Under the pieces are notes generated by a model. That model worked only from the letters and a program-made list of their open reading frames with translations. It did not search any database and had not been told where the DNA came from. From assembly GCA_964425075.1 (NCBI GenBank), contig CAYRKM010000001.1, positions 601,827-665,826 of the forward strand: a stretch of 64,000 nucleotides of DNA. The letters are read 5' to 3'. Numbering within the stretch: position 1 is the stretch's first letter; every line of letters starts with the position of its first letter. Of this stretch, positions 1 through 64,000 are shown one piece after another. Position numbers and translations under genes: made by a program. The DNA comes from an uncultured Gammaproteobacteria bacterium (GTDB lineage Bacteria; Patescibacteriota; Microgenomatia; Levybacterales; GWA1-39-11).

Positions 1-921
1 ATTGTTGGAAAAAGAGGCATCTTTCTAAGAGCATCAATAATTATTACAATTATTTGTTTTGTTTGTATTTTATTGTTCAGGTTTAAACCCTCCATTGAAT
101 TTACTGGTGGTTCACGTCTCGAAGTATTGAGTGCACAAAAAATAGATATTGCAAAAGTTGAGCAAGTACTTGAAAAGAACAATATAAATGTAGTAACCAT
201 ACGTGAAAATAGTGATAAAGACATTACCATAAGAACCGATACAATCTCGGATAAAGAGAAAAATGACGCTGTTAAGAAACTCAATGATTCGGGTCTTAAG
301 GTACAAGAAAAGAGCTTTGAAACATTGGGACCCACGATTGGAGCAGAAACTCGCAACAATGCTTTAAAGGCAGTTGGAATTGCAATAATTGCAATTACTC
401 TTTATATAGCATTTGCATTTAGGCAAGTTTCTAAGCCTGTATCATCATGGAAGTTTGGAGTTTCCGCAATAATTGCATTAATTCACGATGTTTTAATTGT
501 CCTTGGAACATTTGCAATACTTGGTCATTTTGCTGGAGTTGAAGTGGACACTTTGTTTATTACCGCGGTTTTGACAATTATGGGTTTTTCAGTTCACGAT
601 ACCATAGTGGTATTCGATAGGATTCGCGAAAACCTTGTAAAAAACGTAAGACATTTATCCTTTGAAGAGGTGGTTAATAATTCATTTAATGAAACACTTG
701 CTCGCTCACTCAACACGTCAGTGACAGTGGTTTTGGTGCTGTTAGCTTTACTTTTGTTTGGAGGGGAGTCAACTAGATGGTTTATTGTAGCTTTTATGGT
801 TGGTATGATTGTGGGAACATATTCTTCGATTTTTATTGCCTCCTCAATTTTAGTTGAATGGTATAAATTAGACGAGCATGGAGGATTTAAAAAATTAAAA
901 TTTCTTAAAAAAAGAGGTTAA
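1..921 (+). CDS. secF: Protein-export membrane protein SecF (5' partial; frame open to window start, track ORF begins at TTG 73)
   Basis: KPSIEFTGGSRLEV motif and multiple C-terminal TM helices typical of SecF; in-frame upstream TM segment with no stop back to position 1. Confidence 0.75.
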   Translation: MVGKRGIFLRASIIITIICFVCILLFRFKPSIEFTGGSRLEVLSAQKIDIAKVEQVLEKNNINVVTIRENSDKDITIRTDTISDKEKNDAVKKLNDSGLKVQEKSFETLGPTIGAETRNNALKAVGIAIIAITLYIAFAFRQVSKPVSSWKFGVSAIIALIHDVLIVLGTFAILGHFAGVEVDTLFITAVLTIMGFSVHDTIVVFDRIRENLVKNVRHLSFEEVVNNSFNETLARSLNTSVTVVLVLLALLLFGGESTRWFIVAFMVGMIVGTYSSIFIASSILVEWYKLDEHGGFKKLKFLKKRG

Positions 922-1367
922 GCCAGCTTTTCTCTAACAAGTTTTGAAACTAATTGCCCGTCTGCTTTGCCTTTTGTTTTTGGCATCAAAGCTCCCATGA
1001 CCTTTCCCATGTCAGAAATTGTTGTTGCCCCAGTTTCAGAAATTGCTTCTTCTATCAATTTTGTTAATTCTGCCTCTGACATTTGTTCTGGTAGATATTC
1101 CTGAAGTATTACTAACTCCCTTTTTTCCTTATCAGCAAGTTCTTGTCTTTGGCCTTTCTCATAGAGCTCAATTGATTCTCGACGCTTTTTAATTTCTCTT
1201 CCAACTACTTCAATAACGTCCTCATCTGTTGCAGTATATCCTGCGCCACCTTTTTGTATTTCGTGATATTGAATCGCTGACTTTAACATTCTAATGACAG
1301 ATAATTTTTCTTCGTCTTTTGAACGCATTGCATCAGCTAAATTTTCTTGAATTTTATCTTTTAACAT
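918..1367 (-). CDS. GatB/YqeY domain protein
   Basis: MLKDKIQENLADAMRSKDEEKLSVIRMLKSAI...EYLP pattern matches YqeY/GatB C-terminal domain family. Confidence 0.8.
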   Translation of the reverse strand: MLKDKIQENLADAMRSKDEEKLSVIRMLKSAIQYHEIQKGGAGYTATDEDVIEVVGREIKKRRESIELYEKGQRQELADKEKRELVILQEYLPEQMSEAELTKLIEEAISETGATTISDMGKVMGALMPKTKGKADGQLVSKLVREKLA

Positions 1368-1382
1368 AACAACAATTATACC

Positions 1383-2870
1383 CTACTTATTTAATTCCTC
1401 CAAACGTGATAGCAAATACTCTCTTGTATTTCTTGAAAGATCTTCATCAACTTCTTCAAAGAGTTTTTGTAAAATCTCTCCAATTTTTTTTCCTGGTGGA
1501 AGTTTTAATTCTCTCATTATGTCATTTCCGTCAATTGCCAAGTCATTAATTGAAAAAGGTGGATTGAGTTCTTTCTCAATCTTTTCTTTAAATTGTTTGA
1601 GTCGCCAGCTCTCAGCAGTTTTGGTTCCGCTACCAAGTCTATCGCCAATTCGAAGGTCTATCATATCAGTTACATTCTCAAGCTCTACGCGTCTTATAAA
1701 GCGTCTTACTGCACTATCTGTAATATGCTCATCAACCGTGAACATGTGCCATCTTATGAGAGTGTATAATTTTTCTTTCTGTTTTTTAGAAAGTCTTAGA
1801 CGGTCTGCAATAATTTGCGAAAGCTTTGCTCCTTCAACTTCATGGTTATAGAAGATTACATACCCCTCGTTATCAGTAGAGGCAATATACGGTTTACCAA
1901 CATCATGAATTAGGGCAGCAAATTTAACTAATGGGTCCTCTGAGGGACAATATTTTAAAGACAGTAGATTATGAGTAAACACATCGCTTGTGTGATGCCT
2001 GCCAGGACGCACCTGAGAAACTCCTTTTCCTTTCGAGAGCTCCGGAAGGATTATATCAAGAAGTCCAACTTCATCAAGCAAAAGCATTCCATCATATGCA
2101 TTTGGAAGGCTTAGAATTCTAAATAGTTCGTCGCGTATTCTCTCGTTTGATACGTGGGAAATGAGCGACGCATCATTTTTGATTGCAGATAATGTTTTCT
2201 CTTCAATCGTAAAGCCAAGTTGGGTTGTAAAGCGAATTGCTCTTAAGAGCCTAAGAGCATCTTCCTTAAAACGTTCATCGGGATTGCCAACTGCCCGAAG
2301 TATTTTATTTTGAAGGTCTTTTTGTCCATTTACCAAATCAACGACTTCAGCGTTGTTATCTTTATCCAGTTTTATTGCAAGAGCATTTACGGTGAAGTCT
2401 CGTCTTTTGACATCCTCCTCAAGGGTAGTTCCCCATTCAACTTTTCCAGGGTGTCTAAAGTCAGTGTATCCATTCTCTGTTCTAAAAGTTGTAATTTCTG
2501 CATATTCTTTTCCGGATTCATTTGGAGTGTTGTACTTAACCCCCACAGTACCAAATGAATTATCATCACTCGCTAATTCATTTGTAGTGTTGTACTTAAC
2601 TCCCACAGTACCAAATGAATTATCATCACTCGCTAATTCATTCGGAGTATTGTACTTAACTCCCACAGTACCAAATGAATTATCGTAGAAAGAGTCAGGG
2701 AAAACTTGTTGAATTTGCTCAGGAGTGGCGTTAGTTGTCATGTCCCAATCAGTAACTTCATGAGAGAGCAAGAGGTTTCGTACGCACCCACCCACAAGAT
2801 ACACTTCATATCCTGAGTCAGTTAATTTTCTATAAATTCTTACTACCTTTTCAGGTATATTTTTTTGCAT
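1383..2870 (-). CDS. cca: CCA tRNA nucleotidyltransferase / polyA polymerase family with HD domain
   Basis: N-terminal LVGGCVRNLLL head motif, RRDFTVNA, C-terminal HD (HDVGKP); contains 3x in-frame 20-aa repeat insertion. Confidence 0.8.
   Translation of the reverse strand: MQKNIPEKVVRIYRKLTDSGYEVYLVGGCVRNLLLSHEVTDWDMTTNATPEQIQQVFPDSFYDNSFGTVGVKYNTPNELASDDNSFGTVGVKYNTTNELASDDNSFGTVGVKYNTPNESGKEYAEITTFRTENGYTDFRHPGKVEWGTTLEEDVKRRDFTVNALAIKLDKDNNAEVVDLVNGQKDLQNKILRAVGNPDERFKEDALRLLRAIRFTTQLGFTIEEKTLSAIKNDASLISHVSNERIRDELFRILSLPNAYDGMLLLDEVGLLDIILPELSKGKGVSQVRPGRHHTSDVFTHNLLSLKYCPSEDPLVKFAALIHDVGKPYIASTDNEGYVIFYNHEVEGAKLSQIIADRLRLSKKQKEKLYTLIRWHMFTVDEHITDSAVRRFIRRVELENVTDMIDLRIGDRLGSGTKTAESWRLKQFKEKIEKELNPPFSINDLAIDGNDIMRELKLPPGKKIGEILQKLFEEVDEDLSRNTREYLLSRLEELNK
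2514..2686. repeat. 60-bp tandem direct repeat (~2.9 copies) inside cca coding region, in frame
   Basis: Units at 2521-2580, 2581-2640 and partial 2641-2685 nearly identical; encodes DNSFGTVGVKYNTPNELASD x3. Confidence 0.9.
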
Positions 2871-4550
2871 GTGATATTATTAGTTAATCAAAAAAAGTAT
2901 ATCATGAAACGCTGGAATATATTACAAAACAAACCACTTTCAACAAGTAAGGAAATAGTAGATATCCTTCTTAAAAATCGTAATATTGGTAAAAATGAGA
3001 AAGCAGAATTTTTACATCCCAATACCCAAACCATTATTCTAGAAAATGTTGGTCTCGAAAGAAAGGAATATAAAAAGTTTGAAAAAAGAATTAAATCTGC
3101 CATCAAGGATAATGAAAAAATTATTGTGTATGGTGACTATGATGTTGATGGAATAACTGGAAGCGCAATATTGTTTGAAACACTTTATTCATCTACCAAA
3201 CAAGTTACTGCATATATTCCAGGTAGAGTCGAGGAAGGATATGGTCTGTCTATGAAAGGAATTGACAATGTTTTAGAAAAATATCCTGACGCAAAATTAA
3301 TAATAACCGTTGATAATGGAATTGTTGCAAACAGTGCAGTTGATTATGCGAATAAAAAAGGAATTGACGTTATTATAACTGACCACCATGCAAAAGGAGA
3401 AAAATTACCCGAAGCATTTTGTATTCTTCATACGACTCAACTTTGTGGTGCAGGGGTTGCTTGGGTGATAGCAAAAGAAATGAAATTCGAATCAGATGAA
3501 AAGATCCATCAAAAACTGGAACTTGCAGCACTTGCAACAGTGGCAGATCTCGTACCTTTAATTGGGGCAAATAGAGCAATAGTGAAAGAGGGATTGGAGG
3601 TTCTTAAAAAAACTAAGCGTTTGGGTCTTAAAGAATTATTTAAACACGCAAGAATTGATTTAAATTCAATTTCCGTATACACAATTGGACATCAAATTGC
3701 ACCCCGGCTTAATGCCTCAGGAAGACTTACGCATGCACTCAACGCACTAAGACTTTTGTGTACAAAAGATCCTGAAAAAGCCACAAAGTATGCAAAGATG
3801 CTAGATGATACCAATCGTGACAGGCAGTTTCTCACTGAAGAAGCAGTGCAGCATGCAAAATTACTTGCGCTGGAGCATAAGTTGAACACTAAAATTATGC
3901 TTGTTTCACATAATTCATACAACCAAGGAATAATTGGTCTTGTTGCGTCGAACTTGGTTGAAAGTTATTACAGACCATCTTTTGCAATATCAATTGGGGA
4001 GGATGGGATATCAAAAGGTTCAGCGAGGTCAATTAGTGGTGTAAATATAGTTGAAATGTTACGAATGGTTTCTCATATTTTGGATGAAGTTGGAGGGCAT
4101 CCGATGGCAGCAGGATTTAGCTTAAAGACTGAGAAAATTGAGGAATTGCATATAGCTTTAGCAAAAATTGCAGAAAGATTAGTTACTGATGAGGTTGTTG
4201 AAAGAGTTTTAAGAATTGATGCTTTACTCAAGTTTGAATTGTTAGATAAAAGTTTGTTCAAAAATTTGCAAAGCCTTGCTCCTTTTGGAATGGGAAATCC
4301 TGAGCCAGTTTTTGCGACAGAAAAAGTAACGGTGGAGGAATGTAGAAAAATCGGTAGAGAAGGAAATCATCTCAAGTTGATTGTTTCAAAAGACGGGAAC
4401 AAATTTGATGCTGTGGGTTTTGGACTGGCAGATAAATTCGAAATTTCGAGTGGTGACACCATAGATGTCGCATACACAATTGACGTAAACGAATGGAATG
4501 GAAAGACTACTCTCCAGTTGAAAGTAAGGGACTTGAAAATTAAAGAATAG
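2865..4550 (+). CDS. recJ: Single-stranded-DNA-specific exonuclease RecJ (start may be Met14 near 2904)
   Basis: DHH family motifs (YGDYDVDGITG, ITDHH), DHHA1-like C-terminal region GGHPMAAG. Confidence 0.85.
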   Translation: MHVILLVNQKKYIMKRWNILQNKPLSTSKEIVDILLKNRNIGKNEKAEFLHPNTQTIILENVGLERKEYKKFEKRIKSAIKDNEKIIVYGDYDVDGITGSAILFETLYSSTKQVTAYIPGRVEEGYGLSMKGIDNVLEKYPDAKLIITVDNGIVANSAVDYANKKGIDVIITDHHAKGEKLPEAFCILHTTQLCGAGVAWVIAKEMKFESDEKIHQKLELAALATVADLVPLIGANRAIVKEGLEVLKKTKRLGLKELFKHARIDLNSISVYTIGHQIAPRLNASGRLTHALNALRLLCTKDPEKATKYAKMLDDTNRDRQFLTEEAVQHAKLLALEHKLNTKIMLVSHNSYNQGIIGLVASNLVESYYRPSFAISIGEDGISKGSARSISGVNIVEMLRMVSHILDEVGGHPMAAGFSLKTEKIEELHIALAKIAERLVTDEVVERVLRIDALLKFELLDKSLFKNLQSLAPFGMGNPEPVFATEKVTVEECRKIGREGNHLKLIVSKDGNKFDAVGFGLADKFEISSGDTIDVAYTIDVNEWNGKTTLQLKVRDLKIKE

Positions 4551-5070
4551 TCAACGGAATATTGAGTTGCATACATAATTCTATCTGTGCAGTTTCAGTA
4601 GGCAGTAAATTAACAGATCCATCAGATAGAGTTTCAACAGTATTATTTTCGCAGCCTTGAATTACCCTTCCTCCATGTCTTGTGCTGTATTCTAGTAGGG
4701 GAATAAGTGTTTCATTTTCAGGGTAGTCCTCAGTGACATCAACCACTGCCTCTGTTAACTCATCATCAAGGGCGCCATCATCAATGGTTCCGTCAGGACG
4801 GTAGGTAGTATCTCTGTGAACATCAAGATGCGGCAATTTAGGTCTAATTGCGTCAATTCCTATACCACCACTTGGTTTCCCGCCAGACTGAATTCTTGTT
4901 CTTGCTAAATGAGTCTCAATAACAAATGATGTTGCACCAGAGTCATGTAATATTTCGTTAATTGTCATATTTTTAACCCTTTCTATATCTGCCTGGACCG
5001 CCAGGAATTCCATGTTTTGAAACATGATTGCTCCAAGGTTTTCCTTGTGATTTGCCTCCAACAGGTTCAA
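4540..5070 (-). CDS. Hypothetical protein
   Basis: ORF only; overlaps next ORF in a different frame. Confidence 0.3.
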   Translation of the reverse strand: MNLLEANHKENLGAIMFQNMEFLAVQADIERVKNMTINEILHDSGATSFVIETHLARTRIQSGGKPSGGIGIDAIRPKLPHLDVHRDTTYRPDGTIDDGALDDELTEAVVDVTEDYPENETLIPLLEYSTRHGGRVIQGCENNTVETLSDGSVNLLPTETAQIELCMQLNIPLTIL

Positions 5071-5338
5071 GTATTGGTTCTGAAGTTATAGTAGGTTTAA
5101 TTGGGGGTTCAAATTTTGGCTTTGACTGAGCTGCCTTTTTTAGATCCTCCTCTGTTGCAGGTTTGATTTCAAAACCCCCATCTCGAGCGATGACAGCCAC
5201 TGGCTTTTTGCTTCTCTGCGCCATAAGTGATGCTACATCATGCAACTCCCTATCTCTTGTGTCATCCTGAGGCACATCAGTTCTAACTGCCTCATTTGGT
5301 TTGACTATTTCTTTTACTTCAATACCTTCTTCATTCAT
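4973..5338 (-). CDS. Hypothetical Pro/Lys-rich protein (possibly N-terminal part of a frameshifted gene continuing in 4540..5070)
   Basis: ORF only; 98-bp out-of-frame overlap with downstream ORF suggests frameshift or miscalled start. Confidence 0.25.
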   Translation of the reverse strand: MNEEGIEVKEIVKPNEAVRTDVPQDDTRDRELHDVASLMAQRSKKPVAVIARDGGFEIKPATEEDLKKAAQSKPKFEPPIKPTITSEPILEPVGGKSQGKPWSNHVSKHGIPGGPGRYRKG

Positions 5339-5350
5339 ATTTTTTGCCCA

Positions 5351-5386
5351 AAAAAAACTCCCTTTTTTAGGGAGTCGTGTTTTTCT
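5351..5386. terminator. Intrinsic-terminator-like hairpin flanked by A-tract and T-tract (bidirectional)
   Basis: aaaaaaaACTCCCttttttaGGGAGTcgtgttttt; 6-bp GC-rich stem with oligo-A upstream and oligo-T downstream. Confidence 0.45.
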
Positions 5387-5557
5387 AAAACTTTTTCACA
5401 CGTCTCCCCTAGCCTCTAAAGGCTTGGAGGGAGATAATAATATTCACGTGAGCGAAAAGTTTCATAACAATAAGAATTATATGTTCATGAAAACATTGTT
5501 GTCAAGTAGACTTTTTGAGGTGAAATTACCTTATTTCTATGATATGATAGCAAAAGA

Positions 5558-6913
5558 ATGGAAAAGAGAATATTAACAAAAGATTGTCTTGATAAGGTTG
5601 GCGAAACAGTCATGCTAGCCGGATGGATAGAAAGAGTGCGTTCACACGGAAAGATTGCTTTTTTTGACCTCCGAGACCGAAAAGGTACTCTTCAAGTTGT
5701 AGCTTTAACCCCTGAGACAATTACATCTGTAGAAAATGTTTCACCTCAAACCGTTGTTTCAATAACTGGGAAAGTAAAGGAGAGGGGAGAAAAGTTTGTT
5801 AACAACAATATAGAGCTTGGTGGAATCGAAGTAGAGCTTTTGGAGCCTTTAGAAATTCTTTCGGTTGCGGAAGAGATGCCATTTGATATGGGAGGAGTTG
5901 AGTTAAATTTACAACTGCCAACACTGCTTGATTATCGAGCACTAACATTGAGAAATGATAAAATTGCCAACATTTTTAGAGTGCAAGCAGCTGTTCTTAA
6001 AGGATTTAGAAAAGCTTCAAAAAAATTAGGAGCGGTAGAAATTGTTGTTCCTACAATTTCGGCTTCAGCAACTGAAGGAGGAGCTGAGGTTTTTTCCGTT
6101 GATTATTATGGATACAAAGCATATCTAACCCAAAGTCCTCAGCTTTACAAACAAATGATGGTGCCAGTTTTTGAAAGAGTGTTTACGATATCTCATGCAT
6201 ATAGGGCAGAGCCTTCGGTTACAACCCGTCATCTTTCAGAAAATACTCAAATGGATATGGAAATTGGATTCGTGGATTTTAATGAACTATTAAACATATT
6301 AGAACAAAACATAACCTCAACCCTAAAATATGCAGAGGAAAAATGCGAGAAGATTTTAAAAGAATATAACATTGAACCTATGGCTTTTGGAAGCATACCA
6401 CGATTAACTCTTGCTGAGGCACAAGAAATTATTTTTAAGGAATTTGGAAGGGACAGCCGTGGTGAGAAGGATTTAGCTCCACAGGATGAGATAGATATTT
6501 CAAAATGGGCATTGGACAAGCACAATTCCGATCTTGTTACAATTACTCATTTCCCAACTAAAAAAAGAGCATTTTATACAATGCCCGATCCAGAAAACCC
6601 TGAATTAAGTTTGTCATTCGATGTTTTATTCCGTGGAGTTGAGATATCGAGTGGAAGTCAGCGAATTCATGAATACGCTGACTTAGTAGCTGCAATTAAA
6701 GACAGAGGAATGGATCCGAACAACTTCAAATTGTATCTTCAAGCTTTTCAGTATGGCATGCCACCAGAGGGTGGATTTTCATTTGGTCTTGAAAGAATTA
6801 CAATGCATATATTGGGACTTTCTAATGTGAGGGAAGCCTCACTTTTCCCAAGAGATATGGAGCGCGTTGATGAAAGACTCTCAGTTATCCAGCCAAAAGA
6901 AGATAAAAAATAG
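5558..6913 (+). CDS. aspS: Aspartate--tRNA ligase, archaeal/eukaryal type (likely non-discriminating)
   Basis: N-terminal OB fold; class II motifs; LTQSPQLYKQ and FPRD signatures typical of archaeal-type AspRS rather than AsnRS. Confidence 0.8.
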   Translation: MEKRILTKDCLDKVGETVMLAGWIERVRSHGKIAFFDLRDRKGTLQVVALTPETITSVENVSPQTVVSITGKVKERGEKFVNNNIELGGIEVELLEPLEILSVAEEMPFDMGGVELNLQLPTLLDYRALTLRNDKIANIFRVQAAVLKGFRKASKKLGAVEIVVPTISASATEGGAEVFSVDYYGYKAYLTQSPQLYKQMMVPVFERVFTISHAYRAEPSVTTRHLSENTQMDMEIGFVDFNELLNILEQNITSTLKYAEEKCEKILKEYNIEPMAFGSIPRLTLAEAQEIIFKEFGRDSRGEKDLAPQDEIDISKWALDKHNSDLVTITHFPTKKRAFYTMPDPENPELSLSFDVLFRGVEISSGSQRIHEYADLVAAIKDRGMDPNNFKLYLQAFQYGMPPEGGFSFGLERITMHILGLSNVREASLFPRDMERVDERLSVIQPKEDKK

Positions 6914-7841
6914 TATTCCTAAAATTTCCCATTGGTACTCCAAAATACACCTGTACCATTTATTGGCTGTTGTATTTATTCTTAATTGCGTTGCCCTTTT
7001 ATTAATAGTTCTTTATTTTAGACAACTCCAGAATTTTGTACTCCCTCAGGACACGCCCAATTTTGTGAGTGTTCGCTCTATTCCCAACCTTTCAACAAAT
7101 ATCGATTCAATAAATGCTTCCGCTGCAGCATATGTTGTTTATGATACGGATTCCCGAAGTGTGGTTGCAGGTAAAAACCAAAACCTACGATTCACTCCAG
7201 CCTCAACTGCAAAGATTATGACTGCAATTCTGTCTTTAGAATATTATCCTCTTGAGCAATTACTTTCTGTTCCAAATGTTTCAGGTGTACAAGGTTCAAA
7301 AATGAATCTTATATCTGGTGAAAAACTTAGAGTAATTGATTTATTATATGGGTTAATGCTGCCTTCAGGAAATGATGCGGCATATACTCTCTCGTATAAT
7401 TATCCTGGTGGAAGAGGGGCCTTTATTGAAAAAATGAATAGTAAGGCAGATGAATTAGGTCTTACAAACACTCATTTTGTAGACCCTGCGGGGTATGAGG
7501 ACACGAATTACACAACAGCTGTTGAATTATCTCGTCTTGCATCATATGCAATGGAGAACCCAGCATTTACAAACATAGTAAAAACAAGGAGCATTACTGT
7601 TTATGATTCCACATTTCAACATGAATATTATTTGCAAAATCTTAATGAACTACTTTCATACCCTCACGTTTTGGGGGTTAAGACCGGATTTACCAATGAA
7701 GCAGGTGGGGTTCTTGTAACAGCCGTAAGACACGAAGGTAAAATATTGATTGTAGTTGTTTTAAAGAGTGAAAATAGATTTTTTGATACAGAGGATTTAA
7801 TGAAATTTATTGATCAGAAGGTTATCTATTCTTTACCCTAA
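6867..7841 (+). CDS. D-alanyl-D-alanine carboxypeptidase (serine-type, PBP5-like)
   Basis: N-terminal TM; STAK (SxxK), SGND (SxN) and KTGFT (KTG) motifs. Confidence 0.75.
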   Translation: MMKDSQLSSQKKIKNSIPKISHWYSKIHLYHLLAVVFILNCVALLLIVLYFRQLQNFVLPQDTPNFVSVRSIPNLSTNIDSINASAAAYVVYDTDSRSVVAGKNQNLRFTPASTAKIMTAILSLEYYPLEQLLSVPNVSGVQGSKMNLISGEKLRVIDLLYGLMLPSGNDAAYTLSYNYPGGRGAFIEKMNSKADELGLTNTHFVDPAGYEDTNYTTAVELSRLASYAMENPAFTNIVKTRSITVYDSTFQHEYYLQNLNELLSYPHVLGVKTGFTNEAGGVLVTAVRHEGKILIVVVLKSENRFFDTEDLMKFIDQKVIYSLP

Positions 7842-8878
7842 TTTTCCTCTAAATTTAAGGACGAATTCGGAATAGCCTGGACATATCCAGAAAAGTTAAT
7901 ACCCGTAAATAGATAAACAGGGAGTAAATAACCCTTCATATCTTTTCCCATATAATATCGAAGCGCTACGTTGGTGATGTCAACTGAGGATAATGCTTGA
8001 GGATTAAGCATGTAAGCATCTCCCTTTTTTAAATCCTCTAAAGCTTGCGCGACAGTCTTTATGGGATAGTCAGATTTTTCATCAGACGCTCTGTAGTGGA
8101 AAAATTGTCCTTCGACTAACTGAATATTTGTTGAGCCAGGATAAGAGACAACAAAATTTAAAAGTGAGGAAGTTGGTGTTTCATACACTAAAGGTATTTT
8201 TTCAATATCGTTTTGGACTAATTGAACTCTTGCAAATCTGGCATTTCCCAAATTTTCAGCTTCAACCAATTTACCACCGTTATTTTGAAGATATGTAACT
8301 GTAGATTTTTCAATATTTATATCTGTGGTGTCGACTTCCATTATTTGAAGAAAAGACAATATATCTTTTTTTACGTCTTCCTCAGAAGGCATAATTGAGG
8401 TCGATGTTAGATTTGGGTTGGTAAGATAGTCTGATGAGATTGTGAAATTTTTGGTGACTATGTCGTATTGAATAATTACTCCAGTACTTGTTTGGGTCCA
8501 CTGATATAAAGTGTCGGAAAGCTTTCTTTGATTTTCAACAAAACCTGCAGACTCAAGTATTTCTTTTGAATTGGCTAGATCAAGTAGGCTTGCTTGAGGC
8601 ATTATTAGTTTATAAACATTTGCTCTGTCTGGAAAAGCTGGAAGAGTTCCGTCAATGGTATTAATCTGAAACTCAATTCCAGGTGTACCAGCTGAGGGGA
8701 ATGAAGTTGAGGGTAATTTCCCATATGCTTGCATTGGTGGTGCGGGTGGGCTTGTGAGTTTCTTTATAAAAAGATATCCCTGAACAAAAAAATAAATCAA
8801 AAACCCCAAACCTAAAAGTGCTCCTCCTATTTTAAGAACTAAGCGAGTTTCGCGTGTAACGTTTGCTAAATTTGCCAT
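7838..8878 (-). CDS. Hypothetical membrane-anchored secreted protein
   Basis: N-terminal TM helix; no recognisable catalytic motifs. Confidence 0.4.
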   Translation of the reverse strand: MANLANVTRETRLVLKIGGALLGLGFLIYFFVQGYLFIKKLTSPPAPPMQAYGKLPSTSFPSAGTPGIEFQINTIDGTLPAFPDRANVYKLIMPQASLLDLANSKEILESAGFVENQRKLSDTLYQWTQTSTGVIIQYDIVTKNFTISSDYLTNPNLTSTSIMPSEEDVKKDILSFLQIMEVDTTDINIEKSTVTYLQNNGGKLVEAENLGNARFARVQLVQNDIEKIPLVYETPTSSLLNFVVSYPGSTNIQLVEGQFFHYRASDEKSDYPIKTVAQALEDLKKGDAYMLNPQALSSVDITNVALRYYMGKDMKGYLLPVYLFTGINFSGYVQAIPNSSLNLEEN

Positions 8879-8922
8879 ACTAATATTGAGTATAGGAATA
8901 TTGTACGGTACAATGCAAGAGT

Positions 8923-10164
8923 ATGAACCCTGAAAAACTTAATATCGCGGGTAACGTTAGGGTAAGATTTGCACCCAGCCCGACAGGAATTCCTCACGTG
9001 GGCAACATTAGAACTGCCCTTTTTGACTTTTTTTTGGCAAAAAACAAAAAAGGGACATTTATATTAAGAATTGAGGATACCGATCAAGCAAGGAAAATTG
9101 AAGGTGCAATTGAGGCTATTAAAGAAAGTCTTTCCTGGCTTGGAGCACAATGGGACGAATTTATAGTACAGTCTGAAAGGCTTGATGAATACAAAAAATA
9201 CGCACAGGAATTAGTGGAGAGTGGACTGGCAAGAGAAGAAGAGGGTGCAGTGCGTTTTATTATCCCAAAAGACTCAAAAGAGATTAAATGGACGGATTTG
9301 ATTGGTAATAAAGAAGTTTCATTTAATCTTGACGACGTTGAAGATTTTATAATTTTAAAAGCAGATGGATTCCCAACATACCATTTGGCAAATGTAGTCG
9401 ATGATCATTTAATGGGAATAACCCACGTCATAAGAGGCGAGGATTGGATTCCTTCTACTCCAAAACATCTATTGTTATATAGAGCATTTGGATGGAATGC
9501 TCCAGAATTCGCGCACGTACCAAATGTTTTAGGAACTGATGGCAAGAAGCTTTCAAAGAGAAAAGGCGCTAAGAGCGTTCTGGATTTCAAAAAAGAGGGA
9601 TATTTACCAGAAGCACTCCTGAATTACCTAATGCTCTTGGGGTGGTCACCAAAAAATGATCAGGAAATCTTGTCAAAGGACGAAATTATAAAAGAATTTT
9701 CACTTGAGAAGGTAAATAGTGCGCCATCAATATTTGATGAAAGAAAATTGCAATGGATGAATGGAGAATATATAAGAAAAACTCAAAATTCAGAACTCAA
9801 ATCTCAACTTCTAGAATTCGACCCGTTACTAAAAGAATTTGACGAGGATTTACTTGAGGCTCTTATAGAGCCAGCAAAAACTAGAATGAAGTTACTGTCT
9901 GAGTTTGTGAATTTAGTTTCACCATTTCTTACAACATCAAGAACACCATCTTCAAAATTAAAATCTGAGCTTGAAAGTAAATTTAATCAAATTAAAGTTT
10001 GGAATAAAGATGAAATTTTGATTGCTCTTAAAGACTTTATTGGCGAAAACAACTTAAGCTTTCAAGACATTTACACAATGATAATTGGGCAAAAACAAGG
10101 ACTCCCACTTGCTGATGTTTTTGAAATCCTTGGAAAAGAAAAAACCCTCTCCCTCTTGAAGTAA
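8923..10164 (+). CDS. gltX: Glutamate--tRNA ligase (short form)
   Basis: HIGH-type motif PSPTGIPHVGN and KLSKR (KMSKS) motif; 413 aa with truncated anticodon-binding region. Confidence 0.9.
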   Translation: MNPEKLNIAGNVRVRFAPSPTGIPHVGNIRTALFDFFLAKNKKGTFILRIEDTDQARKIEGAIEAIKESLSWLGAQWDEFIVQSERLDEYKKYAQELVESGLAREEEGAVRFIIPKDSKEIKWTDLIGNKEVSFNLDDVEDFIILKADGFPTYHLANVVDDHLMGITHVIRGEDWIPSTPKHLLLYRAFGWNAPEFAHVPNVLGTDGKKLSKRKGAKSVLDFKKEGYLPEALLNYLMLLGWSPKNDQEILSKDEIIKEFSLEKVNSAPSIFDERKLQWMNGEYIRKTQNSELKSQLLEFDPLLKEFDEDLLEALIEPAKTRMKLLSEFVNLVSPFLTTSRTPSSKLKSELESKFNQIKVWNKDEILIALKDFIGENNLSFQDIYTMIIGQKQGLPLADVFEILGKEKTLSLLK

Positions 10165-10190
10165 AACTTCACTTTCTATATCCTTAAAGC

Positions 10191-10769
10191 ATGAAACAAT
10201 TTGCAAATATTCTGACTTTTTTAATTCATCCCGCTGTTCTTTCCCTTCCTGCGGTTTTTCTAATTGTTTTTCACGAAGTTGGTAGTTTTAATGAGGCATT
10301 GCTTTGGATGATAGTTACGTTAATTGCAGTAGGAATAATTGGAGCATATGTTTTATTTGGGGTAAAAAGGGGCTTTTTTAATAATGTCGATGTTTCAAAT
10401 AGGAAGCAAAGAGTTTTGCTTTACCCATTTGTAGCTGGTGTAGTAATTTTTTTTGTAGGATGTGTTTATTTGCTTAAAGGTCCACCTGTGTTAATTTTTG
10501 GTGGATTTTTTTTGGTAATTTCTTTGCTTGTCTTTGATGCTATAAACACAAAAATAAAAGCAAGTGTTCATGTTGCTTCAATTACCTCTTTAAGCATTAT
10601 CCTAATTTCTCTATATGGTGGTTGGTCATATTTGGCATTACTTTTTGTTCCAATAGTTGCATGGGCTAGAGTAGTTGAGAGGAGACATACATTAAAAGAG
10701 ACAATCGCTGGAGGGGTAAGTGGCGCGATTTTAACAATTATTACGCTTATTGTTATACAATATCTTTAG
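10191..10769 (+). CDS. Integral membrane protein, possible PAP2-like phosphatase
   Basis: 5-6 TM helices; weak PAP2-like K...H...R...H pattern; adjacent to dgkA. Confidence 0.35.
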   Translation: MKQFANILTFLIHPAVLSLPAVFLIVFHEVGSFNEALLWMIVTLIAVGIIGAYVLFGVKRGFFNNVDVSNRKQRVLLYPFVAGVVIFFVGCVYLLKGPPVLIFGGFFLVISLLVFDAINTKIKASVHVASITSLSIILISLYGGWSYLALLFVPIVAWARVVERRHTLKETIAGGVSGAILTIITLIVIQYL

Positions 10770-10775
10770 ACAACT

Positions 10776-11141
10776 ATGTTAAACCCGAAAACATTTTATC
10801 GTTCATTTGGTTATGCCCTAGAAGGATTAAAACTTGCGGTAACACTTGACCAGAATGTTAGGATACATTTAGTTCTTGCTTTGCTCGTAATTCTTCTCTC
10901 AATCTATTTTCAGATATCAAAGTTTGAATTTTTGTTTGTAATTTTTTCAATTTTCTTTGTAATCATTACGGAGCTTGTAAACACAGCAATTGAGGAGATG
11001 ACAAATTTAATAGTTAATGAGCATAGAAGAGAGGCAAAAATTGCAAAGGACGTTGCAGCTGCCTCAGTCCTTCTTGCTGCTATATTTGCTTTAACTGTGG
11101 GAGTTGTTATATTTCTTCCCCGAATTTTAGAATTATTTTGA
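10776..11141 (+). CDS. dgkA: Diacylglycerol kinase / undecaprenol kinase (DgkA family)
   Basis: 121 aa, three TM helices, conserved ITELVNTAIEE motif of prokaryotic DAGK. Confidence 0.75.
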   Translation: MLNPKTFYRSFGYALEGLKLAVTLDQNVRIHLVLALLVILLSIYFQISKFEFLFVIFSIFFVIITELVNTAIEEMTNLIVNEHRREAKIAKDVAAASVLLAAIFALTVGVVIFLPRILELF

Positions 11142-11233
11142 GAGTGAATAACTCGCAACTCATTGCGAGGATGAGAGCGAGAAACAAACTTTTCTTAAAG
11201 AATTTTCTAGCTTTTAAGCCAGAGTAGTTTATT

Positions 11234-11506
11234 CTAATTTTTCTCCCGAGTTTCTGAATGCCCGTGGGTAAGTGCCAAAATTTCAGACAATTTTTTTACA
11301 AATTTTTGCGCATGAACCCTGCTCATTCCAATTCTCGCAACAACTTGAATTTGATCAGAGCTTCCAACTTTTTGGCAAACATCAAAAGTTACTCCATCAT
11401 CATTTACATTCATGAAAATTGTATCAGTGTACATGATGGGAGTAGTTTCTGAATTTAATTTTATTTGGAATTTTCTTGCTGGTTTGTCTGCCATATTATT
11501 CACCAC
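11234..11506 (-). CDS. DUF3467-like small protein
   Basis: ~90 aa with IMYTDTIFMNVNDDGVTFDV...ARIGMSRVHAQKF pattern reminiscent of DUF3467. Confidence 0.45.
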   Translation of the reverse strand: MVNNMADKPARKFQIKLNSETTPIMYTDTIFMNVNDDGVTFDVCQKVGSSDQIQVVARIGMSRVHAQKFVKKLSEILALTHGHSETREKN

Positions 11507-11830
11507 CTATCGAATTCGAAGGCCTGGCTCTACTTCTTTCTCTGGAGTTAAGAGAGAAATATTTTCTATGTCGTCTCCAGCGGCAAGTATCATTCCTTGA
11601 CTTTCAAGTCCCATCATCATTCTTGGTTCTAAATTTACAATTGCTACAATTTCCTTTCCGACCATTTCCTCGGGTGTATATGATTTTCCAATACCTGCAA
11701 GAATTTGTCTCTCTTCCTCACCCGCATTAACTGTTAGTCTCAATAGCTTATCAGAACCTTCAATTCTTTCAGCAGTCAAAACTTTTACAATTCTAATATC
11801 GCATTTTGCAAAATCATCAATTGAAATCAT
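11507..11830 (-). CDS. tRNA-binding protein (CsaA/Trbp111, EMAP-like OB domain)
   Basis: DIRIVKVLTAERIEGSDKLLRLTVNAGEE...LEPRMMMGLESQGMILAA matches tRNA_bind domain. Confidence 0.8.
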   Translation of the reverse strand: MISIDDFAKCDIRIVKVLTAERIEGSDKLLRLTVNAGEEERQILAGIGKSYTPEEMVGKEIVAIVNLEPRMMMGLESQGMILAAGDDIENISLLTPEKEVEPGLRIR

Positions 11831-11852
11831 AGGTAGATTATATACTATAAAC

Positions 11853-13283
11853 TTACTCTTTTACATAAACCTCATAATCCCCAAAGGAGGTAAAGTATGA
11901 ATAATATTGCCTTATATAAAAAATAATTTTTTCGTTTCTACCTTTTTGGATAAGCACTATTGGAACTTTTTTCTTTGATAAATTAAGAATCACGTTATAC
12001 TCATATGTTTTTTCATCAAAATCATAAGTTAGATAATTATGTTCAGTTGCTTCAATTCTATTCGAAATGAAATAAAACATAGGAGCGTAAGCATTTATAA
12101 ATAAATAGTCATTTGTTTTTGAGTTACTGTTGGTAATTTCAAGGAAATTTGAAAAGTCGTTATTTGTCTTTTCATTTACAAAAACAAATACTCTTGGATT
12201 ACTATAAAAATAATTATGTTTTATCAAAGGGTCTTCCCATCGATAGTATCCTTTAAATAAAGCAGTTTGAAATCCTAACGCTATCAAACCAGCTAGTCCT
12301 AAAATTATCAAAATTCTCAATGTCGAATATGTATTTAGTCGCAAAAATAGAACGGATGGAATTCCAACAAGCGAAAGAAGAGGGACAAGATGGAGATAAT
12401 CTGTTGTAGGACGAATTCCAAGAATATAAAAAAGGATTACAAATACTGTAAGGTGCAGGAGGTGGTAGCGTTTTCTGATAAAAATAATAATTAAGGCAGA
12501 TAAAGAAATAATAAATGGAGATAGATAAAGTAGGGTTCTTAAAAACGATTTTGTTAAAGTATCATAATAAATAAATGAAGTATTTAGATCCTTTTGAAAA
12601 ATAATTCTTTCAAGAGTAAATTTGTGCATGTCATAAACAAAATAAGCAAAGGAATTAGTTGTGAGTAAATATATGCAAAACAATATCAAGCTCCAGAAAA
12701 AACCATAGAGAAAAGAGAGAATAGAGGAAATTTTATGTGTTTGTTCTACAAATATAAAAAAGATAATTACGGCTCCAATGCCGGCAACTCCAAAATTCTG
12801 CTTGAAAAGAAATAATAAGAATGCCGAAACTCCTGCAAAGAACAAATATCTTTCAAGTTTTGTTTCAAAAAATTTAAGAAGAAGATAGCAAAGCGCAATA
12901 CCTAATGGAATACAAAACATAACCGGCCACGAAAAGTTAATATGAGTAGGTCCCCAAGCAACATAAACTAAAACAGATAGTATGGCATAGAGTTTATTTT
13001 TTGTTGAAAGAAAAACTGTTTTATAAATAAGAAAGGAAGATAGAAGAGAAACTCCAATCATTAAAATCCTAGTTGATAGAATACTTGGAGAAAAAAGGAA
13101 AAAAGAAAGCGAGGTTATAAAAATACTTCCTGGTGTATAAACGAAGTGAAAGTCTTTGTATGGAATTTCTCCATGTAAAAATCTAAGTGCGGATTGGAGG
13201 ATGTAGCCCTCATCATGCATCACAACGCCACGGGTATGAAAGAAAATAAGAATAAGAAGAATTAAAAAAATAAGAACCCTCAT
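11853..13283 (-). CDS. GT-C fold glycosyltransferase (family 39 / ArnT-PMT-like) integral membrane protein
   Basis: ~12 TM helices, N-terminal HDEGY...YKDFHFVYTPG loop typical of PMT_2/ArnT-like enzymes. Confidence 0.45.
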   Translation of the reverse strand: MRVLIFLILLILIFFHTRGVVMHDEGYILQSALRFLHGEIPYKDFHFVYTPGSIFITSLSFFLFSPSILSTRILMIGVSLLSSFLIYKTVFLSTKNKLYAILSVLVYVAWGPTHINFSWPVMFCIPLGIALCYLLLKFFETKLERYLFFAGVSAFLLFLFKQNFGVAGIGAVIIFFIFVEQTHKISSILSFLYGFFWSLILFCIYLLTTNSFAYFVYDMHKFTLERIIFQKDLNTSFIYYDTLTKSFLRTLLYLSPFIISLSALIIIFIRKRYHLLHLTVFVILFYILGIRPTTDYLHLVPLLSLVGIPSVLFLRLNTYSTLRILIILGLAGLIALGFQTALFKGYYRWEDPLIKHNYFYSNPRVFVFVNEKTNNDFSNFLEITNSNSKTNDYLFINAYAPMFYFISNRIEATEHNYLTYDFDEKTYEYNVILNLSKKKVPIVLIQKGRNEKIIFYIRQYYSYFTSFGDYEVYVKE

Positions 13284-13360
13284 GTATTAAGGGCAGTAGA
13301 GAATTTTTATTATACTATATGTGGAGCAAAGTTTTCTTCAGCTTTTTCGTGGGAGATTAT

Positions 13361-14557
13361 CTATTTTGCGTTATTTCTTTCGTTGTGAATAAAAGTAAGA
13401 TAGGGTCTTCCTACAAAAAATATAGCAGCAGTTACAATCCCTGACAAAACAAATGGGAGGCTTAAGTTAATAGAACCTAGTGCTCCACCAAGTAAAGGTC
13501 CAAAAATCATACCCATAGATCCAATGCTTTGTGTAACCCCTAAGACTATGCCTTGTTCTTCCTGCTTTGATTCAAGTGAAATGAGGGCTTGAGTGTTAAT
13601 CATAATAAGACTAACTGCAAAGGGAGTGGTCGCCCCAACAATTATCATTAGCCATTGGAATGGAGAAAGACCCATTATAAGAATTGAAATGCAGAATGTA
13701 AAAAGTCCAATTTTTATCAAATCAATTTCACTAAACTTTTTAAGTAGGAGTCTAACTAAAAACATTTGGGTGATAAAGGAGCTCATCCCGATAAGCCCAA
13801 AAAACATACCGTTTTGAGCTTGGGTCCAACCAAATTTTTGACTTCCAAGAAGCGAAAATACTCCGACAATAAGTGACAGCGAGAAATTAACGAAAAAGAA
13901 AAGTAAAAGAAGAAAGCCTATGTTCTTTGGTCTCATTACTTCCCTTGTAACCTTCCAGTTGAAAAGTTGGATTTTTATATTTTTTTGCAATGCTTTGTTA
14001 GATTCAGGAAGAATGAAGAAGATAAGTATTGCGTTAATAAGAGATAGTGCAGCCGGAATTGCAAATGCTGCAGAAATAGAAAACATCTCAGAAACAATTC
14101 CACCAAGCAATGGGCCCACAACAAACCCCAAACCAAAAACTGCCCCCATTGTTCCAAGGGTTCTAGTGCGTTCATGCGCGGTTGAGGAATCTGCAATATA
14201 AGCTTGCGCAACAGAGATATTGGCGCTTCCTATTCCAGCAAGCATACGAGCAACAAAAAGTACCCATATCTGCGGAAATAGAAAAATCAGAAAATAAGAA
14301 ATTGAATTTAAAATTGAACTAAGTATCAAAACTGGTCTACGACCATATTTATCTGAAAATCTTCCCAAAATTGGCGCAAAGATGAATTGAAATAAGGAAA
14401 AGGAAGCAATAATTGTCCCAACCAGGAATGTGTTTCCTCCAGATTCGGTTACCAAAGTTGGGAGAATTGGAATCACAATCCCAAACCCAATCATGTCTAT
14501 AAAAACTACAAGCAGAAGTGTTAAGATTTTTTTACTCATGACTATTAATTGTAGCAT
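13361..14557 (-). CDS. MFS transporter
   Basis: 12 TM helices; GRFSDKYGRRPVL signature motif A of major facilitator superfamily. Confidence 0.8.
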   Translation of the reverse strand: MLQLIVMSKKILTLLLVVFIDMIGFGIVIPILPTLVTESGGNTFLVGTIIASFSLFQFIFAPILGRFSDKYGRRPVLILSSILNSISYFLIFLFPQIWVLFVARMLAGIGSANISVAQAYIADSSTAHERTRTLGTMGAVFGLGFVVGPLLGGIVSEMFSISAAFAIPAALSLINAILIFFILPESNKALQKNIKIQLFNWKVTREVMRPKNIGFLLLLFFFVNFSLSLIVGVFSLLGSQKFGWTQAQNGMFFGLIGMSSFITQMFLVRLLLKKFSEIDLIKIGLFTFCISILIMGLSPFQWLMIIVGATTPFAVSLIMINTQALISLESKQEEQGIVLGVTQSIGSMGMIFGPLLGGALGSINLSLPFVLSGIVTAAIFFVGRPYLTFIHNERNNAK

Positions 14558-14744
14558 GAATTTTTATGACTATGACTATTATTTGCTCTTCAAGAAAACC
14601 CCGTCTTTAATAAAGACGGGGATGAATTGAAGAAAGAAAACATCTTTCCTTAGGGAATACCCCAAGTTTTAACTTGGGGAAGATGTTATTTTTATCTTTT
14701 AAGATTAGGGATATAATGTGTTCATTGAATAAGAGCTTGTAAAA

Positions 14745-16550
14745 ATGAAATCATTAAAAGCAGTAGCACAACTAGAACGCTTGGTATGGGCAGATGTATT
14801 AAGAGTAGTAGCAATTTATTTGGTACTTGTAGTTCATGCTTCCACAATGCCCTCATCAGCCTTTCCATTAAGTAATTCTTGGCCATACATAATTTCCTTT
14901 TCAATTGCAAAAATATGCGTGCCACTTTTTGTGATGTTAAGTGGCGCACTTCTTTTGGAAAAAAAGGAAACTTATAAAATGTTTTTCAAAAAAAGAATTT
15001 TAAAAGTGCTAACCCCTTGGATTGTTTGGACAGCGATTTATATGGGAATTAATTACTACACTAGAGATTTTCAACCACAAACTTTTTCTGAATGGAAATA
15101 TTATTTTACGCTGACTTTCTTTACTGAATTGTGGTTCCTACCTCTTATTTTTTCCATTTATTTATTAACTCCTATTATAAGACTTACCATTCCGTTATTA
15201 AAAAAAACTGACAAGATTTACATCATAATTTTGTGGTTTGTGTGGGTGTCGATTTTACCTTTCTTCAATTCAAGTCCCGCTTTTCCAAAACCATTCAACT
15301 CAGGACTTCTTTCATTGGCCGTATATTTTTCCGGGTACTTTCTTTTGGGCCATTTTTTAACAAAAATTAAGTATCCCAAGAATACTTTATGGTTCTCAAG
15401 TGTACTAATTATATTAGGCATACTAATTAATTTTGTTTCACTCTTTTTAGTTAATGAAAACGAATTAGTTCAATACCAAAGTTCTATTTTTGACTATATA
15501 GCACCTGATGAGTGGGGTTCAAACTCAATTGTTATTTCAAAATATGGAGCCAGAATAACCGTCGCATCAACTGAACAAAGCATAAGAGGATTAAGACACG
15601 GTGAGTATCGCCCAGACTTAGTCATATGTGATGATGTGGAAGATTTGAATAGTGTTAAAACACGAGAAGGTAGAGATAAAACATTTCAATGGTTAGTAGG
15701 AGAAGTTTTGCCAATTGGAGATCAGGGGACAAAGATTGTCATTGTAGGAAACCTACTACATGAAGATAGTCTCTTAATGAGATTGAAACAAGGAATCGAA
15801 AACCAAAAGTTAAATGGTAAGTTTTTTGCTTATCCACTCTTAGGCAAGGATAATGAAATTGCATGGAAGGATAAATTTCCTTCTCAAATCGATGTTGAGA
15901 AATTGCGCTCAAGTATAGGAACTGATTCAGCATGGTATAGAGAGTACCTTCTTCGAATCATCTCTGATGCAGAACGACTAGTCCATCCTGAGTGGATTGC
16001 CTATTACGATAAATCGCCTTCTGAAAGAGCTAATGGATTTAGATTTATTGCAACAGGTGTTGATCTTGCTATATCGCAAAAGGACTCAGCCGATTTCACA
16101 GCAATGGTGTCTGCAAAAATATTCGGACAGAAAGATGATCTAAGAGTTTATATCTTACCTTTCCCAATTAACAAAAGACTTAGTTTTCCAGAAACTTTTG
16201 AACAAGCAAAGAATCTTTCTGAAAATTTAGGAAATGGTCTTTACACAATGCTCTATATTGAAGATGTTGGGTATCAACAATCTTTAATCCAACACTTACA
16301 GGGGAATAATATTCCTGCAGTTGGAGTAAAGGTGTCAGGACAAGACAAAAGAGCAAGGCTTGCTTTAATAACCCATCTTATAAAACAAGGTAAAATACTT
16401 TTCCCGAAAAAAGGAGCAGAAGAATTAATACAACAGCTTACAGGTTTTAGCATTGAGAAGCATGACGATTTGGCAGATGCATTTTCCCTTCTAATTCTCA
16501 AGATTCAGGAGATGGATAATAAGCCTACATTCGATTACAGTTTTATCTAG
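14745..16550 (+). pseudogene. Chimeric ORF: acyltransferase-3 family membrane protein N-terminus (aa 1-~246) fused in frame to C-terminal ~355 aa of a phage terminase large subunit (lacks ATPase Walker A)
   Basis: N-terminus has Acyl_transf_3 pattern (LRVVAIYLVLVVHA, VPLFVMLSGALLL); from ~15483 the protein is ~85% identical by eye to residues ~132-490 of TerL at 29787..31313. Confidence 0.6.
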
Positions 16551-16551
16551 G

Positions 16552-16767
16552 CTAAAACAAATCAGACATATTAACCCTCAAAGCTTTAGCCAGCTTTGTC
16601 ATCACCTTAAGCGATGGTGATTTTCTTCCTTGCTCGATGTGACCCATGTGAGTCCTGCTGATATGAATTTTCTCGGCCAACTCTTCTTGAGATAAGCCCA
16701 TATTTTTTCTGAGCTTCTGAATCCTTTTACCCAGCCTTTCTTTTGTTTGTTTTTGACCTAAAATCAT
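16552..16767 (-). CDS. XRE-family HTH transcriptional regulator
   Basis: LRKNMGLSQEELAEKIHISRTHMGHIEQGRKSPSLKVMTKLAKAL helix-turn-helix. Confidence 0.8.
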   Translation of the reverse strand: MILGQKQTKERLGKRIQKLRKNMGLSQEELAEKIHISRTHMGHIEQGRKSPSLKVMTKLAKALRVNMSDLF

Positions 16768-16885
16768 AAGTTAATTTTGATAGCTATAAGCAATCAACTC
16801 TACTAGCTTAAAGCGAGCAATTAGCTTCAAATACTGCTTGCTTTTATGTTCACTTTCGCTTATCATTCAAATTAGAGGAATAAAT

Positions 16886-17386
16886 ATGGCATTATCTGAA
16901 GAACAGAAAATCAAAATTAAAGAAGAAGAGAAAAAGAAGCTTGAGGAAGAGAAATATAGAGAGAATGTAAAGAAAAATCTTAAAAAGGGACCTTGGTGGA
17001 AACCTAGGGGAGTATTAGCGTGGGTCGCAGTAGTCTTTATAATTGGATGGATTATTTATGCTGTATCTACCAACTCTTCTACAAGTACACCTCCTAAAGA
17101 TACAACTAATCTAGATGGAAATGTTTCCTATAATGATTTGCAATTCAAGGTAAGTAATACCGAACAAAAAGATTGGGAATATTGCCACTTTACTCTAAAT
17201 AATGATTATCATTATCCGGGAAGCTCTTTTAGCGATAAAGCTGGGCCAATTAAGGCTGGTGAAACTGTGTTTATTAATGCGTCAAATTTTGCAAAAAGCG
17301 ATGGTACGAGATTTAATCCCTATTCGGTAAAGCCACAGGCTATAAATGTAGATTGCAACGGAAGATTCGGCTACTGGAAATGGTAA
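16886..17386 (+). CDS. Membrane-anchored DUF4352-like protein with Lys/Glu-rich N-terminal coiled coil
   Basis: KKGPWWK then TM helix then beta-rich extracellular domain; positional equivalent of DUF4352 gene at 31663. Confidence 0.4.
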   Translation: MALSEEQKIKIKEEEKKKLEEEKYRENVKKNLKKGPWWKPRGVLAWVAVVFIIGWIIYAVSTNSSTSTPPKDTTNLDGNVSYNDLQFKVSNTEQKDWEYCHFTLNNDYHYPGSSFSDKAGPIKAGETVFINASNFAKSDGTRFNPYSVKPQAINVDCNGRFGYWKW

Positions 17387-17456
17387 ACCTCAAGCTATCC
17401 TTATAAGATTCTCCTACTAGACTTCACAAAACACCTGCGGTACCTTGTGTCCTGAG

Positions 17457-18797
17457 ATGGATAACAGTAACGTATTAGCAAGAGCACCTATAGTTTCATT
17501 ACCTACAACTGAATACTGTCTTTATGCCAGAAAATCGACAGAAGATGACGAAAGACAAGCTATGTCAATCGATTCTCAAATTAAGGAGATGAATGATATG
17601 GCTATACGAGACGGTCTGTTTATCAAAGAAATCCGCCAAGAGAAACATTCGGCTAAAATGTCTGGACAAAGGCCAGTATTTGCAAAATTAATTGAAGATA
17701 TTCGAATTGGAATGTTTACAGGCATTTTGACATGGGCGCCAGATAGATTAAGTAGAAACGCAGGCGACTTAGGGATGTTGGTAGATCTTATGGATCAGGG
17801 AAGCTTACATCACATAAAAACCTTTTCTCAAAGTTTTTCTAATAATCCGAATGAGAAATTTTTACTTATGATCCTATGTTCTCAGGCGAAATTAGAAAAT
17901 GATCAAAAAGGAATAAATGTTAAAAGAGGAATTCGTGCAAAATGTTCAATGGGCTGGCGTCCAGGGATGCCGCCCATCGGTTATTACAATAGAGCTTTTA
18001 ATGGAGTGAAAGATATAATTGTAGATCCTGATAGAGGCCCAATAATCAGAGAAATGTTTGATCGAGTAGCAAAAAATGGAGATAGTGGTAAGACTTTAAA
18101 GAAGTGGCTAGACACTTGCTTAACCACTAGAGCTGGAAAGAAAGTGACACTAAGCCAGATTTATATGATGCTTAAAAATCCTTTTTACTACGGGGAATTT
18201 GAATATCCTATAAACAGCGGCAATAGATATAAAGGAGCTCATCCACCTTTAATATCTAAGGAAATATTTGATGAGGTACAAAATCAACTAACTGCACCCA
18301 AGAGAGGCTGGGGATTTAAAACATTTGCCTTTAAAGATTTATTTAAATGTGGGAATTGTGGGTCAAGTGTAATTGGAGAAGAAAGGTGGAGAAAGAGAAA
18401 AGCAAGACCCCCAGTTCATCACGTCTATTATCATTGTACGCGGCAGAAAAATTGGGATTGTAAAGAACCGTATCTAACGGAGGAAAAATTAATAAAAGAA
18501 TTACTACGATATATCAATTTTAACGTTATTGCCCATCCACAAACTATAAATATTACTCCGGAGCTAAAAAGATATATGAATGAATACGAAAAAGCTAGAG
18601 AAATAACCCTCCTCCAGCAAGATATTGATCCAGACCACATCCAGTTTGGAATCTATGAATATTCTCAATATGCACTTAAGAACGGCTCAATTGAGGAGAA
18701 AAGAGAAGTAATAACTTCAATAAAAACACAGCTGTATATTCACAATCAGTTTATTAGTTCATTATCTAAAGTAAATGATGCACTAGTATCTAGTTGA
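17457..18797 (+). CDS. Large serine recombinase (resolvase catalytic domain + recombinase domain + zinc ribbon)
   Basis: YARKSTEDDERQ nucleophile-serine motif, recombinase domain, CGNCGS...YYHCTRQ zinc ribbon; ~80% identical by eye to paralog at 47374. Confidence 0.85.
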   Translation: MDNSNVLARAPIVSLPTTEYCLYARKSTEDDERQAMSIDSQIKEMNDMAIRDGLFIKEIRQEKHSAKMSGQRPVFAKLIEDIRIGMFTGILTWAPDRLSRNAGDLGMLVDLMDQGSLHHIKTFSQSFSNNPNEKFLLMILCSQAKLENDQKGINVKRGIRAKCSMGWRPGMPPIGYYNRAFNGVKDIIVDPDRGPIIREMFDRVAKNGDSGKTLKKWLDTCLTTRAGKKVTLSQIYMMLKNPFYYGEFEYPINSGNRYKGAHPPLISKEIFDEVQNQLTAPKRGWGFKTFAFKDLFKCGNCGSSVIGEERWRKRKARPPVHHVYYHCTRQKNWDCKEPYLTEEKLIKELLRYINFNVIAHPQTINITPELKRYMNEYEKAREITLLQQDIDPDHIQFGIYEYSQYALKNGSIEEKREVITSIKTQLYIHNQFISSLSKVNDALVSS

Positions 18798-18832
18798 TTT
18801 TGTTAGTGGATATCATGTTATGATAGTTACAT

Positions 18833-21505
18833 ATGCCACAACTATTCAAATCAATATATTTCCCTGATTATAATTCTGACAACAAAGAATCAAAATCATT
18901 TACGTTGGCATTTTCAGATAAGGATCAAGACATTTATGAACTATTAAGGACATCATCGAGCTTAGAGGTAAGAAGTTTATTATCAGTATTTTCATTTTCG
19001 GAATTAATTGATAAAGCTAATCAAGAAAGTCTACCTTTAAATACCTACTGTTTATGGAAAATCAGAAAAAACTTACAAAAGATTACCAGTCAAAATAAAA
19101 CTAACATCCAAACTAACTTATTTCCGCTAGATCCAGTACAGGTTACATTTGAAGGAGGAAAAAACTTACCCCTTCAATCTTGGTATCCCTACCTTGAAGG
19201 ATATTCTCCAGATTTTGTCGAGCACATTATAAAGAATTATTTAACACAGAACACAAGAACAGTTTATGATCCTTTTTCTGGATCTGGAACTACCCCTCTT
19301 GTAGCCTCATCTTTGAAGTATGATTCTTACTATTCAGAAATAAATCCCTTATTGCAATTTTTATCACAAACAAAATTCAGAGCTAAAAACATTAAAGATA
19401 AAAAAAAGACTATATCTAAGCTCACGATAATAAATAACACTCTTAAAAGTAAGATTCTAGCTTCTGATGAAGATATAGATCTTCGAGAAAACTATATTAG
19501 AACCTTTGGAAAGAGTAAGTTTTTCGATGATAAAGTTTTCTCTAACGTTTTAAGGACAAAGACGTATCTTAGGAGACTCGCTAAGCTAGATAGCTTGACA
19601 GCGGATTTAGTATGTACGGCAATCCTAGGAAGTTTAATAAAAGTATCTCTTTTAAAAAGGCAAGGTGATCTAAGGTATAAAACTAAAGATGAATTATCTA
19701 AAACAAAGACAGCTGAATATTTTGAAACTATACAGGCAAATCTGCAAAACATAATAAATGACATTTCGAATCTAAAGAAAGCTCCAGAGCCTATCTTCCT
19801 TACAGATGATGCAAGAAAAATAAAAGATTTAGACAAAATTGGTATAGACGCAGTAATAACTAGCCCCCCCTATCTGAACGGTACTAATTACTTTAGGAAT
19901 ACAAAGTTAGAGTTATGGTTTTTGGGATATTTAAAATCATTAAGTGATTTGACTGACTTTAGGCAACAGGCAGTAACTGCGGGTATTAATGACGTCTCTT
20001 TAAAAATTGAAAAGCAAATAGAAAATGAACTTCTTAAGGAGCTTTTGAAAGAAATTAATAAATCTGCATACGATCGAAGAATTCCTAAAATGATTCATGA
20101 TTATTTTGCAGATATGCAAACTATCTTTGAAGGATTAAAGAAACATTTAAATGATAATGCAGTTTTGGCTATCGATTTGGGAGATTCAATTTACAGTAAT
20201 GTTCATGTTAGAACTGACGAAATCCTGATTTCAATATTAAAACAATTAGGATATGAATTTGAGAGAAGCATTGTTTTGCGAAGACGGATATCCAAGAATG
20301 GCGAAGAACTGAGACAGGTGTTATTAATATTTAAATATAGACAATCCAAGCAGCCCAAAATAATCCCTATGAATAAATCTAATAAATGGGATCAGGATTG
20401 GAGTAAGTTTAAAAACGATTTGCCTCATCAGCAAATTCCATTATCAAAGAGAAATTGGGGAGATCCTATACATTCTTTGTGTTCATATCAAGGTAAGTTA
20501 AAGCCTTCTATTGCTCATATGTTAACCTCGATTTTTGTACCACCTAATGGCTCAGTATTAGATATTTTTGCAGGAGTTGGAACTATTCCACTAGAAGCCT
20601 CTCTCCAAGGAAAAAAATCATTTGGATTTGATATAAGTGCTCCTGCTGTTGCGATATCAAGAGCAAAATTATCTAAGATTTCAAGCGATAAAACTTATGA
20701 AATAATAAATGATCTTGAACAATATATTTTAAGCGGTAGAACTGACAAGTCTGAGCTTTCAAAAGCCCAAACATTTGGATTCAATAAGAAATTAATCGAT
20801 TACTTTCATCCAAATACATTAAAAGAGATTTTGTTAGCACGGGAATACTTCGGGAAGATAGGATATGATACACCAGAAAAGTCTATAGTTCTTGCCTCTA
20901 TTCTTCACATTCTTCATGGAAATAGACCGTATGCATTGAGTAGAAGATCTCACGGAATTACACCCTTTGCGCCTACAGGCGAATTTGAATATAAAAACCT
21001 TATAACTAAACTCAAAGAAAAAGTTTCCAGATCATTAAAATATGTTGATAGAAGTAATTTTGTAGAAGGAAATATGTATTTTCAAAATGCTCTAAATGAG
21101 TGGCCTAAAGAGATAAAGAATTTAGATGCAATCATCACAAGTCCGCCTTTCTTTGATAGTACGAGATTTTATCTTTCTAATTGGATGAGGATATGGTTTG
21201 CTGGCTGGGATGAAGAAAACTTCAAAACAGACTCTGTCGATTTCATAGAAGAATTACAAAAGAAAGATTTTTCCGTATATGACTCAATTTTTAAACAAGC
21301 CCGTGAGCGATTGAATAAAAATGGCGTATTTGTGATGCACTTAGGGAAAAGTAACAAGTGTAATATGGCAAAAATATTATCAGAAAAATCCAAGCCGTGG
21401 TTCAATACTTACGATATCTTTGAGGAAAGTGTAAGGACGGGAGAATCACATGGAGTCACAGATAAAGGAACAGTAGTCGACCATCAATATTTGGTATTAA
21501 ATTAG
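18833..21505 (+). CDS. Tandem two-domain DNA methyltransferase (two alpha-class N6A/N4C MTase domains)
   Basis: Motif I VYDPFSGSGTT + motif IV ITSPPYLNGTNYF in first half; VLDIFAGVGTIP + ITSPPFFDSTRFY in second half. Confidence 0.8.
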   Translation: MPQLFKSIYFPDYNSDNKESKSFTLAFSDKDQDIYELLRTSSSLEVRSLLSVFSFSELIDKANQESLPLNTYCLWKIRKNLQKITSQNKTNIQTNLFPLDPVQVTFEGGKNLPLQSWYPYLEGYSPDFVEHIIKNYLTQNTRTVYDPFSGSGTTPLVASSLKYDSYYSEINPLLQFLSQTKFRAKNIKDKKKTISKLTIINNTLKSKILASDEDIDLRENYIRTFGKSKFFDDKVFSNVLRTKTYLRRLAKLDSLTADLVCTAILGSLIKVSLLKRQGDLRYKTKDELSKTKTAEYFETIQANLQNIINDISNLKKAPEPIFLTDDARKIKDLDKIGIDAVITSPPYLNGTNYFRNTKLELWFLGYLKSLSDLTDFRQQAVTAGINDVSLKIEKQIENELLKELLKEINKSAYDRRIPKMIHDYFADMQTIFEGLKKHLNDNAVLAIDLGDSIYSNVHVRTDEILISILKQLGYEFERSIVLRRRISKNGEELRQVLLIFKYRQSKQPKIIPMNKSNKWDQDWSKFKNDLPHQQIPLSKRNWGDPIHSLCSYQGKLKPSIAHMLTSIFVPPNGSVLDIFAGVGTIPLEASLQGKKSFGFDISAPAVAISRAKLSKISSDKTYEIINDLEQYILSGRTDKSELSKAQTFGFNKKLIDYFHPNTLKEILLAREYFGKIGYDTPEKSIVLASILHILHGNRPYALSRRSHGITPFAPTGEFEYKNLITKLKEKVSRSLKYVDRSNFVEGNMYFQNALNEWPKEIKNLDAIITSPPFFDSTRFYLSNWMRIWFAGWDEENFKTDSVDFIEELQKKDFSVYDSIFKQARERLNKNGVFVMHLGKSNKCNMAKILSEKSKPWFNTYDIFEESVRTGESHGVTDKGTVVDHQYLVLN

Positions 21506-22548
21506 TATCCTAAAAGTTTTTTATTTGCGTCAGAAAGTTGTTCGACTAAATTATAGTCTTCAAGTAATTTCTTAATATCGTCAATTCTCCTACTTAAGTC
21601 CGTTGCAGATCTCACTGTCAGTAATCTTGTTACACACGCATTTACATCAATACGAGGATTAAGAATAGGCTCTCTTTTTGATATTAGCGATAAATCAGCT
21701 CCTGTAATCTGAGCTAAGCGTATAAGTTCCTCATTGGTATAAAAATCACTAGGCCACTTGTCGTTTTTCGCTGCATTTGCTTTTGTTGAGAGTAATGCTG
21801 CATTTTGTGAACTGAGAGGATAAAGCCACCTAGATGGCAAAATGTGATCGATTGCCCACGATCCTCTATCAGATTTGTCAATAATGATACCGGTTTTAAA
21901 ACATTTAGAATCAAATCGTTCAAACAATTCGTCTAAATCGACGGTTTGATTCTCACCCTCAAGTAGTAATTCAGCGGCTCTACGTTTGCTGGAAGATTCA
22001 TGTAGTTGTTGTTGCGTTCTTAGTGGGTTTAAGGTTGTGTTAATAACGGCTTTACAGCTTCTGCATTCAAGTTGTTTCTCCAGAGGTCCCCATCCAACGT
22101 GACGATCGAACGCCGACCCGGGAAGAACTCTACCACAGGTTCCGCACTGTTTCCAATAATTAGCTTTATCTGCTACTGCAATTCTAAAAAACGCTCTCCA
22201 AAATCGTTCTATATGCAAATCTCCTGGTAGGGTGTATTCTTCCTTCCAGTTTGTAAAAGGTGTTTCCTTGCCTGACGCATCAGTTAATGGTAATCCTGAC
22301 TGTCTTGAGTGAATATATCCACAAAAATCACATTTCCATTCTTCATTATCGTAAGCTTCTGTTTCCGATAGCAATCGTTCACCAATAGAATGCTTGTTAA
22401 GCATGTTACAACGTAGGCAATTAAAAATTACCCAGACATCATTGGGTTTTGCCCCAGCAATCCTAGGAATTTCCGTCCTGTTTGTAGTTGATCTTCTTGG
22501 CATATTGTTGCTTGTATTATATCCTAAGTGCCTTCTAAAGAAAAACAC
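21502..22548 (-). CDS. HNH-family endonuclease with zinc-ribbon (candidate restriction endonuclease partner of tandem MTase); start uncertain
   Basis: Multiple CxxC pairs (CLRC, CDFCGY, CGTCG, CRSC) and AIDHILP...N HNH-like motif; convergent and 4-bp overlapping with MTase. Confidence 0.55.
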   Translation of the reverse strand: MFFFRRHLGYNTSNNMPRRSTTNRTEIPRIAGAKPNDVWVIFNCLRCNMLNKHSIGERLLSETEAYDNEEWKCDFCGYIHSRQSGLPLTDASGKETPFTNWKEEYTLPGDLHIERFWRAFFRIAVADKANYWKQCGTCGRVLPGSAFDRHVGWGPLEKQLECRSCKAVINTTLNPLRTQQQLHESSSKRRAAELLLEGENQTVDLDELFERFDSKCFKTGIIIDKSDRGSWAIDHILPSRWLYPLSSQNAALLSTKANAAKNDKWPSDFYTNEELIRLAQITGADLSLISKREPILNPRIDVNACVTRLLTVRSATDLSRRIDDIKKLLEDYNLVEQLSDANKKLLGY

Positions 22549-22692
22549 CTATGATTGGAATTCGAACCGCAACCTCGGTATTCAGATGTTTAAAGGTGTG
22601 AATAGTGAGGGTACGGTGAGATACTAACACGTGCTTGCTGAGAGGCTCGGTCTAGAACCTTCTTATCCTTATAACGATTGTCTCACATCAAG

Positions 22693-22730
22693 GCTAAATG
22701 AGACAAACGAGACACTATAAAAAAGGGTGT
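22693..22730 (+). repeat. Copy A of conserved hairpin motif (aGGCTAAATGAGACAAAyGAGACACyATAAAA)
   Basis: Near-identical 38-nt stretch also at 53786-53822; contains GTCTCA...TGAGAC stem. Confidence 0.6.
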
Positions 22731-22788
22731 CTTATTTTCTATAATATCCCATAACAACACAACAGATAAATGATATATTTTGATATAG

Positions 22789-23382
22789 TTGTGTTTCTGC
22801 CCTTTAATTATGGCAAGGGCAAGAAAATATACAACATTTAATAGGGCAAGGCTTATGTTATTTACTCATTCATATGCCTGTTATGCTATTACTTGCCATG
22901 TAAAAACGAAATATAAAATTAATGATAACCTAACGCCACGAGAATTACGAAAGAGATATATCAATAAGAGAATTATTCCAGAAATTTCTAGGCTTTCTTA
23001 TTCGCTACATTTTGACTACGAAGTTCTATGGAGAGCAATACTATTGAATAAAAAGCCGCTACTGAGTAAGCAGGTAAGAAGCAGTGATGGAATTAGGTTA
23101 TATCTTGCCATCGAGGACGAACTGATTGCTCTTGCCGAATCAAAAAGGCACAGATCACGAGACTTTTTCGACCCTGATTATGAAAATGAATATGCGCTAC
23201 TCAGTATTGCAATAGAACGAGCAGCAGGAAGTCTTCTTAATGACGTAGAGGATGACTTTGTCTTTGATCAGCAATGTGAAGAAATGAAGAAGATATGTTT
23301 CAAGTGGTATTACAAAATTGCGTATCGATATAAACTGCCGACAACAAGAATTGTCCCGTTTGTTTTGAGACTTATCAGCTGA
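22789..23382 (+). CDS. Hypothetical protein (start uncertain)
   Basis: ORF only; convergent with helicase gene, 4-bp gap. Confidence 0.35.
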   Translation: MCFCPLIMARARKYTTFNRARLMLFTHSYACYAITCHVKTKYKINDNLTPRELRKRYINKRIIPEISRLSYSLHFDYEVLWRAILLNKKPLLSKQVRSSDGIRLYLAIEDELIALAESKRHRSRDFFDPDYENEYALLSIAIERAAGSLLNDVEDDFVFDQQCEEMKKICFKWYYKIAYRYKLPTTRIVPFVLRLIS

Positions 23383-23385
23383 AGT

Positions 23386-26300
23386 TTATTGACTGGCTAT
23401 CACTTCTAAGTTTATTGCGTGTGTTTCTTTAAGATAATTTTCTGTAACGGCGAGTAGTTCTAGTTGACTATTACTTGCTTGGTTTTTAGATAAACCTGGC
23501 TGAACAACTGTGATTGTAAATTCAGGAATAAGATAAGGTACTTTATTTCTTATTTCTTCGAGTTTTTCTAAATCACCTTTTTCAAATCTTGAAACCAATC
23601 CTTTCTTTTGTCGACTCACCTCACGTAAAGTTAAGTGATCGATAAGTTTTTGTATATCATCTCTCCAATGAACACTTTTTTGTGCTTGACCGCAAACTGC
23701 ATATAGATCTTCGACTCTTGCTCCGGGAGTGGCAGATTGGGAGAACTTACAATGGTATAAATCAACTATTAATTTCTCCTCTGTCATTTTAATTCCTATT
23801 ACATCCGCAGCTTCATAGGAATCGTCATCGTCAAAAACGACATCATATTGTGAATCGTGGGTATCCTTTAGTGCCTCTTGTATGACTCGATATTGTATTG
23901 AGTCAGTATCTTTATTTACTGTCTGCGATTCTTTACTCAAATCAATACCATTCCAGTCCCATATTTGAATCTTATCCTTATCAAAAGGTGCAGGCGGATC
24001 AGCAGGATTTTCAAAAAGAACGTTGTATTGTAGGTATGAATCGTTTTCAAAACGAACAATAGGAGAATTCTCTTTTAACCAATCAGGAAGGGATTGTGGT
24101 TTTCTCGCAATTATAATTTGTGCAGTGTCTTGCCCAGTCGGTAAATACTCAACATTGTTATTATTAAATGCAATTTTATATTCAACACTTTTGTTTTCAC
24201 TAAAAACCTGGAACTTTATTGGGCCTGTTTTATTAAAGTCCGTTAACTCAATACCTGCTTCATACAATGGAATCGTCTCTCCCGCGATATTTAGTTCAAC
24301 AGTTTCCTCGCTTTTCAAGAGTAAGTCTTCTGGCCACTCTATTGTTAGCGGTACGAGGTTTGGCCGTTGTGTTATTAAAGTTGGGCGCAATACATATTTA
24401 AGAATATCTGTTGCAGAAAAAGTATCATCAAGTAATTTTGTGCCTGTTTTTCGGCACCATTCAATCCATTCCGAGATATCATCTGCTATTTTATAAGACC
24501 AAATCCTCCCTTTGTAAGATGACCCGATGCTTGTTTTACTACCATTCTCAAAACCTCTTCCAAAAAGATTGGATTTAATCCTATTTTGTTGCTGAGCGTC
24601 CGAGATTGCTGATAGTATGTCTGATCCAACATACATTGTGAATCGCATTGCTCGATTTAAGGAATGTGTTAAGCCAAGATTCATAAGGCTTAATCTATTG
24701 ATCCCAGAGAGAGTACGAAACACTTGTTCTCCACGAACTATTTCAACATCATCGCCACAAATAGCTTTTGCTAATTCCCCATGGAAGGACCTGTTGTTTG
24801 AGCTATTGATAAATAATAATTTTTGAGCTTCATCCCAATGAATCAAATACAGATCCCAAATCGTATTATGGATATCCTTAAAATTGCCCCAAGAAATTGG
24901 TTCTTTCTCGCAGGTAACAAAGAACACGACTTTTTCTCCTTGATTTACAGTAGGGTCAATAAAAAGCCTAGATTCTTTTACTACTTTTGGTATGTTTTCG
25001 GGAGTCCACCGCGTATTATTTGTTTTATAAACAACAGTGCTCATTTTAGGCAAAATATTTTGAGGTAAGAATTCTGGAGGCAAATCCACAAATCCTTCAA
25101 AAAACTGAGATAGCTTTTCCTGTTTGGTAGTCGCTCCTTCACTTAAGTTCCGTAGTAATTTATCCCAATCAGCATCTTCTGCATATAAGTCTTTTAACGC
25201 TTCTTCAACACCAGGGTTGGCGATATTTGCAACAATCGTTGCGGAACCAATATTTGGTTTTGTTCTTGTAAATCTTCCTGTAAACTGCAATGTAATGGCA
25301 AGACCTTTATGCACATCATGGAGTGCTGCAATTTTTAATTCAGGTAAGTCAAAACCTTCTCCAAACATGTCAACACATACAATAATTCTTGATTTTCTTT
25401 CATTTATTTCATTAAGAGATTGGCGTTTTTCAGCCACTTTTTTCTTACTATGAAAAAGTTGAGGATTATGATTTGCGCCGTGTTGTTGGTAAATAGCAAA
25501 TATATCTCGCGCACGAGTTATACTATCTGCTCGCGCCAAGATAATATGGTCTAGATTTTGTGCAAGGTCTTCTTCCAGCTTTTTGATTGCTCTTTTGGCA
25601 ATAGTCTCATCGGCACGTTGTTTATTATAATCTCTTACACCAATAAAACTGATTTGCTTGAAATACCCTTCGCTTTGCGCTTTTCGTAATGGATAATTAA
25701 AAATTACCTTTCCATCAATATGTCTTCCATCTCCTCTAAAAGGTGTGGCGGTAAATTGTAATATGGTTTTTTCTTTGAAGAATTTTCTGAATTTTTGCCA
25801 AGTTGGTGCTGAAATATGATGTGCCTCATCTATAAAAAGGTACGTAGCTGTTCCAGCCATTGCCTTTTGAATTTCTTCTGAGCATCCACCTACTATTGCC
25901 ATTGTCGTTATCACCACATTGCATGACCCAAAAAATTTATTTACCTCATCTACTGTTTTGAGTCGATGCTCGAGGGTCCCCACGATAGGATTTTCTGCTT
26001 TCCTTCCAACAGCTCCAATTTTTCTTAATAATCCGAGACCTAGGAATTTATTCGTGATCTGATCTCTTAGCGCATCTGTTGGTACAACTACTAGGATTTT
26101 ATCTATTCGCTCGCAAACCATAAGTGCAAGCATTGTTTCCGTTTTTCCTGTACCAGTAGGCATAACAATGGTGGCTGATGCGTTTGTTACTTTCCAATGA
26201 GCGAGTGCGGCATGGAGTGCACCGATTTGGGGCGGACGCAATCCTTCTTCAAGAATTTGATCATTTTCTCGTTTTTCTTCGACGAAAGAGAATTGCTTAT

Positions 26301-26466
26301 CCCAGGATTTAATTACTTTTTCGCAAGATCTGGGGAATGTAGCAATTCTTCTATTACTAAGTGTTAACGCTCTAGGTTTATCGCCGGAAAATGTAGCAGA
26401 TTTATTAACCTGCCTAATAGGATTACCTAATACTTTTGTGTTGATTATAAATTGATCATTATTCAC
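23386..26466 (-). CDS. SF2 helicase (DEAH, Type III Res-like) with ~500-aa C-terminal extension containing a PD-(D/E)xK-like motif
   Basis: Motif I MPTGTGKT, motif II FIDEAHH, motif III TATP, motif VI QFTGRFTR; C-terminal DVIGIKMTEEK pattern. Confidence 0.75.
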   Translation of the reverse strand: MNNDQFIINTKVLGNPIRQVNKSATFSGDKPRALTLSNRRIATFPRSCEKVIKSWDKQFSFVEEKRENDQILEEGLRPPQIGALHAALAHWKVTNASATIVMPTGTGKTETMLALMVCERIDKILVVVPTDALRDQITNKFLGLGLLRKIGAVGRKAENPIVGTLEHRLKTVDEVNKFFGSCNVVITTMAIVGGCSEEIQKAMAGTATYLFIDEAHHISAPTWQKFRKFFKEKTILQFTATPFRGDGRHIDGKVIFNYPLRKAQSEGYFKQISFIGVRDYNKQRADETIAKRAIKKLEEDLAQNLDHIILARADSITRARDIFAIYQQHGANHNPQLFHSKKKVAEKRQSLNEINERKSRIIVCVDMFGEGFDLPELKIAALHDVHKGLAITLQFTGRFTRTKPNIGSATIVANIANPGVEEALKDLYAEDADWDKLLRNLSEGATTKQEKLSQFFEGFVDLPPEFLPQNILPKMSTVVYKTNNTRWTPENIPKVVKESRLFIDPTVNQGEKVVFFVTCEKEPISWGNFKDIHNTIWDLYLIHWDEAQKLLFINSSNNRSFHGELAKAICGDDVEIVRGEQVFRTLSGINRLSLMNLGLTHSLNRAMRFTMYVGSDILSAISDAQQQNRIKSNLFGRGFENGSKTSIGSSYKGRIWSYKIADDISEWIEWCRKTGTKLLDDTFSATDILKYVLRPTLITQRPNLVPLTIEWPEDLLLKSEETVELNIAGETIPLYEAGIELTDFNKTGPIKFQVFSENKSVEYKIAFNNNNVEYLPTGQDTAQIIIARKPQSLPDWLKENSPIVRFENDSYLQYNVLFENPADPPAPFDKDKIQIWDWNGIDLSKESQTVNKDTDSIQYRVIQEALKDTHDSQYDVVFDDDDSYEAADVIGIKMTEEKLIVDLYHCKFSQSATPGARVEDLYAVCGQAQKSVHWRDDIQKLIDHLTLREVSRQKKGLVSRFEKGDLEKLEEIRNKVPYLIPEFTITVVQPGLSKNQASNSQLELLAVTENYLKETHAINLEVIASQ

Positions 26467-26539
26467 GGTGTTTTGAAGCTGTTCCTTTTATTAGCTGAAT
26501 TATATACAATACGAATGTATAAAGCTAGAATTATGGGCT

Positions 26540-27283
26540 ATGAAAAAAGACTATTTTGCTGAAAAAACGAAGCGACTGAAACAGGAAATAAAAGTGCTTG
26601 TCAGCAGACCTGCATTTCAGAAAGAAATTGCTGACCTCAGGAAAAAATGGAATATTCCTTCCGAAGGAATAAAGAATGAGGATGACAATTTAGAATGGAA
26701 TCATAAGCTTGATATTGCAACTGACGAGTATTACAAAACAGAATGGCCGAAGTGTCGAGCAGAGATTGATAGCTTAAATAAAGAGAAAAAGTTCCTAGAA
26801 GCTGAGGATAAAAGAAAAGAGTGTAACGCTAAAGCTCCAATGCATGCATTTCGTGAGGATGTATGGGGTGTCGTCAGAAAATATCGCCTTTCTCCACGTT
26901 GGCACACTGGTATTCGTCGCTACCTTTTATTTAATGATCCCGATAATCTGAACTTGACCGCAGGAGTAACTATGGTTACGACATGGGAAAACGGTATGAA
27001 AAGACTTTCGCTTGAAATTGATGGCGATACGACCCTCAATGACATCAGGCATATTTGGCCGTGGGTGAAGCGAATGCAGAAAGATTTAATGTATAGGAAG
27101 GCTGATAAGTTCCAGCCTATTAAGAACTTTGACCGAGATCAAAGAATTTATGAGCTTGAACAAGAAGGAAAGTCGGAAAAGGATATTGGGGATATCATAC
27201 AGCAAGAATTTGGTGACTCACTTGATTACAACGAAATAAATATAGCTATCAACCGCTACAAGAAACGCCTCAACATCAATTAG
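26540..27283 (+). CDS. Hypothetical protein (phage-like, basic/acidic mixed)
   Basis: ORF only. Confidence 0.4.
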   Translation: MKKDYFAEKTKRLKQEIKVLVSRPAFQKEIADLRKKWNIPSEGIKNEDDNLEWNHKLDIATDEYYKTEWPKCRAEIDSLNKEKKFLEAEDKRKECNAKAPMHAFREDVWGVVRKYRLSPRWHTGIRRYLLFNDPDNLNLTAGVTMVTTWENGMKRLSLEIDGDTTLNDIRHIWPWVKRMQKDLMYRKADKFQPIKNFDRDQRIYELEQEGKSEKDIGDIIQQEFGDSLDYNEINIAINRYKKRLNIN

Positions 27284-27333
27284 TCACAATTGTTGTTTAT
27301 ACACAAGCCCTTTTTCATCCTATTATTGATAGT

Positions 27334-28626
27334 ATGTTGAACGCACATACTAAACAAGAGAACCCATATTCTATCGTTTATGTTTCAGCTCAAGAACTTC
27401 GCCCCGCTGAATACAATCCAAGAAAATGGGATGAGGAAGCTGCCAAGCAATTAACGGAGAGTATTAAGCGCTTCGGATTGATAGATCCCATTATTGCGAA
27501 TGGTGCATCTAATCGAAAAAATATTGTAATTGGTGGACATTTCAGACTCGAAGTAGGAAAAAGACTAGGTATAGAAAAAGTACCTGTGGTTTATGTTAAT
27601 ATCCCCAATCTTCAGAAGGAAAAGGAGTTGAATCTACGTCTTAACCGCAATACTGGAGAATGGGATTTTGAACTTCTGAAATCATTTAATGTCGAGCTGT
27701 TACTTGATGTTGGATTTGATGATAGCGATCTTTCACACATTTGGGATGATAACTTGGGAGTCGAAAATGACGACTTTGATGTTAAAAAAGAAATTGAAAA
27801 GATCAAAGAACCAAAAAGCAAATGGGGAGATATATACCAGCTTGGATCGCACCGACTTATTTGTGGAGACGCGACAGATCCCGAAGTACTCAAAAAGCTA
27901 GTACAGGATGACAAGATATCCATGCTCTACTGCGATCCCCCATATAATATCTCGCTCGATTACAGCAACGGGATTGGAACAAATGGAAAATATGGCGGGA
28001 AAACGAATGACAAGAAATCTGAAGAAGAATATAAAGCGTTTCTCAAGAAAACGCTTGAAAATGGGCTATCAACTGCTTTTCCTGATGCACACGTGTTTTA
28101 TTGGTGTGATGAAAATTACATTGGACTAATCCAGGGAATATACAAGGAACTTGGGATTATAAACAAACGAGTTTGTCTTTGGATTAAGAATAACCAGAAC
28201 GTCACTCCACAAACTGCATTTAATAAAGTGTATGAACCATGCGTTTATGGTATTCAAGGTAATCCGTATCTTTCCGAATCAGTCAAAAACCTGAATGAGG
28301 TTCTCAATAAAGAGGTAGGAACAGGAAATCGACTGACAGATGATATCCTTGACCTTTTTAATATATGGCTAGCAAAACGTCTTCCTGCACAAGAATACGA
28401 ACATCCGACAGAAAAACCACCAACACTCCATGAAAAAGCATTACGTCGTTGCACGAAAGCTGGAGACATCGTGCTTGATGTATTCGGTGGCTCCGGATCT
28501 ACTCTCATTGCGTGTGAACAACTCAAACGCAGAGCATATCTTTGCGAAATTGAGCCTATTTTTTGTGACCTTATTATCAAGCGCTTCGAGAAGTTGACTG
28601 GACAGGAGGCAAAGCTATGCAAATAA
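27334..28626 (+). CDS. ParB-like nuclease domain fused to beta-class DNA methyltransferase
   Basis: N-terminal ParB/Srx fold (VIGGHFRLEVGKRLG); motif IV CDPPYNI then motif I VLDVFGGSGSTLIA. Confidence 0.8.
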   Translation: MLNAHTKQENPYSIVYVSAQELRPAEYNPRKWDEEAAKQLTESIKRFGLIDPIIANGASNRKNIVIGGHFRLEVGKRLGIEKVPVVYVNIPNLQKEKELNLRLNRNTGEWDFELLKSFNVELLLDVGFDDSDLSHIWDDNLGVENDDFDVKKEIEKIKEPKSKWGDIYQLGSHRLICGDATDPEVLKKLVQDDKISMLYCDPPYNISLDYSNGIGTNGKYGGKTNDKKSEEEYKAFLKKTLENGLSTAFPDAHVFYWCDENYIGLIQGIYKELGIINKRVCLWIKNNQNVTPQTAFNKVYEPCVYGIQGNPYLSESVKNLNEVLNKEVGTGNRLTDDILDLFNIWLAKRLPAQEYEHPTEKPPTLHEKALRRCTKAGDIVLDVFGGSGSTLIACEQLKRRAYLCEIEPIFCDLIIKRFEKLTGQEAKLCK

Positions 28627-29372
28627 AAATAGGTGATGTTCTACAACTCGGTGATCATCGCTTGGCGTGTGGAGATGCAAAAGACTCAGCGTTGTTAAAG
28701 AGGCTTATTTTAGATGATCGAATCTCTCTCCTTCTGACGGATCCGCCCTACGGCGTGGCTTATGTTGAAGGAAAAGCTGAACTTACGGAAATTAAGAGTA
28801 ATAAAAAGATAGCCAACGATCACAACCAAACAGAAGGAACGTATCGCCATTTTACGAAGGAATGGCTAGAAGCAATAAAGCCATATCTTGCCAAGAAAAA
28901 TTCTTTTTACATTTTTAACTCAGACAAAATGGTGTTCTCCTTGCGAGATGGCATTGTTGATGCGGGTTTTCGACTCACACAACTACTTGTGTGGATCAAA
29001 AACAATGTTGTCGTCGGACGGCTTCACTATTTACCACAACATGAGCTGATCGCATACGGATGGTTTGGAAGTCATGAGTTCTATAAAGCAAAGGACAAAA
29101 GTATCCTCATCTATCCAAAACCTAATAAAAGCCCACTTCATCCAACCATGAAGCCAGTCGGACTTCTCAGAAACTTAATCCTTAATAGCTCGAAAATTGA
29201 TGACTATGTCTATGACCCATTCGGCGGATCGGGATCAACACTTATTGCTTGCGAACAAACGAAAAGGAAATGCCTCATGGTGGAGATAGATCCGGAGTAC
29301 TGCCAAGTGATTATTGATCGCTTTGAAAAAGTTACAGGTTACAAAGCAGAAAGGACAAAAGATGGAAAATAA
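28617..29372 (+). CDS. DNA methyltransferase (beta-class N4C/N6A)
   Basis: Motif IV LLLTDPPYGV followed by motif I VYDPFGGSGSTLIA. Confidence 0.8.
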   Translation: MQIKIGDVLQLGDHRLACGDAKDSALLKRLILDDRISLLLTDPPYGVAYVEGKAELTEIKSNKKIANDHNQTEGTYRHFTKEWLEAIKPYLAKKNSFYIFNSDKMVFSLRDGIVDAGFRLTQLLVWIKNNVVVGRLHYLPQHELIAYGWFGSHEFYKAKDKSILIYPKPNKSPLHPTMKPVGLLRNLILNSSKIDDYVYDPFGGSGSTLIACEQTKRKCLMVEIDPEYCQVIIDRFEKVTGYKAERTKDGK

Positions 29373-29790
29373 TCCGACGATTCAGAAGCGAATAGATAAA
29401 AATCAGGAACTACTTATTGAGCAGCTTAAGAAAACGCCAATTGTTCAAGTTGCGTGTGAGAAAGTCGGGGTAGGCCGAGCTACTTATTACCGATGGAGAA
29501 AAGAAAATGAAGTATTTGCCGAACAAGCAGATGAAGCAATAGCTGAAGGAGCGTTACTTGTGAATGACATGGCCGAGTCCCAACTCATGGCAGCGATTCG
29601 GGATAAAAATCTCACAGCCATCATTTTCTGGTTGAAGCACCATCACCCTCACTACGCAACGAAAGTTGAAGTGACGGCTAGACTAAAAGCTGATAACGAA
29701 GTTTTAACGCCTGAACAAGAAGCACTAGTAACGAAAGCATTAAAACTTGCCTCATTAATTCCTGAAACAAAGGAGGAAGTAAAACAATGA
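29362..29790 (+). CDS. Terminase small subunit-like HTH protein
   Basis: VACEKVGVGRATYYRWRKE helix-turn-helix; immediately upstream of and overlapping TerL. Confidence 0.5.
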   Translation: MENNPTIQKRIDKNQELLIEQLKKTPIVQVACEKVGVGRATYYRWRKENEVFAEQADEAIAEGALLVNDMAESQLMAAIRDKNLTAIIFWLKHHHPHYATKVEVTARLKADNEVLTPEQEALVTKALKLASLIPETKEEVKQ

Positions 29791-31313
29791 TTGTTGGAGC
29801 AATTACAGATAACGTGCTCGAAGGAATAAAAAGAGAAAGATCCGTGAGACGAGAAGTCGCAAGAAGTAGCCATCTTTGGTTTTTCTCAATATACCTTGGA
29901 CACTATATCAAGTATCCATTTGCGCCGTTTCATTCAGAAATGTTTGCGCTGACGGAAAATGCTGACATACGATTATCAGTTCTTGTAGCATTTCGTGGTT
30001 CTGGAAAATCAACGCTTATAACTCTGTCTTATCCAATCTGGGCAATTGTGGGAGCACAGCAAAAGAAGTTTGTGCTCATCCTCTCTCAAACCCAAACGCA
30101 AGCAAGACTTCATATGGCAAACATAAAACGAGAGCTTGAGAGTAATGACTTATTAAAAGCAGATATTGGACCATTTGAAGAAGTAAGTGACGAATGGGGA
30201 TCAAATTCAATTGTCATCTCAAAATATGGCGCACGTATTACTGTTGCCTCAACGGAGCAGAGTATTCGAGGATTAAGACATGGGGAGCATCGACCTGATC
30301 TGGTTATTTGTGATGATGTGGAGGATTTAAATAGTGTAAAAACCCGGGAAGGACGAGACAAAACATTCCAATGGCTGGTTGGTGAAGTGCTCCCAATCGG
30401 AGATCAAGAAACAAAGATTGTAATTGTTGGAAATCTTTTGCACGAAGACAGTCTCTTAATGCGACTGAAAAAAGGAATTGAAAATGAAAAACTTAATGGA
30501 AAATATTTTGCCTATCCACTCCTAGATATAAATAATACTATTGCATGGCAGGCTAAATTTAAAACTTTAGAGGACGTTGAGAGATTACGGGCAAGTATTG
30601 GAACAGACTCTGCGTGGTATCGAGAGTATTTATTACGAATAATTTCTGATGCGGACCGCTTAGTCCATCCTGAATGGATTCAGTATTATGACCGGATACC
30701 ATCTGAAGATAGTGGTGACTTCCATTACACTGCAACTGGTATTGATCTGGCGATATCTCAACGGGAGTCTGCAGACTATACTGCAATGGTTTCAGCTAAA
30801 GTATTTGGCTACTATGAGAAATTAAAAATATACATCCTGCCCCATCCCGTAAATGAACGTTTAAGTTTTCCTGAAACCTACGAGAAAGCAAAACAATTGT
30901 CCAAAGATTTAGGGGACGGTCACTATACTAAATTATTTATCGAAGATGTAGGATATCAAGCTGCTCTTATCCAAGACTTATCAAATCACAATGTTCCAGC
31001 AGAAGGGGTAAAGGTATCAGGACAAGATAAAAGATCAAGACTTGCTTTGATAACGCATCTTATTAAGCAAGGAAAAGTTCTCTTCCCTAAGGGAAACCAA
31101 GCTGAAGAACTTATTATGCAACTTACCGGGTTCGGTATTGAGAAACATGACGATTTAGCTGATGCGTTTTCGCTTCTACTTCTAAAGATCCTGGAAGAGG
31201 ATCAAGGAGAGCCAAGTGTCTATATCATCGATATGGGAAGCAGTCTTTATGATAGATATTCACCACTCGGGAATCTGAACGAAGACCGTTTTACACTTGA
31301 TACAAAATTTTAG
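29787..31313 (+). CDS. Phage terminase large subunit (ATPase + nuclease)
   Basis: Walker A AFRGSGKSTLI, Walker B LVICDDVED, C-terminal RNaseH-like nuclease with DDLADAF. Confidence 0.85.
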   Translation: MIVGAITDNVLEGIKRERSVRREVARSSHLWFFSIYLGHYIKYPFAPFHSEMFALTENADIRLSVLVAFRGSGKSTLITLSYPIWAIVGAQQKKFVLILSQTQTQARLHMANIKRELESNDLLKADIGPFEEVSDEWGSNSIVISKYGARITVASTEQSIRGLRHGEHRPDLVICDDVEDLNSVKTREGRDKTFQWLVGEVLPIGDQETKIVIVGNLLHEDSLLMRLKKGIENEKLNGKYFAYPLLDINNTIAWQAKFKTLEDVERLRASIGTDSAWYREYLLRIISDADRLVHPEWIQYYDRIPSEDSGDFHYTATGIDLAISQRESADYTAMVSAKVFGYYEKLKIYILPHPVNERLSFPETYEKAKQLSKDLGDGHYTKLFIEDVGYQAALIQDLSNHNVPAEGVKVSGQDKRSRLALITHLIKQGKVLFPKGNQAEELIMQLTGFGIEKHDDLADAFSLLLLKILEEDQGEPSVYIIDMGSSLYDRYSPLGNLNEDRFTLDTKF

Positions 31314-31580
31314 CTAAACAGTCGAAGGATACAAATCATCAACTTTTACCTTCAATGCTTTGGCAATACGATAGAGCGTGTAGGATGAAGGTGTTCTTTT
31401 CGCAGTCTCTACAAGATTAATATATGTCCGATAAAAACCACATTCAGCAGAAAGTTGATCTTGAGACCACCCCTTCTTCTTTCTCGCCTCCCTTATATTG
31501 TTACCGACAATTTCGGTAAACTTATACTTACTCAGCATATAGCATATTTTCCTAGGCTCTCCTACAACTGTGCAACGCAC
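31314..31580 (-). CDS. XRE-family HTH transcriptional regulator
   Basis: NNIREARKKKGWSQDQLSAECGFYRTYINLVETAKRTPS helix-turn-helix. Confidence 0.75.
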   Translation of the reverse strand: MRCTVVGEPRKICYMLSKYKFTEIVGNNIREARKKKGWSQDQLSAECGFYRTYINLVETAKRTPSSYTLYRIAKALKVKVDDLYPSTV

Positions 31581-31662
31581 TATTAGTAGAATTACTGCTT
31601 GATTTCCTCTATAATTAGCGATAATGTTGGGTTTAACCTATAAAGAAAGGAGGTGCTAAAAC

Positions 31663-32223
31663 ATGAAGAAATTACTTAAATGGGGAGGAATCGGACTCAT
31701 AATTATTATTGTGCTTGCAGTAATTGCAAGTAGCGGTGGAGATAAATCAGGTAACCAATCCACAACTGACTCAAACTCAGCGGGATCGCCTGATAGCAAG
31801 CAGGACAATACTGCTAAAACATACGGTCTTAATGAGACTGTCCAGGACGGAGATCTTGCTTTTACCGTTACCGGTGTTGAAACAGCCAAAACGCTTGGAA
31901 ATCAATTCACCGAGAAAGATTCTCAGGGCACGTTTTACGTTGTAACCCTGAAAATTGAAAATAAGGGAAACAAAACCGCAACCTTTGATAGCTCAATGGC
32001 GAAAGTAACAGACGACCAAGGCCGTGAATTTGAACGCTCTATCGAAGGCCAAACCGCCAAAGGTATGGCGCAGGGTAGTGTGGATTTATTTCTACAGCAA
32101 ATTCAACCATCATTATCTGTAACAGGAGACTTGGTGTTTGATCTGCCAGCGGATATGCAAAATCCAATGCTGGTTGTTAAAGGTTCACTCTTTGCAAAAG
32201 GAGCGAAAATTAAGCTTCAGTAA
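31663..32223 (+). CDS. DUF4352 domain membrane-anchored protein
   Basis: N-terminal TM, Ser/Thr-rich linker, FTVTGVE...YVVTLKIENKG...DDQGREF pattern of DUF4352; strong SD AAAGGAGGTG 8 nt upstream. Confidence 0.6.
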   Translation: MKKLLKWGGIGLIIIIVLAVIASSGGDKSGNQSTTDSNSAGSPDSKQDNTAKTYGLNETVQDGDLAFTVTGVETAKTLGNQFTEKDSQGTFYVVTLKIENKGNKTATFDSSMAKVTDDQGREFERSIEGQTAKGMAQGSVDLFLQQIQPSLSVTGDLVFDLPADMQNPMLVVKGSLFAKGAKIKLQ

Positions 32224-32224
32224 A

Positions 32225-32274
32225 AATAACGGATCCGTTATTTTCAAAAGCCCCTTCTTTAAGGAGGGGCTTTT
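32225..32274 (+). terminator. Two tandem intrinsic terminators after DUF4352 gene
   Basis: AATAACGGATCCGTTATTtt perfect palindrome then AAAAGCCCCTtctttaaggAGGGGCTTTT hairpin with T-tract. Confidence 0.6.
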
Positions 32275-32279
32275 AGTTC

Positions 32280-32306
32280 TTGACACACTACTACACAATG
32301 TAGTAG
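32280..32306 (+). promoter_or_regulatory. Promoter -35 TTGACA with overlapping cop-box-like palindromic operator CTACTACA-caa-TGTAGTAG upstream of csoR
   Basis: TTGACA at 32280-32285; perfect 8-bp inverted repeat at 32288-32306; same motif recurs 3 more times in island. Confidence 0.5.
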
Positions 32307-32326
32307 ATTATCTCTATGGGGGGTAT

Positions 32327-32599
32327 ATGTCATACAGGCCTAAAGATACACAAGAGCGAATAATCCACCGTCTCAAGATCGCAAAGGGGCAACTAGAGAA
32401 AGTAATCAAAATGGTTGAAGAAGATACATATTGTATTGATATCCTTCACCAATCGCACGCTATACAGAAAGCCCTAAAAGAGACAGATCATCTCATGCTT
32501 GAGAATCATCTACAAAAATGTGCCGCTGATGCTATTGGCAAAGGTCGCAAAGATGAAGCAATAAAAGAAGTAATGCAAGTTTTCAAAAAATCTCAATGA
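32327..32599 (+). CDS. csoR: CsoR/RcnR-family metal-sensing transcriptional repressor
   Basis: ~91 aa from Met64 of track ORF; conserved C-x24-H-x3-C style residues (YCIDILHQSHAIQKAL) of CsoR family. Confidence 0.75.
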   Translation: MSYRPKDTQERIIHRLKIAKGQLEKVIKMVEEDTYCIDILHQSHAIQKALKETDHLMLENHLQKCAADAIGKGRKDEAIKEVMQVFKKSQ

Positions 32600-33384
32600 A
32601 AGTGATTTTAATTATTGTTATTTTATTCTTTGCCATAGCCGCGTCAGGATTTCTATATTTTACGGTTAATAGAAATGGCACGAAAGCTCAAGAGAACTCA
32701 AGAACAAAAGTTCAGCAGAGTAATTCAAGCTTACAAGATCTCGTTGTTGCTCCACAAAAACCCACGGATAAAGTAATTGTAGAAAAAGTTACTCTCAAGA
32801 AAGCTGGATTTCTTGCTCTACGTGAGATGGAAGGAGACACACTGAGCCAAATTGTTGAGATAAGTACTTTCTTAAAGGTAGGAACACACACTGATGTGGA
32901 GATTCCTCTTAACAACGTGGATATTACGGATAAGGATCTTATTGTAATGGTTTATGAAGATCAAGAAAATGATCAGGTTTTTAATGATCTTGAGATTCCG
33001 GCAGTCAATGAGAAAGGTTCTTTGATTGCAAGATATGTAAAAACTGGTGAACCCCTTCCAGAAAATCTAGTTGAAGGAAATACATCTGACATGCCTGCAC
33101 ACAGCATGGAAGGAATGGTAACAGTAAAGTATACAGATAATGGATTTACACCAAATAAGATAGAAATTAACGAGGGAGATATGGTTGAATTTCGAAATGA
33201 GAGTAACAGGAATATGTGGGTTGCCTCAGCCAATCACCCGGCACATGAAGTTCTACCTACTTTTGACCAATTCAGAGCGTTTACGAAAGGTTCTGTATAT
33301 CGCTATGTATTCAAAAAGACAGGTTCATGGGAGTATCACGATCACTTAAGTCCAACTTTAGGAGGAGTAGTTGTCGTAAATTAA
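32596..33384 (+). CDS. Membrane-anchored protein with C-terminal cupredoxin-like domain (putative metal-binding)
   Basis: N-terminal TM; C-terminal beta-rich region with His cluster EYHDHL; context in copper island. Confidence 0.35.
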   Translation: MKVILIIVILFFAIAASGFLYFTVNRNGTKAQENSRTKVQQSNSSLQDLVVAPQKPTDKVIVEKVTLKKAGFLALREMEGDTLSQIVEISTFLKVGTHTDVEIPLNNVDITDKDLIVMVYEDQENDQVFNDLEIPAVNEKGSLIARYVKTGEPLPENLVEGNTSDMPAHSMEGMVTVKYTDNGFTPNKIEINEGDMVEFRNESNRNMWVASANHPAHEVLPTFDQFRAFTKGSVYRYVFKKTGSWEYHDHLSPTLGGVVVVN

Positions 33385-33422
33385 ATGTAAATATTGAAAT
33401 GTAGGACATAATAACTTTTACT

Positions 33423-34580
33423 ATGCAATTATCAAAACACATATATACAATTGCTTCATTTGTTTTTGTAATATTCGTATTGGGACTAGCCTTTTTCTCC
33501 GATAAAATAGCTGCTACTAATAACTCAACTGTTAAACAAAATCAAGCCGCAGAAAAATTATATGTAGCCTTAGAGGATGATGGTGCAATCGCTGTGATTG
33601 ATACAAAAGATAATTCACTTCTTGGCAAAATCGATCTTACAGAAAAGAATGGGGAGATGGAAGTCGGTTACTCAGCTCATAATGTGCAGGTAGCACCGGA
33701 TGGCAAAAGTGTTTGGGTAACTGCAAACTTTATGGGTCTTGGGGGACATGAAGGAGAAAATGATACCACTGAAAATGAAGAAACAAAAGAAGCATTTTCA
33801 GACCAAGTGATAATCATTGATCCCCAAAAGGATTCTATAGTAAAACGTATTGATATAGGAGCTGATCAGCATCTTGCCCACATAGTTGTAACCAGGGGCG
33901 GAAAAACTGCCTTTGCTACCGCGCAGGAACCAGGACTGGTATATAAAATAAACGGTGTAACATACGAAGTCGAGAAAACTATCCCTCTTACAAAAGATGC
34001 AGAGCCGCATGGTCTAAGACTTTCAGCAGATGACACAAAAGCTTTTGTTGCACTTATAGATGGAAAAGGCATTGGTGTAGTCGATACCAGAACAAATGAA
34101 GTAAAAACTGTCCCACTTTCAGGAAGCGCTGTACAAACAGCGGTTATTCCTAATACTAACTATATTGCAGCTTCGGTGTACGATACAAAGCAGATAGCAT
34201 TTTATGATACCGTTACAGGGGAAGTTTCCTATGTAGATTTACCTGCTGAATCTGAAGGCGCAATCCAATCATATGCTACACCAGATGGAAGGTATTTATA
34301 TATTGCAGATCAAGGATATTACTTCGGCAAACCAACAAGTGATTATGTGTATGTTATTGATGTTCAAGGGAAGCAGGTTGTTGGCAAAATTCAGGCAGGT
34401 GTTGCGCCTCACGGTGTTGTAGTGTCCCCTGATGGGAAAAGAGCGTATATTACAAATCTTTTAAGTGATGACATTTCAGTTATTGATACAGCCACTGATA
34501 AAGAACTTACCAAAATAAAAGTTGGAAAAATGCCAAATGGTATTAGCTTGTGGTCACACCAATCGGGAGGTACACCTTAA
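33423..34580 (+). CDS. Secreted YVTN-family beta-propeller repeat protein
   Basis: Signal/TM then repeated ~40-aa units (YVxxxxDxxIxVIDT) typical of YVTN beta-propeller. Confidence 0.55.
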
Positions 34581-36859
34581 TGGAAACGAAAACATTTCAA
34601 GTTAAAGGGATGCACTGCGCATCCTGCGCAAATATCATAAAAAGAAAATTAGAAAAGCTCGAGGGAGTTACAACTTGCACTGTTAATTTCGGAACAGAAA
34701 AAGCAGAAGTAGCATTTGATGCTACGAAAGTTGGGTTGCTTCAGATGAATGAGCAAGTTAACAAGCTTGGGTATACTCTTAATACTACTGAAGCTCCTAA
34801 TGCTTCTGAACAATCACAAGTTTCGACAGAAAATGAGGCAAAAGAGCAAAAGCTTAAAGAACTTGAAGAAATGAGGCAGAAAACAGCCTTTGTCATGCCG
34901 ATTGCAGCAGTTGTTTTTGTCTTGATGCTCTGGGAAATTCTTGTCTCTAGGGTAGCGTTTCTTCCTACCTTTCCTCTTTCAATGGATGCATTTAACAGAG
35001 CATCATTTATATTGGCAACTCCTGTCATGTTCTGGATCGGGAAACCTTTTATTAACGGCGTGGTACGGTTTATTAAGTATAGAGCCGCAAATATGGATAC
35101 ACTGGTTGGAATTGGTACATTAGTTGCATACTTCTACAGCAGTATTATGCTTCTTTTTCCTGAAATAAAGACGCTTCTAAACGCTCCTGAAGGGTTATAT
35201 TATGATGTAACAATTGTCGTTATTGGATTTATTACGTTAGGTAAGTATCTTGAAGCAAAATCAAAACTTAAGACTGGTGAGGCAATTGAAAAACTTTTAG
35301 GGCTTGCGGCAAAATCTGCTATTGTGATTCGCGATGGAAAAGAATTAGAGATTCCCATTGGACAAGTAGTTGTCGACGATACGCTTATTGTGAAACCAGG
35401 TCAAAAAATCCCAGTAGATGGAGAGATTATTCAAGGAAAATCCTCAATAGATGAGTCCATGATTACAGGAGAATCAATACCAGTTGATAAAACTGTTGGG
35501 GATACCGTGATCGGTGCAACTATTAATAAACACGGCGCATTTCAAATGAAGGCAACACAGGTAGGAGGACAAACAGTTTTGTCTCAAATAATAAAAATGG
35601 TTGAGGCGGCTCAAGGATCAAAAGCGCCTATTGAAAGGATAGCCGATCAAGTATCAGGAGTTTTCGTTCCCATTGTTTTGGTATTTGCAGTTATTGTCCT
35701 TCTTTTATGGCTCACTGTTGGATCTCAATTTATGCCATTCTCTCAAGCTCTCTCGCTTGGTCTTATTAGCTTTGTAGGAATTTTGGTTATCGCCTGTCCA
35801 TGCGCAATGGGTCTTGCAACTCCCACCGCTGTCATAGTCGGCGTTGGTAAAGCAGCGCAAAATGGTATCTTAATTAAGAATGCAGAAAGTCTTGAGAAGT
35901 TTCAAGGTATTAACTTTGTTGTGATGGATAAAACAGGCACGATTACTAATGGAACACCCGCAGTAACGGATATAAAAGTGACTGCAAAAATAGCGCAAAA
36001 AAAGATATTACAGCTGCTTGCGTCTTTAGAAAAACAATCAGAACACCCATTAGCTCAGGCAGTAGTTGATGCGGCAAAAGATGAAAATATTAGCTTCTTA
36101 TCAGTTTCTCACTTCAAGGCATTGGAAGGAAAGGGGCTTGAAGGAAGTATTGCCGGAACGCATTACTTTGCCGGAAATCTTAAATTAGCAGATGATCTTG
36201 GGTTAAAAGTTGATACAAATTTGATTAAAAAATTAACTTCGCAAGGAAAAACACCAGTAGTCTTTGCAACTAAAAAAGCAATTATTGCCTATGTTGCTAT
36301 AGCCGATACCATCAAAGAAGACGCAAAAGAAGCAGTTGCAGCGCTTCATAAGCTTGGTATCAAAGTTGCAATGCTAACAGGAGATAACAGACGTACTGCA
36401 GAACACATTGCAAAGCAAGTTGGCATTGATCGGGTTATTGCAGAAGTGCTACCAAGCGATAAGGCGAAGGAAGTAAAAAAGCTACAGGATGAAGGGTATA
36501 AAGTCGCAATGGTAGGTGATGGTATTAATGATGCACCAGCGCTTGCTACGGCTGATGTGGGAGTGGCAATGGGCACAGGAACTGATGTGGCTATTGAGTC
36601 TGCAGGAATAACCCTTCTTGGCGGTCACATTTCTAAATTACCAAAAGCAATAAAGCTTTCCCGTAAAACTATGCGGGTTATCAAACAGAATCTGTTCTGG
36701 GCATTTTTCTATAATATTGTCGGGATCCCGGTAGCTGCGGGAGCGCTATATCCATTTATAGGTATTATGCTTTCTCCTGCGATTGCAGGGGCAGCGATGG
36801 CCTTTAGCAGTGTTTCAGTCGTGACCAATTCACTTCTTCTAAAACGTCATAGACTTTAA
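34580..36859 (+). CDS. copA: Copper-translocating P1B-type ATPase (CopA-like)
   Basis: N-terminal [13 protein letters not shown]6 CPC ([11 protein letters not shown]), [15 protein letters not shown]. Confidence 0.9.
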
Positions 36860-36863
36860 CTTT

Positions 36864-37589
36864 ATGAAAATTCTCAAGTTGGTAATAATTTGTATTTTTT
36901 TATTGGCCGTTATAGGAGGAGTTATTGTTTGGCAAAAAACAAACTTCTCTCCTTCAAGCCAACAAATAAATAATACTCAAAATCTTGATAAGGAGTATCA
37001 ACTAGCTGAAGGAAAAATAACTATTCTGGATAGACATAATAAGAAAGAAATAGCCACAATCGACTTAGCTGCAAAAGAAGGAGATTTCCTCATTAAATTT
37101 TATCCCCATGACATTACAACGGTAGATGATAAAAATCAGATTTGGATAACAGTAAGTGCATCACAAGAAGAAATACAGACAATAACCAAAGAACTTGTCG
37201 AAAAAACACAAAGAGATCAGCACGTTATGATGGCTACAGATCAGGTAATTGTCATAGATAAAACTTTAGACAAGATTGTAAAAAGAATCCCAATAGGAGT
37301 AAGTTTAGGATTAGCAGATATTATCATTGCGCCAGATAATAGAAACGCTTATGTTACAGTAGAGGCGAGTGCTGTTTACAAAGTTAACATAGATACCCAT
37401 AAAGTGGAATTAATACAACTGCCTCCTGAAAGTAAACCTCATCAGCTTGCTTTATCAGCTTCAGGAGCAGAACTTTACACAAAAAATCAGGTAAATGGTA
37501 GTGTTTATCTAATTTCGACAAAAACAAATGAAGTTAAGAACTTAAAAGATACTGAAGAGATAAAAAATCTTAGATGGTCGAGTCACTAA
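36864..37589 (+). CDS. Secreted beta-propeller-like protein
   Basis: N-terminal TM; partial YVTN-like repeats (VIVIDKTLDKIVKRIPIG). Confidence 0.4.
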   Translation: MKILKLVIICIFLLAVIGGVIVWQKTNFSPSSQQINNTQNLDKEYQLAEGKITILDRHNKKEIATIDLAAKEGDFLIKFYPHDITTVDDKNQIWITVSASQEEIQTITKELVEKTQRDQHVMMATDQVIVIDKTLDKIVKRIPIGVSLGLADIIIAPDNRNAYVTVEASAVYKVNIDTHKVELIQLPPESKPHQLALSASGAELYTKNQVNGSVYLISTKTNEVKNLKDTEEIKNLRWSSH

Positions 37590-38581
37590 ACGAAATAGTA
37601 ATTATGAATAGAAAGTTAATAATCTTATTTGTATTATTAGTTATTTTTGCAGGAGCATTTTTTCTCTGGCAAAGAAATAACTTCTCTGTCTCGAATCAAC
37701 AAATAGGCACTCCCCAAAATACAAATCCTGAGAGTGATCAGTTATCAGATACTAACAATAATCAGTCGTTTATTGAAGGCTTACAAAATAGGGAGTTTAA
37801 AGGCGGAGAAATAAAAATTGAAGAAACACTAGCACATAATAACTCCTATACAAGTTATATTTTTTCTTATCCCTCAGATAATTTAAAAATTTACGGCATG
37901 ATGAATATTCCCGAAGGAGATGGACCGTTTCCGGTTATTGTTCTTAATCATGGTTACTATAATCCTTCAAGTTTTAATAGCGGTGATGGTACACGAACAA
38001 TGGCAGATATTCTTGCGACAAATGGCTACATTACAGTTGCTTCAGATTATAGAGGACATGGACAATCAGAAGATGATGGACAAAGACGAGGAGGTCATCG
38101 ACCGGAGTTTGCAATTGATGTTTTAAATCTTATCGCTTCAATAAAGAGTATTGATAAAGCAGATCCAAATAGGATTGGTATGTGGGGACATAGTATGGGA
38201 GGAGAGGTGGCTTTGAGAGTTGCAGAAGCAACAGATAAAGTAAAAGCAATTGCATTGTGGGCACCAACGAGCGCAAATGCTTCAGATAATGCTAATTTTT
38301 ATGGAGGAAGGCATAATCCTAATACAAATAATCCTGAGAATGATGGTATATCACCTATTAACTATTTACAGTACATCTCAGCACCAATTAGCTTACATCA
38401 GGGATTAGTTGACGTAGAAGTAAAACCTGAGTGGTCAAAGCAATTGAATGATGCTTTGAAAAAAGAAGGAAAGCAGGTTGAATATTTTGAGTATGAAGGG
38501 CAAGATCATAACTTTAGAAATTTAGGTTGGGATTTGATTTCTCAAAGAACTTTAGAGTTCTATAACAAGTACCTAAAGTAG
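37574..38581 (+). CDS. Alpha/beta hydrolase (dienelactone hydrolase / S9 peptidase-like esterase)
   Basis: GHSMGG nucleophile elbow, downstream Asp and His (QDHNF). Confidence 0.65.
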   Translation: MVESLNEIVIMNRKLIILFVLLVIFAGAFFLWQRNNFSVSNQQIGTPQNTNPESDQLSDTNNNQSFIEGLQNREFKGGEIKIEETLAHNNSYTSYIFSYPSDNLKIYGMMNIPEGDGPFPVIVLNHGYYNPSSFNSGDGTRTMADILATNGYITVASDYRGHGQSEDDGQRRGGHRPEFAIDVLNLIASIKSIDKADPNRIGMWGHSMGGEVALRVAEATDKVKAIALWAPTSANASDNANFYGGRHNPNTNNPENDGISPINYLQYISAPISLHQGLVDVEVKPEWSKQLNDALKKEGKQVEYFEYEGQDHNFRNLGWDLISQRTLEFYNKYLK

Positions 38582-38598
38582 TGATTTGTTATCTAACC

Positions 38599-38615
38599 TG
38601 CTACAATATGTAGTA
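38599..38615 (+). promoter_or_regulatory. Cop-box-like operator tgCTACA-ATA-TGTAGta overlapping TACAAT -10 and start codon of blaI-like gene
   Basis: Inverted repeat CTACA/TGTAG with 3-nt spacer; TACAAT hexamer inside. Confidence 0.45.
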
Positions 38616-38992
38616 TGAAACCTAATCTTGGTGAGCTTGAGCAACAGATCATGGACATTGTTTGGGAGCACAAAAACTGCTCTGCTCGTGATGTTCTTAA
38701 TATGATTGAGAAAGATAAAAAACTTGCATACACCACCGTCGCAACAATCTTACAAAGACTCTTCGATAAAGGTCTTCTTACTCGAAATGAAAATACTGCT
38801 GGACATATTTACTCTCCTAAGGTTTCAAAGGAAAAATACACAAAAAATGTCGCTCAGTCGTTTTTAAAGAACTTCATAAATTCTTTTGGTGATACCGCAA
38901 TCGCCTCATTTGCGGACAGTATTGATAAGCTGCCGGAAAAAAAGAGAAAGTATTTTTTAAAAGTTCTCGACGAGTATGATAAAAATAAATAA
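38615..38992 (+). CDS. BlaI/MecI/CopY-family winged-helix transcriptional repressor
   Basis: LGELEQQIMDIVWEHKNCSARDVL...AYTTVATILQRLFDKGLL matches Penicillinase_R family; lacks CopY C-terminal Cys motif. Confidence 0.8.
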   Translation: MKPNLGELEQQIMDIVWEHKNCSARDVLNMIEKDKKLAYTTVATILQRLFDKGLLTRNENTAGHIYSPKVSKEKYTKNVAQSFLKNFINSFGDTAIASFADSIDKLPEKKRKYFLKVLDEYDKNK

Positions 38993-39983
38993 AAATCTTT
39001 CCTTATTTTCGGGGTTATTTCTTTTATTGGGAACGCTTTTACTTTACACGCTTCAAAAGTTTTCTCCACTTTTAGGTCACGTTACATATTACTGTCAGTC
39101 ATTACTAATAGATGCAAATATGGTCCCGATACCCTATTACCTTAGTATGATTCCATTTGCTTTACTTTTCATTATTTTGGCAATTTCTGTAATAAAGTTT
39201 CTTGTTCTAAACATTAAAGTACAATTTCTTAAATTTAAATTAAAAGGAAGTGTTGCTATTGATACTAGCACTTATAAACTAATCAGTCGGCTTGGATTAC
39301 AAGATAAAGCAATCCTTGTAAAGTCAGATAAGCAGTTTGCATTTTGTTTAGGCGTCAGAATGCCCAAGATTTACTTTTCAACTGGTTTACTTACTCAGTT
39401 GTCACAGAAAGAATTAGAAGCAGTGCTATTACATGAACAATATCATTTAGAAAATTATGATACATTTACTATGATTGTCGCATCAGTCGCGCAATCACTG
39501 TTTCCTTTTTTCCCATTGATTAATGATCTTATTAATAAATACAGGATTGAAAGAGAAATAGCTGCTGACAAATTTGCAGTTGACAAGTTAGCTGACAAAT
39601 ACATACTTATATCGGCCCTTAAAAAACTTCTTGCGTTTCCTACTGTTCAGGCAGCACCAGTTGCTGCTATTGCAGACCAGGATACACTAGAACCAAGAAT
39701 TTACTCGCTTGTAAATAAACCATATGTCAGGCGACACTTTAAACTAAAACATGCATTTATAACCTTATTTTCTTGTTTGGTACTTGCAGCAGTTATTGTT
39801 ATGCCAGTACATGCCAAAGAGCTTCACCACGAAGAACATGATGTCATGATGCTCTGTACAGATGGAGAATGTATGAACTCATGCACAAGCGAAAAGAACT
39901 TGAATAAACTTTATTCTGAAATACCAGGTGCTGAAGTGAATCAGTCAATCTCATCACAACCATACAGTCCAATTCATAAGTAG
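38976..39983 (+). CDS. BlaR1/MecR1-like M56 peptidase membrane protein with Cys/His-rich C-terminal tail
   Basis: 4 TM helices, HEQYHL (HExxH) zinc-protease motif; C-terminal HHEEHDVMMLCTDGECMNSC instead of a penicillin-binding sensor domain. Confidence 0.75.
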   Translation: MIKINKNLSLFSGLFLLLGTLLLYTLQKFSPLLGHVTYYCQSLLIDANMVPIPYYLSMIPFALLFIILAISVIKFLVLNIKVQFLKFKLKGSVAIDTSTYKLISRLGLQDKAILVKSDKQFAFCLGVRMPKIYFSTGLLTQLSQKELEAVLLHEQYHLENYDTFTMIVASVAQSLFPFFPLINDLINKYRIEREIAADKFAVDKLADKYILISALKKLLAFPTVQAAPVAAIADQDTLEPRIYSLVNKPYVRRHFKLKHAFITLFSCLVLAAVIVMPVHAKELHHEEHDVMMLCTDGECMNSCTSEKNLNKLYSEIPGAEVNQSISSQPYSPIHK

Positions 39984-40021
39984 CCTCTAATAAATTTACC
40001 CTTGACAACACTAGAATTATA

Positions 40022-40040
40022 CTACTACAATATGTAGTAG
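40022..40040 (+). promoter_or_regulatory. Cop-box-like operator CTACTACA-ATA-TGTAGTAG within promoter (TTGACA 40002-40007; TACAAT 40026-40031) of dsbA-like operon
   Basis: Perfect 8-bp inverted repeat with 3-nt spacer; overlaps -10. Confidence 0.55.
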
Positions 40041-40058
40041 GCAGTTTTTAACAGTAGT

Positions 40059-40862
40059 ATGACAGAACAAAAAGAAAATAATTATATAACATTACGTGTT
40101 CCAAAGTTTCATAAAACACAACTTTTATTAACAATTGCTTTGATGGTCGCTGCATTTCTTATTGGCTCACTCTGGACAAAACTTCAATACTTGGAAAAAG
40201 GTGGAACTCTTACAAAGGGAGCGACTACTGCAAATGCCCAAGGTGCAGCGCAACAAGTACCACCTCAACAAGCTCCTCCAGAAGACACTACTCCTAAAAA
40301 AGTATCAATTGATGATGACCCGGTTTTAGGTGATAAAAATGCTAAAGTTACACTTATTGACTTCACGGACTATGAATGTCCATTCTGTAAGCGATATTAT
40401 GATGAGACTTTTTCTCAAATAAAAAGAGACTATATTGATACTGGTAAAATGAAATATGTCGTTCGTGATTTACCTTTAAGTTTCCATGCAAATGCTCATA
40501 AAGAAGCGCAAGCTGCAGAGTGCGCACGAGAACAAGGTGGGGACGAAGCATATTTCAAGTATCACGATGAAATATTTAAAAGAACAACCTCAAACGGAAC
40601 AGGTATTGCGCTTGATAAACTTTCAGTAATAGCAAATGATTTAGGCTTAAGTGGTGATACACTACAATCATGTCTTGACGCAGATAAATTTAAAGCAGAG
40701 GTTGATAAAGACTTGGCAGATGCTTCGGCAGTAGGAGCAACTGGCACACCAACATTTTTTATCGGAAAATCAACATCTGATGGTATTATTACAGGTACAA
40801 AAATAGTAGGAGCACAACCATACAGCGCATTTCAGGCAGAAATTGATAAACAACTGAAATAA
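40059..40862 (+). CDS. DsbA-like thioredoxin-fold protein, membrane-anchored
   Basis: N-terminal TM, CPFC active site (DYECPFCKRYY), Thioredoxin_4-like. Confidence 0.75.
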   Translation: MTEQKENNYITLRVPKFHKTQLLLTIALMVAAFLIGSLWTKLQYLEKGGTLTKGATTANAQGAAQQVPPQQAPPEDTTPKKVSIDDDPVLGDKNAKVTLIDFTDYECPFCKRYYDETFSQIKRDYIDTGKMKYVVRDLPLSFHANAHKEAQAAECAREQGGDEAYFKYHDEIFKRTTSNGTGIALDKLSVIANDLGLSGDTLQSCLDADKFKAEVDKDLADASAVGATGTPTFFIGKSTSDGIITGTKIVGAQPYSAFQAEIDKQLK

Positions 40863-40864
40863 TT

Positions 40865-41899
40865 ATGAATTTAGGAGCAGTTTTTTTAACAGGGCTATTT
40901 ACAGGCGGACTTACTTGCCTTGCTGTGCAGGGTGGACTTCTTGCTACAACAATTGCCCAGCGTGAAGAGGAAAAACTTAAGGAGAAAACTAAAACATCCG
41001 GTAATGCCCTGCCAATTCTTTCCTTTCTTGTTGCAAAAGTGGTTGCCTACACTATTCTCGGGTTCTTATTAGGCTGGCTTGGTTCGGTTGTTCAGTTATC
41101 TTTAACAGCTACGGTTATTTTGACAGTTGCAGTCGCTATCTTTATGATCGGTACTGCATTGAACCTTTTAAATGTTCATCCAATATTCCGTTACTTCATT
41201 ATCCAGCCACCTAAGTTTCTAACAAGACTCGTGAGGAATCAGTCAAAAAGTAACAGTATTTTTGCACCAGCTATGCTTGGAGCATTTACTGTATTTATTC
41301 CATGCGGGACTACACAGGCAATGATGGCATTAGCAATTGCCTCTGGTAACCCCCTATATGGAGCAGCAATACTTGCCGCATTTACGTTAGGCACTTCTCC
41401 AGTATTCTTTACACTTGGGTATCTTGCAACAAAACTTGGAGACGCAATGCATCGAAAATTCTTGAAGGTTGCAGCCTATGCGCTTATTCTTCTTGCTGTC
41501 TATAATCTGAATGGAGCAATAGCTCTAACTGGAAGTAACCTGACGCTTGAGAATGCATGGACAAATTTTTACTGCACATTCACTTTCTGTGAGAGGGATT
41601 TTGCACCAACAGCGCAAGCTGCAGTCCCTGTATCAGATGCCACTATAACAATTAATAATGATGGATATAGCCCGAATAACCTTACTGTCAAAGCAGGATC
41701 AAAAGTTACTTTGAAAATTGTCAATGAAGGTGGTGGAGGTTGTACCCAGGCCTTCACCCTACCAAAATATAATATTCAAAAAATAGTTCCGATAGGAAGT
41801 TCTGATCAGGTAACCTTTACTGCGCCGAATGAACCTGGCACGCAACTTGCTTTTATGTGTAGTATGGGGATGTACCGGGGAACAATTAACGTGATATAA
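40865..41899 (+). CDS. CcdA/DsbD-like thiol-disulfide transporter membrane domain fused to C-terminal cupredoxin-like domain
   Basis: Cys in TM1 (GLTCLAVQ) and TM4 (FIPCGTTQ) as in CcdA; C-terminal beta-sandwich with Cys/Met (GGGGCTQ...FMCSMGMY). Confidence 0.55.
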   Translation: MNLGAVFLTGLFTGGLTCLAVQGGLLATTIAQREEEKLKEKTKTSGNALPILSFLVAKVVAYTILGFLLGWLGSVVQLSLTATVILTVAVAIFMIGTALNLLNVHPIFRYFIIQPPKFLTRLVRNQSKSNSIFAPAMLGAFTVFIPCGTTQAMMALAIASGNPLYGAAILAAFTLGTSPVFFTLGYLATKLGDAMHRKFLKVAAYALILLAVYNLNGAIALTGSNLTLENAWTNFYCTFTFCERDFAPTAQAAVPVSDATITINNDGYSPNNLTVKAGSKVTLKIVNEGGGGCTQAFTLPKYNIQKIVPIGSSDQVTFTAPNEPGTQLAFMCSMGMYRGTINVI

Positions 41900-41903
41900 A
41901 CTT

Positions 41904-42131
41904 ATGCAAACAGTAAAATTAAACATTTATGGCATGCATTGTACGAGTTGCGCTTTCAATATTGATGGTGAGCTTGAAGATATGGAAGGAGTTAAAGAAT
42001 CAAAGACAAATTATGCAAAGCAGCAAACTGAAGTAACTTTTGATCCTAAAAAAATTTCACCAGATAAGATTATAAGCATTATTAAAAAGCTTGATGATAG
42101 TTATGATGCTGAAGTTAATAAAGAAGAGTAA
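41904..42131 (+). CDS. copZ: Heavy-metal-associated (HMA) copper chaperone CopZ-like
   Basis: 75 aa with GMHCTSCA MxCxxC motif. Confidence 0.85.
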   Translation: MQTVKLNIYGMHCTSCAFNIDGELEDMEGVKESKTNYAKQQTEVTFDPKKISPDKIISIIKKLDDSYDAEVNKEE

Positions 42132-42136
42132 CATGT

Positions 42137-42646
42137 ATGACAACAGAAAAGAAAGTAATCGGCGGTATTGCACTTTTAACTATAGCCATATTAGTTGGTG
42201 GAGTTTTCTTTTTGTCGGCTAGCTCTAATCAATCCACTTCTGGTAACTCAAATAACAATTCCGATACATCTGTCCCCGAAAGTGAAATTGTTGTTCGTAA
42301 TGGTATGCATTGGCATCCGAAACTATCGATCTATATTAACGGAGAAAAACAGCCTTTCACAAACGGTATTGGTTTAAATGGTGCAGTACATAACCCTATT
42401 CATACTCATGATGACGCTGACAAAGATATTGTTCACATGGAGTTTCAGGGTGTTGTTAGCAAGGAAGATACAAAATTAAGTAACTTCTTTAAGATATGGG
42501 GTAAAGACTTTTCATCAACTCAGATTTTTGATAAGAAAAATGGAGAAGAAGGAACTGTTAAAATGATGGTTAACGGAAAAGAAAACACAGAATTTCAAAA
42601 TTATATGATGAAGGATGGCGATAATATTGAGATACGCTATGAATAA
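42137..42646 (+). CDS. Secreted His-rich hypothetical protein
   Basis: N-terminal TM; HNPIHTHDDADKDIVHMEF His cluster. Confidence 0.35.
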   Translation: MTTEKKVIGGIALLTIAILVGGVFFLSASSNQSTSGNSNNNSDTSVPESEIVVRNGMHWHPKLSIYINGEKQPFTNGIGLNGAVHNPIHTHDDADKDIVHMEFQGVVSKEDTKLSNFFKIWGKDFSSTQIFDKKNGEEGTVKMMVNGKENTEFQNYMMKDGDNIEIRYE

Positions 42647-42851
42647 AGAAATAAAAACAATCGCTCATCTTGCTTGTCCGAAGTGCGGAAAATTACAAAC
42701 AGCAAAAATGCCTACAGATGCCTGTCAGCATTTTTATAAATGTCAAAGCTGTGGTGAAACCATAAAGCCAAAAGAAGGAGATTGTTGTGTATTCTGTTCT
42801 TATGCTGATACAAAATGTCCGCCAAAACAAGCGGAGCAAATGATGATATGA
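42642..42851 (+). CDS. Small Cys-rich (zinc-ribbon-like) protein
   Basis: CPKCG...CQSCG...CCVFCSY Cys pairs in ~70 aa. Confidence 0.4.
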   Translation, partial: NKEIKTIAHLACPKCGKLQTAKMPTDACQHFYKCQSCGETIKPKEGDCCVFCSYADTKCPPKQAEQMMI

Positions 42852-44458
42852 ATACTATGCAAAGAATACTTATTGCTGTCGTTATAGGTATTGCGCTTCT
42901 GGGAGCAGGAATATATTTGTATTCAAATTCTCAGAGGCAAAGAGAAGGATCGAGTAAGACGGGAGAATATTCAAAAGCGGTAAAGAATTATCCTGAAGCA
43001 AAATCTTCTGAGGTTGTAGAGCTAAAGAATGGTGATTCGTACAATTTAACGGCGAGTATAGTAAAGAGAAAAATTAATGGAACAGAAGTAAAAATGCTCG
43101 CCTATAACGGCTCGATTCCAGGCCCACTTATCAAAGTACCACAAGATGCTGAAATTACCATTAATTTCAAAAACGACACTGATGTAGATACAGCCCTACA
43201 TTCACATGGAGTCAGGCTTGAGAATCAATTTGATGGGGTGGTAGATGTTACCCAGAAGGCAATTCCAGTTGGCGGTACTTTTACTTACAAAGTGAAATTT
43301 CCGGATGAAGGGATCTTCTGGTATCATCCTCACTTTCGAGAAGATTATGCTCAAGAACTTGGACTCTATGGTAATTACCTTGTAGCACCTGAACAAAAAG
43401 ACTATTGGGCTGAAGTAGATCGAGAAGAAGCGCTGTTTTTAGATGATATTCTTTTGCAAAACGGGCAGGTAGCAGCTTTCAGCAGAGCAGGGGCAGATCA
43501 TACCTTAATGGGAAGATTTGGGAACGTCATGCTTGTGAATGGTAACGACAATTATAAATTATCGGTTAAACAAGGAGAGAGGATCCGTTTCTATATAACC
43601 AATTCAGCTAATACCAGAGTATTTAATTTTTCTATTCCCAATGCCCGAATGAAGTTAGTAGGCGCGGACAATGGCAAATACGAGCGCGAGGAGTGGGTCG
43701 ATTCGATTGTAATCGGACCGTCTGAACGCTCAGTTATAGAAATCTGGTTTGATCAGGCAGGAGATTATCAGATAGTTAATAAAACCCCTGAAAAAACATA
43801 CACGATGGGCACAATAGCCGTTGCATCTGCTCCAGTAACTACATCATATCTTCTCGTGCCTCGGGTAAATCAAGATTTTATTAATTCTTTATCCTCAATT
43901 CGTCCGCTCTTTACTAAACCTGCTGATAAGACACTTAATATGACTCTTACGATGATGGGAAATATGATGCAGCAAAATCAGAACAATGAGGGTATGCACA
44001 ACATGCATGGAGGCCAAATGATGCCAAATGAAGAAATGCCTTTGAATGACGGAACAGTTGAAAAAATAGAATGGGAAGATGATATGGGACAGATGAACGT
44101 AATGTCCAATACAAAAATGATTACATGGAAACTTGTTGACACAGAAACAAAAGCGGAAAATATGGATATTAAATGGCAGTTTAAAAAAGGAGACAAGATA
44201 AAACTCAAGCTTATCAATGATCCGAAAGCTCAACACCCTATGCAACATCCCATCCATGTTCACGGCCAGCGGTTCTTAGTACTGAATACAAATGGAGTAC
44301 CGAATCAAAACTTGGTTTGGAAAGACACAGTGCTCGTGCAGACCGGTGACACAGTAGAACTACTTGTCGATATGGATAATCCTGGCGACTGGGTGCTTCA
44401 CTGTCATATACCTGAGCATATGGAAGCCGGGATGATGTCACAGTTTGAAGTAATCTAA
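42815..44458 (+). CDS. Multicopper oxidase (CueO/laccase-like) with Met-rich insert (start may be Met12 at 42848)
   Basis: WYHPH and HCHIPEHMEAGMM copper-site motifs; Met-rich segment MMGNMMQQNQNNEGMHNMHGGQMM. Confidence 0.85.
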   Translation: MSAKTSGANDDMNTMQRILIAVVIGIALLGAGIYLYSNSQRQREGSSKTGEYSKAVKNYPEAKSSEVVELKNGDSYNLTASIVKRKINGTEVKMLAYNGSIPGPLIKVPQDAEITINFKNDTDVDTALHSHGVRLENQFDGVVDVTQKAIPVGGTFTYKVKFPDEGIFWYHPHFREDYAQELGLYGNYLVAPEQKDYWAEVDREEALFLDDILLQNGQVAAFSRAGADHTLMGRFGNVMLVNGNDNYKLSVKQGERIRFYITNSANTRVFNFSIPNARMKLVGADNGKYEREEWVDSIVIGPSERSVIEIWFDQAGDYQIVNKTPEKTYTMGTIAVASAPVTTSYLLVPRVNQDFINSLSSIRPLFTKPADKTLNMTLTMMGNMMQQNQNNEGMHNMHGGQMMPNEEMPLNDGTVEKIEWEDDMGQMNVMSNTKMITWKLVDTETKAENMDIKWQFKKGDKIKLKLINDPKAQHPMQHPIHVHGQRFLVLNTNGVPNQNLVWKDTVLVQTGDTVELLVDMDNPGDWVLHCHIPEHMEAGMMSQFEVI

Positions 44459-44535
44459 ATTGTGGAGGAGATGATGACTATGATGGATGAAAAGAGGCAT
44501 AAGCATTAAACAATATCAAGAGGAGAGATCAACAT

Positions 44536-45030
44536 ATGGCAAAGGAACATGAACATAATGTCGAGCCAATAAGAGGAAGCATTTTTGTTTTAACTCTAAA
44601 ACTTGCACTCATACTGCTTATTATAGACTCTCTTTACAGCCTTATATATTATCTCCTTAATTTAGGCTTTGGTATTCCTTTTGATTTCCATCACCACATT
44701 TCAGTAACGCTCTTTATCACACAAGTAGGAAAGATCATACTTGAAATTTTTCTGATTACTTATGTGGTTTTGCAGTGGGCAAATAATACCTATTTTCTTA
44801 CAGATAAGCATTTAATACGAAGAACTGGAATACTTAGCACCGAAGAAGATGTATTTCATTTCGAAAATATCAGATCTATTACAACACACCAGTCTTTATT
44901 AGGAAGGCTTTTTAACTACGGAGACGTTATATTAAAAACAAGTGCTTCAGGAGGGTATCAAGGCGAAGTTACCCTGACAGGAATCTCCAATCCATATAAA
45001 TACGAAAACGCTCTCAAAAAATCCTTTTGA
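44536..45030 (+). CDS. Membrane protein with bacterial PH domain (bPH_2/YdbS-like)
   Basis: Two TM helices then YFLTDKHLIRRTGILSTEEDVFHFENIRSI pattern of bPH_2. Confidence 0.6.
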   Translation: MAKEHEHNVEPIRGSIFVLTLKLALILLIIDSLYSLIYYLLNLGFGIPFDFHHHISVTLFITQVGKIILEIFLITYVVLQWANNTYFLTDKHLIRRTGILSTEEDVFHFENIRSITTHQSLLGRLFNYGDVILKTSASGGYQGEVTLTGISNPYKYENALKKSF

Positions 45031-45033
45031 CTG

Positions 45034-45054
45034 TGTACTACAATTAGTAGTACA
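45034..45054 (+). promoter_or_regulatory. Cop-box-like operator TGTACTACA-ATT-AGTAGTACA upstream of second P-type ATPase
   Basis: 8/9-bp inverted repeat arms; TTGACT -35-like hexamer at 45027-45032. Confidence 0.45.
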
Positions 45055-45081
45055 AATATATTATGCAGATGAGAAATAGTT

Positions 45082-47304
45082 ATGAGTAACAAAACATATA
45101 CCTGTCCAATGCATCCTGAAGTCAGAAAAGACAAGCCTGGTGTTTGTCCTAAATGTGGCATGGCACTTGTTGAAGTAAAGAATGATAAACATGGAATGCA
45201 TGAAAGTCATTTGAGCCATGAGCATACAATGAAATCCCTTGATCAAATGTCATTTTGGGAAAAATTCAAGATGAGTATGACTATGACAATGGGTATGGAC
45301 CATACAGGGAAAGCAGGACGTGAGATGGCGAAGCTAATGGAAGAGGATATTCGAAATAAGTTTTTGGTCTCTCTTCTTTTGACACTTCCAATTGTTGCCT
45401 ATTCTCCACTTGGAAAGAACATCTTTGGTCTTAATCTACCAACGCCGATTCCTGAGAATTGGTTAATGCTGTTACTGACAACTCCTGTTTATTTTTATTG
45501 TGGTTGGATATTCCTTTACTCAAGTTATATTGCTCTTAAACAAAAGACGCTCAATATGGCAGTTTTGATTGCCGTTGGCATTACTGCGGCCTATGTCTTT
45601 AGTATTGTTTTAACTCTTTTAGGATCTGAAGAATCTTTTTATGAAGCAGCAGCAATGCTTACTACTTTTGTCCTCTTTGGTCATTGGATGGAAATGAAAT
45701 CAAGGCGTGGCACAACTGATGCCCTTCAGGCCCTATTTAATCTCGTTCCCCCTCAAGCACGAGTAATGAGAAATGGCAAAGAGCAGTTAATTCCTACCTC
45801 AGAAGTTGTATTAGGAGATATTGTCGTTCTTAAGCCTGGCGATAAAGTGCCGGTTGACGGGGAAATTATAGAAGGAGAAACGTCAATAGACGAATCACTT
45901 GTTACAGGTGAATCAATACCTGTTGCCAAGAAAAAGGGAGATAGTGTCATTGGCGGTTCCATCAATACTTCAGGATCAGTACAATTCAATGCCACAAAAG
46001 TAGGAGGAGATACAGCGCTAGCACAGATTGTAAAGATGGTAGAAACAGCTCAGAACTCAAAAGCTCCCGGGCAGAAGCTTGCTGATAGGTTTGCCAAGTA
46101 TTTAGTTATTGTAGCTGTTGGAGGAGGATTACTAACCTTTGCAGTATGGTTTTTAATTCTCGGCCAACCATTCTTATTTGCAGTCACATTTGCCATTTCA
46201 ACAGTTGTTATTGCCTGTCCTGATGCTCTTGGACTTGCAACACCTACAGCGGTGGCAGTAGGAACAGGACTTGGAGCCAAACACAACATTTTGATTAAAG
46301 ACGCTCCGACACTTGAACAGGTATCCAAGATCCAAGCCGTAGTGTTAGATAAAACAGGCACTCTCACAGAAGGAAAGCCACAAGTGACAGGTATTGCAAC
46401 CGCAAAAGGGTTTTCAGAAAAAGAAGCACTAAGACTCGTGGGAGCCGCAGAGGTAAAATCTTCTCATCCTTTAGCAAACGCCGTAATCGAAGAGCTGAAA
46501 AAAAGAAAACTTGCTTTGCCTACATCAATAGAAAAATTTGAGAATCTTTCTGGGCTTGGCGTAAAAGCCACAGTAGAAGGTAAAAAGGTACTTGTCGGGA
46601 CAGTGAAATTGATGAAAGAAAATAGCGTTGATGTAAAGCCTCTCGAAAACAAAATTAATGAATTTTTAGAAAACGGAAATACTATCATGCTTCTTGCAGT
46701 TGAAGGTACCATTTCAGCTCTTGTAGGAGCTGCAGATCCAATAAAAGAGAATGCAAAAAAAGCTATAGATAAATTAAATGAATTAGGCATAGAAACTGCA
46801 ATGATCACTGGGGACAACGAAAAAACAGCACAAGTAGTTGCGAAGAAGATTGGTATCAAACGAGTATTTGCCGATGTCATGCCTGAAGATAAAGCTTCAT
46901 ATGTTAAAAAGTTGCAGCAAGAAGGAAAATTTGTGGCTATGGTTGGCGATGGTGTAAACGATGCGCCTGCACTTGCTCAAGCAGATATAGGAATTGCTAT
47001 TGGTGCCGGAACGGATGTAGCAATAGAAACAGCGAAAGTTGTACTTATGAAATCTGATCCAGCAGATGTGCTTCGCGCTATTAGACTCTCCAAAGCAACA
47101 GTAAGGAAAATGAAACAAAACCTATTCTGGGCATCTATTTATAATCTTTTGGCAATTCCTGTGGCTGCTGGAGTTCTTTACCCTGCTTTCCAGATTTCGC
47201 TACGTCCCGAAATATCAGCTCTTCTGATGAGCATTTCCTCAATCATTGTTGCAACAAATGCAGTCCTCCTTAATAGAGCAGAAAAAGACCTTATAAGTGT
47301 GTAA
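45082..47304 (+). CDS. Heavy-metal P1B-type ATPase with N-terminal CxxC x2 metal-binding domain, His-rich stretch and non-canonical CPD TM6 motif
   Basis: YTCPMHPE...CPKCGM; HGMHESHLSHEH; IACPDALGLATP; DKTGTLT; GDGVNDAP. Confidence 0.85.
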   Translation: MSNKTYTCPMHPEVRKDKPGVCPKCGMALVEVKNDKHGMHESHLSHEHTMKSLDQMSFWEKFKMSMTMTMGMDHTGKAGREMAKLMEEDIRNKFLVSLLLTLPIVAYSPLGKNIFGLNLPTPIPENWLMLLLTTPVYFYCGWIFLYSSYIALKQKTLNMAVLIAVGITAAYVFSIVLTLLGSEESFYEAAAMLTTFVLFGHWMEMKSRRGTTDALQALFNLVPPQARVMRNGKEQLIPTSEVVLGDIVVLKPGDKVPVDGEIIEGETSIDESLVTGESIPVAKKKGDSVIGGSINTSGSVQFNATKVGGDTALAQIVKMVETAQNSKAPGQKLADRFAKYLVIVAVGGGLLTFAVWFLILGQPFLFAVTFAISTVVIACPDALGLATPTAVAVGTGLGAKHNILIKDAPTLEQVSKIQAVVLDKTGTLTEGKPQVTGIATAKGFSEKEALRLVGAAEVKSSHPLANAVIEELKKRKLALPTSIEKFENLSGLGVKATVEGKKVLVGTVKLMKENSVDVKPLENKINEFLENGNTIMLLAVEGTISALVGAADPIKENAKKAIDKLNELGIETAMITGDNEKTAQVVAKKIGIKRVFADVMPEDKASYVKKLQQEGKFVAMVGDGVNDAPALAQADIGIAIGAGTDVAIETAKVVLMKSDPADVLRAIRLSKATVRKMKQNLFWASIYNLLAIPVAAGVLYPAFQISLRPEISALLMSISSIIVATNAVLLNRAEKDLISV

Positions 47305-47373
47305 TTTTGATTAATCCTCATAGTATTTTGCGTCTGGACTTCAAAGAACGGTTGCGGTACCTTGTCCCCTGAT

Positions 47374-48702
47374 ATGAACTACCAGAATGAATTATTACAG
47401 CAACCAACTCAAACACAACCGCTGGTTATTGAATATTGTCTCTACGCACGAAAATCCACAGAAGATGACGAGCGCCAAGCGATGTCAATCGATTCTCAAA
47501 TTAAAGAGATGACTGACATGGCGATCAAAGAAGGACTCTTTATCAAAGAAATCAGACGAGAAAGTCATTCTGCTAAAATGTCAGGACAACGACCAGTCTT
47601 CAATCAACTTCTCAATGACTTAAGAAATGGTCTATTCACCGGAATTCTCACATGGGCTCCGGATCGATTATCAAGAAATGCAGGAGATTTAGGAATGCTG
47701 GTTGATATGATGGATGGCGGAAAACTCATTCACATTAAAACATTTACGCAGGCATTCTCAAACAGTCCAAGCGATAAATTTTTACTCATGATTCTCTGCT
47801 CTCAAGCAAAACTCGAGAATGACCAAAAAGGGATAAATGTTAAACGAGGTATCAGAGCTAAATGCAATATGGGATGGAGACCAGGGATGCCACCAATCGG
47901 TTATTTCAACAGAGCAATGGCTGGGATAAAAGATATTATTCCTGACCCTGAAAGAGCACCATTTGTGACAGAAATGTTTGAAAGAGTTGCGAGGAACGGA
48001 GATAGTGGACGAACACTCAAAAAATGGCTGGATACATGCCTTACAACAAGGGCGGGAAAGAGAGTCACGCTAAGTCAGATTTATCTCATGCTCAAGAATC
48101 CTTTCTATTACGGGGAATTTGAATATCCAATTGGAAGCGGTAATTGGTATAAGGGATCACATAAGCCATTAATTACCAAAGAGCTATTTGATCAAGTCCA
48201 GAAACAACTTACAGTGCCATTTAAAAAAGCAAAATGGGGAAGCAAAATGTTTACCTTCAAAGAACTCTTTAAATGTGCAAGCTGCGGATCATTAGTAATT
48301 GGTGAGGACAGATATAGAAAGAGAAAATATGGAGAGCCGAGGTATCATATCTACTATCATTGTACTAGACAAAAGAAGTACGGCTGTCCTGAGCCATACT
48401 TAACAGAAGAAAAGCTTGTAAAGCAAATTCTTCGATATCTTAATTTTATGTACATGGCACACCCGCAAATATTTACCTTCAAGGAATTTATAAAACAAAG
48501 CATGGAAGCATATAAGAAAATGAGAGACGAAATTCTCTGGGCGCAAGATATAAACCCTGAGAATAAGCCTGTACATTTTATGGATTATGCAAATTATATT
48601 TTCAGAAATGGAACACTGCAAGAAAAACGAGAAATAACGAATATCCTCAATCGACAACTCTATATACACAACGAAACGGTCACTTCAGTACCCCTTATCT
48701 AG
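47374..48702 (+). CDS. Large serine recombinase (paralog of 17457..18797)
   Basis: Same motif set; conserved upstream TGCGGTACCTTGT..CCTGA.ATG shared with paralog. Confidence 0.85.
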   Translation: MNYQNELLQQPTQTQPLVIEYCLYARKSTEDDERQAMSIDSQIKEMTDMAIKEGLFIKEIRRESHSAKMSGQRPVFNQLLNDLRNGLFTGILTWAPDRLSRNAGDLGMLVDMMDGGKLIHIKTFTQAFSNSPSDKFLLMILCSQAKLENDQKGINVKRGIRAKCNMGWRPGMPPIGYFNRAMAGIKDIIPDPERAPFVTEMFERVARNGDSGRTLKKWLDTCLTTRAGKRVTLSQIYLMLKNPFYYGEFEYPIGSGNWYKGSHKPLITKELFDQVQKQLTVPFKKAKWGSKMFTFKELFKCASCGSLVIGEDRYRKRKYGEPRYHIYYHCTRQKKYGCPEPYLTEEKLVKQILRYLNFMYMAHPQIFTFKEFIKQSMEAYKKMRDEILWAQDINPENKPVHFMDYANYIFRNGTLQEKREITNILNRQLYIHNETVTSVPLI

Positions 48703-49267
48703 ATGATTTTCTCTTTCGTTTCTTTAAAACAAAAGCAACTAGTCCTAGTCCCAAAGCACCTCCAATGATGGGTAAAAGCATATTTGTATTAACAGACTTC
48801 TCTACAGTTTCACTTGTCTGGGAACTGGATAAATCCTGAGTATAACCATTTGGTGAATATCCACTGCCAAGAACTGCTCTATCTTCTTCCGAAAGATTTC
48901 CTGTAACTTCTTTATTTCCCATGCATGCATTTGTTTTAAGGTTACCTGAGTCCATTTTTAGAAAAAGGAGATATTTTTTGTCCTCTTCAAACGCAAAATC
49001 GACAGACGTTACTGTACCTGGAGCTTCTTGTCCACTTACCTCAATCTGAGAAGGTCCACCATGACCTTTAAAGTATCGCTCGACATTAAATATAGCTGGA
49101 GTATCAGCTATACTTGTTACTCTACCTAACACGACAATATCTGCCTGTTCTTTATATTCAGCTAATGACACAGCAGGAGCACAGGAAGCAAAGGCAACAT
49201 GAGGAGTAAAGGATAAGAGCGAAAAAAGTGCGATTATAAAGGTAAATAGTATATTTCTAAGTTGCAT
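48695..49267 (-). CDS. Secreted protein with signal peptide and C-terminal TM anchor plus basic tail
   Basis: N-terminal hydrophobic leader; C-terminal LLPIIGGALGLGLVAFVLKKRKRKSSR sorting-signal-like segment. Confidence 0.4.
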   Translation of the reverse strand: MQLRNILFTFIIALFSLLSFTPHVAFASCAPAVSLAEYKEQADIVVLGRVTSIADTPAIFNVERYFKGHGGPSQIEVSGQEAPGTVTSVDFAFEEDKKYLLFLKMDSGNLKTNACMGNKEVTGNLSEEDRAVLGSGYSPNGYTQDLSSSQTSETVEKSVNTNMLLPIIGGALGLGLVAFVLKKRKRKSSR

Positions 49268-49466
49268 GTTTATAAAAGGATTATACCAAAAATTTTCTGT
49301 TTGAATCCTAACTCTGCGGTTAAGTAGGACATATATGAACCTTAGCCTTAATATGGGGATTTTGAGGGTGTTTTGCCGGTCCGAATGTTTCCCGTCTTGA
49401 AGGGGATTTTAGCAAGCCCCTTCAAGCTAAATAGGGAATACGGTCACTCTAGGGTGCCCGTCTCAG

Positions 49467-49537
49467 CTGGGAGTCAGGGATTTGAACCCCAATAAACAGA
49501 TCCAGAATCTGTTGTCCTACCATTAGACGAACTCCCA
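49467..49537 (-). tRNA. tRNA-Gln (anticodon CUG), U1-A72, discriminator G, CCA not encoded
   Basis: Manual cloverleaf: acceptor TGGGAGT/ACTCCCA, D stem GTCT/GGAC, anticodon stem ACAGA/TCTGT with loop TTCTGGA, T loop TTCAAAT. Confidence 0.7.
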
Positions 49538-49658
49538 AAAAATTTGTTCGATTTATTGCCATTCGTCTAATGTCGAACTCATTAGACGAACTCCCATTGA
49601 GTTCACATATTTTACTAGATTTGATCATTTATTGCTATTCTAGTGATAAAATTATGAA

Positions 49659-49991
49659 ATGAGGATTTGGGATTTGGACCCTAAAATTTTATGTAGAAAT
49701 CACCTACTCGGGGAACATAGGGAGCTTCATGCTCTTTGGTCTATTATTTCTAACAACAAAAAAGGGTATTCTAGACACCCAGAAACCCTAAGATGGCAGG
49801 GCAAGCTTAATGCATTATATTTGCGCCACGAAAAATTAGTAAAAGAGATGGAAAGTAGGGGGTATTCTCACCACAGCCCTCTTGATAAGAAGCTAGCTAA
49901 AGGTGGAAATATTCAGGAAATTTATGTACATACACCAGAAGAGCAGAAAGAAATTTTACGTTTGAAAAATTGTGAATGTAAGTTGAAATGA
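49659..49991 (+). CDS. Pyrimidine-dimer DNA glycosylase (T4 endonuclease V / DenV-like)
   Basis: N-terminal MRIWDLDPKILCRNHLLGEHRELHALW resembles T4 endoV N-terminus (MTRINL...QHLMAEYREL). Confidence 0.55.
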   Translation: MRIWDLDPKILCRNHLLGEHRELHALWSIISNNKKGYSRHPETLRWQGKLNALYLRHEKLVKEMESRGYSHHSPLDKKLAKGGNIQEIYVHTPEEQKEILRLKNCECKLK

Positions 49992-50102
49992 GTCAATTTC
50001 GCCTTGACTTAGCGTAGTTATTCAATTATTCTATATGTGTCTTCTTCAAGATATTATTTAAGGAATTGACAATTAGCAATTGATTTGCTAAACTGCTAAT
50101 CC

Positions 50103-52505
50103 ATGGCACAATCATACTCAAACTACAGCGAAAAACAAATCCCAGTTATACCAATCCGCGACGGAATTGTATTCCCTCACACTGAATCCATACTTACCTT
50201 TGGTCGAGAAAGAAGCCTAGCTGCTCTTGAGGCTGCTTTTGCGGGAGAAAGAGTCGTTTGTTTTGTTTTGCAAAAAAATCCTAGACAAGAAGACCCCGAG
50301 CTTTCAGATCTTTACCAAATGGGTACAATTGCCCACATTGAACGCATGATAAGAGCAGATGGTGAGGTAAATGCACTCGTTAAAGGACTTTCTCGAGCAC
50401 AAATTGTTTCATACTCTGAGTCATCTCAATTTCTTCAAGCAGTAGTTCATGAAATTGACGATTTTGAACCTGAAAATCCTGAAGTAAGAGCTCTTATGAA
50501 TCAGCTTACTACTTTGTTCAAAAAAGCCTTAAGTCTTGGAAAACAAGCCGACTTTTTGGTTTTCATGAATATTATGTCTGAAATCAACGCTTCAGAGTTA
50601 GCTGACCAAATAGCTTCCACTCTGGACATAAAGGGAAGCGAGAGACAAGAGATTTTGGAAACCATACCTGTTAGAAAAAGACTTGAGAAAGTCTATGAAT
50701 ACCTTTCAAAGGAAGTAAAAGTATTGGAGCTTGAACGAAAAATTGCCTCAAAAACCCAAGAACAACTTGAGAAAAGCACGAAAGACGCAATTTTGAGAGA
50801 AAGACTTAAAACAATCGAAAAAGAGTTGGGGGATACTGATGAGGGTGGAGAGATAAAGGAGCTTTCTGACAAAATCAAGAAAGCAGGAATGCCTAAAGAC
50901 GTTGAGGAAAAGGCCGTAAAGGAGCTTAAAAAGCTTCAACAACTTACACCATATAACCCAGAATCAGGGTATATCAGAAATTATCTAGAGTGGATTGTTG
51001 CGCTTCCTTGGAATGTAAAGACTGAGCGCAAGATTAATATAAAAGATGCTGAAAAGATATTGGATGAAGGACATTATGGCCTTCAGAAAGTGAAAGAGAG
51101 GGTTGTCGAATACCTGGCCGTTCATCAACTCTCAGGGAAAATGAAGGGGCCCATCCTTTGTTTCTCTGGACCTCCTGGAGTTGGTAAAACTTCAATTGGT
51201 AAATCAATCGCAAAAGCTTTGGGTAGAGAATTTGTAAAAATGTCACTTGGAGGAATTCGGGATGAGGCTGAAATTCGAGGGCACAGAAGAACATATGTTG
51301 GTGCGCTTCCAGGAAGAATTATTCAAGGCATAAAAGACTCAGGGACGAAAAATCCTGTTTTTATGTTAGACGAGATTGATAAAGTAGGAGCTGATTTTAG
51401 AGGCGACCCATCTTCAGCACTTCTTGAGGCTTTGGATCCAGAGCAGAATAGTGGATTTTCAGATCACTATTTAGAAGTTCCTTTTGATCTTTCTGACGTG
51501 ATGTTTATAACAACCGCAAATATGCTTCATACTATCCCGCCTGCACTTCGTGATAGACTCGAAATTATAAATTTTGCAGGATACACACAGGAAGAAAAAT
51601 TTCATATTGCAAAGGACTTTTTGACCAAAAAACAAGTCCAAGCTCACGGGTTAAAACCATCTCAAGTAAGGATTTCTGATGATGCTATTCAGCATATTAT
51701 TAATCGCTACACAAGAGAAGCTGGAGTTAGAGGTCTTGAAAGACAACTTGCTGCAATACTTAGAAAAGTAGCAAGAAAAGTGGCTGAGGGTGGAAAAGGA
51801 AAGATTGTAATAACTGGTAAAAATATCACGAAATTCCTAGGTCCTGAAAAATTTGCCTCAACAATTGCCGAGAAAAAGGACGAAGTTGGAATGGCAACAG
51901 GACTTGCATGGACTGAAGTAGGGGGAGAGATATTGTTTGTTGAGGTTGCTCTTATGCCAGGAAAAGGACAGTTAATTCTTACTGGACAGCTTGGTGATGT
52001 GATGAAAGAATCATGTCAGGCCGCAATGACTTATGTTAGGGCAAGGGCTAAGAAATTTGGACTGGAAGATGACTTTTACAAGCAAATTGACGTCCATGTT
52101 CACGTACCAGAAGGCGCAACACCAAAAGATGGTCCATCAGCTGGAGATACAATAACCACTGCTTTGGTTAGTGCTCTTACCAAAATTCCAGTAAATAGAC
52201 TTGTAGGTATGACAGGGGAGGTAACCATCAGAGGCAAGATACTTGAAATCGGAGGAGTGAAAGAAAAAATTATTGCAGCACACAGAGCAGGGCTTCGAAC
52301 AATAATTCTGCCAAAAGATAACAGAAAAGACTTAGAGGAGATTCCAAAAGAAGTTGCAAAGGACTTAAGGTTTATATTCGTATCTCACATGGATGATGTG
52401 TTAAAAGTTGCTCTTACAAAACCTCTTCCTGGATTTAGAGAAATAAAGGGAGAAAAAGAAAAGAAAAACAATCTTACTACCCCAACCCCTACCCTTGCTG
52501 ACTAG
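50103..52505 (+). CDS. lon: ATP-dependent Lon protease
   Basis: Lon N-domain, Walker A GPPGVGKTS, S16 protease Ser site PKDGPSAG and downstream Lys. Confidence 0.9.
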   Translation: MAQSYSNYSEKQIPVIPIRDGIVFPHTESILTFGRERSLAALEAAFAGERVVCFVLQKNPRQEDPELSDLYQMGTIAHIERMIRADGEVNALVKGLSRAQIVSYSESSQFLQAVVHEIDDFEPENPEVRALMNQLTTLFKKALSLGKQADFLVFMNIMSEINASELADQIASTLDIKGSERQEILETIPVRKRLEKVYEYLSKEVKVLELERKIASKTQEQLEKSTKDAILRERLKTIEKELGDTDEGGEIKELSDKIKKAGMPKDVEEKAVKELKKLQQLTPYNPESGYIRNYLEWIVALPWNVKTERKINIKDAEKILDEGHYGLQKVKERVVEYLAVHQLSGKMKGPILCFSGPPGVGKTSIGKSIAKALGREFVKMSLGGIRDEAEIRGHRRTYVGALPGRIIQGIKDSGTKNPVFMLDEIDKVGADFRGDPSSALLEALDPEQNSGFSDHYLEVPFDLSDVMFITTANMLHTIPPALRDRLEIINFAGYTQEEKFHIAKDFLTKKQVQAHGLKPSQVRISDDAIQHIINRYTREAGVRGLERQLAAILRKVARKVAEGGKGKIVITGKNITKFLGPEKFASTIAEKKDEVGMATGLAWTEVGGEILFVEVALMPGKGQLILTGQLGDVMKESCQAAMTYVRARAKKFGLEDDFYKQIDVHVHVPEGATPKDGPSAGDTITTALVSALTKIPVNRLVGMTGEVTIRGKILEIGGVKEKIIAAHRAGLRTIILPKDNRKDLEEIPKEVAKDLRFIFVSHMDDVLKVALTKPLPGFREIKGEKEKKNNLTTPTPTLAD

Positions 52506-52517
52506 GGAAGATAAAAA

Positions 52518-53591
52518 TCATTCGTTATAAGGTGTAAATTTCGTTAGATAATTATTTTCAATATCTTCTTTTTTTGCCAAGGTTACATCAACTACTATTG
52601 CTCCAATGTTTTTTTGCCCGTAAATAACCAATGAGTTTAATGGTGCAAAAAGTACGCTTGGTATTACCAATAAGTCTTCCTCGCCAAATATTTTGATAGC
52701 TAATTTTATATTTTCTTTAAATGCTTTAGTGATTGTTTTTTGGATCCCTAGCGCCGTCCTTGAATTTATAGTGCCAGGCTTGTTATTAAGAGCAACATTC
52801 ATAGCTGGAAGTGATGCAAGAACATCATTTGGTATTTTGGTTCTGGAGTTAATATGATCATAAATTGAAATGTTCGGAATAATACCTTTCTTGACAAGGT
52901 TATAAACGACAATATCGCCCACTGCGATTATAAATTTATCCTTTAATTCAAATGGCGCAAATTCTTTAACTATATACCCAAGTGGTTTTTTAAATTCTTC
53001 CCTGTATTTTTCCAAAAGCGTAAAGCTTTCTGCCTTACCAAAAAAGTCAGCATAATGAATTCCAAAGTCATTTGTAAGACCGAGTCTTATATTGCTTGAG
53101 GAAATTATTTCTCCAGCCTCATTTTTTAGCATTTCGACTTTTATGATTTCAAGAGGTGGGAAATTAATTTTTATTCTCTCCTCATTTATTCTTTCTGCAT
53201 TTTTTATATTGTCCTCAGTTACAAAAATCGCATCGATATTTTTCTCCTCCAATGTTATTCCATAAATATTCTCGATTGGTATAATTTCTGCCTGGGTAAA
53301 TAGATTTTCTGTTTTAAGAAAATTAATAAGAGCCGATTTCCTATCTTCAAAGGGTGCAATGGGGGAAGGAGTTTTGTTTTGCACAAAGTTATCGGAAGTA
53401 AGGCCAATTATCACCTTGTGAGACTTTTCAAACGCACTTTTAATAAAAAAGATATGTCCATTGTGAAGATTGTCAAAAGTTCCACCAATGACTACAGTGT
53501 TAAATTTTTTCATGAAGAAAGTTTGTGCTCTGATTATATCAGAGCAATCTATTTGAGGACTGGGGGAGGTTCGAATTAAGCTAGTAAACAC
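52518..53591 (-). CDS. Cytidylyltransferase-like (archaeal-type PPAT-like) domain fused to DUF359-like domain (candidate archaeal-type CoA biosynthesis fusion); start probably Met27
   Basis: VVIGGTFDNLHNGH (GxFDxxHxGH) nucleotidyltransferase motif; C-terminal region with AVGDIVV pattern reminiscent of DUF359 GTP-dependent dephospho-CoA kinase. Confidence 0.5.
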   Translation of the reverse strand: MFTSLIRTSPSPQIDCSDIIRAQTFFMKKFNTVVIGGTFDNLHNGHIFFIKSAFEKSHKVIIGLTSDNFVQNKTPSPIAPFEDRKSALINFLKTENLFTQAEIIPIENIYGITLEEKNIDAIFVTEDNIKNAERINEERIKINFPPLEIIKVEMLKNEAGEIISSSNIRLGLTNDFGIHYADFFGKAESFTLLEKYREEFKKPLGYIVKEFAPFELKDKFIIAVGDIVVYNLVKKGIIPNISIYDHINSRTKIPNDVLASLPAMNVALNNKPGTINSRTALGIQKTITKAFKENIKLAIKIFGEEDLLVIPSVLFAPLNSLVIYGQKNIGAIVVDVTLAKKEDIENNYLTKFTPYNE

Positions 53592-53785
53592 GAGTTTGGT
53601 GTGGGTTTGGGTTTCGTCGTAGCATTAAATCTGTGACCCGTAGGAGAGTCGAACTCCTCTTACTAGGATGAGAACCTAATTTCATCGCTACCTTGATGCA
53701 AGCATCAAGGGTAACCAATAGAATGTGACCCAAACGGGTTCGGAACCATATAGGCCTTATAGCGGTTCTTTGGACTGTCTCACCT

Positions 53786-53822
53786 TGAGGCTAAATGAGA
53801 CAAATGAGACACCATAAAAGAG
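53786..53822 (+). repeat. Copy B of conserved hairpin motif (GAGGCTAAATGAGACAAATGAGACACCATAAAA)
   Basis: Matches 22693-22730 with 2-3 substitutions; preceded by weaker ~50-nt similarity. Confidence 0.6.
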
Positions 53823-53872
53823 AATCGTATAGTCTTAAAATGATATAGTTTGATATATTTAAGGCAGTGCTG

Positions 53873-54319
53873 CTAATGTAGCTCGTAGAATTTTACATTT
53901 TCTCCATATGAGTATGGTGAATCGAATATTTTATGTTCAAAAATCGGCCCATTTGACCATTTTGAGCGAACCATTCCTTTTCCAAGATAAATACCAGAAT
54001 GGTAGATGATTGGAGCGATTTCTCTTTCAGTATCTATGTATAAAATTATGCAGTTTAGTTTAGGTTGAGGTAGCTCAACTAAGTTACCATCTGTTAGTAG
54101 TTGAAAGACATTTGGTGTGGGAAACCAAACGCCTTTATTGAATGTGAAGCCGTGACAATTCATTTGTCTCTCGCGTGTATCCGGCTCGCCAATAATTTTA
54201 AGACTTGAGGGGATACTGCTTTCTACTTCATCAAAGAAATTAGCATCAACCATACCTCTTTTTTTCATCAACTGATCAAGGCTTATTCTGGAACCTTGGG
54301 AATATTTTTTAAAATTCAT
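53873..54319 (-). CDS. Hypothetical protein (possible Cys/His papain-like hydrolase)
   Basis: Weak CHGFTF...IIYHSGIYLGKG pattern only. Confidence 0.3.
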   Translation of the reverse strand: MNFKKYSQGSRISLDQLMKKRGMVDANFFDEVESSIPSSLKIIGEPDTRERQMNCHGFTFNKGVWFPTPNVFQLLTDGNLVELPQPKLNCIILYIDTEREIAPIIYHSGIYLGKGMVRSKWSNGPIFEHKIFDSPYSYGENVKFYELH

Positions 54320-54451
54320 AGATTAGTAAAAAAAAGGGTAAAAACTTGTTCCTCGCAAGAACACACCTCATATAAGCTACTCCGGTTGTTTTGTGAAGTC
54401 TTTACCCTCAAAAATATTATAACACTGGATTAAAAATAGAAAAAAACGAAC

Positions 54452-55453
54452 CTAACTTATGAGGGTAACATTTGGATCTTCTGGAGCATTGTTTCTGATA
54501 ATACTTATGTATTTAGAATCTTTTGCAATTTTCTGAACCTCATCTAGATAATTAACAGTGTTATCCTTTTCAAGGTATACGATATTTCTCTTATGCTTCA
54601 TGTATTTCTTAATCAGATCAAGAGTTTCCTCTTCCCTCAAGAACTCACTACTGTCCATTGTGATTGTTACTTTCATTGGATTAAAATCTTCAGAGGAGAA
54701 TGATAAAGCCCATTTTGCCTGCTCCTCAACAGTCATATATTCGTGATATTTTCCTTTAACCATGTAAGGGGATACGACTGCAATGCCTGAGAGTGCGAAA
54801 AGTTGGATAGTTAGTAAAAATCTGTCCTCTCTCAATTCGTTATCAAGAATATAAAATATATCTACTCCCCGGCTTTGTATTGCATCCCAGAACTCAGTAA
54901 TAACAGTTGCAAAGTATGCGCGAGTATAATCATCTACCTGAGTAGCAGATGATGAATAACGATATGTATGATCTACTAAGAATATTGCTAAACTTTTAAG
55001 TTTTTCTTTATCGGGACTTACATCACGGAAAAAATTCCAAATATAGTTAGTTAATTGTTTTGGCAGTTCGGTTTTGTCATCATTCTTTCGCATCTCTGCT
55101 AGATAAAGGTCAATTTTCTCAATAATATCTGTAATTTTTAAAAGAAGGGTGTCAGATTTGCCTGAGGGGCTATCGTGTTGGCTTTTACTCCTCTCAACTA
55201 CCTTAAGTGCCATTTCCTCTTTTATGACATCGGGGACATTAGTATGCAAGAATATATCTTCAATTTCTTCCTGAACATCCCACAGGTGTTTTTTAAGAAA
55301 GTGGTACTTTTTTTCACCATTTTCTATCACACTAGTTGCATATAAATCCCCGTTTTCATCTGCAAGTTTGTCTATGGTTTCAATATCAACATCCCAGTAT
55401 TCCTCAAGAATTTCATCAAAATCTTTTATGAATACCTTATTTTTCTTATTCAT
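54452..55453 (-). CDS. Hypothetical protein
   Basis: ORF only. Confidence 0.35.
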   Translation of the reverse strand: MNKKNKVFIKDFDEILEEYWDVDIETIDKLADENGDLYATSVIENGEKKYHFLKKHLWDVQEEIEDIFLHTNVPDVIKEEMALKVVERSKSQHDSPSGKSDTLLLKITDIIEKIDLYLAEMRKNDDKTELPKQLTNYIWNFFRDVSPDKEKLKSLAIFLVDHTYRYSSSATQVDDYTRAYFATVITEFWDAIQSRGVDIFYILDNELREDRFLLTIQLFALSGIAVVSPYMVKGKYHEYMTVEEQAKWALSFSSEDFNPMKVTITMDSSEFLREEETLDLIKKYMKHKRNIVYLEKDNTVNYLDEVQKIAKDSKYISIIRNNAPEDPNVTLIS

Positions 55454-55475
55454 GCTATTACAAATTGTTTTGTTA

Positions 55476-55802
55476 TTATTTGTTTCTTTGGTGAATTACT
55501 TCTACTAACGCGTCGGCTACTTGATCGAGGCATCTGTCAATAATCTGGTTGGTAACATAAAAAGTACTAAAATCATCACCATCAGAGTAATGGCTTCTCT
55601 TAAAGTCTCTTGTTATTTGTGTGGGATCTGTAAAGTGTTGTAAGCCATCAACTTCGATGAACAATTTTGCATCCAATACTGCAATATCAACAGTCTTGTG
55701 CCCATCGTTATATTCCAATACAGCATTGATTCCCCTGGCTGTTAATGCGTCATATAACATTTTTGAATGTTGACTTGAGGAATTATTAATAGCTTGATCC
55801 AT
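55476..55802 (-). CDS. DUF559 / Vsr-like endonuclease-fold protein
   Basis: VDIAVLDAKLFIEVDGLQH matches DUF559 hhD...hIExDGxxH core. Confidence 0.6.
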   Translation of the reverse strand: MDQAINNSSSQHSKMLYDALTARGINAVLEYNDGHKTVDIAVLDAKLFIEVDGLQHFTDPTQITRDFKRSHYSDGDDFSTFYVTNQIIDRCLDQVADALVEVIHQRNK

Positions 55803-55843
55803 GACTTATTAAAATATAGCAGATTTGATAATACTCTGAAGGA

Positions 55844-56245
55844 CTACTCTAGAATTTCCTCAATTAATCCAATGACTTCAAATGCAAAATCATCAAGATT
55901 TTTATAATCTTTGAAAACTATTTTCTGAATACCTTTTGCACGTAATTGGTCGTTATATTCAGGAATCGAAGATATTCCAATGATTTCAGAGTCTTTGTAT
56001 TTATTAAGATCAAGAGCATGGAATGAGCCTCCGGCTTTACAGTCGCGATCTAAAAGAATTACATCAAATTTTTCAGTTGTACTTGGATTAATATGTTCTT
56101 CAACCTGCCAGTATTCAGAAAGTACCGTGATAGCAATATCTCTCCCTTCGTTTTGGATCCTTTTTTCAAGGAGGGTAAAATGTTTCAGAAGTGTTGCAAG
56201 CGTTTCGAGGTCATCTTCAAGAATTAAAATGCGATGCATTTTCAT
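55844..56245 (-). CDS. Standalone response-regulator receiver domain protein
   Basis: ILILEDD acidic pair, VILLDRD phospho-acceptor Asp context, ~130 aa. Confidence 0.55.
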   Translation of the reverse strand: MKMHRILILEDDLETLATLLKHFTLLEKRIQNEGRDIAITVLSEYWQVEEHINPSTTEKFDVILLDRDCKAGGSFHALDLNKYKDSEIIGISSIPEYNDQLRAKGIQKIVFKDYKNLDDFAFEVIGLIEEILE

Positions 56246-56367
56246 ATATATTGACTTACCTTAGCATATATTTCTCTGTTTGTGTAGCCTCAAATTAAAG
56301 TCATTATAGATGATAGGATTTACAAAATATTTGCTTTGAAAAATAACAGCGAGTATACTTTTTAGGA

Positions 56368-56739
56368 ATGGATGAAGAAGCAAAAAAACAAATCGAAGAA
56401 CTCAAAACTGAGGTCGTAAGCTTACGAATTAGGGTAAAAAGACTTGAAGATTTTTACAATGCATTTCCAGATCCAGCAGAATATTTATATGACCATGATT
56501 TAGGACCTGGAGAAAGAGATGATCTATTCGAACAAGCTGTGAGGGTAGTAGCTCAACATGATAGAGCCTCCGCTTCACTAATCCAGAGAAGAATGCAGAT
56601 TGGATTTAATAGAGCCGCAAGACTATTAGAACAACTGGAAGAAGCAGGCGCAATAGGAGCTGCCGATGGATCAAAACCAAGAGATGTTTTGATAAAAAAT
56701 GCTGACGAGTTTTTAAAGAAACTTGAGGAAAATAGTTAA
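56368..56739 (+). CDS. Standalone FtsK gamma (KOPS-binding winged-helix) domain protein with N-terminal coiled coil
   Basis: DDLFEQAVRVVAQHDRASASLIQRRMQIGFNRAARLLEQLEEAGAIG closely matches FtsK gamma domain (DPLFDQAV...[30 protein letters not shown]). Confidence 0.85.
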   Translation: MDEEAKKQIEELKTEVVSLRIRVKRLEDFYNAFPDPAEYLYDHDLGPGERDDLFEQAVRVVAQHDRASASLIQRRMQIGFNRAARLLEQLEEAGAIGAADGSKPRDVLIKNADEFLKKLEENS

Positions 56740-56745
56740 TTATTC

Positions 56746-57459
56746 TTATTTATTCGCTAAATCAACAGCCCTATAAATTGCCCCAAGCTCGCGCACCGAT
56801 TCCATTTCATTTTCAAAAATTAACTTTTCGCAATCCTCTGGGTTATTTTTATAAAGTTTTTGGACACAAAAGACTAATGTTTTTAAGTCTCCAACAACCT
56901 GACTTGATGATTGATTATCAAAAAACATCACATAGAAGAACTGCATGCAAAATAGAGCTAAATTGAAAAGAAAAAAGTTAGGTAGAGCAAACAATAAGAT
57001 AATAAGTAGCACGCCGACCTCAGCCCCATTTCTAAATGCGTGATATTTGAAACCTACTGAATTATAGTGAGATATAACGTGCAGTGCCCCCTCTGGATTC
57101 TCTGACTCTGCATCGTCTATTTTCAAAGTTTTGATATTTTTTAAGTAATAATTTATACTTTTTCGTCTTTTGACATGGATCTTATACATCCACGACTTTT
57201 TCATTAGAAACCAGAAAGTATTTGACCATGCAAGACTAATAAATGTAGTTACACTGATGAAAAAGATTTTTATATAAATCAAAGGTAGAGTATAGGGGTC
57301 AGGATTAATTAAAATTGGGATTGTTAAAATAACGCAGACAATCAATATCAAAATACGCTTATTAATTGGTGGATTATCAATGATAACAGTTGCAAAATTC
57401 CAACAAGATTCAAAGTCTCCAATAATATCAAAAAATAAGGATTTAATTTTATTCAGCAC
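56746..57459 (-). CDS. Hypothetical multi-pass membrane protein
   Basis: Several TM helices; no motifs. Confidence 0.4.
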   Translation of the reverse strand: MLNKIKSLFFDIIGDFESCWNFATVIIDNPPINKRILILIVCVILTIPILINPDPYTLPLIYIKIFFISVTTFISLAWSNTFWFLMKKSWMYKIHVKRRKSINYYLKNIKTLKIDDAESENPEGALHVISHYNSVGFKYHAFRNGAEVGVLLIILLFALPNFFLFNLALFCMQFFYVMFFDNQSSSQVVGDLKTLVFCVQKLYKNNPEDCEKLIFENEMESVRELGAIYRAVDLANK

Positions 57460-57475
57460 AAATTATTTAATTGAG

Positions 57476-59686
57476 TTATTTAAGTTTTATCTGTTTTCCT
57501 GGTTTAAGAAATTGCTTTGAAATTTTCTCTACAACTTCATCCTTTACCCAATCAAACGATAAAAATGTAGCCAAATCAACAAGTTTACTACTGTTTTTGT
57601 CCCATCCAAACCCTACCCACTCTTTACATTTAGTGGAATATTTTTTCATGACTGCAAATGAATAGAGCTGTTTATATAGTTTTTCTGGATCATCGCGAGT
57701 ATCCATTCCAATAAAACAATATCCTAACGGCTTTTCATCAAGTACAAAAGAAAAACTTTCAAGTTTTTTCCCAGACGTAACTTTAGTTTTGAGAGATTCT
57801 ACGGATTTAACGAAATTTTCTCTTCCCTTATATCCAAGATCGAGTAATCTCATGGCACAATCTGTACTATAAGGAGTTCTGAGTTTAGTGATAGCTGATA
57901 AATAATCATCAAAGCCATCAGGTGATTGTTGACGAGGTTTGGTAGGATTTAAAGTTGTTTCATGCTTTTCAAAGATATATTTATCTACTTCTCCAGAAAC
58001 ACCAGAAAAACTCGCGGCGTTATATTGATCAAATTCGCCATCTTCAAAATAAATTCCTCTTGAGAAATACAGCCCGAGTAAGTCTATTTCATCAGCCATC
58101 AAATGAAAAGTCGTCTTTTCTATTGTCATTCTACGCGAAATGTAATGTAAAAATTGTTCAGGTGAGTCAATTATTTCCGTGATTGTACCAAGATCAGAAA
58201 GAGATACAGACCAAGGATATTTATTCTCTTCAAAAACTTTAAGGATAGAATTCGTATTCGAGAATCTCGTTGTAAAATTTTGGTAGCTATCTAGCGTAAC
58301 GCTTATTGGAAAAATCTTAGATATTTGTCGACTATCTACTACAATTTCTCCCTTTTCTACCTTGATTTTTACTGGCTTACCAGCCTCTAGGTAATTTTTA
58401 GCTTTTATTGCCTGGTCGAATGCACTTCGTATTCCTTTTGAAATATCACTTTTGATTGCTTCTATATTCATGCCTATTAATGATTCATGTTGCATCCGCT
58501 TTGTCTTATCTTGAAAGACCAAAACATATCTATCAAAAAGAACTAACACATCACACATTTCCGTACCATCTGGGTATTCAGGATTTAGAAAAATACAGTC
58601 TTTTGGAAATATTCTTTCAAGATATTCGGCTGTTTTCTCTTCGAGAGAGTTGGCGTAGGTTTTTGATCCACCTGAGTTCCAATATTGGCTATCTCCAATC
58701 AAATCATAGTAAAACGTATGATATAGAACTTCATAAAATAATGAAGGTATTGGAACATAATATTTTCCACCACGCCCAATAATTGGTTTTTCGTAGAGGG
58801 TGTTGTAGTCCCAAGGTGCAAGTTTTGCTTCTTCAAATGAATTGGGAAATCTTGGATTTTTGTATCCGAAATTTTGGCTCAGCCTAGATAAGAAAGCTTT
58901 GCAGATATCTTCTGGGAATCCTGAAAATGATACAAGCTCTTTCAACGAAAAAGAAAGAATTCGATCAGATTCTCCAAAAAAGTAGTAACAACCAACTCGC
59001 GTTATATATTTTTTCTCATCAAAAAGTGGATCGCTACTTTCTGGATGATCTTTTACATATTTCTTTGCTTTTTTGAGACTTAATTCTTTCTCAAGATTAA
59101 CTCTATCGTTATATTCTGAAATAATTGATTCGCTTATGCTTAGTGCCTCAGCGATAGTAAAGCCAAGCCTTTCCTTAAACCATTTATCATGAGTAGAGTA
59201 TAGACTAACTAATATATCTCTCAGTTGATGTTGGTATGATTCTCCTCGAACATAAAATGAAAATAACTTAGCACTTTTAAGAATAGCTTCAATTTCTTTG
59301 TCCTCTTCCTTTTCTATTAAGCTACCTGATGTGAGAAGGTCAGTCGTAATACTTTTTAGATATCTTTCAAGTGCTTTCTCTACAATCTCCAAATCCCCTC
59401 CATCTACTAATGATTTTGGGGCTATCGGGTAATCCTGGGAAAGATACAGTCCAGCAAGAAATTCTGACTTTCTGAGCCATTCTTCCTGTTCTGAATCTTC
59501 ACCATGAAATTCGTTTTCTGGAACTAATAAATATGTGAGATGAATTTGGCTCAGTAACTTAATCGGGTCGTATTTAGACAAAGTTTCTATTAGTTCCTTG
59601 AATGAAGTTTCAATTTCTTGGAGATTGTCTTTATTTACATCCGTAAGTTTTTTAGTAAATGCCTGTTGTTTTGGTAGTTTCTTCAT
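57476..59686 (-). CDS. Large uncharacterised protein (736 aa), possible PD-(D/E)xK-like segment
   Basis: ORF; GTEMCDVLVLFDRYVLVFQDK nuclease-like strand pattern; ATGA overlap with upstream gene. Confidence 0.45.
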   Translation of the reverse strand: MKKLPKQQAFTKKLTDVNKDNLQEIETSFKELIETLSKYDPIKLLSQIHLTYLLVPENEFHGEDSEQEEWLRKSEFLAGLYLSQDYPIAPKSLVDGGDLEIVEKALERYLKSITTDLLTSGSLIEKEEDKEIEAILKSAKLFSFYVRGESYQHQLRDILVSLYSTHDKWFKERLGFTIAEALSISESIISEYNDRVNLEKELSLKKAKKYVKDHPESSDPLFDEKKYITRVGCYYFFGESDRILSFSLKELVSFSGFPEDICKAFLSRLSQNFGYKNPRFPNSFEEAKLAPWDYNTLYEKPIIGRGGKYYVPIPSLFYEVLYHTFYYDLIGDSQYWNSGGSKTYANSLEEKTAEYLERIFPKDCIFLNPEYPDGTEMCDVLVLFDRYVLVFQDKTKRMQHESLIGMNIEAIKSDISKGIRSAFDQAIKAKNYLEAGKPVKIKVEKGEIVVDSRQISKIFPISVTLDSYQNFTTRFSNTNSILKVFEENKYPWSVSLSDLGTITEIIDSPEQFLHYISRRMTIEKTTFHLMADEIDLLGLYFSRGIYFEDGEFDQYNAASFSGVSGEVDKYIFEKHETTLNPTKPRQQSPDGFDDYLSAITKLRTPYSTDCAMRLLDLGYKGRENFVKSVESLKTKVTSGKKLESFSFVLDEKPLGYCFIGMDTRDDPEKLYKQLYSFAVMKKYSTKCKEWVGFGWDKNSSKLVDLATFLSFDWVKDEVVEKISKQFLKPGKQIKLK

Positions 59687-61350
59687 AATTCAATTGATTT
59701 TCCGTCTTTACCGCTAACCGTCATCTTTATATCAGATTTCTTTTTCGGATACTTCTTGAGAAATTCCTGATTTTCACTCACTAAGTAAACTGTGTAGTAA
59801 TCAGATCCATCTTGTCTCTTTAAATCCCTACCATGAAGCAATCCTTCTTTCATTAATTTACGAACAGATGATGGGTGAACTCCATGATTGGACTTTATCT
59901 GCCAACTCTCAAACCAATTACTTTTGTCATCATATCTGGGTGTTAATGATGGAATAACGCCTTCTTGAATGTTTCTCCAGCAATCTTTGCATCGTGTTCC
60001 GTCCAAATTCCACCACATTTCATTACCATAGTAGTGTTCACCACAAATAGTACATGTAAGTGGGCCTTCACTGGCTTCAAGGAAGAACCCTTCTGGTTCC
60101 TTTTCAAGTCTTCGCTTTCTCATATTCTCAATTCCTGCATACTTCCCAGTCATTCGCCCAAGTTGGACTAAGTTGTTTGAAGCGTACTTCTGGCGTTTTT
60201 CTTCATCAATTTTTGGTTTGGGCTTGGGCTCATCTGTTTTTCCAGCAAGTTTGAGCATATCTTCTTCTCGTTCATATCCTTTCAGTCGTCCCTCAAGATA
60301 TCCAAGTCGGTACATGACGCTATTGGATAATAACCGCCAATTAGTGTTTTCCAGAGCACCCTTAATCAGTTTTTCTAGTTCAGAAACGCTTACTCTGTCT
60401 CTCCGCGTGGAATCGTTGTCCTGAAGCGTAAAGGGAACAATGACATATTGACCAATCTCTGGTTTCTCAAATGAGAGTTTGGCGTATTTGGCTTTTTCGA
60501 GTGGTTCTAATAATAGTTTTTCCAGGTCTACAATGGTTGTTCTCTTTAGTTTAGTAACTCGCTCATAAACAGGGTTATCATACTTTTGCATCTCTTCTTC
60601 ATGAACAACATTAGCAACTTCCATAGCTTCAAGTGTTTCAACGTATTCTTTGCCTTCTTTGTCTGACAAACAAAATTCTACTCGGTACTTTTCAAGAAGT
60701 TTTTTACCTTCTTCTTCCTTTTTATCTTGTTCTTCTTGCCATTTCTTGTGCTCTTCATCGTGCTTGCTAAGATCTTCCACTTCAGTTTTTGAGAAGCCAC
60801 AAACTTTGCACTTATGCTTCCAAGTAATGGCTTTGCCTTTTCGAGTAGCCTTTATATCTATTCCTTTCTTGCACTTGGGACAAAGATCAGGTTTTGAAAC
60901 TCGTATTTCACCATCATCGAATACCCATTGTTGTTTATCGCAGTTGTTACACTTAAAAAGAAACATCATCCTTAGAATTGGACTATCGTATGAGTATTCA
61001 AGATGCTTTGAAGAGTTAAAAGACATTGAACCAACGCAGAAGGGACAAACAATTCCTTCTGGAGCGGGAGTAAGATCCTGTTTGTCTTGTTTTAGCTTAT
61101 CTTCCTCAATCCATTTCTGGATGGTTTCTTGTCTTTTCTCATATCTTTTTCCTTTTATAACAAAAAGTGTTCGATGGAGCATGAGATTTGAATCTTTTAA
61201 TTTGTCTTCTTGGGAAAGATGTTTAAGATCTTCGCTAACTAAGATTTTTTGATAAATATCTTGAAACATTTTTACATTATCAAGGCATTCTTCAATGGTG
61301 TGAAGGTCGTAACGATTTATATAGTGTTGTTCATCACGAAGATACTGCAT
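59683..61350 (-). CDS. Uncharacterised Lys/Glu-rich protein with multiple zinc-ribbon motifs (555 aa)
   Basis: CPFC...CNNC, CPKC...CKVC, CTIC...CKDC Cys pairs. Confidence 0.45.
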   Translation of the reverse strand: MQYLRDEQHYINRYDLHTIEECLDNVKMFQDIYQKILVSEDLKHLSQEDKLKDSNLMLHRTLFVIKGKRYEKRQETIQKWIEEDKLKQDKQDLTPAPEGIVCPFCVGSMSFNSSKHLEYSYDSPILRMMFLFKCNNCDKQQWVFDDGEIRVSKPDLCPKCKKGIDIKATRKGKAITWKHKCKVCGFSKTEVEDLSKHDEEHKKWQEEQDKKEEEGKKLLEKYRVEFCLSDKEGKEYVETLEAMEVANVVHEEEMQKYDNPVYERVTKLKRTTIVDLEKLLLEPLEKAKYAKLSFEKPEIGQYVIVPFTLQDNDSTRRDRVSVSELEKLIKGALENTNWRLLSNSVMYRLGYLEGRLKGYEREEDMLKLAGKTDEPKPKPKIDEEKRQKYASNNLVQLGRMTGKYAGIENMRKRRLEKEPEGFFLEASEGPLTCTICGEHYYGNEMWWNLDGTRCKDCWRNIQEGVIPSLTPRYDDKSNWFESWQIKSNHGVHPSSVRKLMKEGLLHGRDLKRQDGSDYYTVYLVSENQEFLKKYPKKKSDIKMTVSGKDGKSIEL

Positions 61351-64000
61351 TGTATTTTTCGTAAATCTCCCTCAGTCGAAGATTTCGGTGTTCAGCATAA
61401 AACACACATATTTGATTAGCAAGATCCTTTACTTCTTTCTCTTTTTTGCCTACGTTGTACAAAAAGGTAATAATTTCCACAATATTTTCCCATTTGTAGT
61501 CAGGTATTAACTCTTCTGCACCTTCAAGCATTTTGAGAAAAAGCAAACCGATATATTTGGCCGTTTTTTGTTGATCACCCTTATTCTTAATATCGTTTAG
61601 ATATTCAATGAAGTATGGTGAGTCAAAATCCACAGTTACAAATGGAGCGGAGATAAGTAACCTTTTATATCCTATTTCATCTAAGTTAGAAAGATAAATA
61701 GAAAACTTACCCATTTCACTTAACACTTTTTTATCATCTTCTGTTAAAGGCTTCTTCTTGCTAAATATGTCAAGAATATAATCCCAGAATGTGATAATTC
61801 TTGATTTAAATTCTGACTGTTCTTTCTGGACAGCTTCGTCCTTGCTTTTCTCAAAGATTATATAGTCTTTTTGATGCCACAGGAATTCAACTACCTGGCG
61901 AAGGTATACTGAGTCCTCTGTGGCAATAATTGTATCCATCAGGCTATCGCTTCCAAGCTTTTCATCTCCTCTTACATAGCCAACCGTTATGTGCTGAATA
62001 AGACGCTCTTGAATTCTTTTATCTTCAAAATTCACAGCAAGAGCTTTTTCATAAGCCTTTACTAACAATTTGTATAGCTTTTCATAAACTTTGCCAGTGA
62101 ATAAATACCCCTCCATGAATGTTTCAAACTTTTTATCTTCTAGGGTATGGATACTTTTTGACTTATTTTCAGCCCATTCTTTGTCGATGTAATGGAGGTT
62201 TGGTAGATACTGTCCCAATAATGTATATGCTTCCAAGATGTCTTGCTCTAAAGCTTTTTCAAAGTTACCTTTCAAAGATTTACTCCATTTTGAGGTTTTT
62301 TTCTCTTTGTTTTTGTCACTTAATCTTGCTTCTCTAAGACCTAAGTAAATAATAGCTATGAGCATTTTCCCCCAACTCGAGTTTAAGGCGTGATCAACCC
62401 CTGCGCCTTTGTATGTTTCATTATCATAAGGCAACTTATCAACAATAATATCAATGACCTTTTCTATGTCAGTATGTAGGGATTCATTAAAACTCCAGTC
62501 ATCAGCTCTGCAACCCTCCCGTATCAGATCTCCAATTGCTGAAAGTGTCCAAGCGTAATAATTTTGATGGCGTAATTTATCTTCTTCTGGAGGTTTCCAA
62601 AACCAGTCTTCTTGCAGCAGTTCAAGCGTAAATTTTATTACTTTATCCCAAGAAATATCTTTATGCTGTTTCCAGGCTTCCTCCAAGCCATTATAGAGAC
62701 TTAATAACAAGTGGTAGTCCTTAGTTTTAAAGGGAAATATATTCTGAGTAAATTTATTGGGATCAAGCTCTACAGCAGATTGCAATGTACTATATATTCC
62801 ATCCGGTGAAAAATTCGAGAATTGTCCTGAAGGTTTGTATTCTGCAACATACTTTACTATCCCGTCATTTTCTTTTGTCAAAAATTCTTCAGCCGAAACC
62901 GGTGACTTATCAAATTCCTCCTTAAATATTACTCCATCGTTGTATTCAGGCAATCTTACTTCCCGCTTAGTTACTTTCTTAATTTCTTCATACCTAGACT
63001 TAAACTCAGGATTTGTGTCAAGAATTTTATATAAGCTTTGTTTCCAATAAAGTTTATATTCTTCTTTCTTATTGTCTGGCAGCTCATCAGAAGGGCCTTT
63101 ATCAATTATTCTTTCGAGTTTATTTTTTTGTTTTTGTGTCAATTCGTTTGAATGTTCCCTTAGAAGGTGCGCAAGTTCCGGCTTAAATGCATCTCTATCA
63201 AAATATTTCTCTTTGTTGTCATCTAAAATAAGGTCGAAATACTTACTAAAATTTTTCCAATCCATAGAAATAAGTACTATTGCCAGACGTTTGAAAAGGG
63301 TATGGGGATATTCATCGCTTAAGAACCTATCAATAACTTCCATGCCTTCTTTCTTACTATGTTTTACCTTTTCTATTGCAATCTGACGGAGTATTATGGC
63401 AAGAAAGTGTTCAGGATTATAAATCGATTTTGTTTGATCTTTAGTCAAATCCCTAAGCCAAATATAAGAATAGTCATCAGTTTTATATTTCTTATTAAAA
63501 ATCCTCCGTATCTTGTTTGAGAGATTAAAAATAGGTTCGTTTGTGCATTTTTGTGCAATAAGCTGCGAATTATTTTTAGCAATAAAGCTTTCTTCAAGCC
63601 AATGAGTATCAATTTTTGTTTCTACGTCTATTGTGTCGCCGAGCGTGCTTTTTTTAACTTTTAAATCTTTAACATCAAGTAAAGCATCGACAAGTCTTTC
63701 AACCTTTTTAACATCTTCCGGATTATTAATTTGATTAAGATATGATGGCAATAGATCATCAGTTAGATCTGCACCAGGCAAAGTAAGGTTAAATTTAGAA
63801 TCAAGCCACACTGGCAGTGCTTGGTTAAATATTTTGTATGGAACTTTTGACAGAGGAATGTTAAGTAAGATTTTTACGAAATACCACCAAGTTCTGTAAT
63901 TATCTATGTGTGCGCCATTTTTTTTGTATAGCGATACCTCATCAATTATTTTTAGTAATTCATCATCAAGCTTCCTATACTTAACAGATAGTTTTTCAAG
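61334..64000 (-). CDS. Very large uncharacterised alpha-helical protein, 3' part (gene continues beyond window end; track Met at 63811 is an internal GTG)
   Basis: Reading frame stays open from 63811 to 64000 on minus strand (…KIFNQALPVWLDS…), no stop. Confidence 0.45.
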   Translation of the reverse strand, partial: LEKLSVKYRKLDDELLKIIDEVSLYKKNGAHIDNYRTWWYFVKILLNIPLSKVPYKIFNQALPVWLDSKFNLTLPGADLTDDLLPSYLNQINNPEDVKKVERLVDALLDVKDLKVKKSTLGDTIDVETKIDTHWLEESFIAKNNSQLIAQKCTNEPIFNLSNKIRRIFNKKYKTDDYSYIWLRDLTKDQTKSIYNPEHFLAIILRQIAIEKVKHSKKEGMEVIDRFLSDEYPHTLFKRLAIVLISMDWKNFSKYFDLILDDNKEKYFDRDAFKPELAHLLREHSNELTQKQKNKLERIIDKGPSDELPDNKKEEYKLYWKQSLYKILDTNPEFKSRYEEIKKVTKREVRLPEYNDGVIFKEEFDKSPVSAEEFLTKENDGIVKYVAEYKPSGQFSNFSPDGIYSTLQSAVELDPNKFTQNIFPFKTKDYHLLLSLYNGLEEAWKQHKDISWDKVIKFTLELLQEDWFWKPPEEDKLRHQNYYAWTLSAIGDLIREGCRADDWSFNESLHTDIEKVIDIIVDKLPYDNETYKGAGVDHALNSSWGKMLIAIIYLGLREARLSDKNKEKKTSKWSKSLKGNFEKALEQDILEAYTLLGQYLPNLHYIDKEWAENKSKSIHTLEDKKFETFMEGYLFTGKVYEKLYKLLVKAYEKALAVNFEDKRIQERLIQHITVGYVRGDEKLGSDSLMDTIIATEDSVYLRQVVEFLWHQKDYIIFEKSKDEAVQKEQSEFKSRIITFWDYILDIFSKKKPLTEDDKKVLSEMGKFSIYLSNLDEIGYKRLLISAPFVTVDFDSPYFIEYLNDIKNKGDQQKTAKYIGLLFLKMLEGAEELIPDYKWENIVEIITFLYNVGKKEKEVKDLANQICVFYAEHRNLRLREIYEKYNAVSS

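What the first reader, a model, noticed from the sequence alone, without database searches (positions are those of the whole stretch)
38615..39983. BlaI/BlaR1-like repressor/protease pair apparently repurposed as a metal sensor
The BlaR1-like protein keeps the M56 HExxH peptidase and four TM helices. It replaces the penicillin-binding sensor domain with a short extracytoplasmic tail rich in His/Cys/Met (HHEEHDVMMLCTDGECMNSCTSE). The partner repressor is BlaI/CopY-family without the CopY Cys-rich metal site. Embedded between copper ATPases, oxidase and chaperone, this suggests proteolytic derepression triggered by periplasmic metal binding, a mechanism not classically described for copper regulons.
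Basis: inference. Interest (0 to 1): 0.75.

Follow-up and report, generated by a model that had tools for sequence, protein, structure and literature searches.

The report
Copper-island BlaI/BlaR-like proteolytic switch
A repressor and membrane-protease pair of the antibiotic-sensing BlaI/BlaR1 type has lost the penicillin sensor and, in a large group of uncultured bacteria, appears instead to control a mobile copper-defence gene island through a tiny cysteine/histidine-rich outside-facing module; the principle has one known precedent in cyanobacteria.

Summary
ORFs 38615-38992 and 38976-39983 encode a BlaI/MecI/CopY-family repressor without the CopY Cys motif and an M56 (BlaR1-fold) zinc protease without a penicillin-binding domain. 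The 59-residue His/Cys/Met tail is conserved and predicted to face outside.

New findings:
- A 17-bp palindrome, TACTACAnnnTGTAGTA, lies on four promoters of the copper island: csoR-copA1, blaI itself, dsbA-ccdA/cupredoxin-copZ-MCO, and copA2.
- The palindrome recurs behind the M56 gene in 39 of 47 related loci.
- Gene order blaI-M56-dsbA and copper genes are conserved down to about 30% identity. All named members are Patescibacteria.
- One loop Cys (C40) and one tail Cys (C303) are essentially invariant. Extracytoplasmic Cys counts are almost always even.
- The His cluster is specific to the subclade.

Most likely this is a regulated-proteolysis switch that derepresses copper and thiol defence on envelope copper stress, alongside cytoplasmic CsoR. 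The trigger is unproven and could be direct Cu binding or copper-driven thiol oxidation. I rate it a new variant of a known kind, of moderate to high interest.

The parts
38615..38992 (+). BlaI/MecI/CopY-family repressor (125 aa). It has no CopY CxC motif. The invariant GDTAIAS98-F99A stretch (nt 38888-38914) aligns to the BlaI N101-F102 cleavage site.
   Evidence: Pfam PF03965 5e-28; CopY_TcrY below cut-off; alignment to S. aureus BlaI 1sd4; family alignment A2
38976..39983 (+). M56 (BlaR1-fold) membrane zinc protease of 335 aa, with no penicillin-binding domain
   Evidence: Pfam M56/M48; phmmer and Foldseek best hits are BlaR1 8exp/8exs; AF2 pLDDT 86.8, pTM 0.80
39072..39134 (+). Extracytoplasmic loop (aa 33-53), predicted beta-hairpin directly upstream of TM2. 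It is the counterpart of BlaR1 loop EL1. It contains H35, Y38 and invariant C40.
   Evidence: AF2 strands 36-43 and 46-52; C40 80/80 and 109/109, Y38 80/80, H35 79/80; EL1 role in BlaR1 (PMC9834060)
39432..39557 (+). Catalytic gluzincin motif H153-E154-x-x-H157 ... E194, with D198, on the cytoplasmic side. It includes the re-entrant hydrophobic segment 162-182.
   Evidence: Invariant in 109/109 representatives; aligned to BlaR1 HEYAH...E
39804..39926 (+). Conserved C-terminal extracytoplasmic tail (aa 277-317): PVHAKELHHEEHDVMMLCTDGECMNSCTSEKNLNKLYSEIP. Predicted as a beta-hairpin (279-294) plus two short helices. Candidate sensor residues are E282, H284, H285, H288, D289, M291/292, C294, C299 and C303.
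38599..38615 (.). Operator TGCTACAATATGTAGTA, overlapping a TACAAT -10 element and abutting the blaI ATG (autoregulation; possibly a leaderless mRNA)
   Evidence: a palindrome lies upstream of blaI in 37/53 related loci
40023..40039 (.). Operator TACTACAATATGTAGTA, 15 nt after TTGACA (40002-40007), overlapping the -10 element of the dsbA-like operon promoter
   Evidence: the same arrangement occurs in 39/47 related loci
32289..32305 (.). Operator TACTACACAATGTAGTA, just after TTGACA (32280-32285) at the csoR-copA1 operon promoter
45036..45052 (.). Operator-like site TACTACAATTAGTAGTA (1 mismatch), after TTGACT (45027-45032), upstream of copA2
32310..32326 (.). CsoR-type box (ATCTCTATGGGGGGTAT). 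In related loci it reads ATATCCCnnnnGGGGGATAT. It is a separate motif that abuts the csoR ATG.
32327..38581 (+). Predicted regulon unit 1: csoR (x-C-H-C type), a cupredoxin-like/DUF7282 protein, a beta-propeller protein, CopA1 (CPC P1B ATPase), a second beta-propeller protein and an alpha/beta hydrolase
40059..45030 (+). Predicted regulon unit 2: membrane-anchored DsbA-like protein (CPFC), CcdA/DsbD_2-cupredoxin fusion, CopZ (CxxC), a conserved 169-aa protein, a GDCCVFC zinc-ribbon protein, a Met-rich multicopper oxidase and a bPH_2 protein
45082..47304 (+). Predicted regulon unit 3: second P1B ATPase (CPD motif, His/Met-rich N-terminus)

Best explanation
The pair is a BlaI/BlaR-type regulated-proteolysis switch that controls the copper and envelope-thiol defence island carrying it.

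Resting state (inferred). Dimers of the BlaI-like repressor sit on 17-bp palindromes, TACTACAnnnTGTAGTA, built onto the -10 elements of four promoters: csoR-copA1, blaI-M56, dsbA-ccdA/cupredoxin-copZ-MCO, and copA2.

Sensor (inferred). The M56 protein is anchored by three TM helices. Its HExxH...E protease domain is in the cytoplasm. Outside, a small module is formed by the loop before TM2 (H35, Y38, C40) and the C-terminal tail (E282, H284, D289, C294, C299, C303, plus H285/H288/M291/M292 in this subclade).

Trigger (inferred). Copper in the envelope changes how the tail engages the loop. It could do so by binding the Cys/His ligands directly, or by oxidising or occupying the Cys pairs.

Transmission (by homology). 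As in BlaR1, where the sensor domain acts on loop EL1 and helix alpha3, the change passes through TM2 to the protease. The protease then cuts the repressor in its dimerisation region, around the invariant AIAS98-F99A.

Outcome (inferred). All four units are derepressed. The csoR-copA1 unit also needs cytoplasmic Cu(I) to release CsoR from its own adjacent box. The cell thus combines an envelope signal with a cytoplasmic one.

Shown here: domain identities, fold, conservation, predicted topology, operator distribution and synteny. Inferred: DNA binding by this repressor, cleavage, and the nature of the signal.
For: Family and fold.

Catalytic residues: H153, E154, H157, E194 and D198 are invariant in 109/109 representatives.

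Topology:
- Query residues 62-270 align to BlaR1 111-322. The tail therefore starts where the extracellular BlaR1 linker starts.
- The N-terminus and the segment before TM3 are K/R-rich. The tail has D+E 9 against K+R 4.
- AF2 predicts confident hairpins at 36-52 and 279-294.

Operator:
- Four sites in the window against 0.10 expected; 0/100 shuffles reach four. All four lie in the stretch just upstream of a gene start; three follow a TTGAC[AT] box.
- 88 distinct sites across the window and 90 loci. Arms are invariant and flanks are unconserved. The centre T (82/88) equals T6 of a TACAnT -10 element. TTGAC[AT] lies 14-15 nt upstream in 56/88.
- The core TACA/TGTA is the known BlaI/MecI/CopY half-site (PMC7253601).
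- The palindrome is distinct from the CsoR box. It is present three times in L009, which has no csoR within 17 kb.

Synteny (67 distinct related loci):
- blaI adjacent in 53/53.
- A dsbA-like gene within 400 bp downstream in 34/47.
- The palindrome behind M56 in 39/47.
- Copper genes in 27/30 loci of at least 8 kb.
- Other BlaIR families fetched in the same scan: 0/11, 0/11 and 0/4.

Sensor conservation: C40 109/109. Tail Cys number 3 or 1 in 104/109. C294 and C299 are present together or absent together in 80/80. H284 and D289 co-occur.

Precedents: copper-dependent PetR degradation by PetP (10.1101/2020.07.31.226407); the BlaR1 EL1/alpha3 mechanism (PMC9834060).
Against: - There is no experimental evidence for DNA binding, cleavage or metal binding in this family.
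- The even Cys count and the paired loss of C294/C299 are the classic signature of structural disulfides rather than ligands.
- The His cluster (H285, H288, partly H35/H284) is not conserved in more distant members that keep the same dsbA/copZ/copA context. It cannot be the universal sensor.
- PetP senses copper without any such tail.
- CsoR in the same island already provides copper sensing.
- An invariant cytoplasmic Cys beside the active-site strand (C124) and an invariant Cys in the repressor (C22) offer alternative sensing sites.
- The model coordinates could not be inspected, so loop-tail contacts and Cys-Cys distances are not verified.
- The residue aligned to the BlaI scissile Asn is Ser.
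Confidence: 0.55

Rival explanations
1. Thiol/disulfide sensor rather than a metal-binding sensor. The ectodomain Cys pairs (C40-C303 and C294-C299) report the extracytoplasmic thiol-disulfide state. Signals could be copper-catalysed mis-oxidation or the load on the DsbA-like/CcdA system. The main output is the DsbA-like + CcdA-cupredoxin + CopZ unit, which then resets the sensor. Copper is an indirect trigger.
For: - Loop plus tail Cys total 2 or 4 in 103/109 representatives. C294/C299 are kept or lost together. In members with a single tail Cys, both positions are replaced by other residues, mostly Ser.
- The most tightly linked gene is the DsbA-like oxidoreductase (34/47 directly downstream), then CcdA-cupredoxin (21/30).
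- The His cluster is not conserved across the clade.
- From background knowledge: Scs and DsbC systems link copper tolerance to disulfide repair.
Against: - The same operator also precedes copA, csoR, MCO and an RND pump.
- The subclade containing this window has added a dense His/Glu/Asp/Met patch (HHxxHD..MM), which is typical of metal sites.
- The PetP precedent is directly copper-dependent in extracts.
Confidence: 0.25
2. Copper is sensed on the cytoplasmic side, and the tail is only a structural cap. Candidate sites are the invariant C124 next to the active-site strand of the protease, or the invariant C22 of the repressor. Occupancy would make the repressor cleavable.
For: - C124 is present in 102/109 representatives and C22 is invariant in 20/20.
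- PetP has no tail yet needs copper.
- PetR degradation was shown in cell extracts, where sidedness is lost.
Against: - CsoR already covers cytoplasmic Cu(I) at the same locus.
- The ectodomain is among the best-conserved parts of the protein and shows co-varying residues.
- BlaR1-family signalling is outside-in.
Confidence: 0.1
3. The pair senses something unrelated to copper, such as general envelope stress or an unknown ligand, and merely travels with copper genes on a mobile island. Alternatively, the palindromes are RNA hairpins or terminators, or CsoR sites, rather than BlaI operators.
For: - The island is flanked by terminase and serine-recombinase genes.
- Three palindromes were also flagged as terminator-like hairpins.
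- No ligand is known for most atypical BlaR proteins (PMC13492132).
Against: - Linkage to copper genes holds in 27/30 loci down to about 30% identity, in different arrangements.
- The palindrome arms are conserved in sequence, with no compensatory changes. They sit at a fixed 14-15 nt from TTGAC[AT], and the centre T matches a -10 element.
- The CsoR box is a separate GC-rich motif. L005 P_csoR has only that box, and L009 has palindromes without csoR.
Confidence: 0.1

Closest known systems
PetR/PetP of Synechocystis sp. PCC 6803 (Garcia-Canas et al. 2021; bioRxiv 10.1101/2020.07.31.226407)
   Same: - A BlaI/CopY-family factor without the CopY Cys site.
- An M48/M56 BlaR-like membrane protease without a transpeptidase domain.
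- Overlapping genes in the order regulator-protease.
- A copper connection. In PetRP, degradation of the regulator needs both protease and copper, and a conserved extracytoplasmic loop before the last N-terminal TM helix is the proposed sensing site.
   Different: - PetP has 4 TM helices and essentially no C-terminal tail. Its proposed ligands are two Met residues, not Cys/His.
- Its operator core is GACN5GTC, which is absent from the four promoters here.
- Its regulon is the plastocyanin/cytochrome c6 swap (4 genes), not copper export or thiol defence.
- It is cyanobacterial rather than from Patescibacteria.
- Direct sequence comparison could not be done because the PetP sequence was not obtainable with the tools.
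BlaR1/BlaI and MecR1/MecI of Staphylococcus and Bacillus
   Same: - M56 gluzincin fold with re-entrant HExxH...E helices.
- An extracellular loop directly upstream of the helix leading to the protease.
- A C-terminal extracellular sensor after the last TM helix.
- A repressor with a wHTH domain, a TACA/TGTA operator and autoregulation.
- A conserved Phe at the position aligned to the BlaI scissile bond.
   Different: - The roughly 250-aa penicillin-binding sensor is replaced by a tail of 59 aa, about 41 of them conserved.
- One fewer N-terminal TM helix, so the N-terminus is predicted inside.
- The operator has a 3-nt rather than 2-nt centre.
- The regulon is copper and thiol defence, not a beta-lactamase or PBP2a.
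CopY/CopR/TcrY copper repressors of Firmicutes
   Same: - The same DNA-binding family and the same TACA/TGTA half-site.
- They repress copA/copZ operons.
   Different: - CopY senses Cu(I) itself through a C-terminal CxCx4CxC motif and needs no protease. That motif is absent here, and the TIGR02698 score is far below cut-off.
- The cop box has a 2-nt spacer.
Atypical BlaIR systems without a beta-lactam sensor (CenIR of C. difficile, mycobacterial BlaIR, PvmSR of P. aeruginosa)
   Same: An M56 protease with a short, unannotated C-terminal region next to a BlaI-like repressor. Such proteins make up the bulk of about 15,000 M56 entries (PMC13492132).
   Different: Those systems have no identified signal and no copper context. 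Here the regulon, the operator and a conserved candidate ligand-binding module can all be named.
Two-tier copper sensing such as CueR + CusRS, and Scs (ScsB/ScsC) copper-tolerance thiol oxidoreductases (background knowledge, not tested here)
   Same: - The logic of separate cytoplasmic and envelope copper sensors.
- A DsbA-like plus DsbD-like pair dedicated to copper stress.
   Different: Envelope sensing there uses histidine kinases, and Scs is under CpxRA. Here a protease/repressor pair takes that role.

Membership tests
BlaI/MecI/CopY repressor family (Pfam PF03965) | N-terminal winged-helix Penicillinase_R domain above the family threshold | tested here: met
   98.2 bits against a cut-off of 22.6, covering residues 5-117. 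Best PDB matches are BlaI and MecI.
BlaI/MecI/CopY repressor family (Pfam PF03965) | Palindromic operator with a TACA/TGTA core at its own promoter and at target promoters | tested here: met
   TACTACAnnnTGTAGTA lies on four promoters and is conserved in related loci. The spacing is 3 nt rather than 2. Binding itself was not tested.
BlaI/MecI/CopY repressor family (Pfam PF03965) | Protease-sensitive site in the C-terminal dimerisation domain (BlaI N101-F102) | tested here: inconclusive
   The aligned residues are S98-F99, within an invariant GDTAIASFA stretch. Phe is conserved and Asn is not. Cleavage is not testable here.
CopY/TcrY copper-binding repressors (TIGR02698) | C-terminal CxCx4CxC (or CxC) Cu(I)/Zn(II) site and a score above the equivalog cut-off | tested here: not met
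   53.5 bits against 121.95, matching residues 8-88 only. The protein has a single Cys (C22) and ends in DEYDKNK.
BlaR1/MecR1 beta-lactam sensor-transducers | M56 gluzincin protease domain with HExxH...E between TM helices | tested here: met
   PF05569 54.9 bits against a cut-off of 31. HEQYH and E194 are invariant. Foldseek to 8exp gives E 4e-6.
BlaR1/MecR1 beta-lactam sensor-transducers | C-terminal extracellular penicillin-binding (transpeptidase-like, SxxK) sensor domain | tested here: not met
   The protein ends 59 residues after the last TM helix. NF000326 gives 41.5 bits against a cut-off of 400. None of the 120 listed hits (of 269) or the 150 representatives carries PF00905 or exceeds about 385 aa.
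BlaR1/MecR1 beta-lactam sensor-transducers | Four TM helices with the N-terminus outside | tested here: not met
   AF2 and hydropathy give TM helices at 6-32, 54-90 and 257-275, plus a re-entrant segment at 164-182. The N-terminus is K-rich and predicted inside.
PetR/PetP-type copper-dependent BlaIR systems | A BlaI-family factor without the CopY Cys site, encoded directly upstream of (overlapping) an M48/M56 protease without a TP domain | tested here: met
   the genes overlap by 17 nt. Description of PetRP.
PetR/PetP-type copper-dependent BlaIR systems | Copper-dependent degradation of the regulator by the protease | not testable with these tools
   This needs in vivo or extract assays. Only genomic association with copper genes and operators is shown.
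PetR/PetP-type copper-dependent BlaIR systems | PetP architecture (4 TM helices, 14-residue loop with two conserved Met, no C-terminal tail), GACN5GTC operator and petE/petJ regulon | tested here: not met
   The protein has 3 TM helices, a 21-residue loop with H/Y/C, and a 59-residue tail. No GACN5GTC occurs in the four promoters. The regulon is copper export and thiol defence.
PetR/PetP-type copper-dependent BlaIR systems | Orthology to cyanobacterial PetP/PetR by sequence or tree | not tested
   The PetP sequence (BAA16703.1) could not be retrieved with the tools. All close relatives found with a name are from Patescibacteria.

The most novel reading that the evidence does not exclude
The miniature ectodomain is a direct copper receptor. 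Cu(I) would bridge the invariant loop Cys40 and tail Cys303, assisted in this subclade by H35/H284/H285/H288, E282/D289 and M291/M292. This clamps the tail onto the EL1-like hairpin and switches on the cytoplasmic M56 protease.

If so, this would be the first defined ligand site of a non-beta-lactam BlaR protein. It would also be an envelope copper sensor that works by regulated proteolysis instead of a histidine kinase. The system is widespread in Patescibacteria, wired in tandem with CsoR, and carried on a phage-like mobile island.
Probability: 0.3. Interest if true: 0.8.

Novelty: new variant of a known kind. Interest (0 to 1): 0.6.

Why it matters
How BlaR-like proteases without a penicillin-binding domain are switched on is an open question. 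Only about 6% of M56 proteins have that domain. Even for PetP, the one copper-dependent case, the sensing site is unknown.

This family offers an unusually readable example:
- a 60-residue module with a handful of invariant Cys/His/acidic residues;
- a sharply defined 17-bp operator;
- a regulon of recognisable copper and disulfide-repair genes;
- a second, cytoplasmic sensor (CsoR) on the same promoter.

It makes the question directly testable by heterologous reconstitution.

It also shows how genome-reduced, uncultured Patescibacteria may regulate metal stress, and that the whole system moves on a terminase/recombinase-bearing element.

Tried and rejected
- The canonical cop box TACANNTGTA gave only two hits, far from the island, at chance level. 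It was rejected in favour of the 3-nt-spaced palindrome.
- The PetR operator GACN5GTC is absent from the four promoters.
- CsoR as binder of the palindrome was rejected, because a separate GC-rich CsoR box exists and the two motifs occur independently.
- The palindromes as terminator hairpins (flagged) were rejected, given sequence-invariant arms and fixed spacing to TTGACA.
- Retrieving the PetP sequence for a direct comparison failed: the PNAS paper is not held, and the preprint supplements contain no sequences.
- A 77-sequence alignment was too diverse for the metagenome scan, so a smaller one was used.
- Literature searches for BlaR/M56 plus copper in Patescibacteria returned nothing relevant. 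The 'BlaI' hits were the author name Blainey.
- Model coordinates are not exposed, so Cys-Cys and His distances could not be measured.
Full report
**1. What is there**

The first product (125 aa):
- It is a BlaI/MecI/CopY-family winged-helix repressor (Pfam Penicillinase_R, E 5e-28).
- It scores far below the CopY/TcrY equivalog cut-off: 53.5 against 121.95 bits, matching only residues 8-88.
- It has a single Cys and no CxC motif.

The second product (335 aa):
- It matches Peptidase_M56 and M48, with HEQYH at 153-157.
- Its only significant sequence matches among solved structures are S. aureus BlaR1 and an HtpX fragment.
- An AlphaFold2 model built on 80 homologues is confident (pLDDT 86.8, pTM 0.80). 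Its best fold matches in the PDB are the BlaR1 cryo-EM structures (E 4e-6).
- It has no transpeptidase domain and ends 59 residues after the last TM helix.

Hydropathy and the model give three membrane-spanning helices (6-32, 54-90, 257-275). A hydrophobic segment at 164-182 lies between the HExxH motif and the third zinc ligand E194. It corresponds to the re-entrant helices of BlaR1, so it is not a fourth TM helix.

**2. Topology and conservation of the tail**

Query residues 62-270 align to BlaR1 111-322. The tail therefore begins where the extracellular linker of BlaR1 begins. The N-terminus (MIKINKN) and the 19 residues before the last TM helix (6 K/R, 0 D/E) are basic. The tail is acidic, with 9 D/E against 4 K/R. 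The predicted topology is N-terminus inside, loop 33-53 outside, protease inside and tail outside.

Conservation in 80 homologues of 48-96% identity:

| Region | Residue | Count |
|---|---|---|
| Loop | H35 | 79/80 |
| Loop | Y38 | 80/80 |
| Loop | C40 | 80/80 |
| Tail | E282 | 78/80 |
| Tail | H284 | 76/80 |
| Tail | H285 | 69/80 |
| Tail | D289 | 76/80 |
| Tail | C294 | 70/80 |
| Tail | C299 | 70/80 |
| Tail | C303 | 80/80 |

All 120 listed hits (of 269 found) are about 270-385 aa and carry only M56/M48 domains.

AF2 predicts a beta-hairpin in the loop (36-52) and another in the tail (279-294), followed by two short helices. Confidence there is 85-90. This suggests a small folded ectodomain rather than a disordered tail. 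Contacts between the two hairpins could not be checked, because coordinates are not exposed.

**3. The wider family changes the emphasis**

A profile search of 1.84 billion representatives finds 196 clusters (at 50% identity) at E <= 1e-30, nearly all 300-340 aa. Among 109 full-length representatives:
- C40 is present in 109/109.
- The catalytic H/E/H/E/D residues are present in 109/109.
- The cytoplasmic C124 is present in 102/109.
- The tail carries 3 Cys (80 cases) or 1 Cys (24 cases). Loop plus tail therefore total 4 or 2 in 103/109.

C294 and C299 are present together (70) or absent together (10) in the 80 close homologues. The 10 lacking them still have C40 and C303.

By contrast, H35, H284 and D289 are each present in only about half of the wide family, and H285/H288 are confined to the subclade of this window. 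H284 co-occurs with D289 and with E282 (Fisher p 4e-12 and 6e-6, not corrected for phylogeny). These three positions would lie on one face of the predicted hairpin; that is my inference from strand register.

The universal feature is therefore a loop-tail Cys pair with an optional second pair. The His/Glu/Asp/Met patch is an elaboration in this subclade.

**4. The operator and the regulon**

An exact 13-bp palindrome flanks the pair on both sides. Extended to TACTACAnnnTGTAGTA with up to two mismatches allowed, it occurs four times in the 64-kb window (none with more than one mismatch). The expectation is 0.10, and 0/100 shuffles reach four.

| Site | Position relative to genes |
|---|---|
| 32289-32305 | 3 nt after a TTGACA, upstream of csoR (true start about 32327) |
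| 38599-38615 | abutting the blaI ATG |
| 40023-40039 | 15 nt after TTGACA, upstream of the dsbA-like gene |
| 45036-45052 | after TTGACT, upstream of the second ATPase |

Across the window and 90 related loci there are 88 distinct sites with at most one mismatch:
- The arms are invariant and the flanks are unconserved.
- The centre T (82/88) is the T6 of a TACAnT -10 element.
- TTGAC[AT] lies 14-15 nt upstream in 56/88.

These are operators built onto promoters, not RNA hairpins. The TACA/TGTA core is the established half-site of BlaI, MecI and CopY, whose operators have a 2-nt centre (PMC7253601).

The csoR promoter also carries a separate GC-rich box: ATATCCCnnnnGGGGGATAT in relatives, and ATCTCTATGGGGGGTAT at 32310-32326 here. 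In L005 the csoR promoter has only this box. In L009 there are three palindromes and no csoR within 17 kb. I therefore assign the palindrome to the BlaI-like repressor and the GC-rich box to CsoR. On this reading the csoR-copA1 unit is under dual control.

**5. Synteny**

Genome and metagenome scans returned loci with 74% down to about 29% identity. Counts for 67 distinct loci of the clade and for the more distant BlaIR pairs fetched by the same scan:

| Feature | Clade | Other BlaIR pairs |
|---|---|---|
| blaI directly upstream | 53/53 | 16/16 |
| dsbA-like gene within 400 bp downstream | 34/47 | 0/11 |
| Palindrome within 200 bp after the M56 stop | 39/47 | 0/11 |
| At least one copper gene (loci of >= 8 kb) | 27/30 | 0/4 |

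Copper-related genes in those 30 loci were copA (18), csoR (10), ccdA-cupredoxin (21), copZ (13), MCO (5) and dsbA (27). In L007/L008 an RND efflux pump sits behind the operator instead.

Every homologue that carries a taxon name is from Patescibacteria: Woesebacteria, Levybacteria, Daviesbacteria or WWE3.

The window's island genes are recognisably copper-related:
- CsoR with the C-H-C signature.
- CopZ with CxxC.
- A CPC-type ATPase.
- A Met-rich multicopper oxidase.
- A DsbA-like protein with CPFC.
- A DsbD_2-cupredoxin fusion.

**6. Mechanism**

The best-supported reading is a BlaIR-type regulated-proteolysis switch for envelope copper stress. The repressor occupies the four operators. A signal at the loop/tail ectodomain is passed through TM2, the homologue of BlaR1 helix alpha3. 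In BlaR1 that helix links loop EL1 to the protease and moves when the sensor domain releases EL1 (PMC9834060). The HExxH...E domain then cleaves the repressor in its dimerisation region. There an invariant GDTAIAS98-F99A aligns with the BlaI N101-F102 site.

CsoR adds a cytoplasmic Cu(I) check on the first operon.

Domain identities, conservation, predicted topology, operator distribution and synteny are shown. DNA binding, cleavage and the signal are inferred.

Whether copper binds the ectodomain directly or acts through thiol oxidation cannot be decided here:
- Direct binding is plausible given a C40/C303 pair, a CxxxC (C299/C303) and the His/acid/Met patch.
- Thiol oxidation is suggested by the even Cys counts, the paired loss of C294/C299, and the tight linkage to DsbA-like and CcdA genes.

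A cytoplasmic sensing site (C124, or repressor C22) is a weaker third option.

**7. Comparison with what is known**

- PetR/PetP of Synechocystis is a BlaI/CopY-family factor lacking the CopY cysteines. An M48/M56 BlaR-like protease degrades it only when copper is present. It controls the plastocyanin/cytochrome c6 switch (commentary PMC7896320; review PMC10141476).
- BlaR proteins without a transpeptidase domain are the majority of the family (PMC13492132).

The present system differs from PetRP in several ways:
- architecture (3 TM helices and a conserved Cys/His tail, against 4 TM helices and no tail);
- operator;
- regulon (copper export, oxidation and disulfide repair, against a cofactor swap);
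- lineage;
- pairing with CsoR.

It fails the defining tests for CopY (no Cys site) and for BlaR1 proper (no penicillin-binding domain). I found no paper describing this Patescibacteria family.

**8. Verdict**

The finding is a new variant of a known kind: a copper-linked BlaIR system with a defined candidate sensor, operator and regulon. Interest is moderate to high, mainly because it makes the sensing mechanism of non-beta-lactam BlaR proteins experimentally approachable. Everything about the trigger remains inference.

Noticed in passing
window 27334-31580 and 47362-49537; L003 1973-3445 and 17886-19166: The copper island looks like cargo of a mobile, phage-like element. It is preceded by a ParB-methylase, a second DNA methylase, a small-terminase-like HTH protein, a large terminase and an XRE regulator. 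It is followed by a large serine recombinase and tRNA-Gln. The same terminase...island...recombinase frame occurs in another genome.
   Followed up: partly
window 32280-32327: The csoR-copA1 promoter carries two different operators in tandem: the BlaI-type palindrome and a CsoR-type GC-rich box abutting the csoR ATG. This implies dual (envelope plus cytoplasmic) control. In L005 the same promoter has only the CsoR box.
   Followed up: partly
window 38599-38617: The blaI operator contains a TACAAT -10 element ending 7 nt before the ATG, with no room for a ribosome-binding site. The blaI-M56 mRNA may therefore be leaderless, or read through from the upstream hydrolase gene.
   Followed up: no
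window 39804-39821 (M56 aa 277-282): A signal-peptidase-like motif, P-V-x-A|x-E, directly follows the last TM helix and is conserved (P277 106/109, A280 85/109). BlaR1 is cut by signal peptidase SpsB at the equivalent linker. If the motif is cut here, the invariant C40-C303 pair could keep the released tail tethered.
   Followed up: no
window 39345-39347 (M56 C124) and 38678-38680 (repressor C22): Two cysteines are conserved on the cytoplasmic side. C124, in FAFCLG on the strand next to the active site, is present in 102/109. C22, in the repressor's DNA-binding domain, is present in 20/20. Both are unexplained and are possible alternative copper or redox sites.
   Followed up: no
window 45082-47304: The second P1B ATPase has CPD instead of the usual CPC/CPH motif in the TM6 metal site. 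It also has an N-terminal CPMHPE...CPKCGM domain followed by a His/Met-rich stretch. Its subtype and metal specificity are unclear.
   Followed up: no
L002 and L003 (both OZ246394.1, 1.6 Mb): One genome carries two paralogous copies of the whole island (M56 55-56% identical to the window's). The record is labelled 'uncultured Gammaproteobacteria', although all named relatives are Patescibacteria.
   Followed up: no
L007 9007-13823; L008 2874-4546: In one subclade, whose M56 tail has HHDHYD and a single Cys, an RND efflux system (membrane-fusion protein plus ACR_tran pump) sits directly behind the M56 gene and its operator. The dsbA-like gene follows further downstream with its own operator.
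   Followed up: partly
window 42137-42851: Two small conserved genes of unknown role travel with the island. One is a 169-aa His-rich protein (53-63% identical in eight related loci). The other is a 78-aa zinc-ribbon protein with a GDCCVFC motif, whose ORF overlaps the start of the multicopper oxidase gene.
   Followed up: no

What the first reader, a model, noticed from the sequence alone, without database searches (positions are those of the whole stretch)
45082..47304. P1B-ATPase with CPD instead of CPC/CPH and an N-terminal double-CxxC module plus His-rich stretch
TM6 reads IACPDALGLATP, whereas copper pumps normally have CPC (Cu+) or CPH (Cu2+). The N-terminus has YTCPMHPE...CPKCGM (an HMBD-like module known from CusB/CzcB-type proteins) followed by HGMHESHLSHEH. 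This combination suggests altered metal specificity relative to the canonical CopA (34580..36859) in the same island.
Basis: partly seen in the sequence, partly recalled or inferred. Interest (0 to 1): 0.5.

Follow-up and report, generated by a model that had tools for sequence, protein, structure and literature searches.

The report
CopB-like copper pump with CPD motif
This gene encodes an intact metal-pumping ATPase whose unusual Cys-Pro-Asp motif is genuine and conserved, but the motif marks a widespread, almost unstudied branch of copper pumps rather than a one-off oddity, and the gene's surroundings point to copper export.

Summary
ORF 45082-47304 (+) encodes a complete 740-aa P1B-type ATPase with IACPDALGLATP in the ion-binding helix, an N-terminal HMBD module and a His-containing linker.

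The Asp is not a sequencing error. All 120 closest homologues (77-100% identity, Patescibacteria/CPR) and the nearest distant relatives (48-62%) carry CPD.

CPD is not rare. A truncated scan of species-representative genomes gave at least 120 CPD ATPase genes across many phyla. The closest plasmid-borne relatives are also CPD.

In NJ trees, CPD and classical CopB (CPH) pumps form one clade, with 100% bootstrap, separate from all CPC CopA pumps. The transmembrane residues of CPD pumps are a mosaic of CopA-like and CopB-like positions.

One paper (PMC5552934) has noted CPD, in three rhizobial proteins. I found no characterised member.

The HMBD/His N-terminus is ordinary: LpCopA and Cupriavidus CopF have it with CPC.

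Context indicates copper. The gene lies in a mobile island with CopA, CopZ, a multicopper oxidase and cupredoxins. It shares an operator-like palindrome with three other island operons. A relative sits in a CsoR operon.

Altered specificity (for example Cu2+) is possible but untested.

Verdict: new member of a barely described known subtype; moderate-to-low interest.

The parts
45082..47304 (+). Complete P1B-type ATPase gene (740 aa), CPD subtype of the CopB-like lineage
   Evidence: ORF and translation. Pfam HMBD + E1-E2_ATPase + Hydrolase. NCBIfam TIGR01525 616 bits and TIGR01511 591 bits, both above cut-off. Best solved relative is LpCopA 3rfu, E=1e-170. AF2 model with 8 TM helices; Foldseek TM 0.71-0.81 to AfCopA 7r0g.
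45097..45177 (+). N-terminal HMBD module (residues 6-32), Cys3His: C8-x2-H11 ... C22-x2-C25
   Evidence: Pfam PF19335, E=6.9e-14. Aligns to residues 39-63 of LpCopA. Conserved in orthologues. Small beta structure in the model, pLDDT 71-82.
45190..45225 (+). His-containing linker HGMHESHLSHEH (residues 37-48); variable and predicted disordered
   Evidence: There are 3-9 His per linker among 102 orthologues. pLDDT <50 for residues 34-49.
45247..45363 (+). Strongly conserved Met-rich block (residues 56-94, KMSMTMTMGM core) leading into helix MA
   Evidence: At least 90% conservation across 120 orthologues. The median is 11 Met between the HMBD and MA.
45679..45696 (+). M2 motif GHWMEM (H201, E204, M205). 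E204 aligns with the LpCopA entry residue E205. H201 and M205 are CopB-lineage signatures.
   Evidence: H201 and M205 are 100% in CPD and CPH, versus K/R and A in CPC. Mapping from the alignment.
46216..46224 (+). CPD motif in M4 (C379-P380-D381). D381 occupies the position of the LpCopA Cu ligand C384.
   Evidence: Alignment to LpCopA. The M4 helix is broken at residues 378-381 in the model. D is 100% conserved in the clade.
46348..46362 (+). DKTGT phosphorylation motif (D423)
   Evidence: invariant in the alignment.
47140..47160 (+). M5 copper-type motif YNLLAIP (YN(x)4P)
   Evidence: Y687 and N688 are invariant and align with LpCopA Y688/N689.
47227..47241 (+). M6 copper-type motif MSISS (M(x)2SS). 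M716 aligns with the LpCopA Cu ligand M717.
45034..45054 (+). Perfect 8-bp-arm palindrome TGTACTAC-AATTA-GTAGTACA, 28 nt upstream of the start codon. It is one of four TACTACAnnnTGTAGTA sites in the island and a putative operator of the BlaI-like repressor. It also scores as terminator-like.
   Evidence: 4 sites against 0.07 expected. Conserved at the same place in orthologous islands L125 and L129.
32289..32305 (+). Operator-like palindrome ahead of the cupredoxin / beta-propeller / CopA operon
38599..38615 (+). Operator-like palindrome abutting the start of the BlaI-like repressor gene
   Evidence: conserved in L125 and L129.
40023..40039 (+). Operator-like palindrome 20 nt before the DsbA-like gene (DsbA - DsbD/cupredoxin - CopZ - ... 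- MCO operon)
   Evidence: conserved in L125 and L129.
38615..38992 (+). BlaI/CopY-family repressor (Penicillinase_R), lacking a CopY-type Cys tail
38976..39983 (+). BlaR1-like M56 membrane peptidase with a His/Cys/Met-rich C-terminal tail; candidate sensor
34580..36859 (+). Canonical CopA of the same island ([21 protein letters not shown])
41904..42131 (+). CopZ-like HMA metallochaperone (75 aa, GMHCTSCA)
   Evidence: Pfam HMA on the identical gene in L125.
42815..44458 (+). Membrane-anchored multicopper oxidase with a Met/His-rich insert
44536..45030 (+). bPH_2 membrane protein directly upstream of the ATPase; conserved partner in the island
47362..48702 (+). Large serine recombinase at the right end of the island
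   Evidence: The same position in L125-L129, with different flanks beyond it.

Best explanation
The gene encodes a functional cytoplasm-to-outside copper-exporting P1B-type ATPase. It belongs to the CopB-like (historical P1B-3) lineage, in a subtype whose M4 motif is CPD instead of CPH.

Shown:
- All catalytic motifs are intact.
- There are eight TM helices, with M4 unwound at CPD.
- D381 sits at the position of the second Cu-ligating Cys of CopA.
- The other copper-site residues are kept (C379, Y687, N688, M716, S720). So are the entry and exit residues (M159, E204, D335, E188).
- The Asp is invariant in a large clade.

Inferred:
- The transported ion is copper. It would be bound by a mixed S(Cys379)/O(Asp381)/S(Met716) site.
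- Copper would arrive via the N-terminal Cys3His HMBD, the Met-rich segment, or the island's CopZ. It would pass through an entry site enriched in His and Met (H201, M205).
- The pump would be expressed together with CopA, CopZ, the Dsb/cupredoxin proteins and the multicopper oxidase. Control would come from the island's BlaI/BlaR1-like pair, acting through a shared palindromic operator.
- It serves as the second, non-redundant pump of a mobile copper-tolerance island in a CPR bacterium.

Whether the carboxylate shifts preference towards Cu(II) or only changes affinity or release is not known.
For: - Family and motifs.
- Homology to the LpCopA ligands and pathway residues.
- AF2 topology with the M4 break at 378-381, and Foldseek matches to Cu-ATPases.
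- CPD is present in 120/120 close homologues and in the nearest distant ones.
- The CPD+CPH clade has 100/100 and 60/60 NJ bootstraps against all CPC.
- Lineage-specific residues.
- Copper context in the window (CopA, CopZ, MCO, cupredoxins, DsbD).
- The same island occurs in other CPR genomes.
- A CsoR-YHS-DsbD-redoxin-ATPase operon occurs in another CPR genome.
- An MCO lies directly upstream of the Thermus CPD pump. DUF305 and a four-helix-bundle Cu-binding protein flank the Deinococcus pump.
- In 120 CPD loci, MCO appears in 10, CsoR in 7, HMA in 15 and DUF305 in 5.
- The shared operator-like palindrome occurs 4 times against 0.07 expected and is conserved in orthologous islands.
Against: - I found no characterised CPD pump, so the substrate is inferred from homology and context only.
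- A carboxylate is a hard ligand that is atypical for Cu(I).
- Many group-B CPD pumps sit in non-copper contexts (PPK2, MFS, phosphoketolase), so the family may not be functionally uniform.
- The palindrome before the gene also fits a terminator of the upstream bPH_2 gene.
- The model confidence is only moderate (pLDDT 76).
Confidence: 0.68

Rival explanations
1. The Asp changes what is pumped. The CPD pump is selective for Cu(II), so the island has one pump per oxidation state. Alternatively, it is selective for another divalent ion such as Zn, Cd, Pb, Co or Ni.
For: - The Asp carboxylate is a hard ligand.
- The position is a direct metal ligand in CopA and is invariant within the clade.
- CPD pumps co-occur with CPC and CPH paralogues in one island or plasmid, which suggests non-redundancy.
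- From my own knowledge, not checked here: ZntA uses an Asp in its site. The Cu+/Cu2+ selectivity of CopB has been disputed (Mana-Capelli 2003, Meloni 2014, Purohit 2018).
Against: - The copper-type YN(x)4P and M(x)2SS motifs, and the CopA entry and exit residues, are retained.
- There is no P1B-2 style Lys in M5 or Asp in M6.
- The NCBIfam Cu subfamily model scores above its cut-off, and far above the Cd/Zn models.
- The neighbours with a metal-related annotation are mostly copper genes or general metal-binding HMA proteins. A Cu(I)-sensing CsoR heads one orthologue's operon.
Confidence: 0.2
2. The pump is mainly a metallating pump rather than a detoxifier. It would deliver copper across the membrane to the adjacent membrane-anchored multicopper oxidase and cupredoxin-domain proteins, as CopA2/CcoI-type pumps do for oxidases.
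For: - An MCO lies upstream of the pump here (with only the bPH_2 gene between them) and directly upstream in Thermus.
- MCO plus a CopB-type pump also occurs on the Rhodococcus plasmid.
- MCO was found in 10 of 120 CPD loci.
- A high-turnover CopA is already present in the island.
Against: - Several CPR genomes carry the HMBD-CPD pump with no MCO within 9 kb on either side.
- The island's organisation, with repressor and chaperone, looks like a resistance module.
- The two roles are not mutually exclusive.
Confidence: 0.12
3. The CPD is a sequencing or assembly error, or a decaying gene: a CPC or CPH pump with a point change.
For: None found. CPH (CAY) to CPD (GAY) is a single-base change.
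Against: - The identical protein occurs on 5 independent contigs.
- 120/120 homologues and distant relatives across phyla carry CPD.
- The ORF is intact and all catalytic motifs are conserved.
Confidence: 0.01

Closest known systems
CPD-type Cu-ATPases of Rhizobiales (clade VIc in Cubillas et al. 2017, PMC5552934; e.g. Xanthobacter autotrophicus Py2 Xaut_4847)
   Same: - CPD in M4, YN(x)4P in M5, M-S-x-S-S in M6 and GHWxEM in M2.
- The same CPD+CPH clade.
- 47% identity over 99% of the query.
   Different: - The rhizobial and actinobacterial proteins (group B) are about 818 aa. They have an HMA-like N-terminus without CxxC plus a His/Met-rich stretch.
- The window protein (group A, with Deinococcota, Chloroflexota and CPR) has an HMBD instead.
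- Group B often lies beside PPK2, MFS or phosphoketolase genes rather than copper genes.
- Neither group has been characterised biochemically, as far as I could find.
Classical CopB / P1B-3 pumps (CPH; e.g. the plasmid copB of Arthrobacter, and Thermococcus and haloarchaeal CopB sampled here)
   Same: - They form one clade with CPD pumps, with 100% NJ bootstrap.
- Shared residues are H201, M205, L341, A345, G349, M677 and S108/P109.
- They are often paired with a multicopper oxidase.
   Different: - His rather than Asp at the third CPx position.
- CPH pumps have W-E where CPD and CPC pumps have E-A (positions 188/189).
- They differ along M4: I/V387, V390, S394, S/T396, A398.
Legionella pneumophila CopA (PDB 3rfu) and C. 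metallidurans CopF / SilP-type CPC pumps
   Same: - LpCopA is the best solved relative (E=1e-170).
- They share the N-terminal YTCPMHPE...CP.CGM HMBD, and in CopF also the His-rich stretch.
- They share E188, P329 and the GLATPTA...G.G.G part of M4.
   Different: They are CPC pumps in the separate CPC clade. They lack the GHWxEM, L341, A345 and G349 signatures.

Membership tests
P1B-type (heavy-metal) P-type ATPase | DKTGT phosphorylation site, TGES, GDGxNDxP, the SxHP nucleotide-domain motif, and xPx in M4 | tested here: met
   DKTGT 423-427, TGES 275-278, GDGVNDAP 622-629, SSHP 460-463 and CPD 379-381. TIGR01525 scores 616 bits against a cut-off of 346.
P1B-type (heavy-metal) P-type ATPase | Eight TM helices, including the P1B-specific MA/MB pair | tested here: met
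   AF2 helices at 76-107, 125-153 (kinked at 140-142), 159-179, 187-219, 329-359, 364-400 (broken at 378-381), 661-702 and 709-728. Foldseek TM 0.71-0.81 to AfCopA.
P1B-1 (CopA, Cu+) | CPC in M4 | tested here: not met
   CPD.
P1B-1 (CopA, Cu+) | YN(x)4P in M5 and M(x)2SS in M6 | tested here: met
   YNLLAIP 687-693 and MSISS 716-720.
P1B-1 (CopA, Cu+) | Groups phylogenetically with CPC pumps | tested here: not met
   The split {CPD+CPH} | {CPC} appeared in 100/100 and 60/60 NJ bootstraps.
P1B-3 (CopB) | CPH in M4 | tested here: not met
   Asp replaces His. All 9 sampled CPH proteins form their own subclade (99/100 and 60/60 bootstraps).
P1B-3 (CopB) | Shares the lineage (clade and lineage-specific TM residues) with CPH pumps | tested here: met
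   Clade support. H201, M205, L341, A345, G349 and M677 are shared.
P1B-3 (CopB) | His-rich N-terminus without a CxxC domain | tested here: inconclusive
   A modest, variable His stretch is present (6 His in residues 37-48). It lies behind a Cys3His HMBD.
P1B-2 (ZntA/CadA, Zn/Cd/Pb) | CPC, plus a conserved Lys in M5 and Asp (DxG) in M6 | tested here: not met
   M5 and M6 carry YN and MSISS, with no such Lys or Asp. The ZntA models score far below their cut-offs: 343-384 bits against 1005-1240.
CPD subtype (Cubillas clade VIc, 'IB-3' novel subtype) | CPD in M4 with YN(x)4P and MSxSS, clustering with CopB | tested here: met
   The window protein falls in a sister subgroup (A) of the rhizobial group (B).
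Any of the above | Transported metal and oxidation state | not testable with these tools
   Requires biochemistry.

The most novel reading that the evidence does not exclude
CPD pumps are a third functional class of copper-family P1B ATPases. Their Cys/Asp/Met site would give them a different substrate preference from both CopA and CopB, for example Cu(II) or another divalent ion, or a different transport stoichiometry. Islands like this one would then carry two mechanistically distinct pumps. Characterising a CPD pump could help settle the long-running Cu+/Cu2+ question for the CopB lineage.
Probability: 0.2. Interest if true: 0.6.

Novelty: new member of a known kind. Interest (0 to 1): 0.3.

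Why it matters
The third residue of the CPx motif is one of the features used to sort P1B ATPases into metal-specificity classes.

This work shows that CPD is not an error. It is the invariant signature of a large, cross-phylum and often mobile group of pumps, sister to or interleaved with classical CopB. Annotation pipelines label these proteins generically. I found only one paper that mentions the motif.

If the Asp changes selectivity or kinetics, many 'copper ATPase' annotations hide a distinct activity. For this window specifically, the gene is an ordinary-looking component of a mobile copper-tolerance island in a CPR bacterium.

Tried and rejected
- The sequencing-error or pseudogene explanation is rejected.
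- I looked for a characterised CPD pump.
  - C. metallidurans pMOL30 CopF has the same HMBD/His N-terminus but is CPC.
  - Literature searches for CPD with P1B/PIB/CPx/CPC terms returned only PMC5552934. The other hits were unrelated uses of 'CPD'.
- Purohit 2018 (PMC5834730) and Smith 2014 (PMC4119550) are not held in the library. Statements about CopB Cu+/Cu2+ selectivity therefore rest on my own knowledge.
- A naive nearest-ORF Pfam census of 120 CPD loci was low-yield, because ORF calling is unreliable in high-GC genomes. I replaced it with a tblastn census using annotated neighbours.
- A search for att-like direct repeats flanking the island found nothing convincing.
- The branching order of CPD group A, CPD group B and CPH is unresolved. 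Internal branches are very short, and only NJ on a biased sample was possible.
- AF2 coordinates could not be read, so no ligand distances were measured.
- The relative abundance of CPD, CPH and CPC could not be estimated.
Full report
**1. Observation**

The ORF 45082..47304 (+) is real and complete: 740 aa with an ATG start. Pfam finds HMBD (residues 6-32, E=6.9e-14), E1-E2_ATPase and the HAD hydrolase domain. NCBIfam places it above cut-off in the heavy-metal (TIGR01525, 616 bits) and copper (TIGR01511, 591 bits) P1B subfamilies. The Zn/Cd models score far below their cut-offs.

- IACPDALGLATP at residues 377-388. The Asp codon is GAT at 46222-46224.
- YTCPMHPE...CPKCGM at residues 6-27.
- HGMHESHLSHEH at residues 37-48.

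The catalytic motifs TGES, DKTGT, SSHP and GDGVNDAP are intact.

Two details need correcting. The N-terminal module is CxxH...CxxC (Cys3His), not a double CxxC. The His stretch varies among orthologues (3-9 His), whereas a Met-rich block at residues 56-94 (core KMSMTMTMGM) is nearly invariant. The protein has only five cysteines: 8, 22, 25, 140 and 379.

The 'canonical CopA' at 34580..36859 is confirmed. It has [16 protein letters not shown] and MAFSS.

**2. Is the Asp real?**

Yes.
- All 120 best database homologues carry CPD. They share 77-100% identity and are named by their sources as Woesebacteria, Levybacteria, Daviesbacteria, WWE3 and other Patescibacteria.
- The identical protein is on five independent contigs.
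- In an exhaustive HMMER search of 50%-identity representatives, the four best-scoring hits (48-62% identity) are all CPD, and three further CPD hits rank lower. The rest of the top 150 are almost all CPC (134), with five CPH.

**3. How common is CPD?**

I scanned one genome per GTDB species for the back-translated pattern CPDALGLATP. All 120 matches lie in frame in long P-type ATPase ORFs. Of these, 117 have DKTGT just downstream and 103 have the GHW motif in M2.

The loci span many phyla:
- Actinomycetota
- Alpha-, Beta- and Gammaproteobacteria
- Chloroflexota, Gemmatimonadota and Armatimonadota
- Dormiibacterota and Myxococcota
- several CPR groups

The best plasmid-borne relatives (47-52% identity) are also CPD. 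They come from Xanthobacter autotrophicus Py2 pXAUT01, Rhodococcus, Deinococcus gobiensis and Thermus brockianus.

**4. Where does it belong?**

In NJ trees on 600-626 core columns, CPD and CPH proteins together form one clade against all CPC pumps (100/100 and 60/60 bootstraps). CPH proteins are monophyletic (99/100, 60/60). CPD alone is never a clan.

Three lineages appear:
- CPD group A: Deinococcota, Chloroflexota and CPR, including the query.
- CPD group B: Actinomycetota and Proteobacteria, including the rhizobial proteins.
- Classical CPH CopB.

The internal branches are very short, so their order is unresolved.

Residue signatures show a mosaic:
- CPD pumps share with CPH: H201 and M205 in M2 (GHWMEM); L341, A345 and G349 in M3; M677 in M5; and S108/P109.
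- CPD pumps share with CPC: E188, P329, and T387, A390, G394, G396 and G398 along M4.

**5. Literature**

Only one paper in the searchable library mentions the motif. Cubillas et al. [quoted passage not shown] They cluster these proteins with CopB and propose a new subtype. I found no functional study of a CPD pump.

The same paper treats the His-rich/CPxC N-terminus of the Legionella Lpg1024 and SilP type as a known CPC subtype. I confirmed this for LpCopA. I also confirmed it for C. metallidurans CopF, which combines His-rich, YHS and HMBD segments with CPC. Two CPH proteins also carry an HMBD. Among the 120 CPD loci, an HMBD was found in only six. The four of these I identified are CPR members (Saccharibacteria, Moranbacteria and an unclassified Patescibacteria).

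The N-terminus therefore says little about specificity. The HMBD+CPD combination is a CPR-clade feature.

**6. Anatomy and mechanism**

The phmmer alignment to LpCopA maps residues as follows:

| LpCopA | Query | Role assigned in LpCopA (own knowledge) |
|---|---|---|
| C382 | C379 | Cu ligand |
| C384 | D381 | Cu ligand |
| M717 | M716 | Cu ligand |
| Y688/N689 | Y687/N688 | M5 copper-type motif |
| M148, E205, D337 | M159, E204, D335 | entry |
| E189 | E188 | exit |
| M711 | E710 | exit pathway |
| E99/M100 | S108/P109 | MA, near the exit |

The AF2 model (pLDDT 76, pTM 0.64) gives the P1B eight-helix topology. M4 is unwound exactly at 378-381, and the 34-49 linker is disordered. The model superposes on AfCopA E1 (TM 0.71-0.81) and Cu-bound HMA4 (TM 0.74).

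Inference: the ion site is Cys379/Asp381/Met716. The H201-x2-E204-M205 turn and the Met-rich pre-MA segment make the entry region richer in His and Met than in CopA.

Established knowledge of CopA sites supports the ligand assignment by homology only. No geometry could be measured.

**7. Context**

The gene is the last cargo gene of a conserved island. The order is:
1. cupredoxin/DUF7282
2. YncE-like propeller
3. CopA
4. a 241-aa protein with no Pfam hit here; the corresponding genes in L125 and L129 are BNR/Sortilin-type and DUF5074-type
5. alpha/beta hydrolase
6. BlaI-like repressor
7. BlaR1-like peptidase
8. DsbA
9. DsbD_2-cupredoxin
10. CopZ-like HMA
11. a 169-aa protein
12. a small GDCCVxC Cys-rich protein
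13. multicopper oxidase
14. bPH_2 protein
15. the CPD ATPase
16. a large serine recombinase

The same order, from CopA rightwards, occurs in an identical-protein contig and in a complete Woesebacteria genome (CP065002.1, 84% identity). The flanks beyond the recombinase differ, which indicates mobility.

A palindrome, TACTACAnnnTGTAGTA, occurs four times in the window against 0.07 expected. The sites lie before the cupredoxin/CopA operon, abutting the repressor gene, before dsbA, and 30 nt before the CPD ATPase. Three of the four sites (the repressor, dsbA and ATPase sites) are conserved in the orthologous islands; those loci do not reach the fourth. A similar site lies next to the BlaI-like gene of a WWE3 genome. 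I infer a common regulon. The site before the ATPase also scores as a terminator-like hairpin.

Elsewhere in CPR, the HMBD-CPD pump lies in varied places:
- In a CsoR-YHS-DsbD-redoxin-ATPase operon.
- Beside a two-component system and DUF5676.
- In housekeeping regions near CutA1.

Outside CPR, group A pumps sit next to an MCO (Thermus), or next to DUF305 and a four-helix-bundle copper-binding protein (Deinococcus).

A tblastn census of the 120 CPD loci gave the following counts:
- Copper-linked or metal-binding: HMA 15, MCO 10, CsoR 7, DUF305 5.
- Group B only: MFS 14, phosphoketolase 9, PPK2 5.

This matches annotated plasmids where PPK2, MFS, DUF6629, phosphoketolase and glycogen genes flank the pump.

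**8. Conclusion**

For this window, the best-supported reading is a copper-exporting CopB-like pump. It would be co-regulated with CopA, CopZ and the oxidase in a mobile copper island.

It has no positive evidence here, and the HMBD/His argument does not hold.

CPD is the common signature of a defined, already noticed, but uncharacterised subgroup.

I rate it a new member of a known kind, with interest about 0.3. The residual novel reading, a functionally distinct third class of copper-family pumps, has a probability of about 0.2.

Noticed in passing
window 32289-32305, 38599-38615, 40023-40039, 45036-45052; L129 3600/5025/9928; L125 3518/4942/9955; L135 849-865: The palindrome TACTACAnnnTGTAGTA occurs four times in the window against 0.07 expected. 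Each copy lies just upstream of an island operon, including the BlaI-like repressor gene itself. Three of the four sites are conserved in orthologous islands. It is a likely operator of a BlaI/BlaR1-type copper regulon in CPR bacteria.
   Followed up: partly
window ~26500-49300 (recombinase 47362-48702; terminase 29787-31313; methylases/ParB 27334-29372): The copper genes form a mobile island ending in a large serine recombinase. The same gene order, from CopA rightwards, occurs in a Woesebacteria genome (CP065002.1) and in other contigs with different flanks beyond the recombinase. Upstream lie phage-like genes (large terminase, ParB-methylase, DNA methylase). GC content is slightly raised (0.38-0.41 against 0.32-0.37). 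No att repeats were found.
   Followed up: partly
window 38615-39983: The BlaI-like repressor lacks the CopY Cys tail. Its BlaR1-like M56 partner ends in a His/Cys/Met-rich tail (HAKELHHEEHDVMMLCTDGECMNSC), which could be an extracytoplasmic metal sensor.
   Followed up: no
window 42615-42851: A small Cys-rich ORF (CPKCGK...CQSCGE...GDCCVFCSY...C) lies between the 169-aa gene and the multicopper oxidase, and overlaps the oxidase start. It is conserved as a 70-aa gene in the orthologous contigs with the identical ATPase (L125-L128).
   Followed up: no
window 42815-44458: The multicopper oxidase has an N-terminal membrane anchor and a Met/His-rich insert (MTLTMMGNMMQQNQNNEGMHNMHGGQMM), as in the methionine-rich copper-binding inserts of CueO/PcoA-type oxidases (own knowledge).
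   Followed up: no
L121, L139-L144 (plasmids of Xanthobacter, Roseovarius, Streptomyces, Nocardia, Bradyrhizobium, Mycolicibacterium, Methylophaga); L001-L120: CPD group B pumps often sit next to polyphosphate kinase 2, MFS transporters, DUF6629, phosphoketolase, glycogen-metabolism genes and HlyD/ABC genes. This gene set overlaps the predicted FixK (microoxia) regulon in PMC2908626. These pumps may therefore serve a role other than classical copper resistance.
   Followed up: partly
L122 and L130 (Rhodococcus pyridinivorans plasmid pC, NZ_CP113801.1): One conjugative plasmid carries a CPD pump, a CPH CopB (in an MCO-DUF305-ATPase arrangement) and a further P1B ATPase. This argues that CPD and CPH pumps are not redundant.
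   Followed up: no
L125 17428-22223: In the contig with the identical island, a second copper cluster (CsoR, DUF305/DUF4142, cupredoxin, another HMA-CopA, BNR protein, DsbD_2-cupredoxin) lies about 5 kb beyond the recombinase.
   Followed up: no
alignment positions 188/189 of the query: Classical CPH CopB proteins have W-E where CPD and CPC pumps have E-A. The Glu that aligns with the LpCopA exit residue E189 is shifted by one position in CPH pumps only.
   Followed up: no
window 49521-49537 and 49580-49596: A perfect 17-nt direct repeat (CATTAGACGAACTCCCA), spaced 59 nt apart, lies just outside the island and upstream of the pyrimidine-dimer glycosylase gene.
   Followed up: no

What the first reader, a model, noticed from the sequence alone, without database searches (positions are those of the whole stretch)
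49396..49600. tRNA-Gln with a 17-bp direct repeat of its 5' end and adjacent perfect hairpins
CATTAGACGAACTCCCA (tRNA positions 1-17, plus strand 49521-49537) recurs at 49580-49596. The two copies are separated by an inverted copy (ATTCGTCTAATG, 49561-49572) that can pair with the second repeat. A perfect 10-bp hairpin (CTTGAAGGGG/CCCCTTCAAG, 49396-49426) lies 3' of the tRNA. The serine recombinase gene ends ~750 bp away. This may be the right-hand boundary (att scar) of the island or a tRNA-processing/terminator structure.
Basis: seen in the sequence. Interest (0 to 1): 0.5.

Follow-up and report, generated by a model that had tools for sequence, protein, structure and literature searches.

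The report
tRNA-Gln leader relic beside island junction
The repeated 17-mer is a truncated second copy of the tRNA-Gln 5' end sitting in the gene's own upstream leader, and related bacteria without the island have it too, so it is not the island's scar; the island actually joins the chromosome at the other (3') end of the tRNA.

Summary
The window is from a Levyibacteriota (CPR) bacterium.

**The 17-mer repeat is not an att scar.**
- It lies upstream of tRNA-Gln, on the host side, behind the lineage's conserved TAGTAAAAT promoter.
- Three island-free relatives (L175, L009, L014) carry the same layout: tRNA nt 1-17 or 1-20, a 7-14 nt loop, an inverted copy of the D-arm strand, 15-24 nt, then the tRNA.
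- In L175 the copy matches that species' own, different acceptor sequence.

**The island ends at the tRNA's 3' end.**
- The island is a large-serine-recombinase (LSR) element widespread in CPR metagenomes.
- Near-identical elements sit next to different tRNA-Gln genes, and homology stops within the last few tRNA bases.
- The 10-bp hairpin lies inside a roughly 110-nt conserved island terminus that always abuts tRNA-Gln.

**Best reading.** The repeat is an old local direct-plus-inverted duplication, transcribed as pre-tRNA leader. It forms an 11-bp hairpin and is removed by RNase P. Whether it has a function is unresolved.

**By-product.** Related loci carry GIY-YIG nuclease genes embedded between a partial 5' tRNA copy and the full tRNA.

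The parts
49466..49537 (-). tRNA-Gln(CTG), complete host gene
   Evidence: ARAGORN and Rfam RF00005 at 58.6 bits. Its promoter region is orthologous to those of relatives.
49580..49596 (-). Distal truncated copy of tRNA nt 1-17 (TGGGAGTTCGTCTAATG), in the leader
   Evidence: Exact 17/17 repeat, the only second copy in the window. Homologous copies are in L009, L175 and L014.
49573..49579 (-). 7-nt hairpin loop (AGTTCGA on the tRNA strand)
   Evidence: The loop is identical in L009. It is ATCACGA in L175, and related with a 7-nt insertion in L014.
49562..49572 (-). Inverted arm CATTAGACGAA, the reverse complement of tRNA nt 7-17
   Evidence: I2. Local alignment to the reverse-complemented tRNA gives p about 0.007 against shuffles. 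The arm matches at 10/11 in L175 and 7 nt in L009 and L014.
49538..49561 (-). 24-nt A/T-rich spacer between the hairpin and the tRNA 5' end (TGGCAATAAATCGAACAAATTTTT)
   Evidence: It contains a copy of the -35-region box (D5) and a TCGAACAnAT stretch resembling the leader of L009, L010 and L014.
49609..49617 (-). Lineage-conserved extended -10 box TAGTAAAAT, the inferred tRNA-Gln promoter, upstream of the distal copy
   Evidence: The same box lies upstream of tRNA-Gln in L009, L010, L012, L013, L014, L040 and L175. The promoter role is inferred; there are no transcript data.
49627..49640 (-). Box GAATAGCAATAAAT, repeated as GAATGGCAATAAAT at 49551-49564 inside the spacer
   Evidence: D5, 13/14. 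L175 has an analogous species-specific pair, ATTAGCAC x2 (D2). This indicates the duplication unit included promoter and leader DNA.
49462..49470 (.). Island/chromosome junction (serine-recombinase att junction) at the 3' end of tRNA-Gln
   Evidence: Homology with L083 (LSR 94% aa) stops at ..CAGC|T.AGACGGGC. L119 and L120 carry the same element next to different tRNAs. Six contigs end 120-125 nt beyond this point.
49356..49465 (-). Conserved ~110-nt island-terminal region with blocks GTGACCGT, CTCTA, GCTTGCTAA and TTCGGACCG
   Evidence: It directly abuts the tRNA-Gln 3' end in most of the LSR loci that carry tRNA-Gln (26 were aligned). This holds even when the LSR is 3-4.5 kb away. It is absent from LSR-free tRNA-Gln loci. 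RNAalifold finds no consensus RNA structure.
49396..49426 (-). 10-bp hairpin whose loop carries the conserved GCTTGCTAA box
   Evidence: It is shared only with L040 (A->G giving G-U) and L083 (extra C-G pair). No U tract follows, so it is not an intrinsic terminator.
48695..49267 (-). 190-aa cargo ORF (N-terminal hydrophobic stretch read as a signal peptide, C-terminal hydrophobic stretch read as a membrane anchor) between the island terminus and the recombinase
   Evidence: no Pfam hit. Homologues sit at the same position in L040 and L083.
47362..48702 (+). Large serine recombinase LSR#2 of the island
   Evidence: Pfam Resolvase + Recombinase + Zn_ribbon_recom. About 40 of 89 homologue loci have a convergent tRNA-Gln downstream.

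Best explanation
**The 5' repeat is host DNA, not island DNA.**
- The 17-mer is the start of a truncated second copy of tRNA-Gln.
- It lies inside the gene's own transcribed leader.
- I infer that it arose from an old, purely local rearrangement of the A / inverted-A / A type, i.e. serial template switching or fold-back repair.
- That event copied promoter-leader DNA plus tRNA nt 1-17, and inserted a reverse-complement of nt 7-17 between the copies.

**How it would behave (inferred).**
- Transcription starts at the conserved TAGTAAAAT promoter, upstream of the distal copy.
- The nascent leader folds so that the distal copy pairs with the inverted arm, giving an 11-bp hairpin.
- This keeps the anti-tRNA arm away from the real tRNA. 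RNase P then removes the whole ~65-nt leader.
- The structure is dispensable, since two relatives lack it. It is kept matched to the evolving tRNA by concerted evolution or weak selection.

**The island (shown).**
- It is a phage-like element carrying an LSR, plus copper-resistance cargo.
- It is joined to the chromosome at the 3' end of the same tRNA.
- The 10-bp hairpin is part of the island's conserved ~110-nt terminus, next to the recombinase crossover site.
For: **Repeat and arm are non-random.**

**The promoter box lies upstream of the distal copy.** It is orthologous to the tRNA-Gln promoter of seven relatives.

**The same architecture occurs without an island.**
- L175 has no LSR and no terminal motif; an acetyltransferase ORF starts 10 nt after the tRNA.
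- L009 and L014 have only Lon as a shared gene.
- L009 shares a 31-nt block, TGGGAGTTCGTCTAATGAGTTCGACATTAGA, with unrelated flanks.
- The L175 copy is TGCCGATTCGTCTAATG, identical to its own tRNA. It differs from the window's at 4 acceptor positions.
- The L175 arm matches at 10/11, while loop and spacer match at only about 55-60%.

**The duplicated unit includes leader and -35 DNA.** This points to a DNA-level duplication (D5; 31-nt repeat in L175, 27-nt in L014).

**Spacer pieces trace to local sequence.**
- AGTTCG is tRNA nt 5-10.
- CATTAGACGAA is the reverse complement of nt 7-17.
- GAATGGCAATAAAT is a copy of the box at 49627-49640.
- L009 and L010 also carry an inverted T-arm fragment in the promoter region.

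**Analogous structures recur.**
- All four short-spacer loci (window, L009, L014, L093) have an inverted D-arm copy.
- A partial 5' copy lies upstream of 9 of 51 tRNA-Gln genes. None lies downstream.

**Island junction at the 3' end.**
Against: - There are no transcript or processing data. Promoter, leader and RNase P removal are all inferred.
- A useless 59-nt insert surviving in small CPR genomes across species with only 83-87% Lon identity argues for a function I cannot name. So does a copy that tracks four acceptor-stem substitutions.
- The thermodynamic optimum in all four species pairs the distal copy, not the real 5' end, with the tRNA 3' strand. The energies (kcal/mol) are -45.5 vs -41.4, -45.8 vs -44.9, -51.3 vs -47.1 and -45.1 vs -43.8. 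The 'harmless leader' picture therefore depends on co-transcriptional folding.
- The template-switch origin is a reconstruction from sequence patchwork, not an observed event.
- The island's far end was not found, so its integration is documented at one junction only.
Confidence: 0.55

Rival explanations
1. The repeat is the footprint of a GIY-YIG homing cassette. In related Patescibacteria, small GIY-YIG nuclease genes sit between a partial 5' copy of a tRNA and the complete tRNA. The window's 42-nt spacer would be what remains after the ORF was deleted. Such an allele might persist because its endonuclease target is split.
For: **Cassettes observed.** The layout is promoter, tRNA nt 1 to ~13-41 with GC hairpins, a 79-91 aa GIY-YIG ORF, then the full tRNA. 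It occurs in these loci:
- tRNA-Gln: L015, L099, L119, L124, L165-L169.
- tRNA-Glu: L012.
- tRNA-Asn: L109, L172/L173.
- tRNA-Arg: L170.
- Sources.

**Association with tRNAs.**
- 16 of 21 GIY-YIG hits lie directly upstream of a tRNA on the same strand.
- The rest lie within about 150 nt of a tRNA or pseudo-tRNA.

**Size series.** ORF-less intermediates of 120 and 83 nt exist (L043, L143). They form a series down to the 52-73 nt class that includes the window. In both classes the copy breaks in the D-loop region.
Against: - The window has no GIY-YIG ORF anywhere.
- The spacer shows no recognisable coding remnant; stops occur in two frames.
- The window's hairpin is built from the D-arm itself. 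It is not one of the GC-rich palindromes typical of the cassettes.
- Every piece of the spacer can be derived from local sequence.
- No cassette carrying the window/L009 31-nt block was found.
Confidence: 0.2
2. The leader is a selected RNA device. The 5' mimic plus the anti-D-arm make the pre-tRNA bistable between a correct cloverleaf and a locked form. In the locked form the mimic takes the acceptor 3' strand and the arm takes the real D-arm strand. This would tune tRNA-Gln maturation or yield a leader-derived small RNA.
For: - Copy and arm are conserved against a diverged loop and spacer in four species.
- The copy co-varies with the acceptor stem in L175.
- The two folds are near-isoenergetic in all four species.
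- An unrelated lineage, L093, has similar geometry: copy, loop, arm, 15-24 nt, then the tRNA.
Against: - L010 and L040, from the same clade, lack the structure.
- The arm has decayed to 7 nt in L009 and L014.
- No true compensatory change is seen in the stem. The 5' arm is fixed by identity to the tRNA, and L175 shows a mismatch rather than a compensation.
- Only four homologous examples exist. No Rfam family matches.
Confidence: 0.2
3. The repeat is an att scar of the island, or of an earlier integrase-borne element: direct repeats left by site-specific integration into the tRNA gene.
For: - An island with a recombinase gene ends 764 bp away.
- The 11-7-11 dyad resembles a recombinase core site.
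Against: - The copies are of the 5' end, lie on the host side, and are 42 bp apart.
- The same structure occurs in island-free relatives.
- The element boundary maps to the tRNA 3' end.
- Partial copies are no more frequent at LSR-linked tRNA-Gln genes (5 of about 40) than at LSR-free ones (4 of about 11).
- Serine recombinases leave no long direct repeats (established knowledge).
- The window contains no tRNA-Gln 3' remnant.
Confidence: 0.03

Closest known systems
tRNA-gene att sites of integrative islands and prophages (tyrosine-integrase type; my own knowledge)
   Same: A partial tRNA sequence is repeated next to a tRNA gene that borders a mobile island.
   Different: - In the known type the repeat is of the tRNA 3' part and the two copies flank the element.
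- Here the repeat is of the 5' 17 nt, and both copies lie on the host side, 42 bp apart.
- An inverted copy sits between them.
- The structure exists in relatives without any island.
Large serine recombinase attL/attR junctions (phiC31, Bxb1, A118 type; my own knowledge)
   Same: - The real island end lies next to the LSR gene.
- It has no long direct repeat.
- It is defined by an abrupt loss of homology between elements sitting in different hosts.
   Different: - The target is the 3' end of tRNA-Gln, which I believe is unusual for this recombinase class.
- A ~110-nt conserved terminal region, far longer than a ~25-bp half-site, always accompanies it.
- Recombination itself was not tested.
Quasipalindrome / template-switch rearrangements (direct-inverted-direct 'DUP-INV-DUP' structures; my own knowledge)
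   Same: - The order is A, loop, inverted A, spacer, A.
- There are microhomologies at the joints, for example GAA between the arm and the duplicated box.
- The spacer is a patchwork of local sequence.
   Different: - The scale is tens of bases.
- The structure persists across species.
- The copy tracks changes in the tRNA.
Free-standing GIY-YIG homing endonuclease genes in tRNA clusters (phage T4 SegB, PMC2330249)
   Same: Related Patescibacteria loci carry GIY-YIG genes tightly linked to tRNA genes.
   Different: - Those cassettes lie inside the tRNA leader.
- They are preceded by a partial 5' tRNA copy carrying GC hairpins.
- Their ORFs often stop inside the tRNA.
- The window itself has no such ORF.
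Group I introns in Patescibacteria tRNA genes (PMC13011429)
   Same: tRNA genes of this phylum are frequent hosts of inserted elements. In several cassettes the ORF begins at the anticodon-loop position of the partial copy.
   Different: - No group I intron or any other Rfam family matches.
- A complete, uninterrupted tRNA follows, so no splicing is needed.

Membership tests
att direct repeat of a tRNA-integrated island | The repeat derives from the tRNA 3' segment that the element carries in attP. | tested here: not met
   The repeat is tRNA nt 1-17, the 5' end.
att direct repeat of a tRNA-integrated island | The two copies flank the mobile element. | tested here: not met
   The copies are 42 bp apart and both lie upstream of the tRNA, whereas the island lies downstream. 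No other copy occurs in the window at up to 3 mismatches, and there is no 3' remnant.
att direct repeat of a tRNA-integrated island | The repeat is absent from island-free relatives. | tested here: not met
   L175, L009 and L014 have the structure without an LSR or the terminal motif.
Large serine recombinase att junction | The element boundary (loss of homology between the same element in different hosts) lies near the recombinase gene. | tested here: met
   This is met for the tRNA 3' end at about 49462-49470 (window vs L083; L119 vs L120). It is not met for the 17-mer.
Large serine recombinase att junction | Recombination between attL and attR regenerates attB and attP with a 2-bp crossover. 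| not testable with these tools
   The far end of the island was not identified. The left side is truncated by a deletion inside a terminase gene at about 15.5 kb.
Intrinsic (rho-independent) terminator | A G+C-rich stem-loop immediately followed by a U tract. | tested here: not met
   Neither the hairpin at 49396-49426 nor the leader hairpin was called. The first is followed by ACGGGAAAC, and the second is 18 nt from the U run.
GIY-YIG cassette embedded in a tRNA leader (seen here in related loci) | A partial 5' tRNA copy lies upstream of a complete tRNA, behind the host promoter. | tested here: met
GIY-YIG cassette embedded in a tRNA leader (seen here in related loci) | A GIY-YIG ORF lies between the partial copy and the tRNA. 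| tested here: not met
   The spacer is 42 nt. tblastn with six cassette proteins finds nothing in the window.
GIY-YIG cassette embedded in a tRNA leader (seen here in related loci) | A GC-rich palindromic hairpin is inserted in the D-loop or at position 26 of the partial copy. | tested here: not met
   The window's hairpin is A/T-rich and is formed by the D-arm strand with its own inverted copy.
Any curated RNA family (Rfam 15) | A covariance-model match at or near the gathering score. | tested here: not met
   Only tRNA matches. The remaining hits have E >= 5.

The most novel reading that the evidence does not exclude
The partial 5' tRNA copies upstream of tRNA genes in Patescibacteria, including this one, may be the signature of an undescribed kind of intron-less homing cassette.

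- The cassette would be a GIY-YIG nuclease gene that lives in the transcribed leader of its target tRNA.
- It would carry a replacement 5' part of that tRNA.
- It would be expressed from the pre-tRNA, with its stop codon often inside the tRNA.
- The short ORF-less forms would be conserved because the mimic plus anti-D-arm make a bistable, self-decoying precursor.
Probability: 0.2. Interest if true: 0.7.

Novelty: new variant of a known kind. Interest (0 to 1): 0.42.

Why it matters
**Practical.** It corrects where this copper-resistance island ends. It also shows that a widespread family of Patescibacteria serine-recombinase elements uses the 3' end of tRNA-Gln, with a conserved ~110-nt terminus. 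That is useful for delimiting such islands and for mining recombinase/att pairs.

**Biological.** A tRNA leader that contains a copy of the tRNA's first 17 bases plus its complement is an odd construct, and it is kept in step with the tRNA across species.
- If it is selected, it would be a new way of gating tRNA maturation.
- If it is a relic, it marks tRNA-Gln's 5' region as a recurrent rearrangement hot spot. That hot spot may be driven by the GIY-YIG cassettes seen in sister lineages.

The window's own feature is small and may well be functionless.

Tried and rejected
**Model M1: the island carries its own tRNA-Gln and crosses over in the host tRNA D-loop.** This would make the 17-mer an attL. 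I rejected it for four reasons.
- No 3' tRNA remnant occurs in the window or the loci.
- Nothing tRNA-like lies downstream of LSR#1.
- Host genes (GluRS, MFS) lie directly upstream of tRNA-Gln in L099, L106 and L085.
- L119 and L120 show the same element beside different tRNAs.

**The 11-mer tRNA match at 15513-15523.** It is part of terminase coding sequence shared with the second terminase copy, so it is coincidence.

**The conserved island terminus as a structured RNA.** RNAalifold finds no consensus pairs in 26 sequences.

**Group I intron or another known RNA over the cassettes or L083.** None was found.

**The spacer as a coding remnant of a GIY-YIG C-terminus.** This was unconvincing.

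**Searches that found nothing.**
- The 21-mer and a degenerate hairpin pattern gave no hits in IMG/VR.
- Closer Lon relatives at 97%, 89% and 88% identity gave no tRNA-Gln next to Lon, or no DNA, so no strict empty-site allele of this species was obtained.
- The L083 sequence beyond the junction has no homologue in any fetched locus.
- The left border of the L119/L120 element is mosaic and could not be used to define the second att junction.

**Caveat on a computation.** The forced fold-II constraints were mis-indexed for L175, L009 and L014. For those three species only the fold-I and unconstrained energies are used.

Full report
**1. Observation**

The window comes from a Candidatus Levyibacteriota (Patescibacteria/CPR) genome. 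Its Lon protease is 83-89% identical to Lon of Levyibacteriota MAGs.

- tRNA-Gln(CTG) lies at 49466-49537 on the minus strand.
- The 17-mer occurs exactly twice, at 49521-37 and 49580-96. This holds even with three mismatches allowed, against 0.08 expected.
- On the tRNA strand the upstream copy is tRNA nt 1-17.
- It is followed by a 7-nt loop (AGTTCGA) and then by CATTAGACGAA, the perfect complement of nt 7-17.
- Next come 24 A/T-rich bases and then the complete tRNA.
- The copy and the arm fold into an 11-bp hairpin of -15.3 kcal/mol, z = -3.8.
- The 10-bp hairpin at 49396-49426 is also real, at -17.2 kcal/mol.
- Neither hairpin has a U tract. Nothing but tRNA matches Rfam.

**2. What the island is**

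Left of the tRNA lies a composite mobile region. It contains:
- two paralogous large serine recombinases (LSRs), at 17445-18797 and 47362-48702, 68% identical to each other;
- two terminase copies, a ParB-methylase, other methylases and a helicase;
- a copper-resistance cargo of two P-type ATPases, a multicopper oxidase and DsbD-cupredoxin.

Its left part is truncated. ORF 14745-16550 fuses an acyltransferase N-terminus to a terminase C-terminus.

Homologues of LSR#2 are abundant in metagenomes. They sit in a conserved module: ParB-methylase, methylase, small and large terminase, optional cargo, then the LSR. About 40 of 89 such loci have a convergent tRNA-Gln (CTG or TTG) just beyond the recombinase.

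**3. Where the island ends**

Four lines of evidence place the junction at the 3' end of the tRNA.
- A ~110-nt conserved region directly abuts the tRNA-Gln 3' end in these loci, even when cargo puts the recombinase 3-4.5 kb away. It has blocks GTGACCGT, CTCTA, GCTTGCTAA and TTCGGACCG. It is absent from tRNA-Gln loci without an LSR.
- L083 has an LSR 94% identical to LSR#2 and is colinear with window 45675-49469. Homology stops at ..CAGC|T.AGACGGGC, the last bases of the tRNA, and unrelated DNA follows.
- L119 and L120 carry the same element, about 97% identical through the terminus, next to different tRNA-Gln genes and unrelated upstream DNA. Identity drops inside the last ~8 tRNA bases.
- Six independent contigs stop 120-125 nt beyond the tRNA 3' end. 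A de Bruijn assembler would do this at a branch point located there; this reading rests on my own knowledge of assembler behaviour.

Host genes (GluRS, MFS) lie directly upstream of the tRNA in L099, L106 and L085. The tRNA and everything upstream of it are therefore host DNA.

The 10-bp hairpin lies 40-70 nt inside the island terminus, and its loop is the conserved GCTTGCTAA box.
- The stem itself is shared only with L040 and L083, with a G-U change and an extra C-G pair.
- RNAalifold finds no family-wide structure.
- I read the terminus as the recombinase's element-side att arm plus further, unassigned DNA signals. Its function is not established.

**4. The 5' repeat is independent of the island**

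The lineage's conserved extended -10 box (TAGTAAAAT) lies upstream of the distal copy in the window. The same box precedes tRNA-Gln in L009, L010, L012, L013, L014, L040 and L175.

Three relatives without any LSR or terminal motif near tRNA-Gln carry the same, alignable structure.
- **L009** shares a 31-nt block, TGGGAGTTCGTCTAATGAGTTCGACATTAGA, between otherwise unrelated flanks.
- **L014** has nt 1-20, a related loop with a 7-nt insertion, and the arm CCATTAG.
- **L175** (Lon 83%) has its promoter, 32 nt, and then TGCCGATTCGTCTAATG. That copy is identical to its own tRNA, whose acceptor differs from the window's at four positions. A 7-nt loop ATCACGA follows, then CATTAGCCGAA (10/11), then 20 nt, then the tRNA. 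An ordinary acetyltransferase gene comes next.

L010 and L040, from the same clade, lack the structure.

**5. Origin**

The duplicated unit extends into leader and promoter DNA.
- The window repeats the box GAAT(A/G)GCAATAAAT (D5).
- L175 has a 31-nt repeat at 87% and an ATTAGCAC pair. L014 has a 27-nt repeat.

The window spacer is a patchwork of local sequence.
- AGTTCG is tRNA nt 5-10.
- The arm is the reverse complement of nt 7-17, joined through a GAA microhomology to the box copy.
- A TCGAACAnAT stretch follows, like the leaders of L009, L010 and L014.

L009 and L010 additionally have an inverted T-arm fragment in the promoter region.

All four short-spacer loci (window, L009, L014, and the unrelated L093 with two tandem 73-nt units) combine a direct copy with an inverted D-arm copy. 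This A / inverted-A / A pattern is what serial template switching or fold-back repair produces. That reading is an inference.

Across all fetched loci, 9 of 51 tRNA-Gln genes have a partial 5' copy within 600 nt upstream, and none has one downstream. For other tRNAs the count is 2 of 36.

**6. How it probably behaves**

If transcription starts at the conserved promoter, the leader contains the mimic and the anti-D-arm.
- Formed co-transcriptionally, the hairpin would sequester the arm, and RNase P would discard the leader.
- Thermodynamically, however, the best fold in all four species uses the distal copy for the acceptor stem and lets the arm pair with the real tRNA. The precursor is therefore potentially bistable.
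- Conservation of copy and arm against a diverged loop and spacer could reflect selection. So could the copy tracking the acceptor stem in L175.
- The same pattern could instead reflect concerted evolution (gene conversion, quasipalindrome correction).
- With four homologous examples and no true compensatory change, I cannot decide between these.

**7. The GIY-YIG connection**

The longer partial copies in related loci bracket small GIY-YIG genes (Pfam E 1e-11 to 1e-18). Their layout is:
- host promoter;
- tRNA nt 1 to ~13-41, interrupted by GC-rich palindromic hairpins;
- a start codon at or after the pseudo-anticodon loop;
- a 79-91 aa ORF whose stop often lies inside the real tRNA's D-loop;
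- the complete tRNA.

This is seen for tRNA-Gln, Glu, Asn and Arg. Of 21 GIY-YIG hits, 16 lie directly upstream of a tRNA on the same strand.

ORF-less intermediates exist (L043, L143). The window's structure could therefore be the end stage of such a cassette. Against that, it has no ORF, no GC palindrome and no coding remnant.

I found no description of this arrangement in the searchable literature. T4 SegB (PMC2330249) and Patescibacteria tRNA group I introns (PMC13011429) are the nearest precedents.

**8. Verdict**

- The att-scar interpretation of the 17-mer is refuted. The island boundary is at the tRNA 3' end, and the 3' hairpin is island DNA.
- The 5' structure is a host-encoded, island-independent, multi-species leader feature of duplicative origin with unresolved function.

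Noticed in passing
L015, L099, L119, L124, L165-L169 (tRNA-Gln); L012 (tRNA-Glu); L109, L172, L173 (tRNA-Asn); L170, L171 (tRNA-Arg): Small GIY-YIG genes (79-91 aa) are embedded in tRNA leaders. Each is preceded by a partial 5' copy of the same tRNA carrying GC-rich palindromic hairpins. Each is followed within 0-68 nt by the complete tRNA, and the stop codon often lies in the tRNA D-loop. In L171 a tRNA-Arg copy has three hairpin insertions (D-loop, position 26, T-loop).
   Followed up: partly
window 15506-18797 and 26540-48702; loci L074-L162: A conserved Patescibacteria mobile module: ParB-methylase, methylase, small and large terminase, optional cargo, LSR, a ~110-nt terminus, then tRNA-Gln. 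The window holds one full copy with ~16 kb of copper-resistance cargo, plus a truncated second copy with a 68%-identical recombinase.
   Followed up: partly
window 14745-16550: A chimeric ORF with an acyltransferase N-terminus (Pfam Acyl_transf_3) fused in frame to a terminase C-terminal domain. It marks a deletion junction at about 15.5 kb that removed the left part of the older element.
   Followed up: partly
window 22676-22725 and 53773-53822: A 50-nt direct repeat (86% identical), 31 kb apart, containing the palindrome TGTCTCA..TGAGACA. One copy lies inside the island and the other 67-116 nt upstream of tRNA-Glu(CTC). It may be a shared operator or promoter element.
   Followed up: no
L075, L089, L114, L125, L126, L152 (contig ends): Six independent metagenome contigs stop 120-125 nt beyond the tRNA-Gln 3' end. 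This would be expected at an assembly-graph branch point at the island/tRNA junction, implying mixed populations with and without the element, or with different ones.
   Followed up: partly
L009 2574-2587 and the equivalent position in L010: The promoter (-35) region of tRNA-Gln contains a 14-nt inverted copy of the tRNA's own T-arm (ATTTGAGCCCCAAT, 93% complementary). This is further tRNA-derived patchwork upstream of the gene.
   Followed up: no
L085 6332-6646: Two complete tRNA-Gln(CTG) genes lie in tandem. The distal, host-side one is followed by the island terminus, and a second copy abuts the recombinase stop codon. In this element a tRNA-Gln is carried as cargo.
   Followed up: no
window 2516-2684: A 60-nt-period tandem repeat (about 95% identical copies) inside ORF 1383-2870 on the minus strand.
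   Followed up: no
window 52518-53591: A fusion ORF with a cytidylyltransferase-like domain plus DUF359. A similar two-domain gene lies near Lon in relatives (L163, and at about 40% identity in L006-L008).
   Followed up: no
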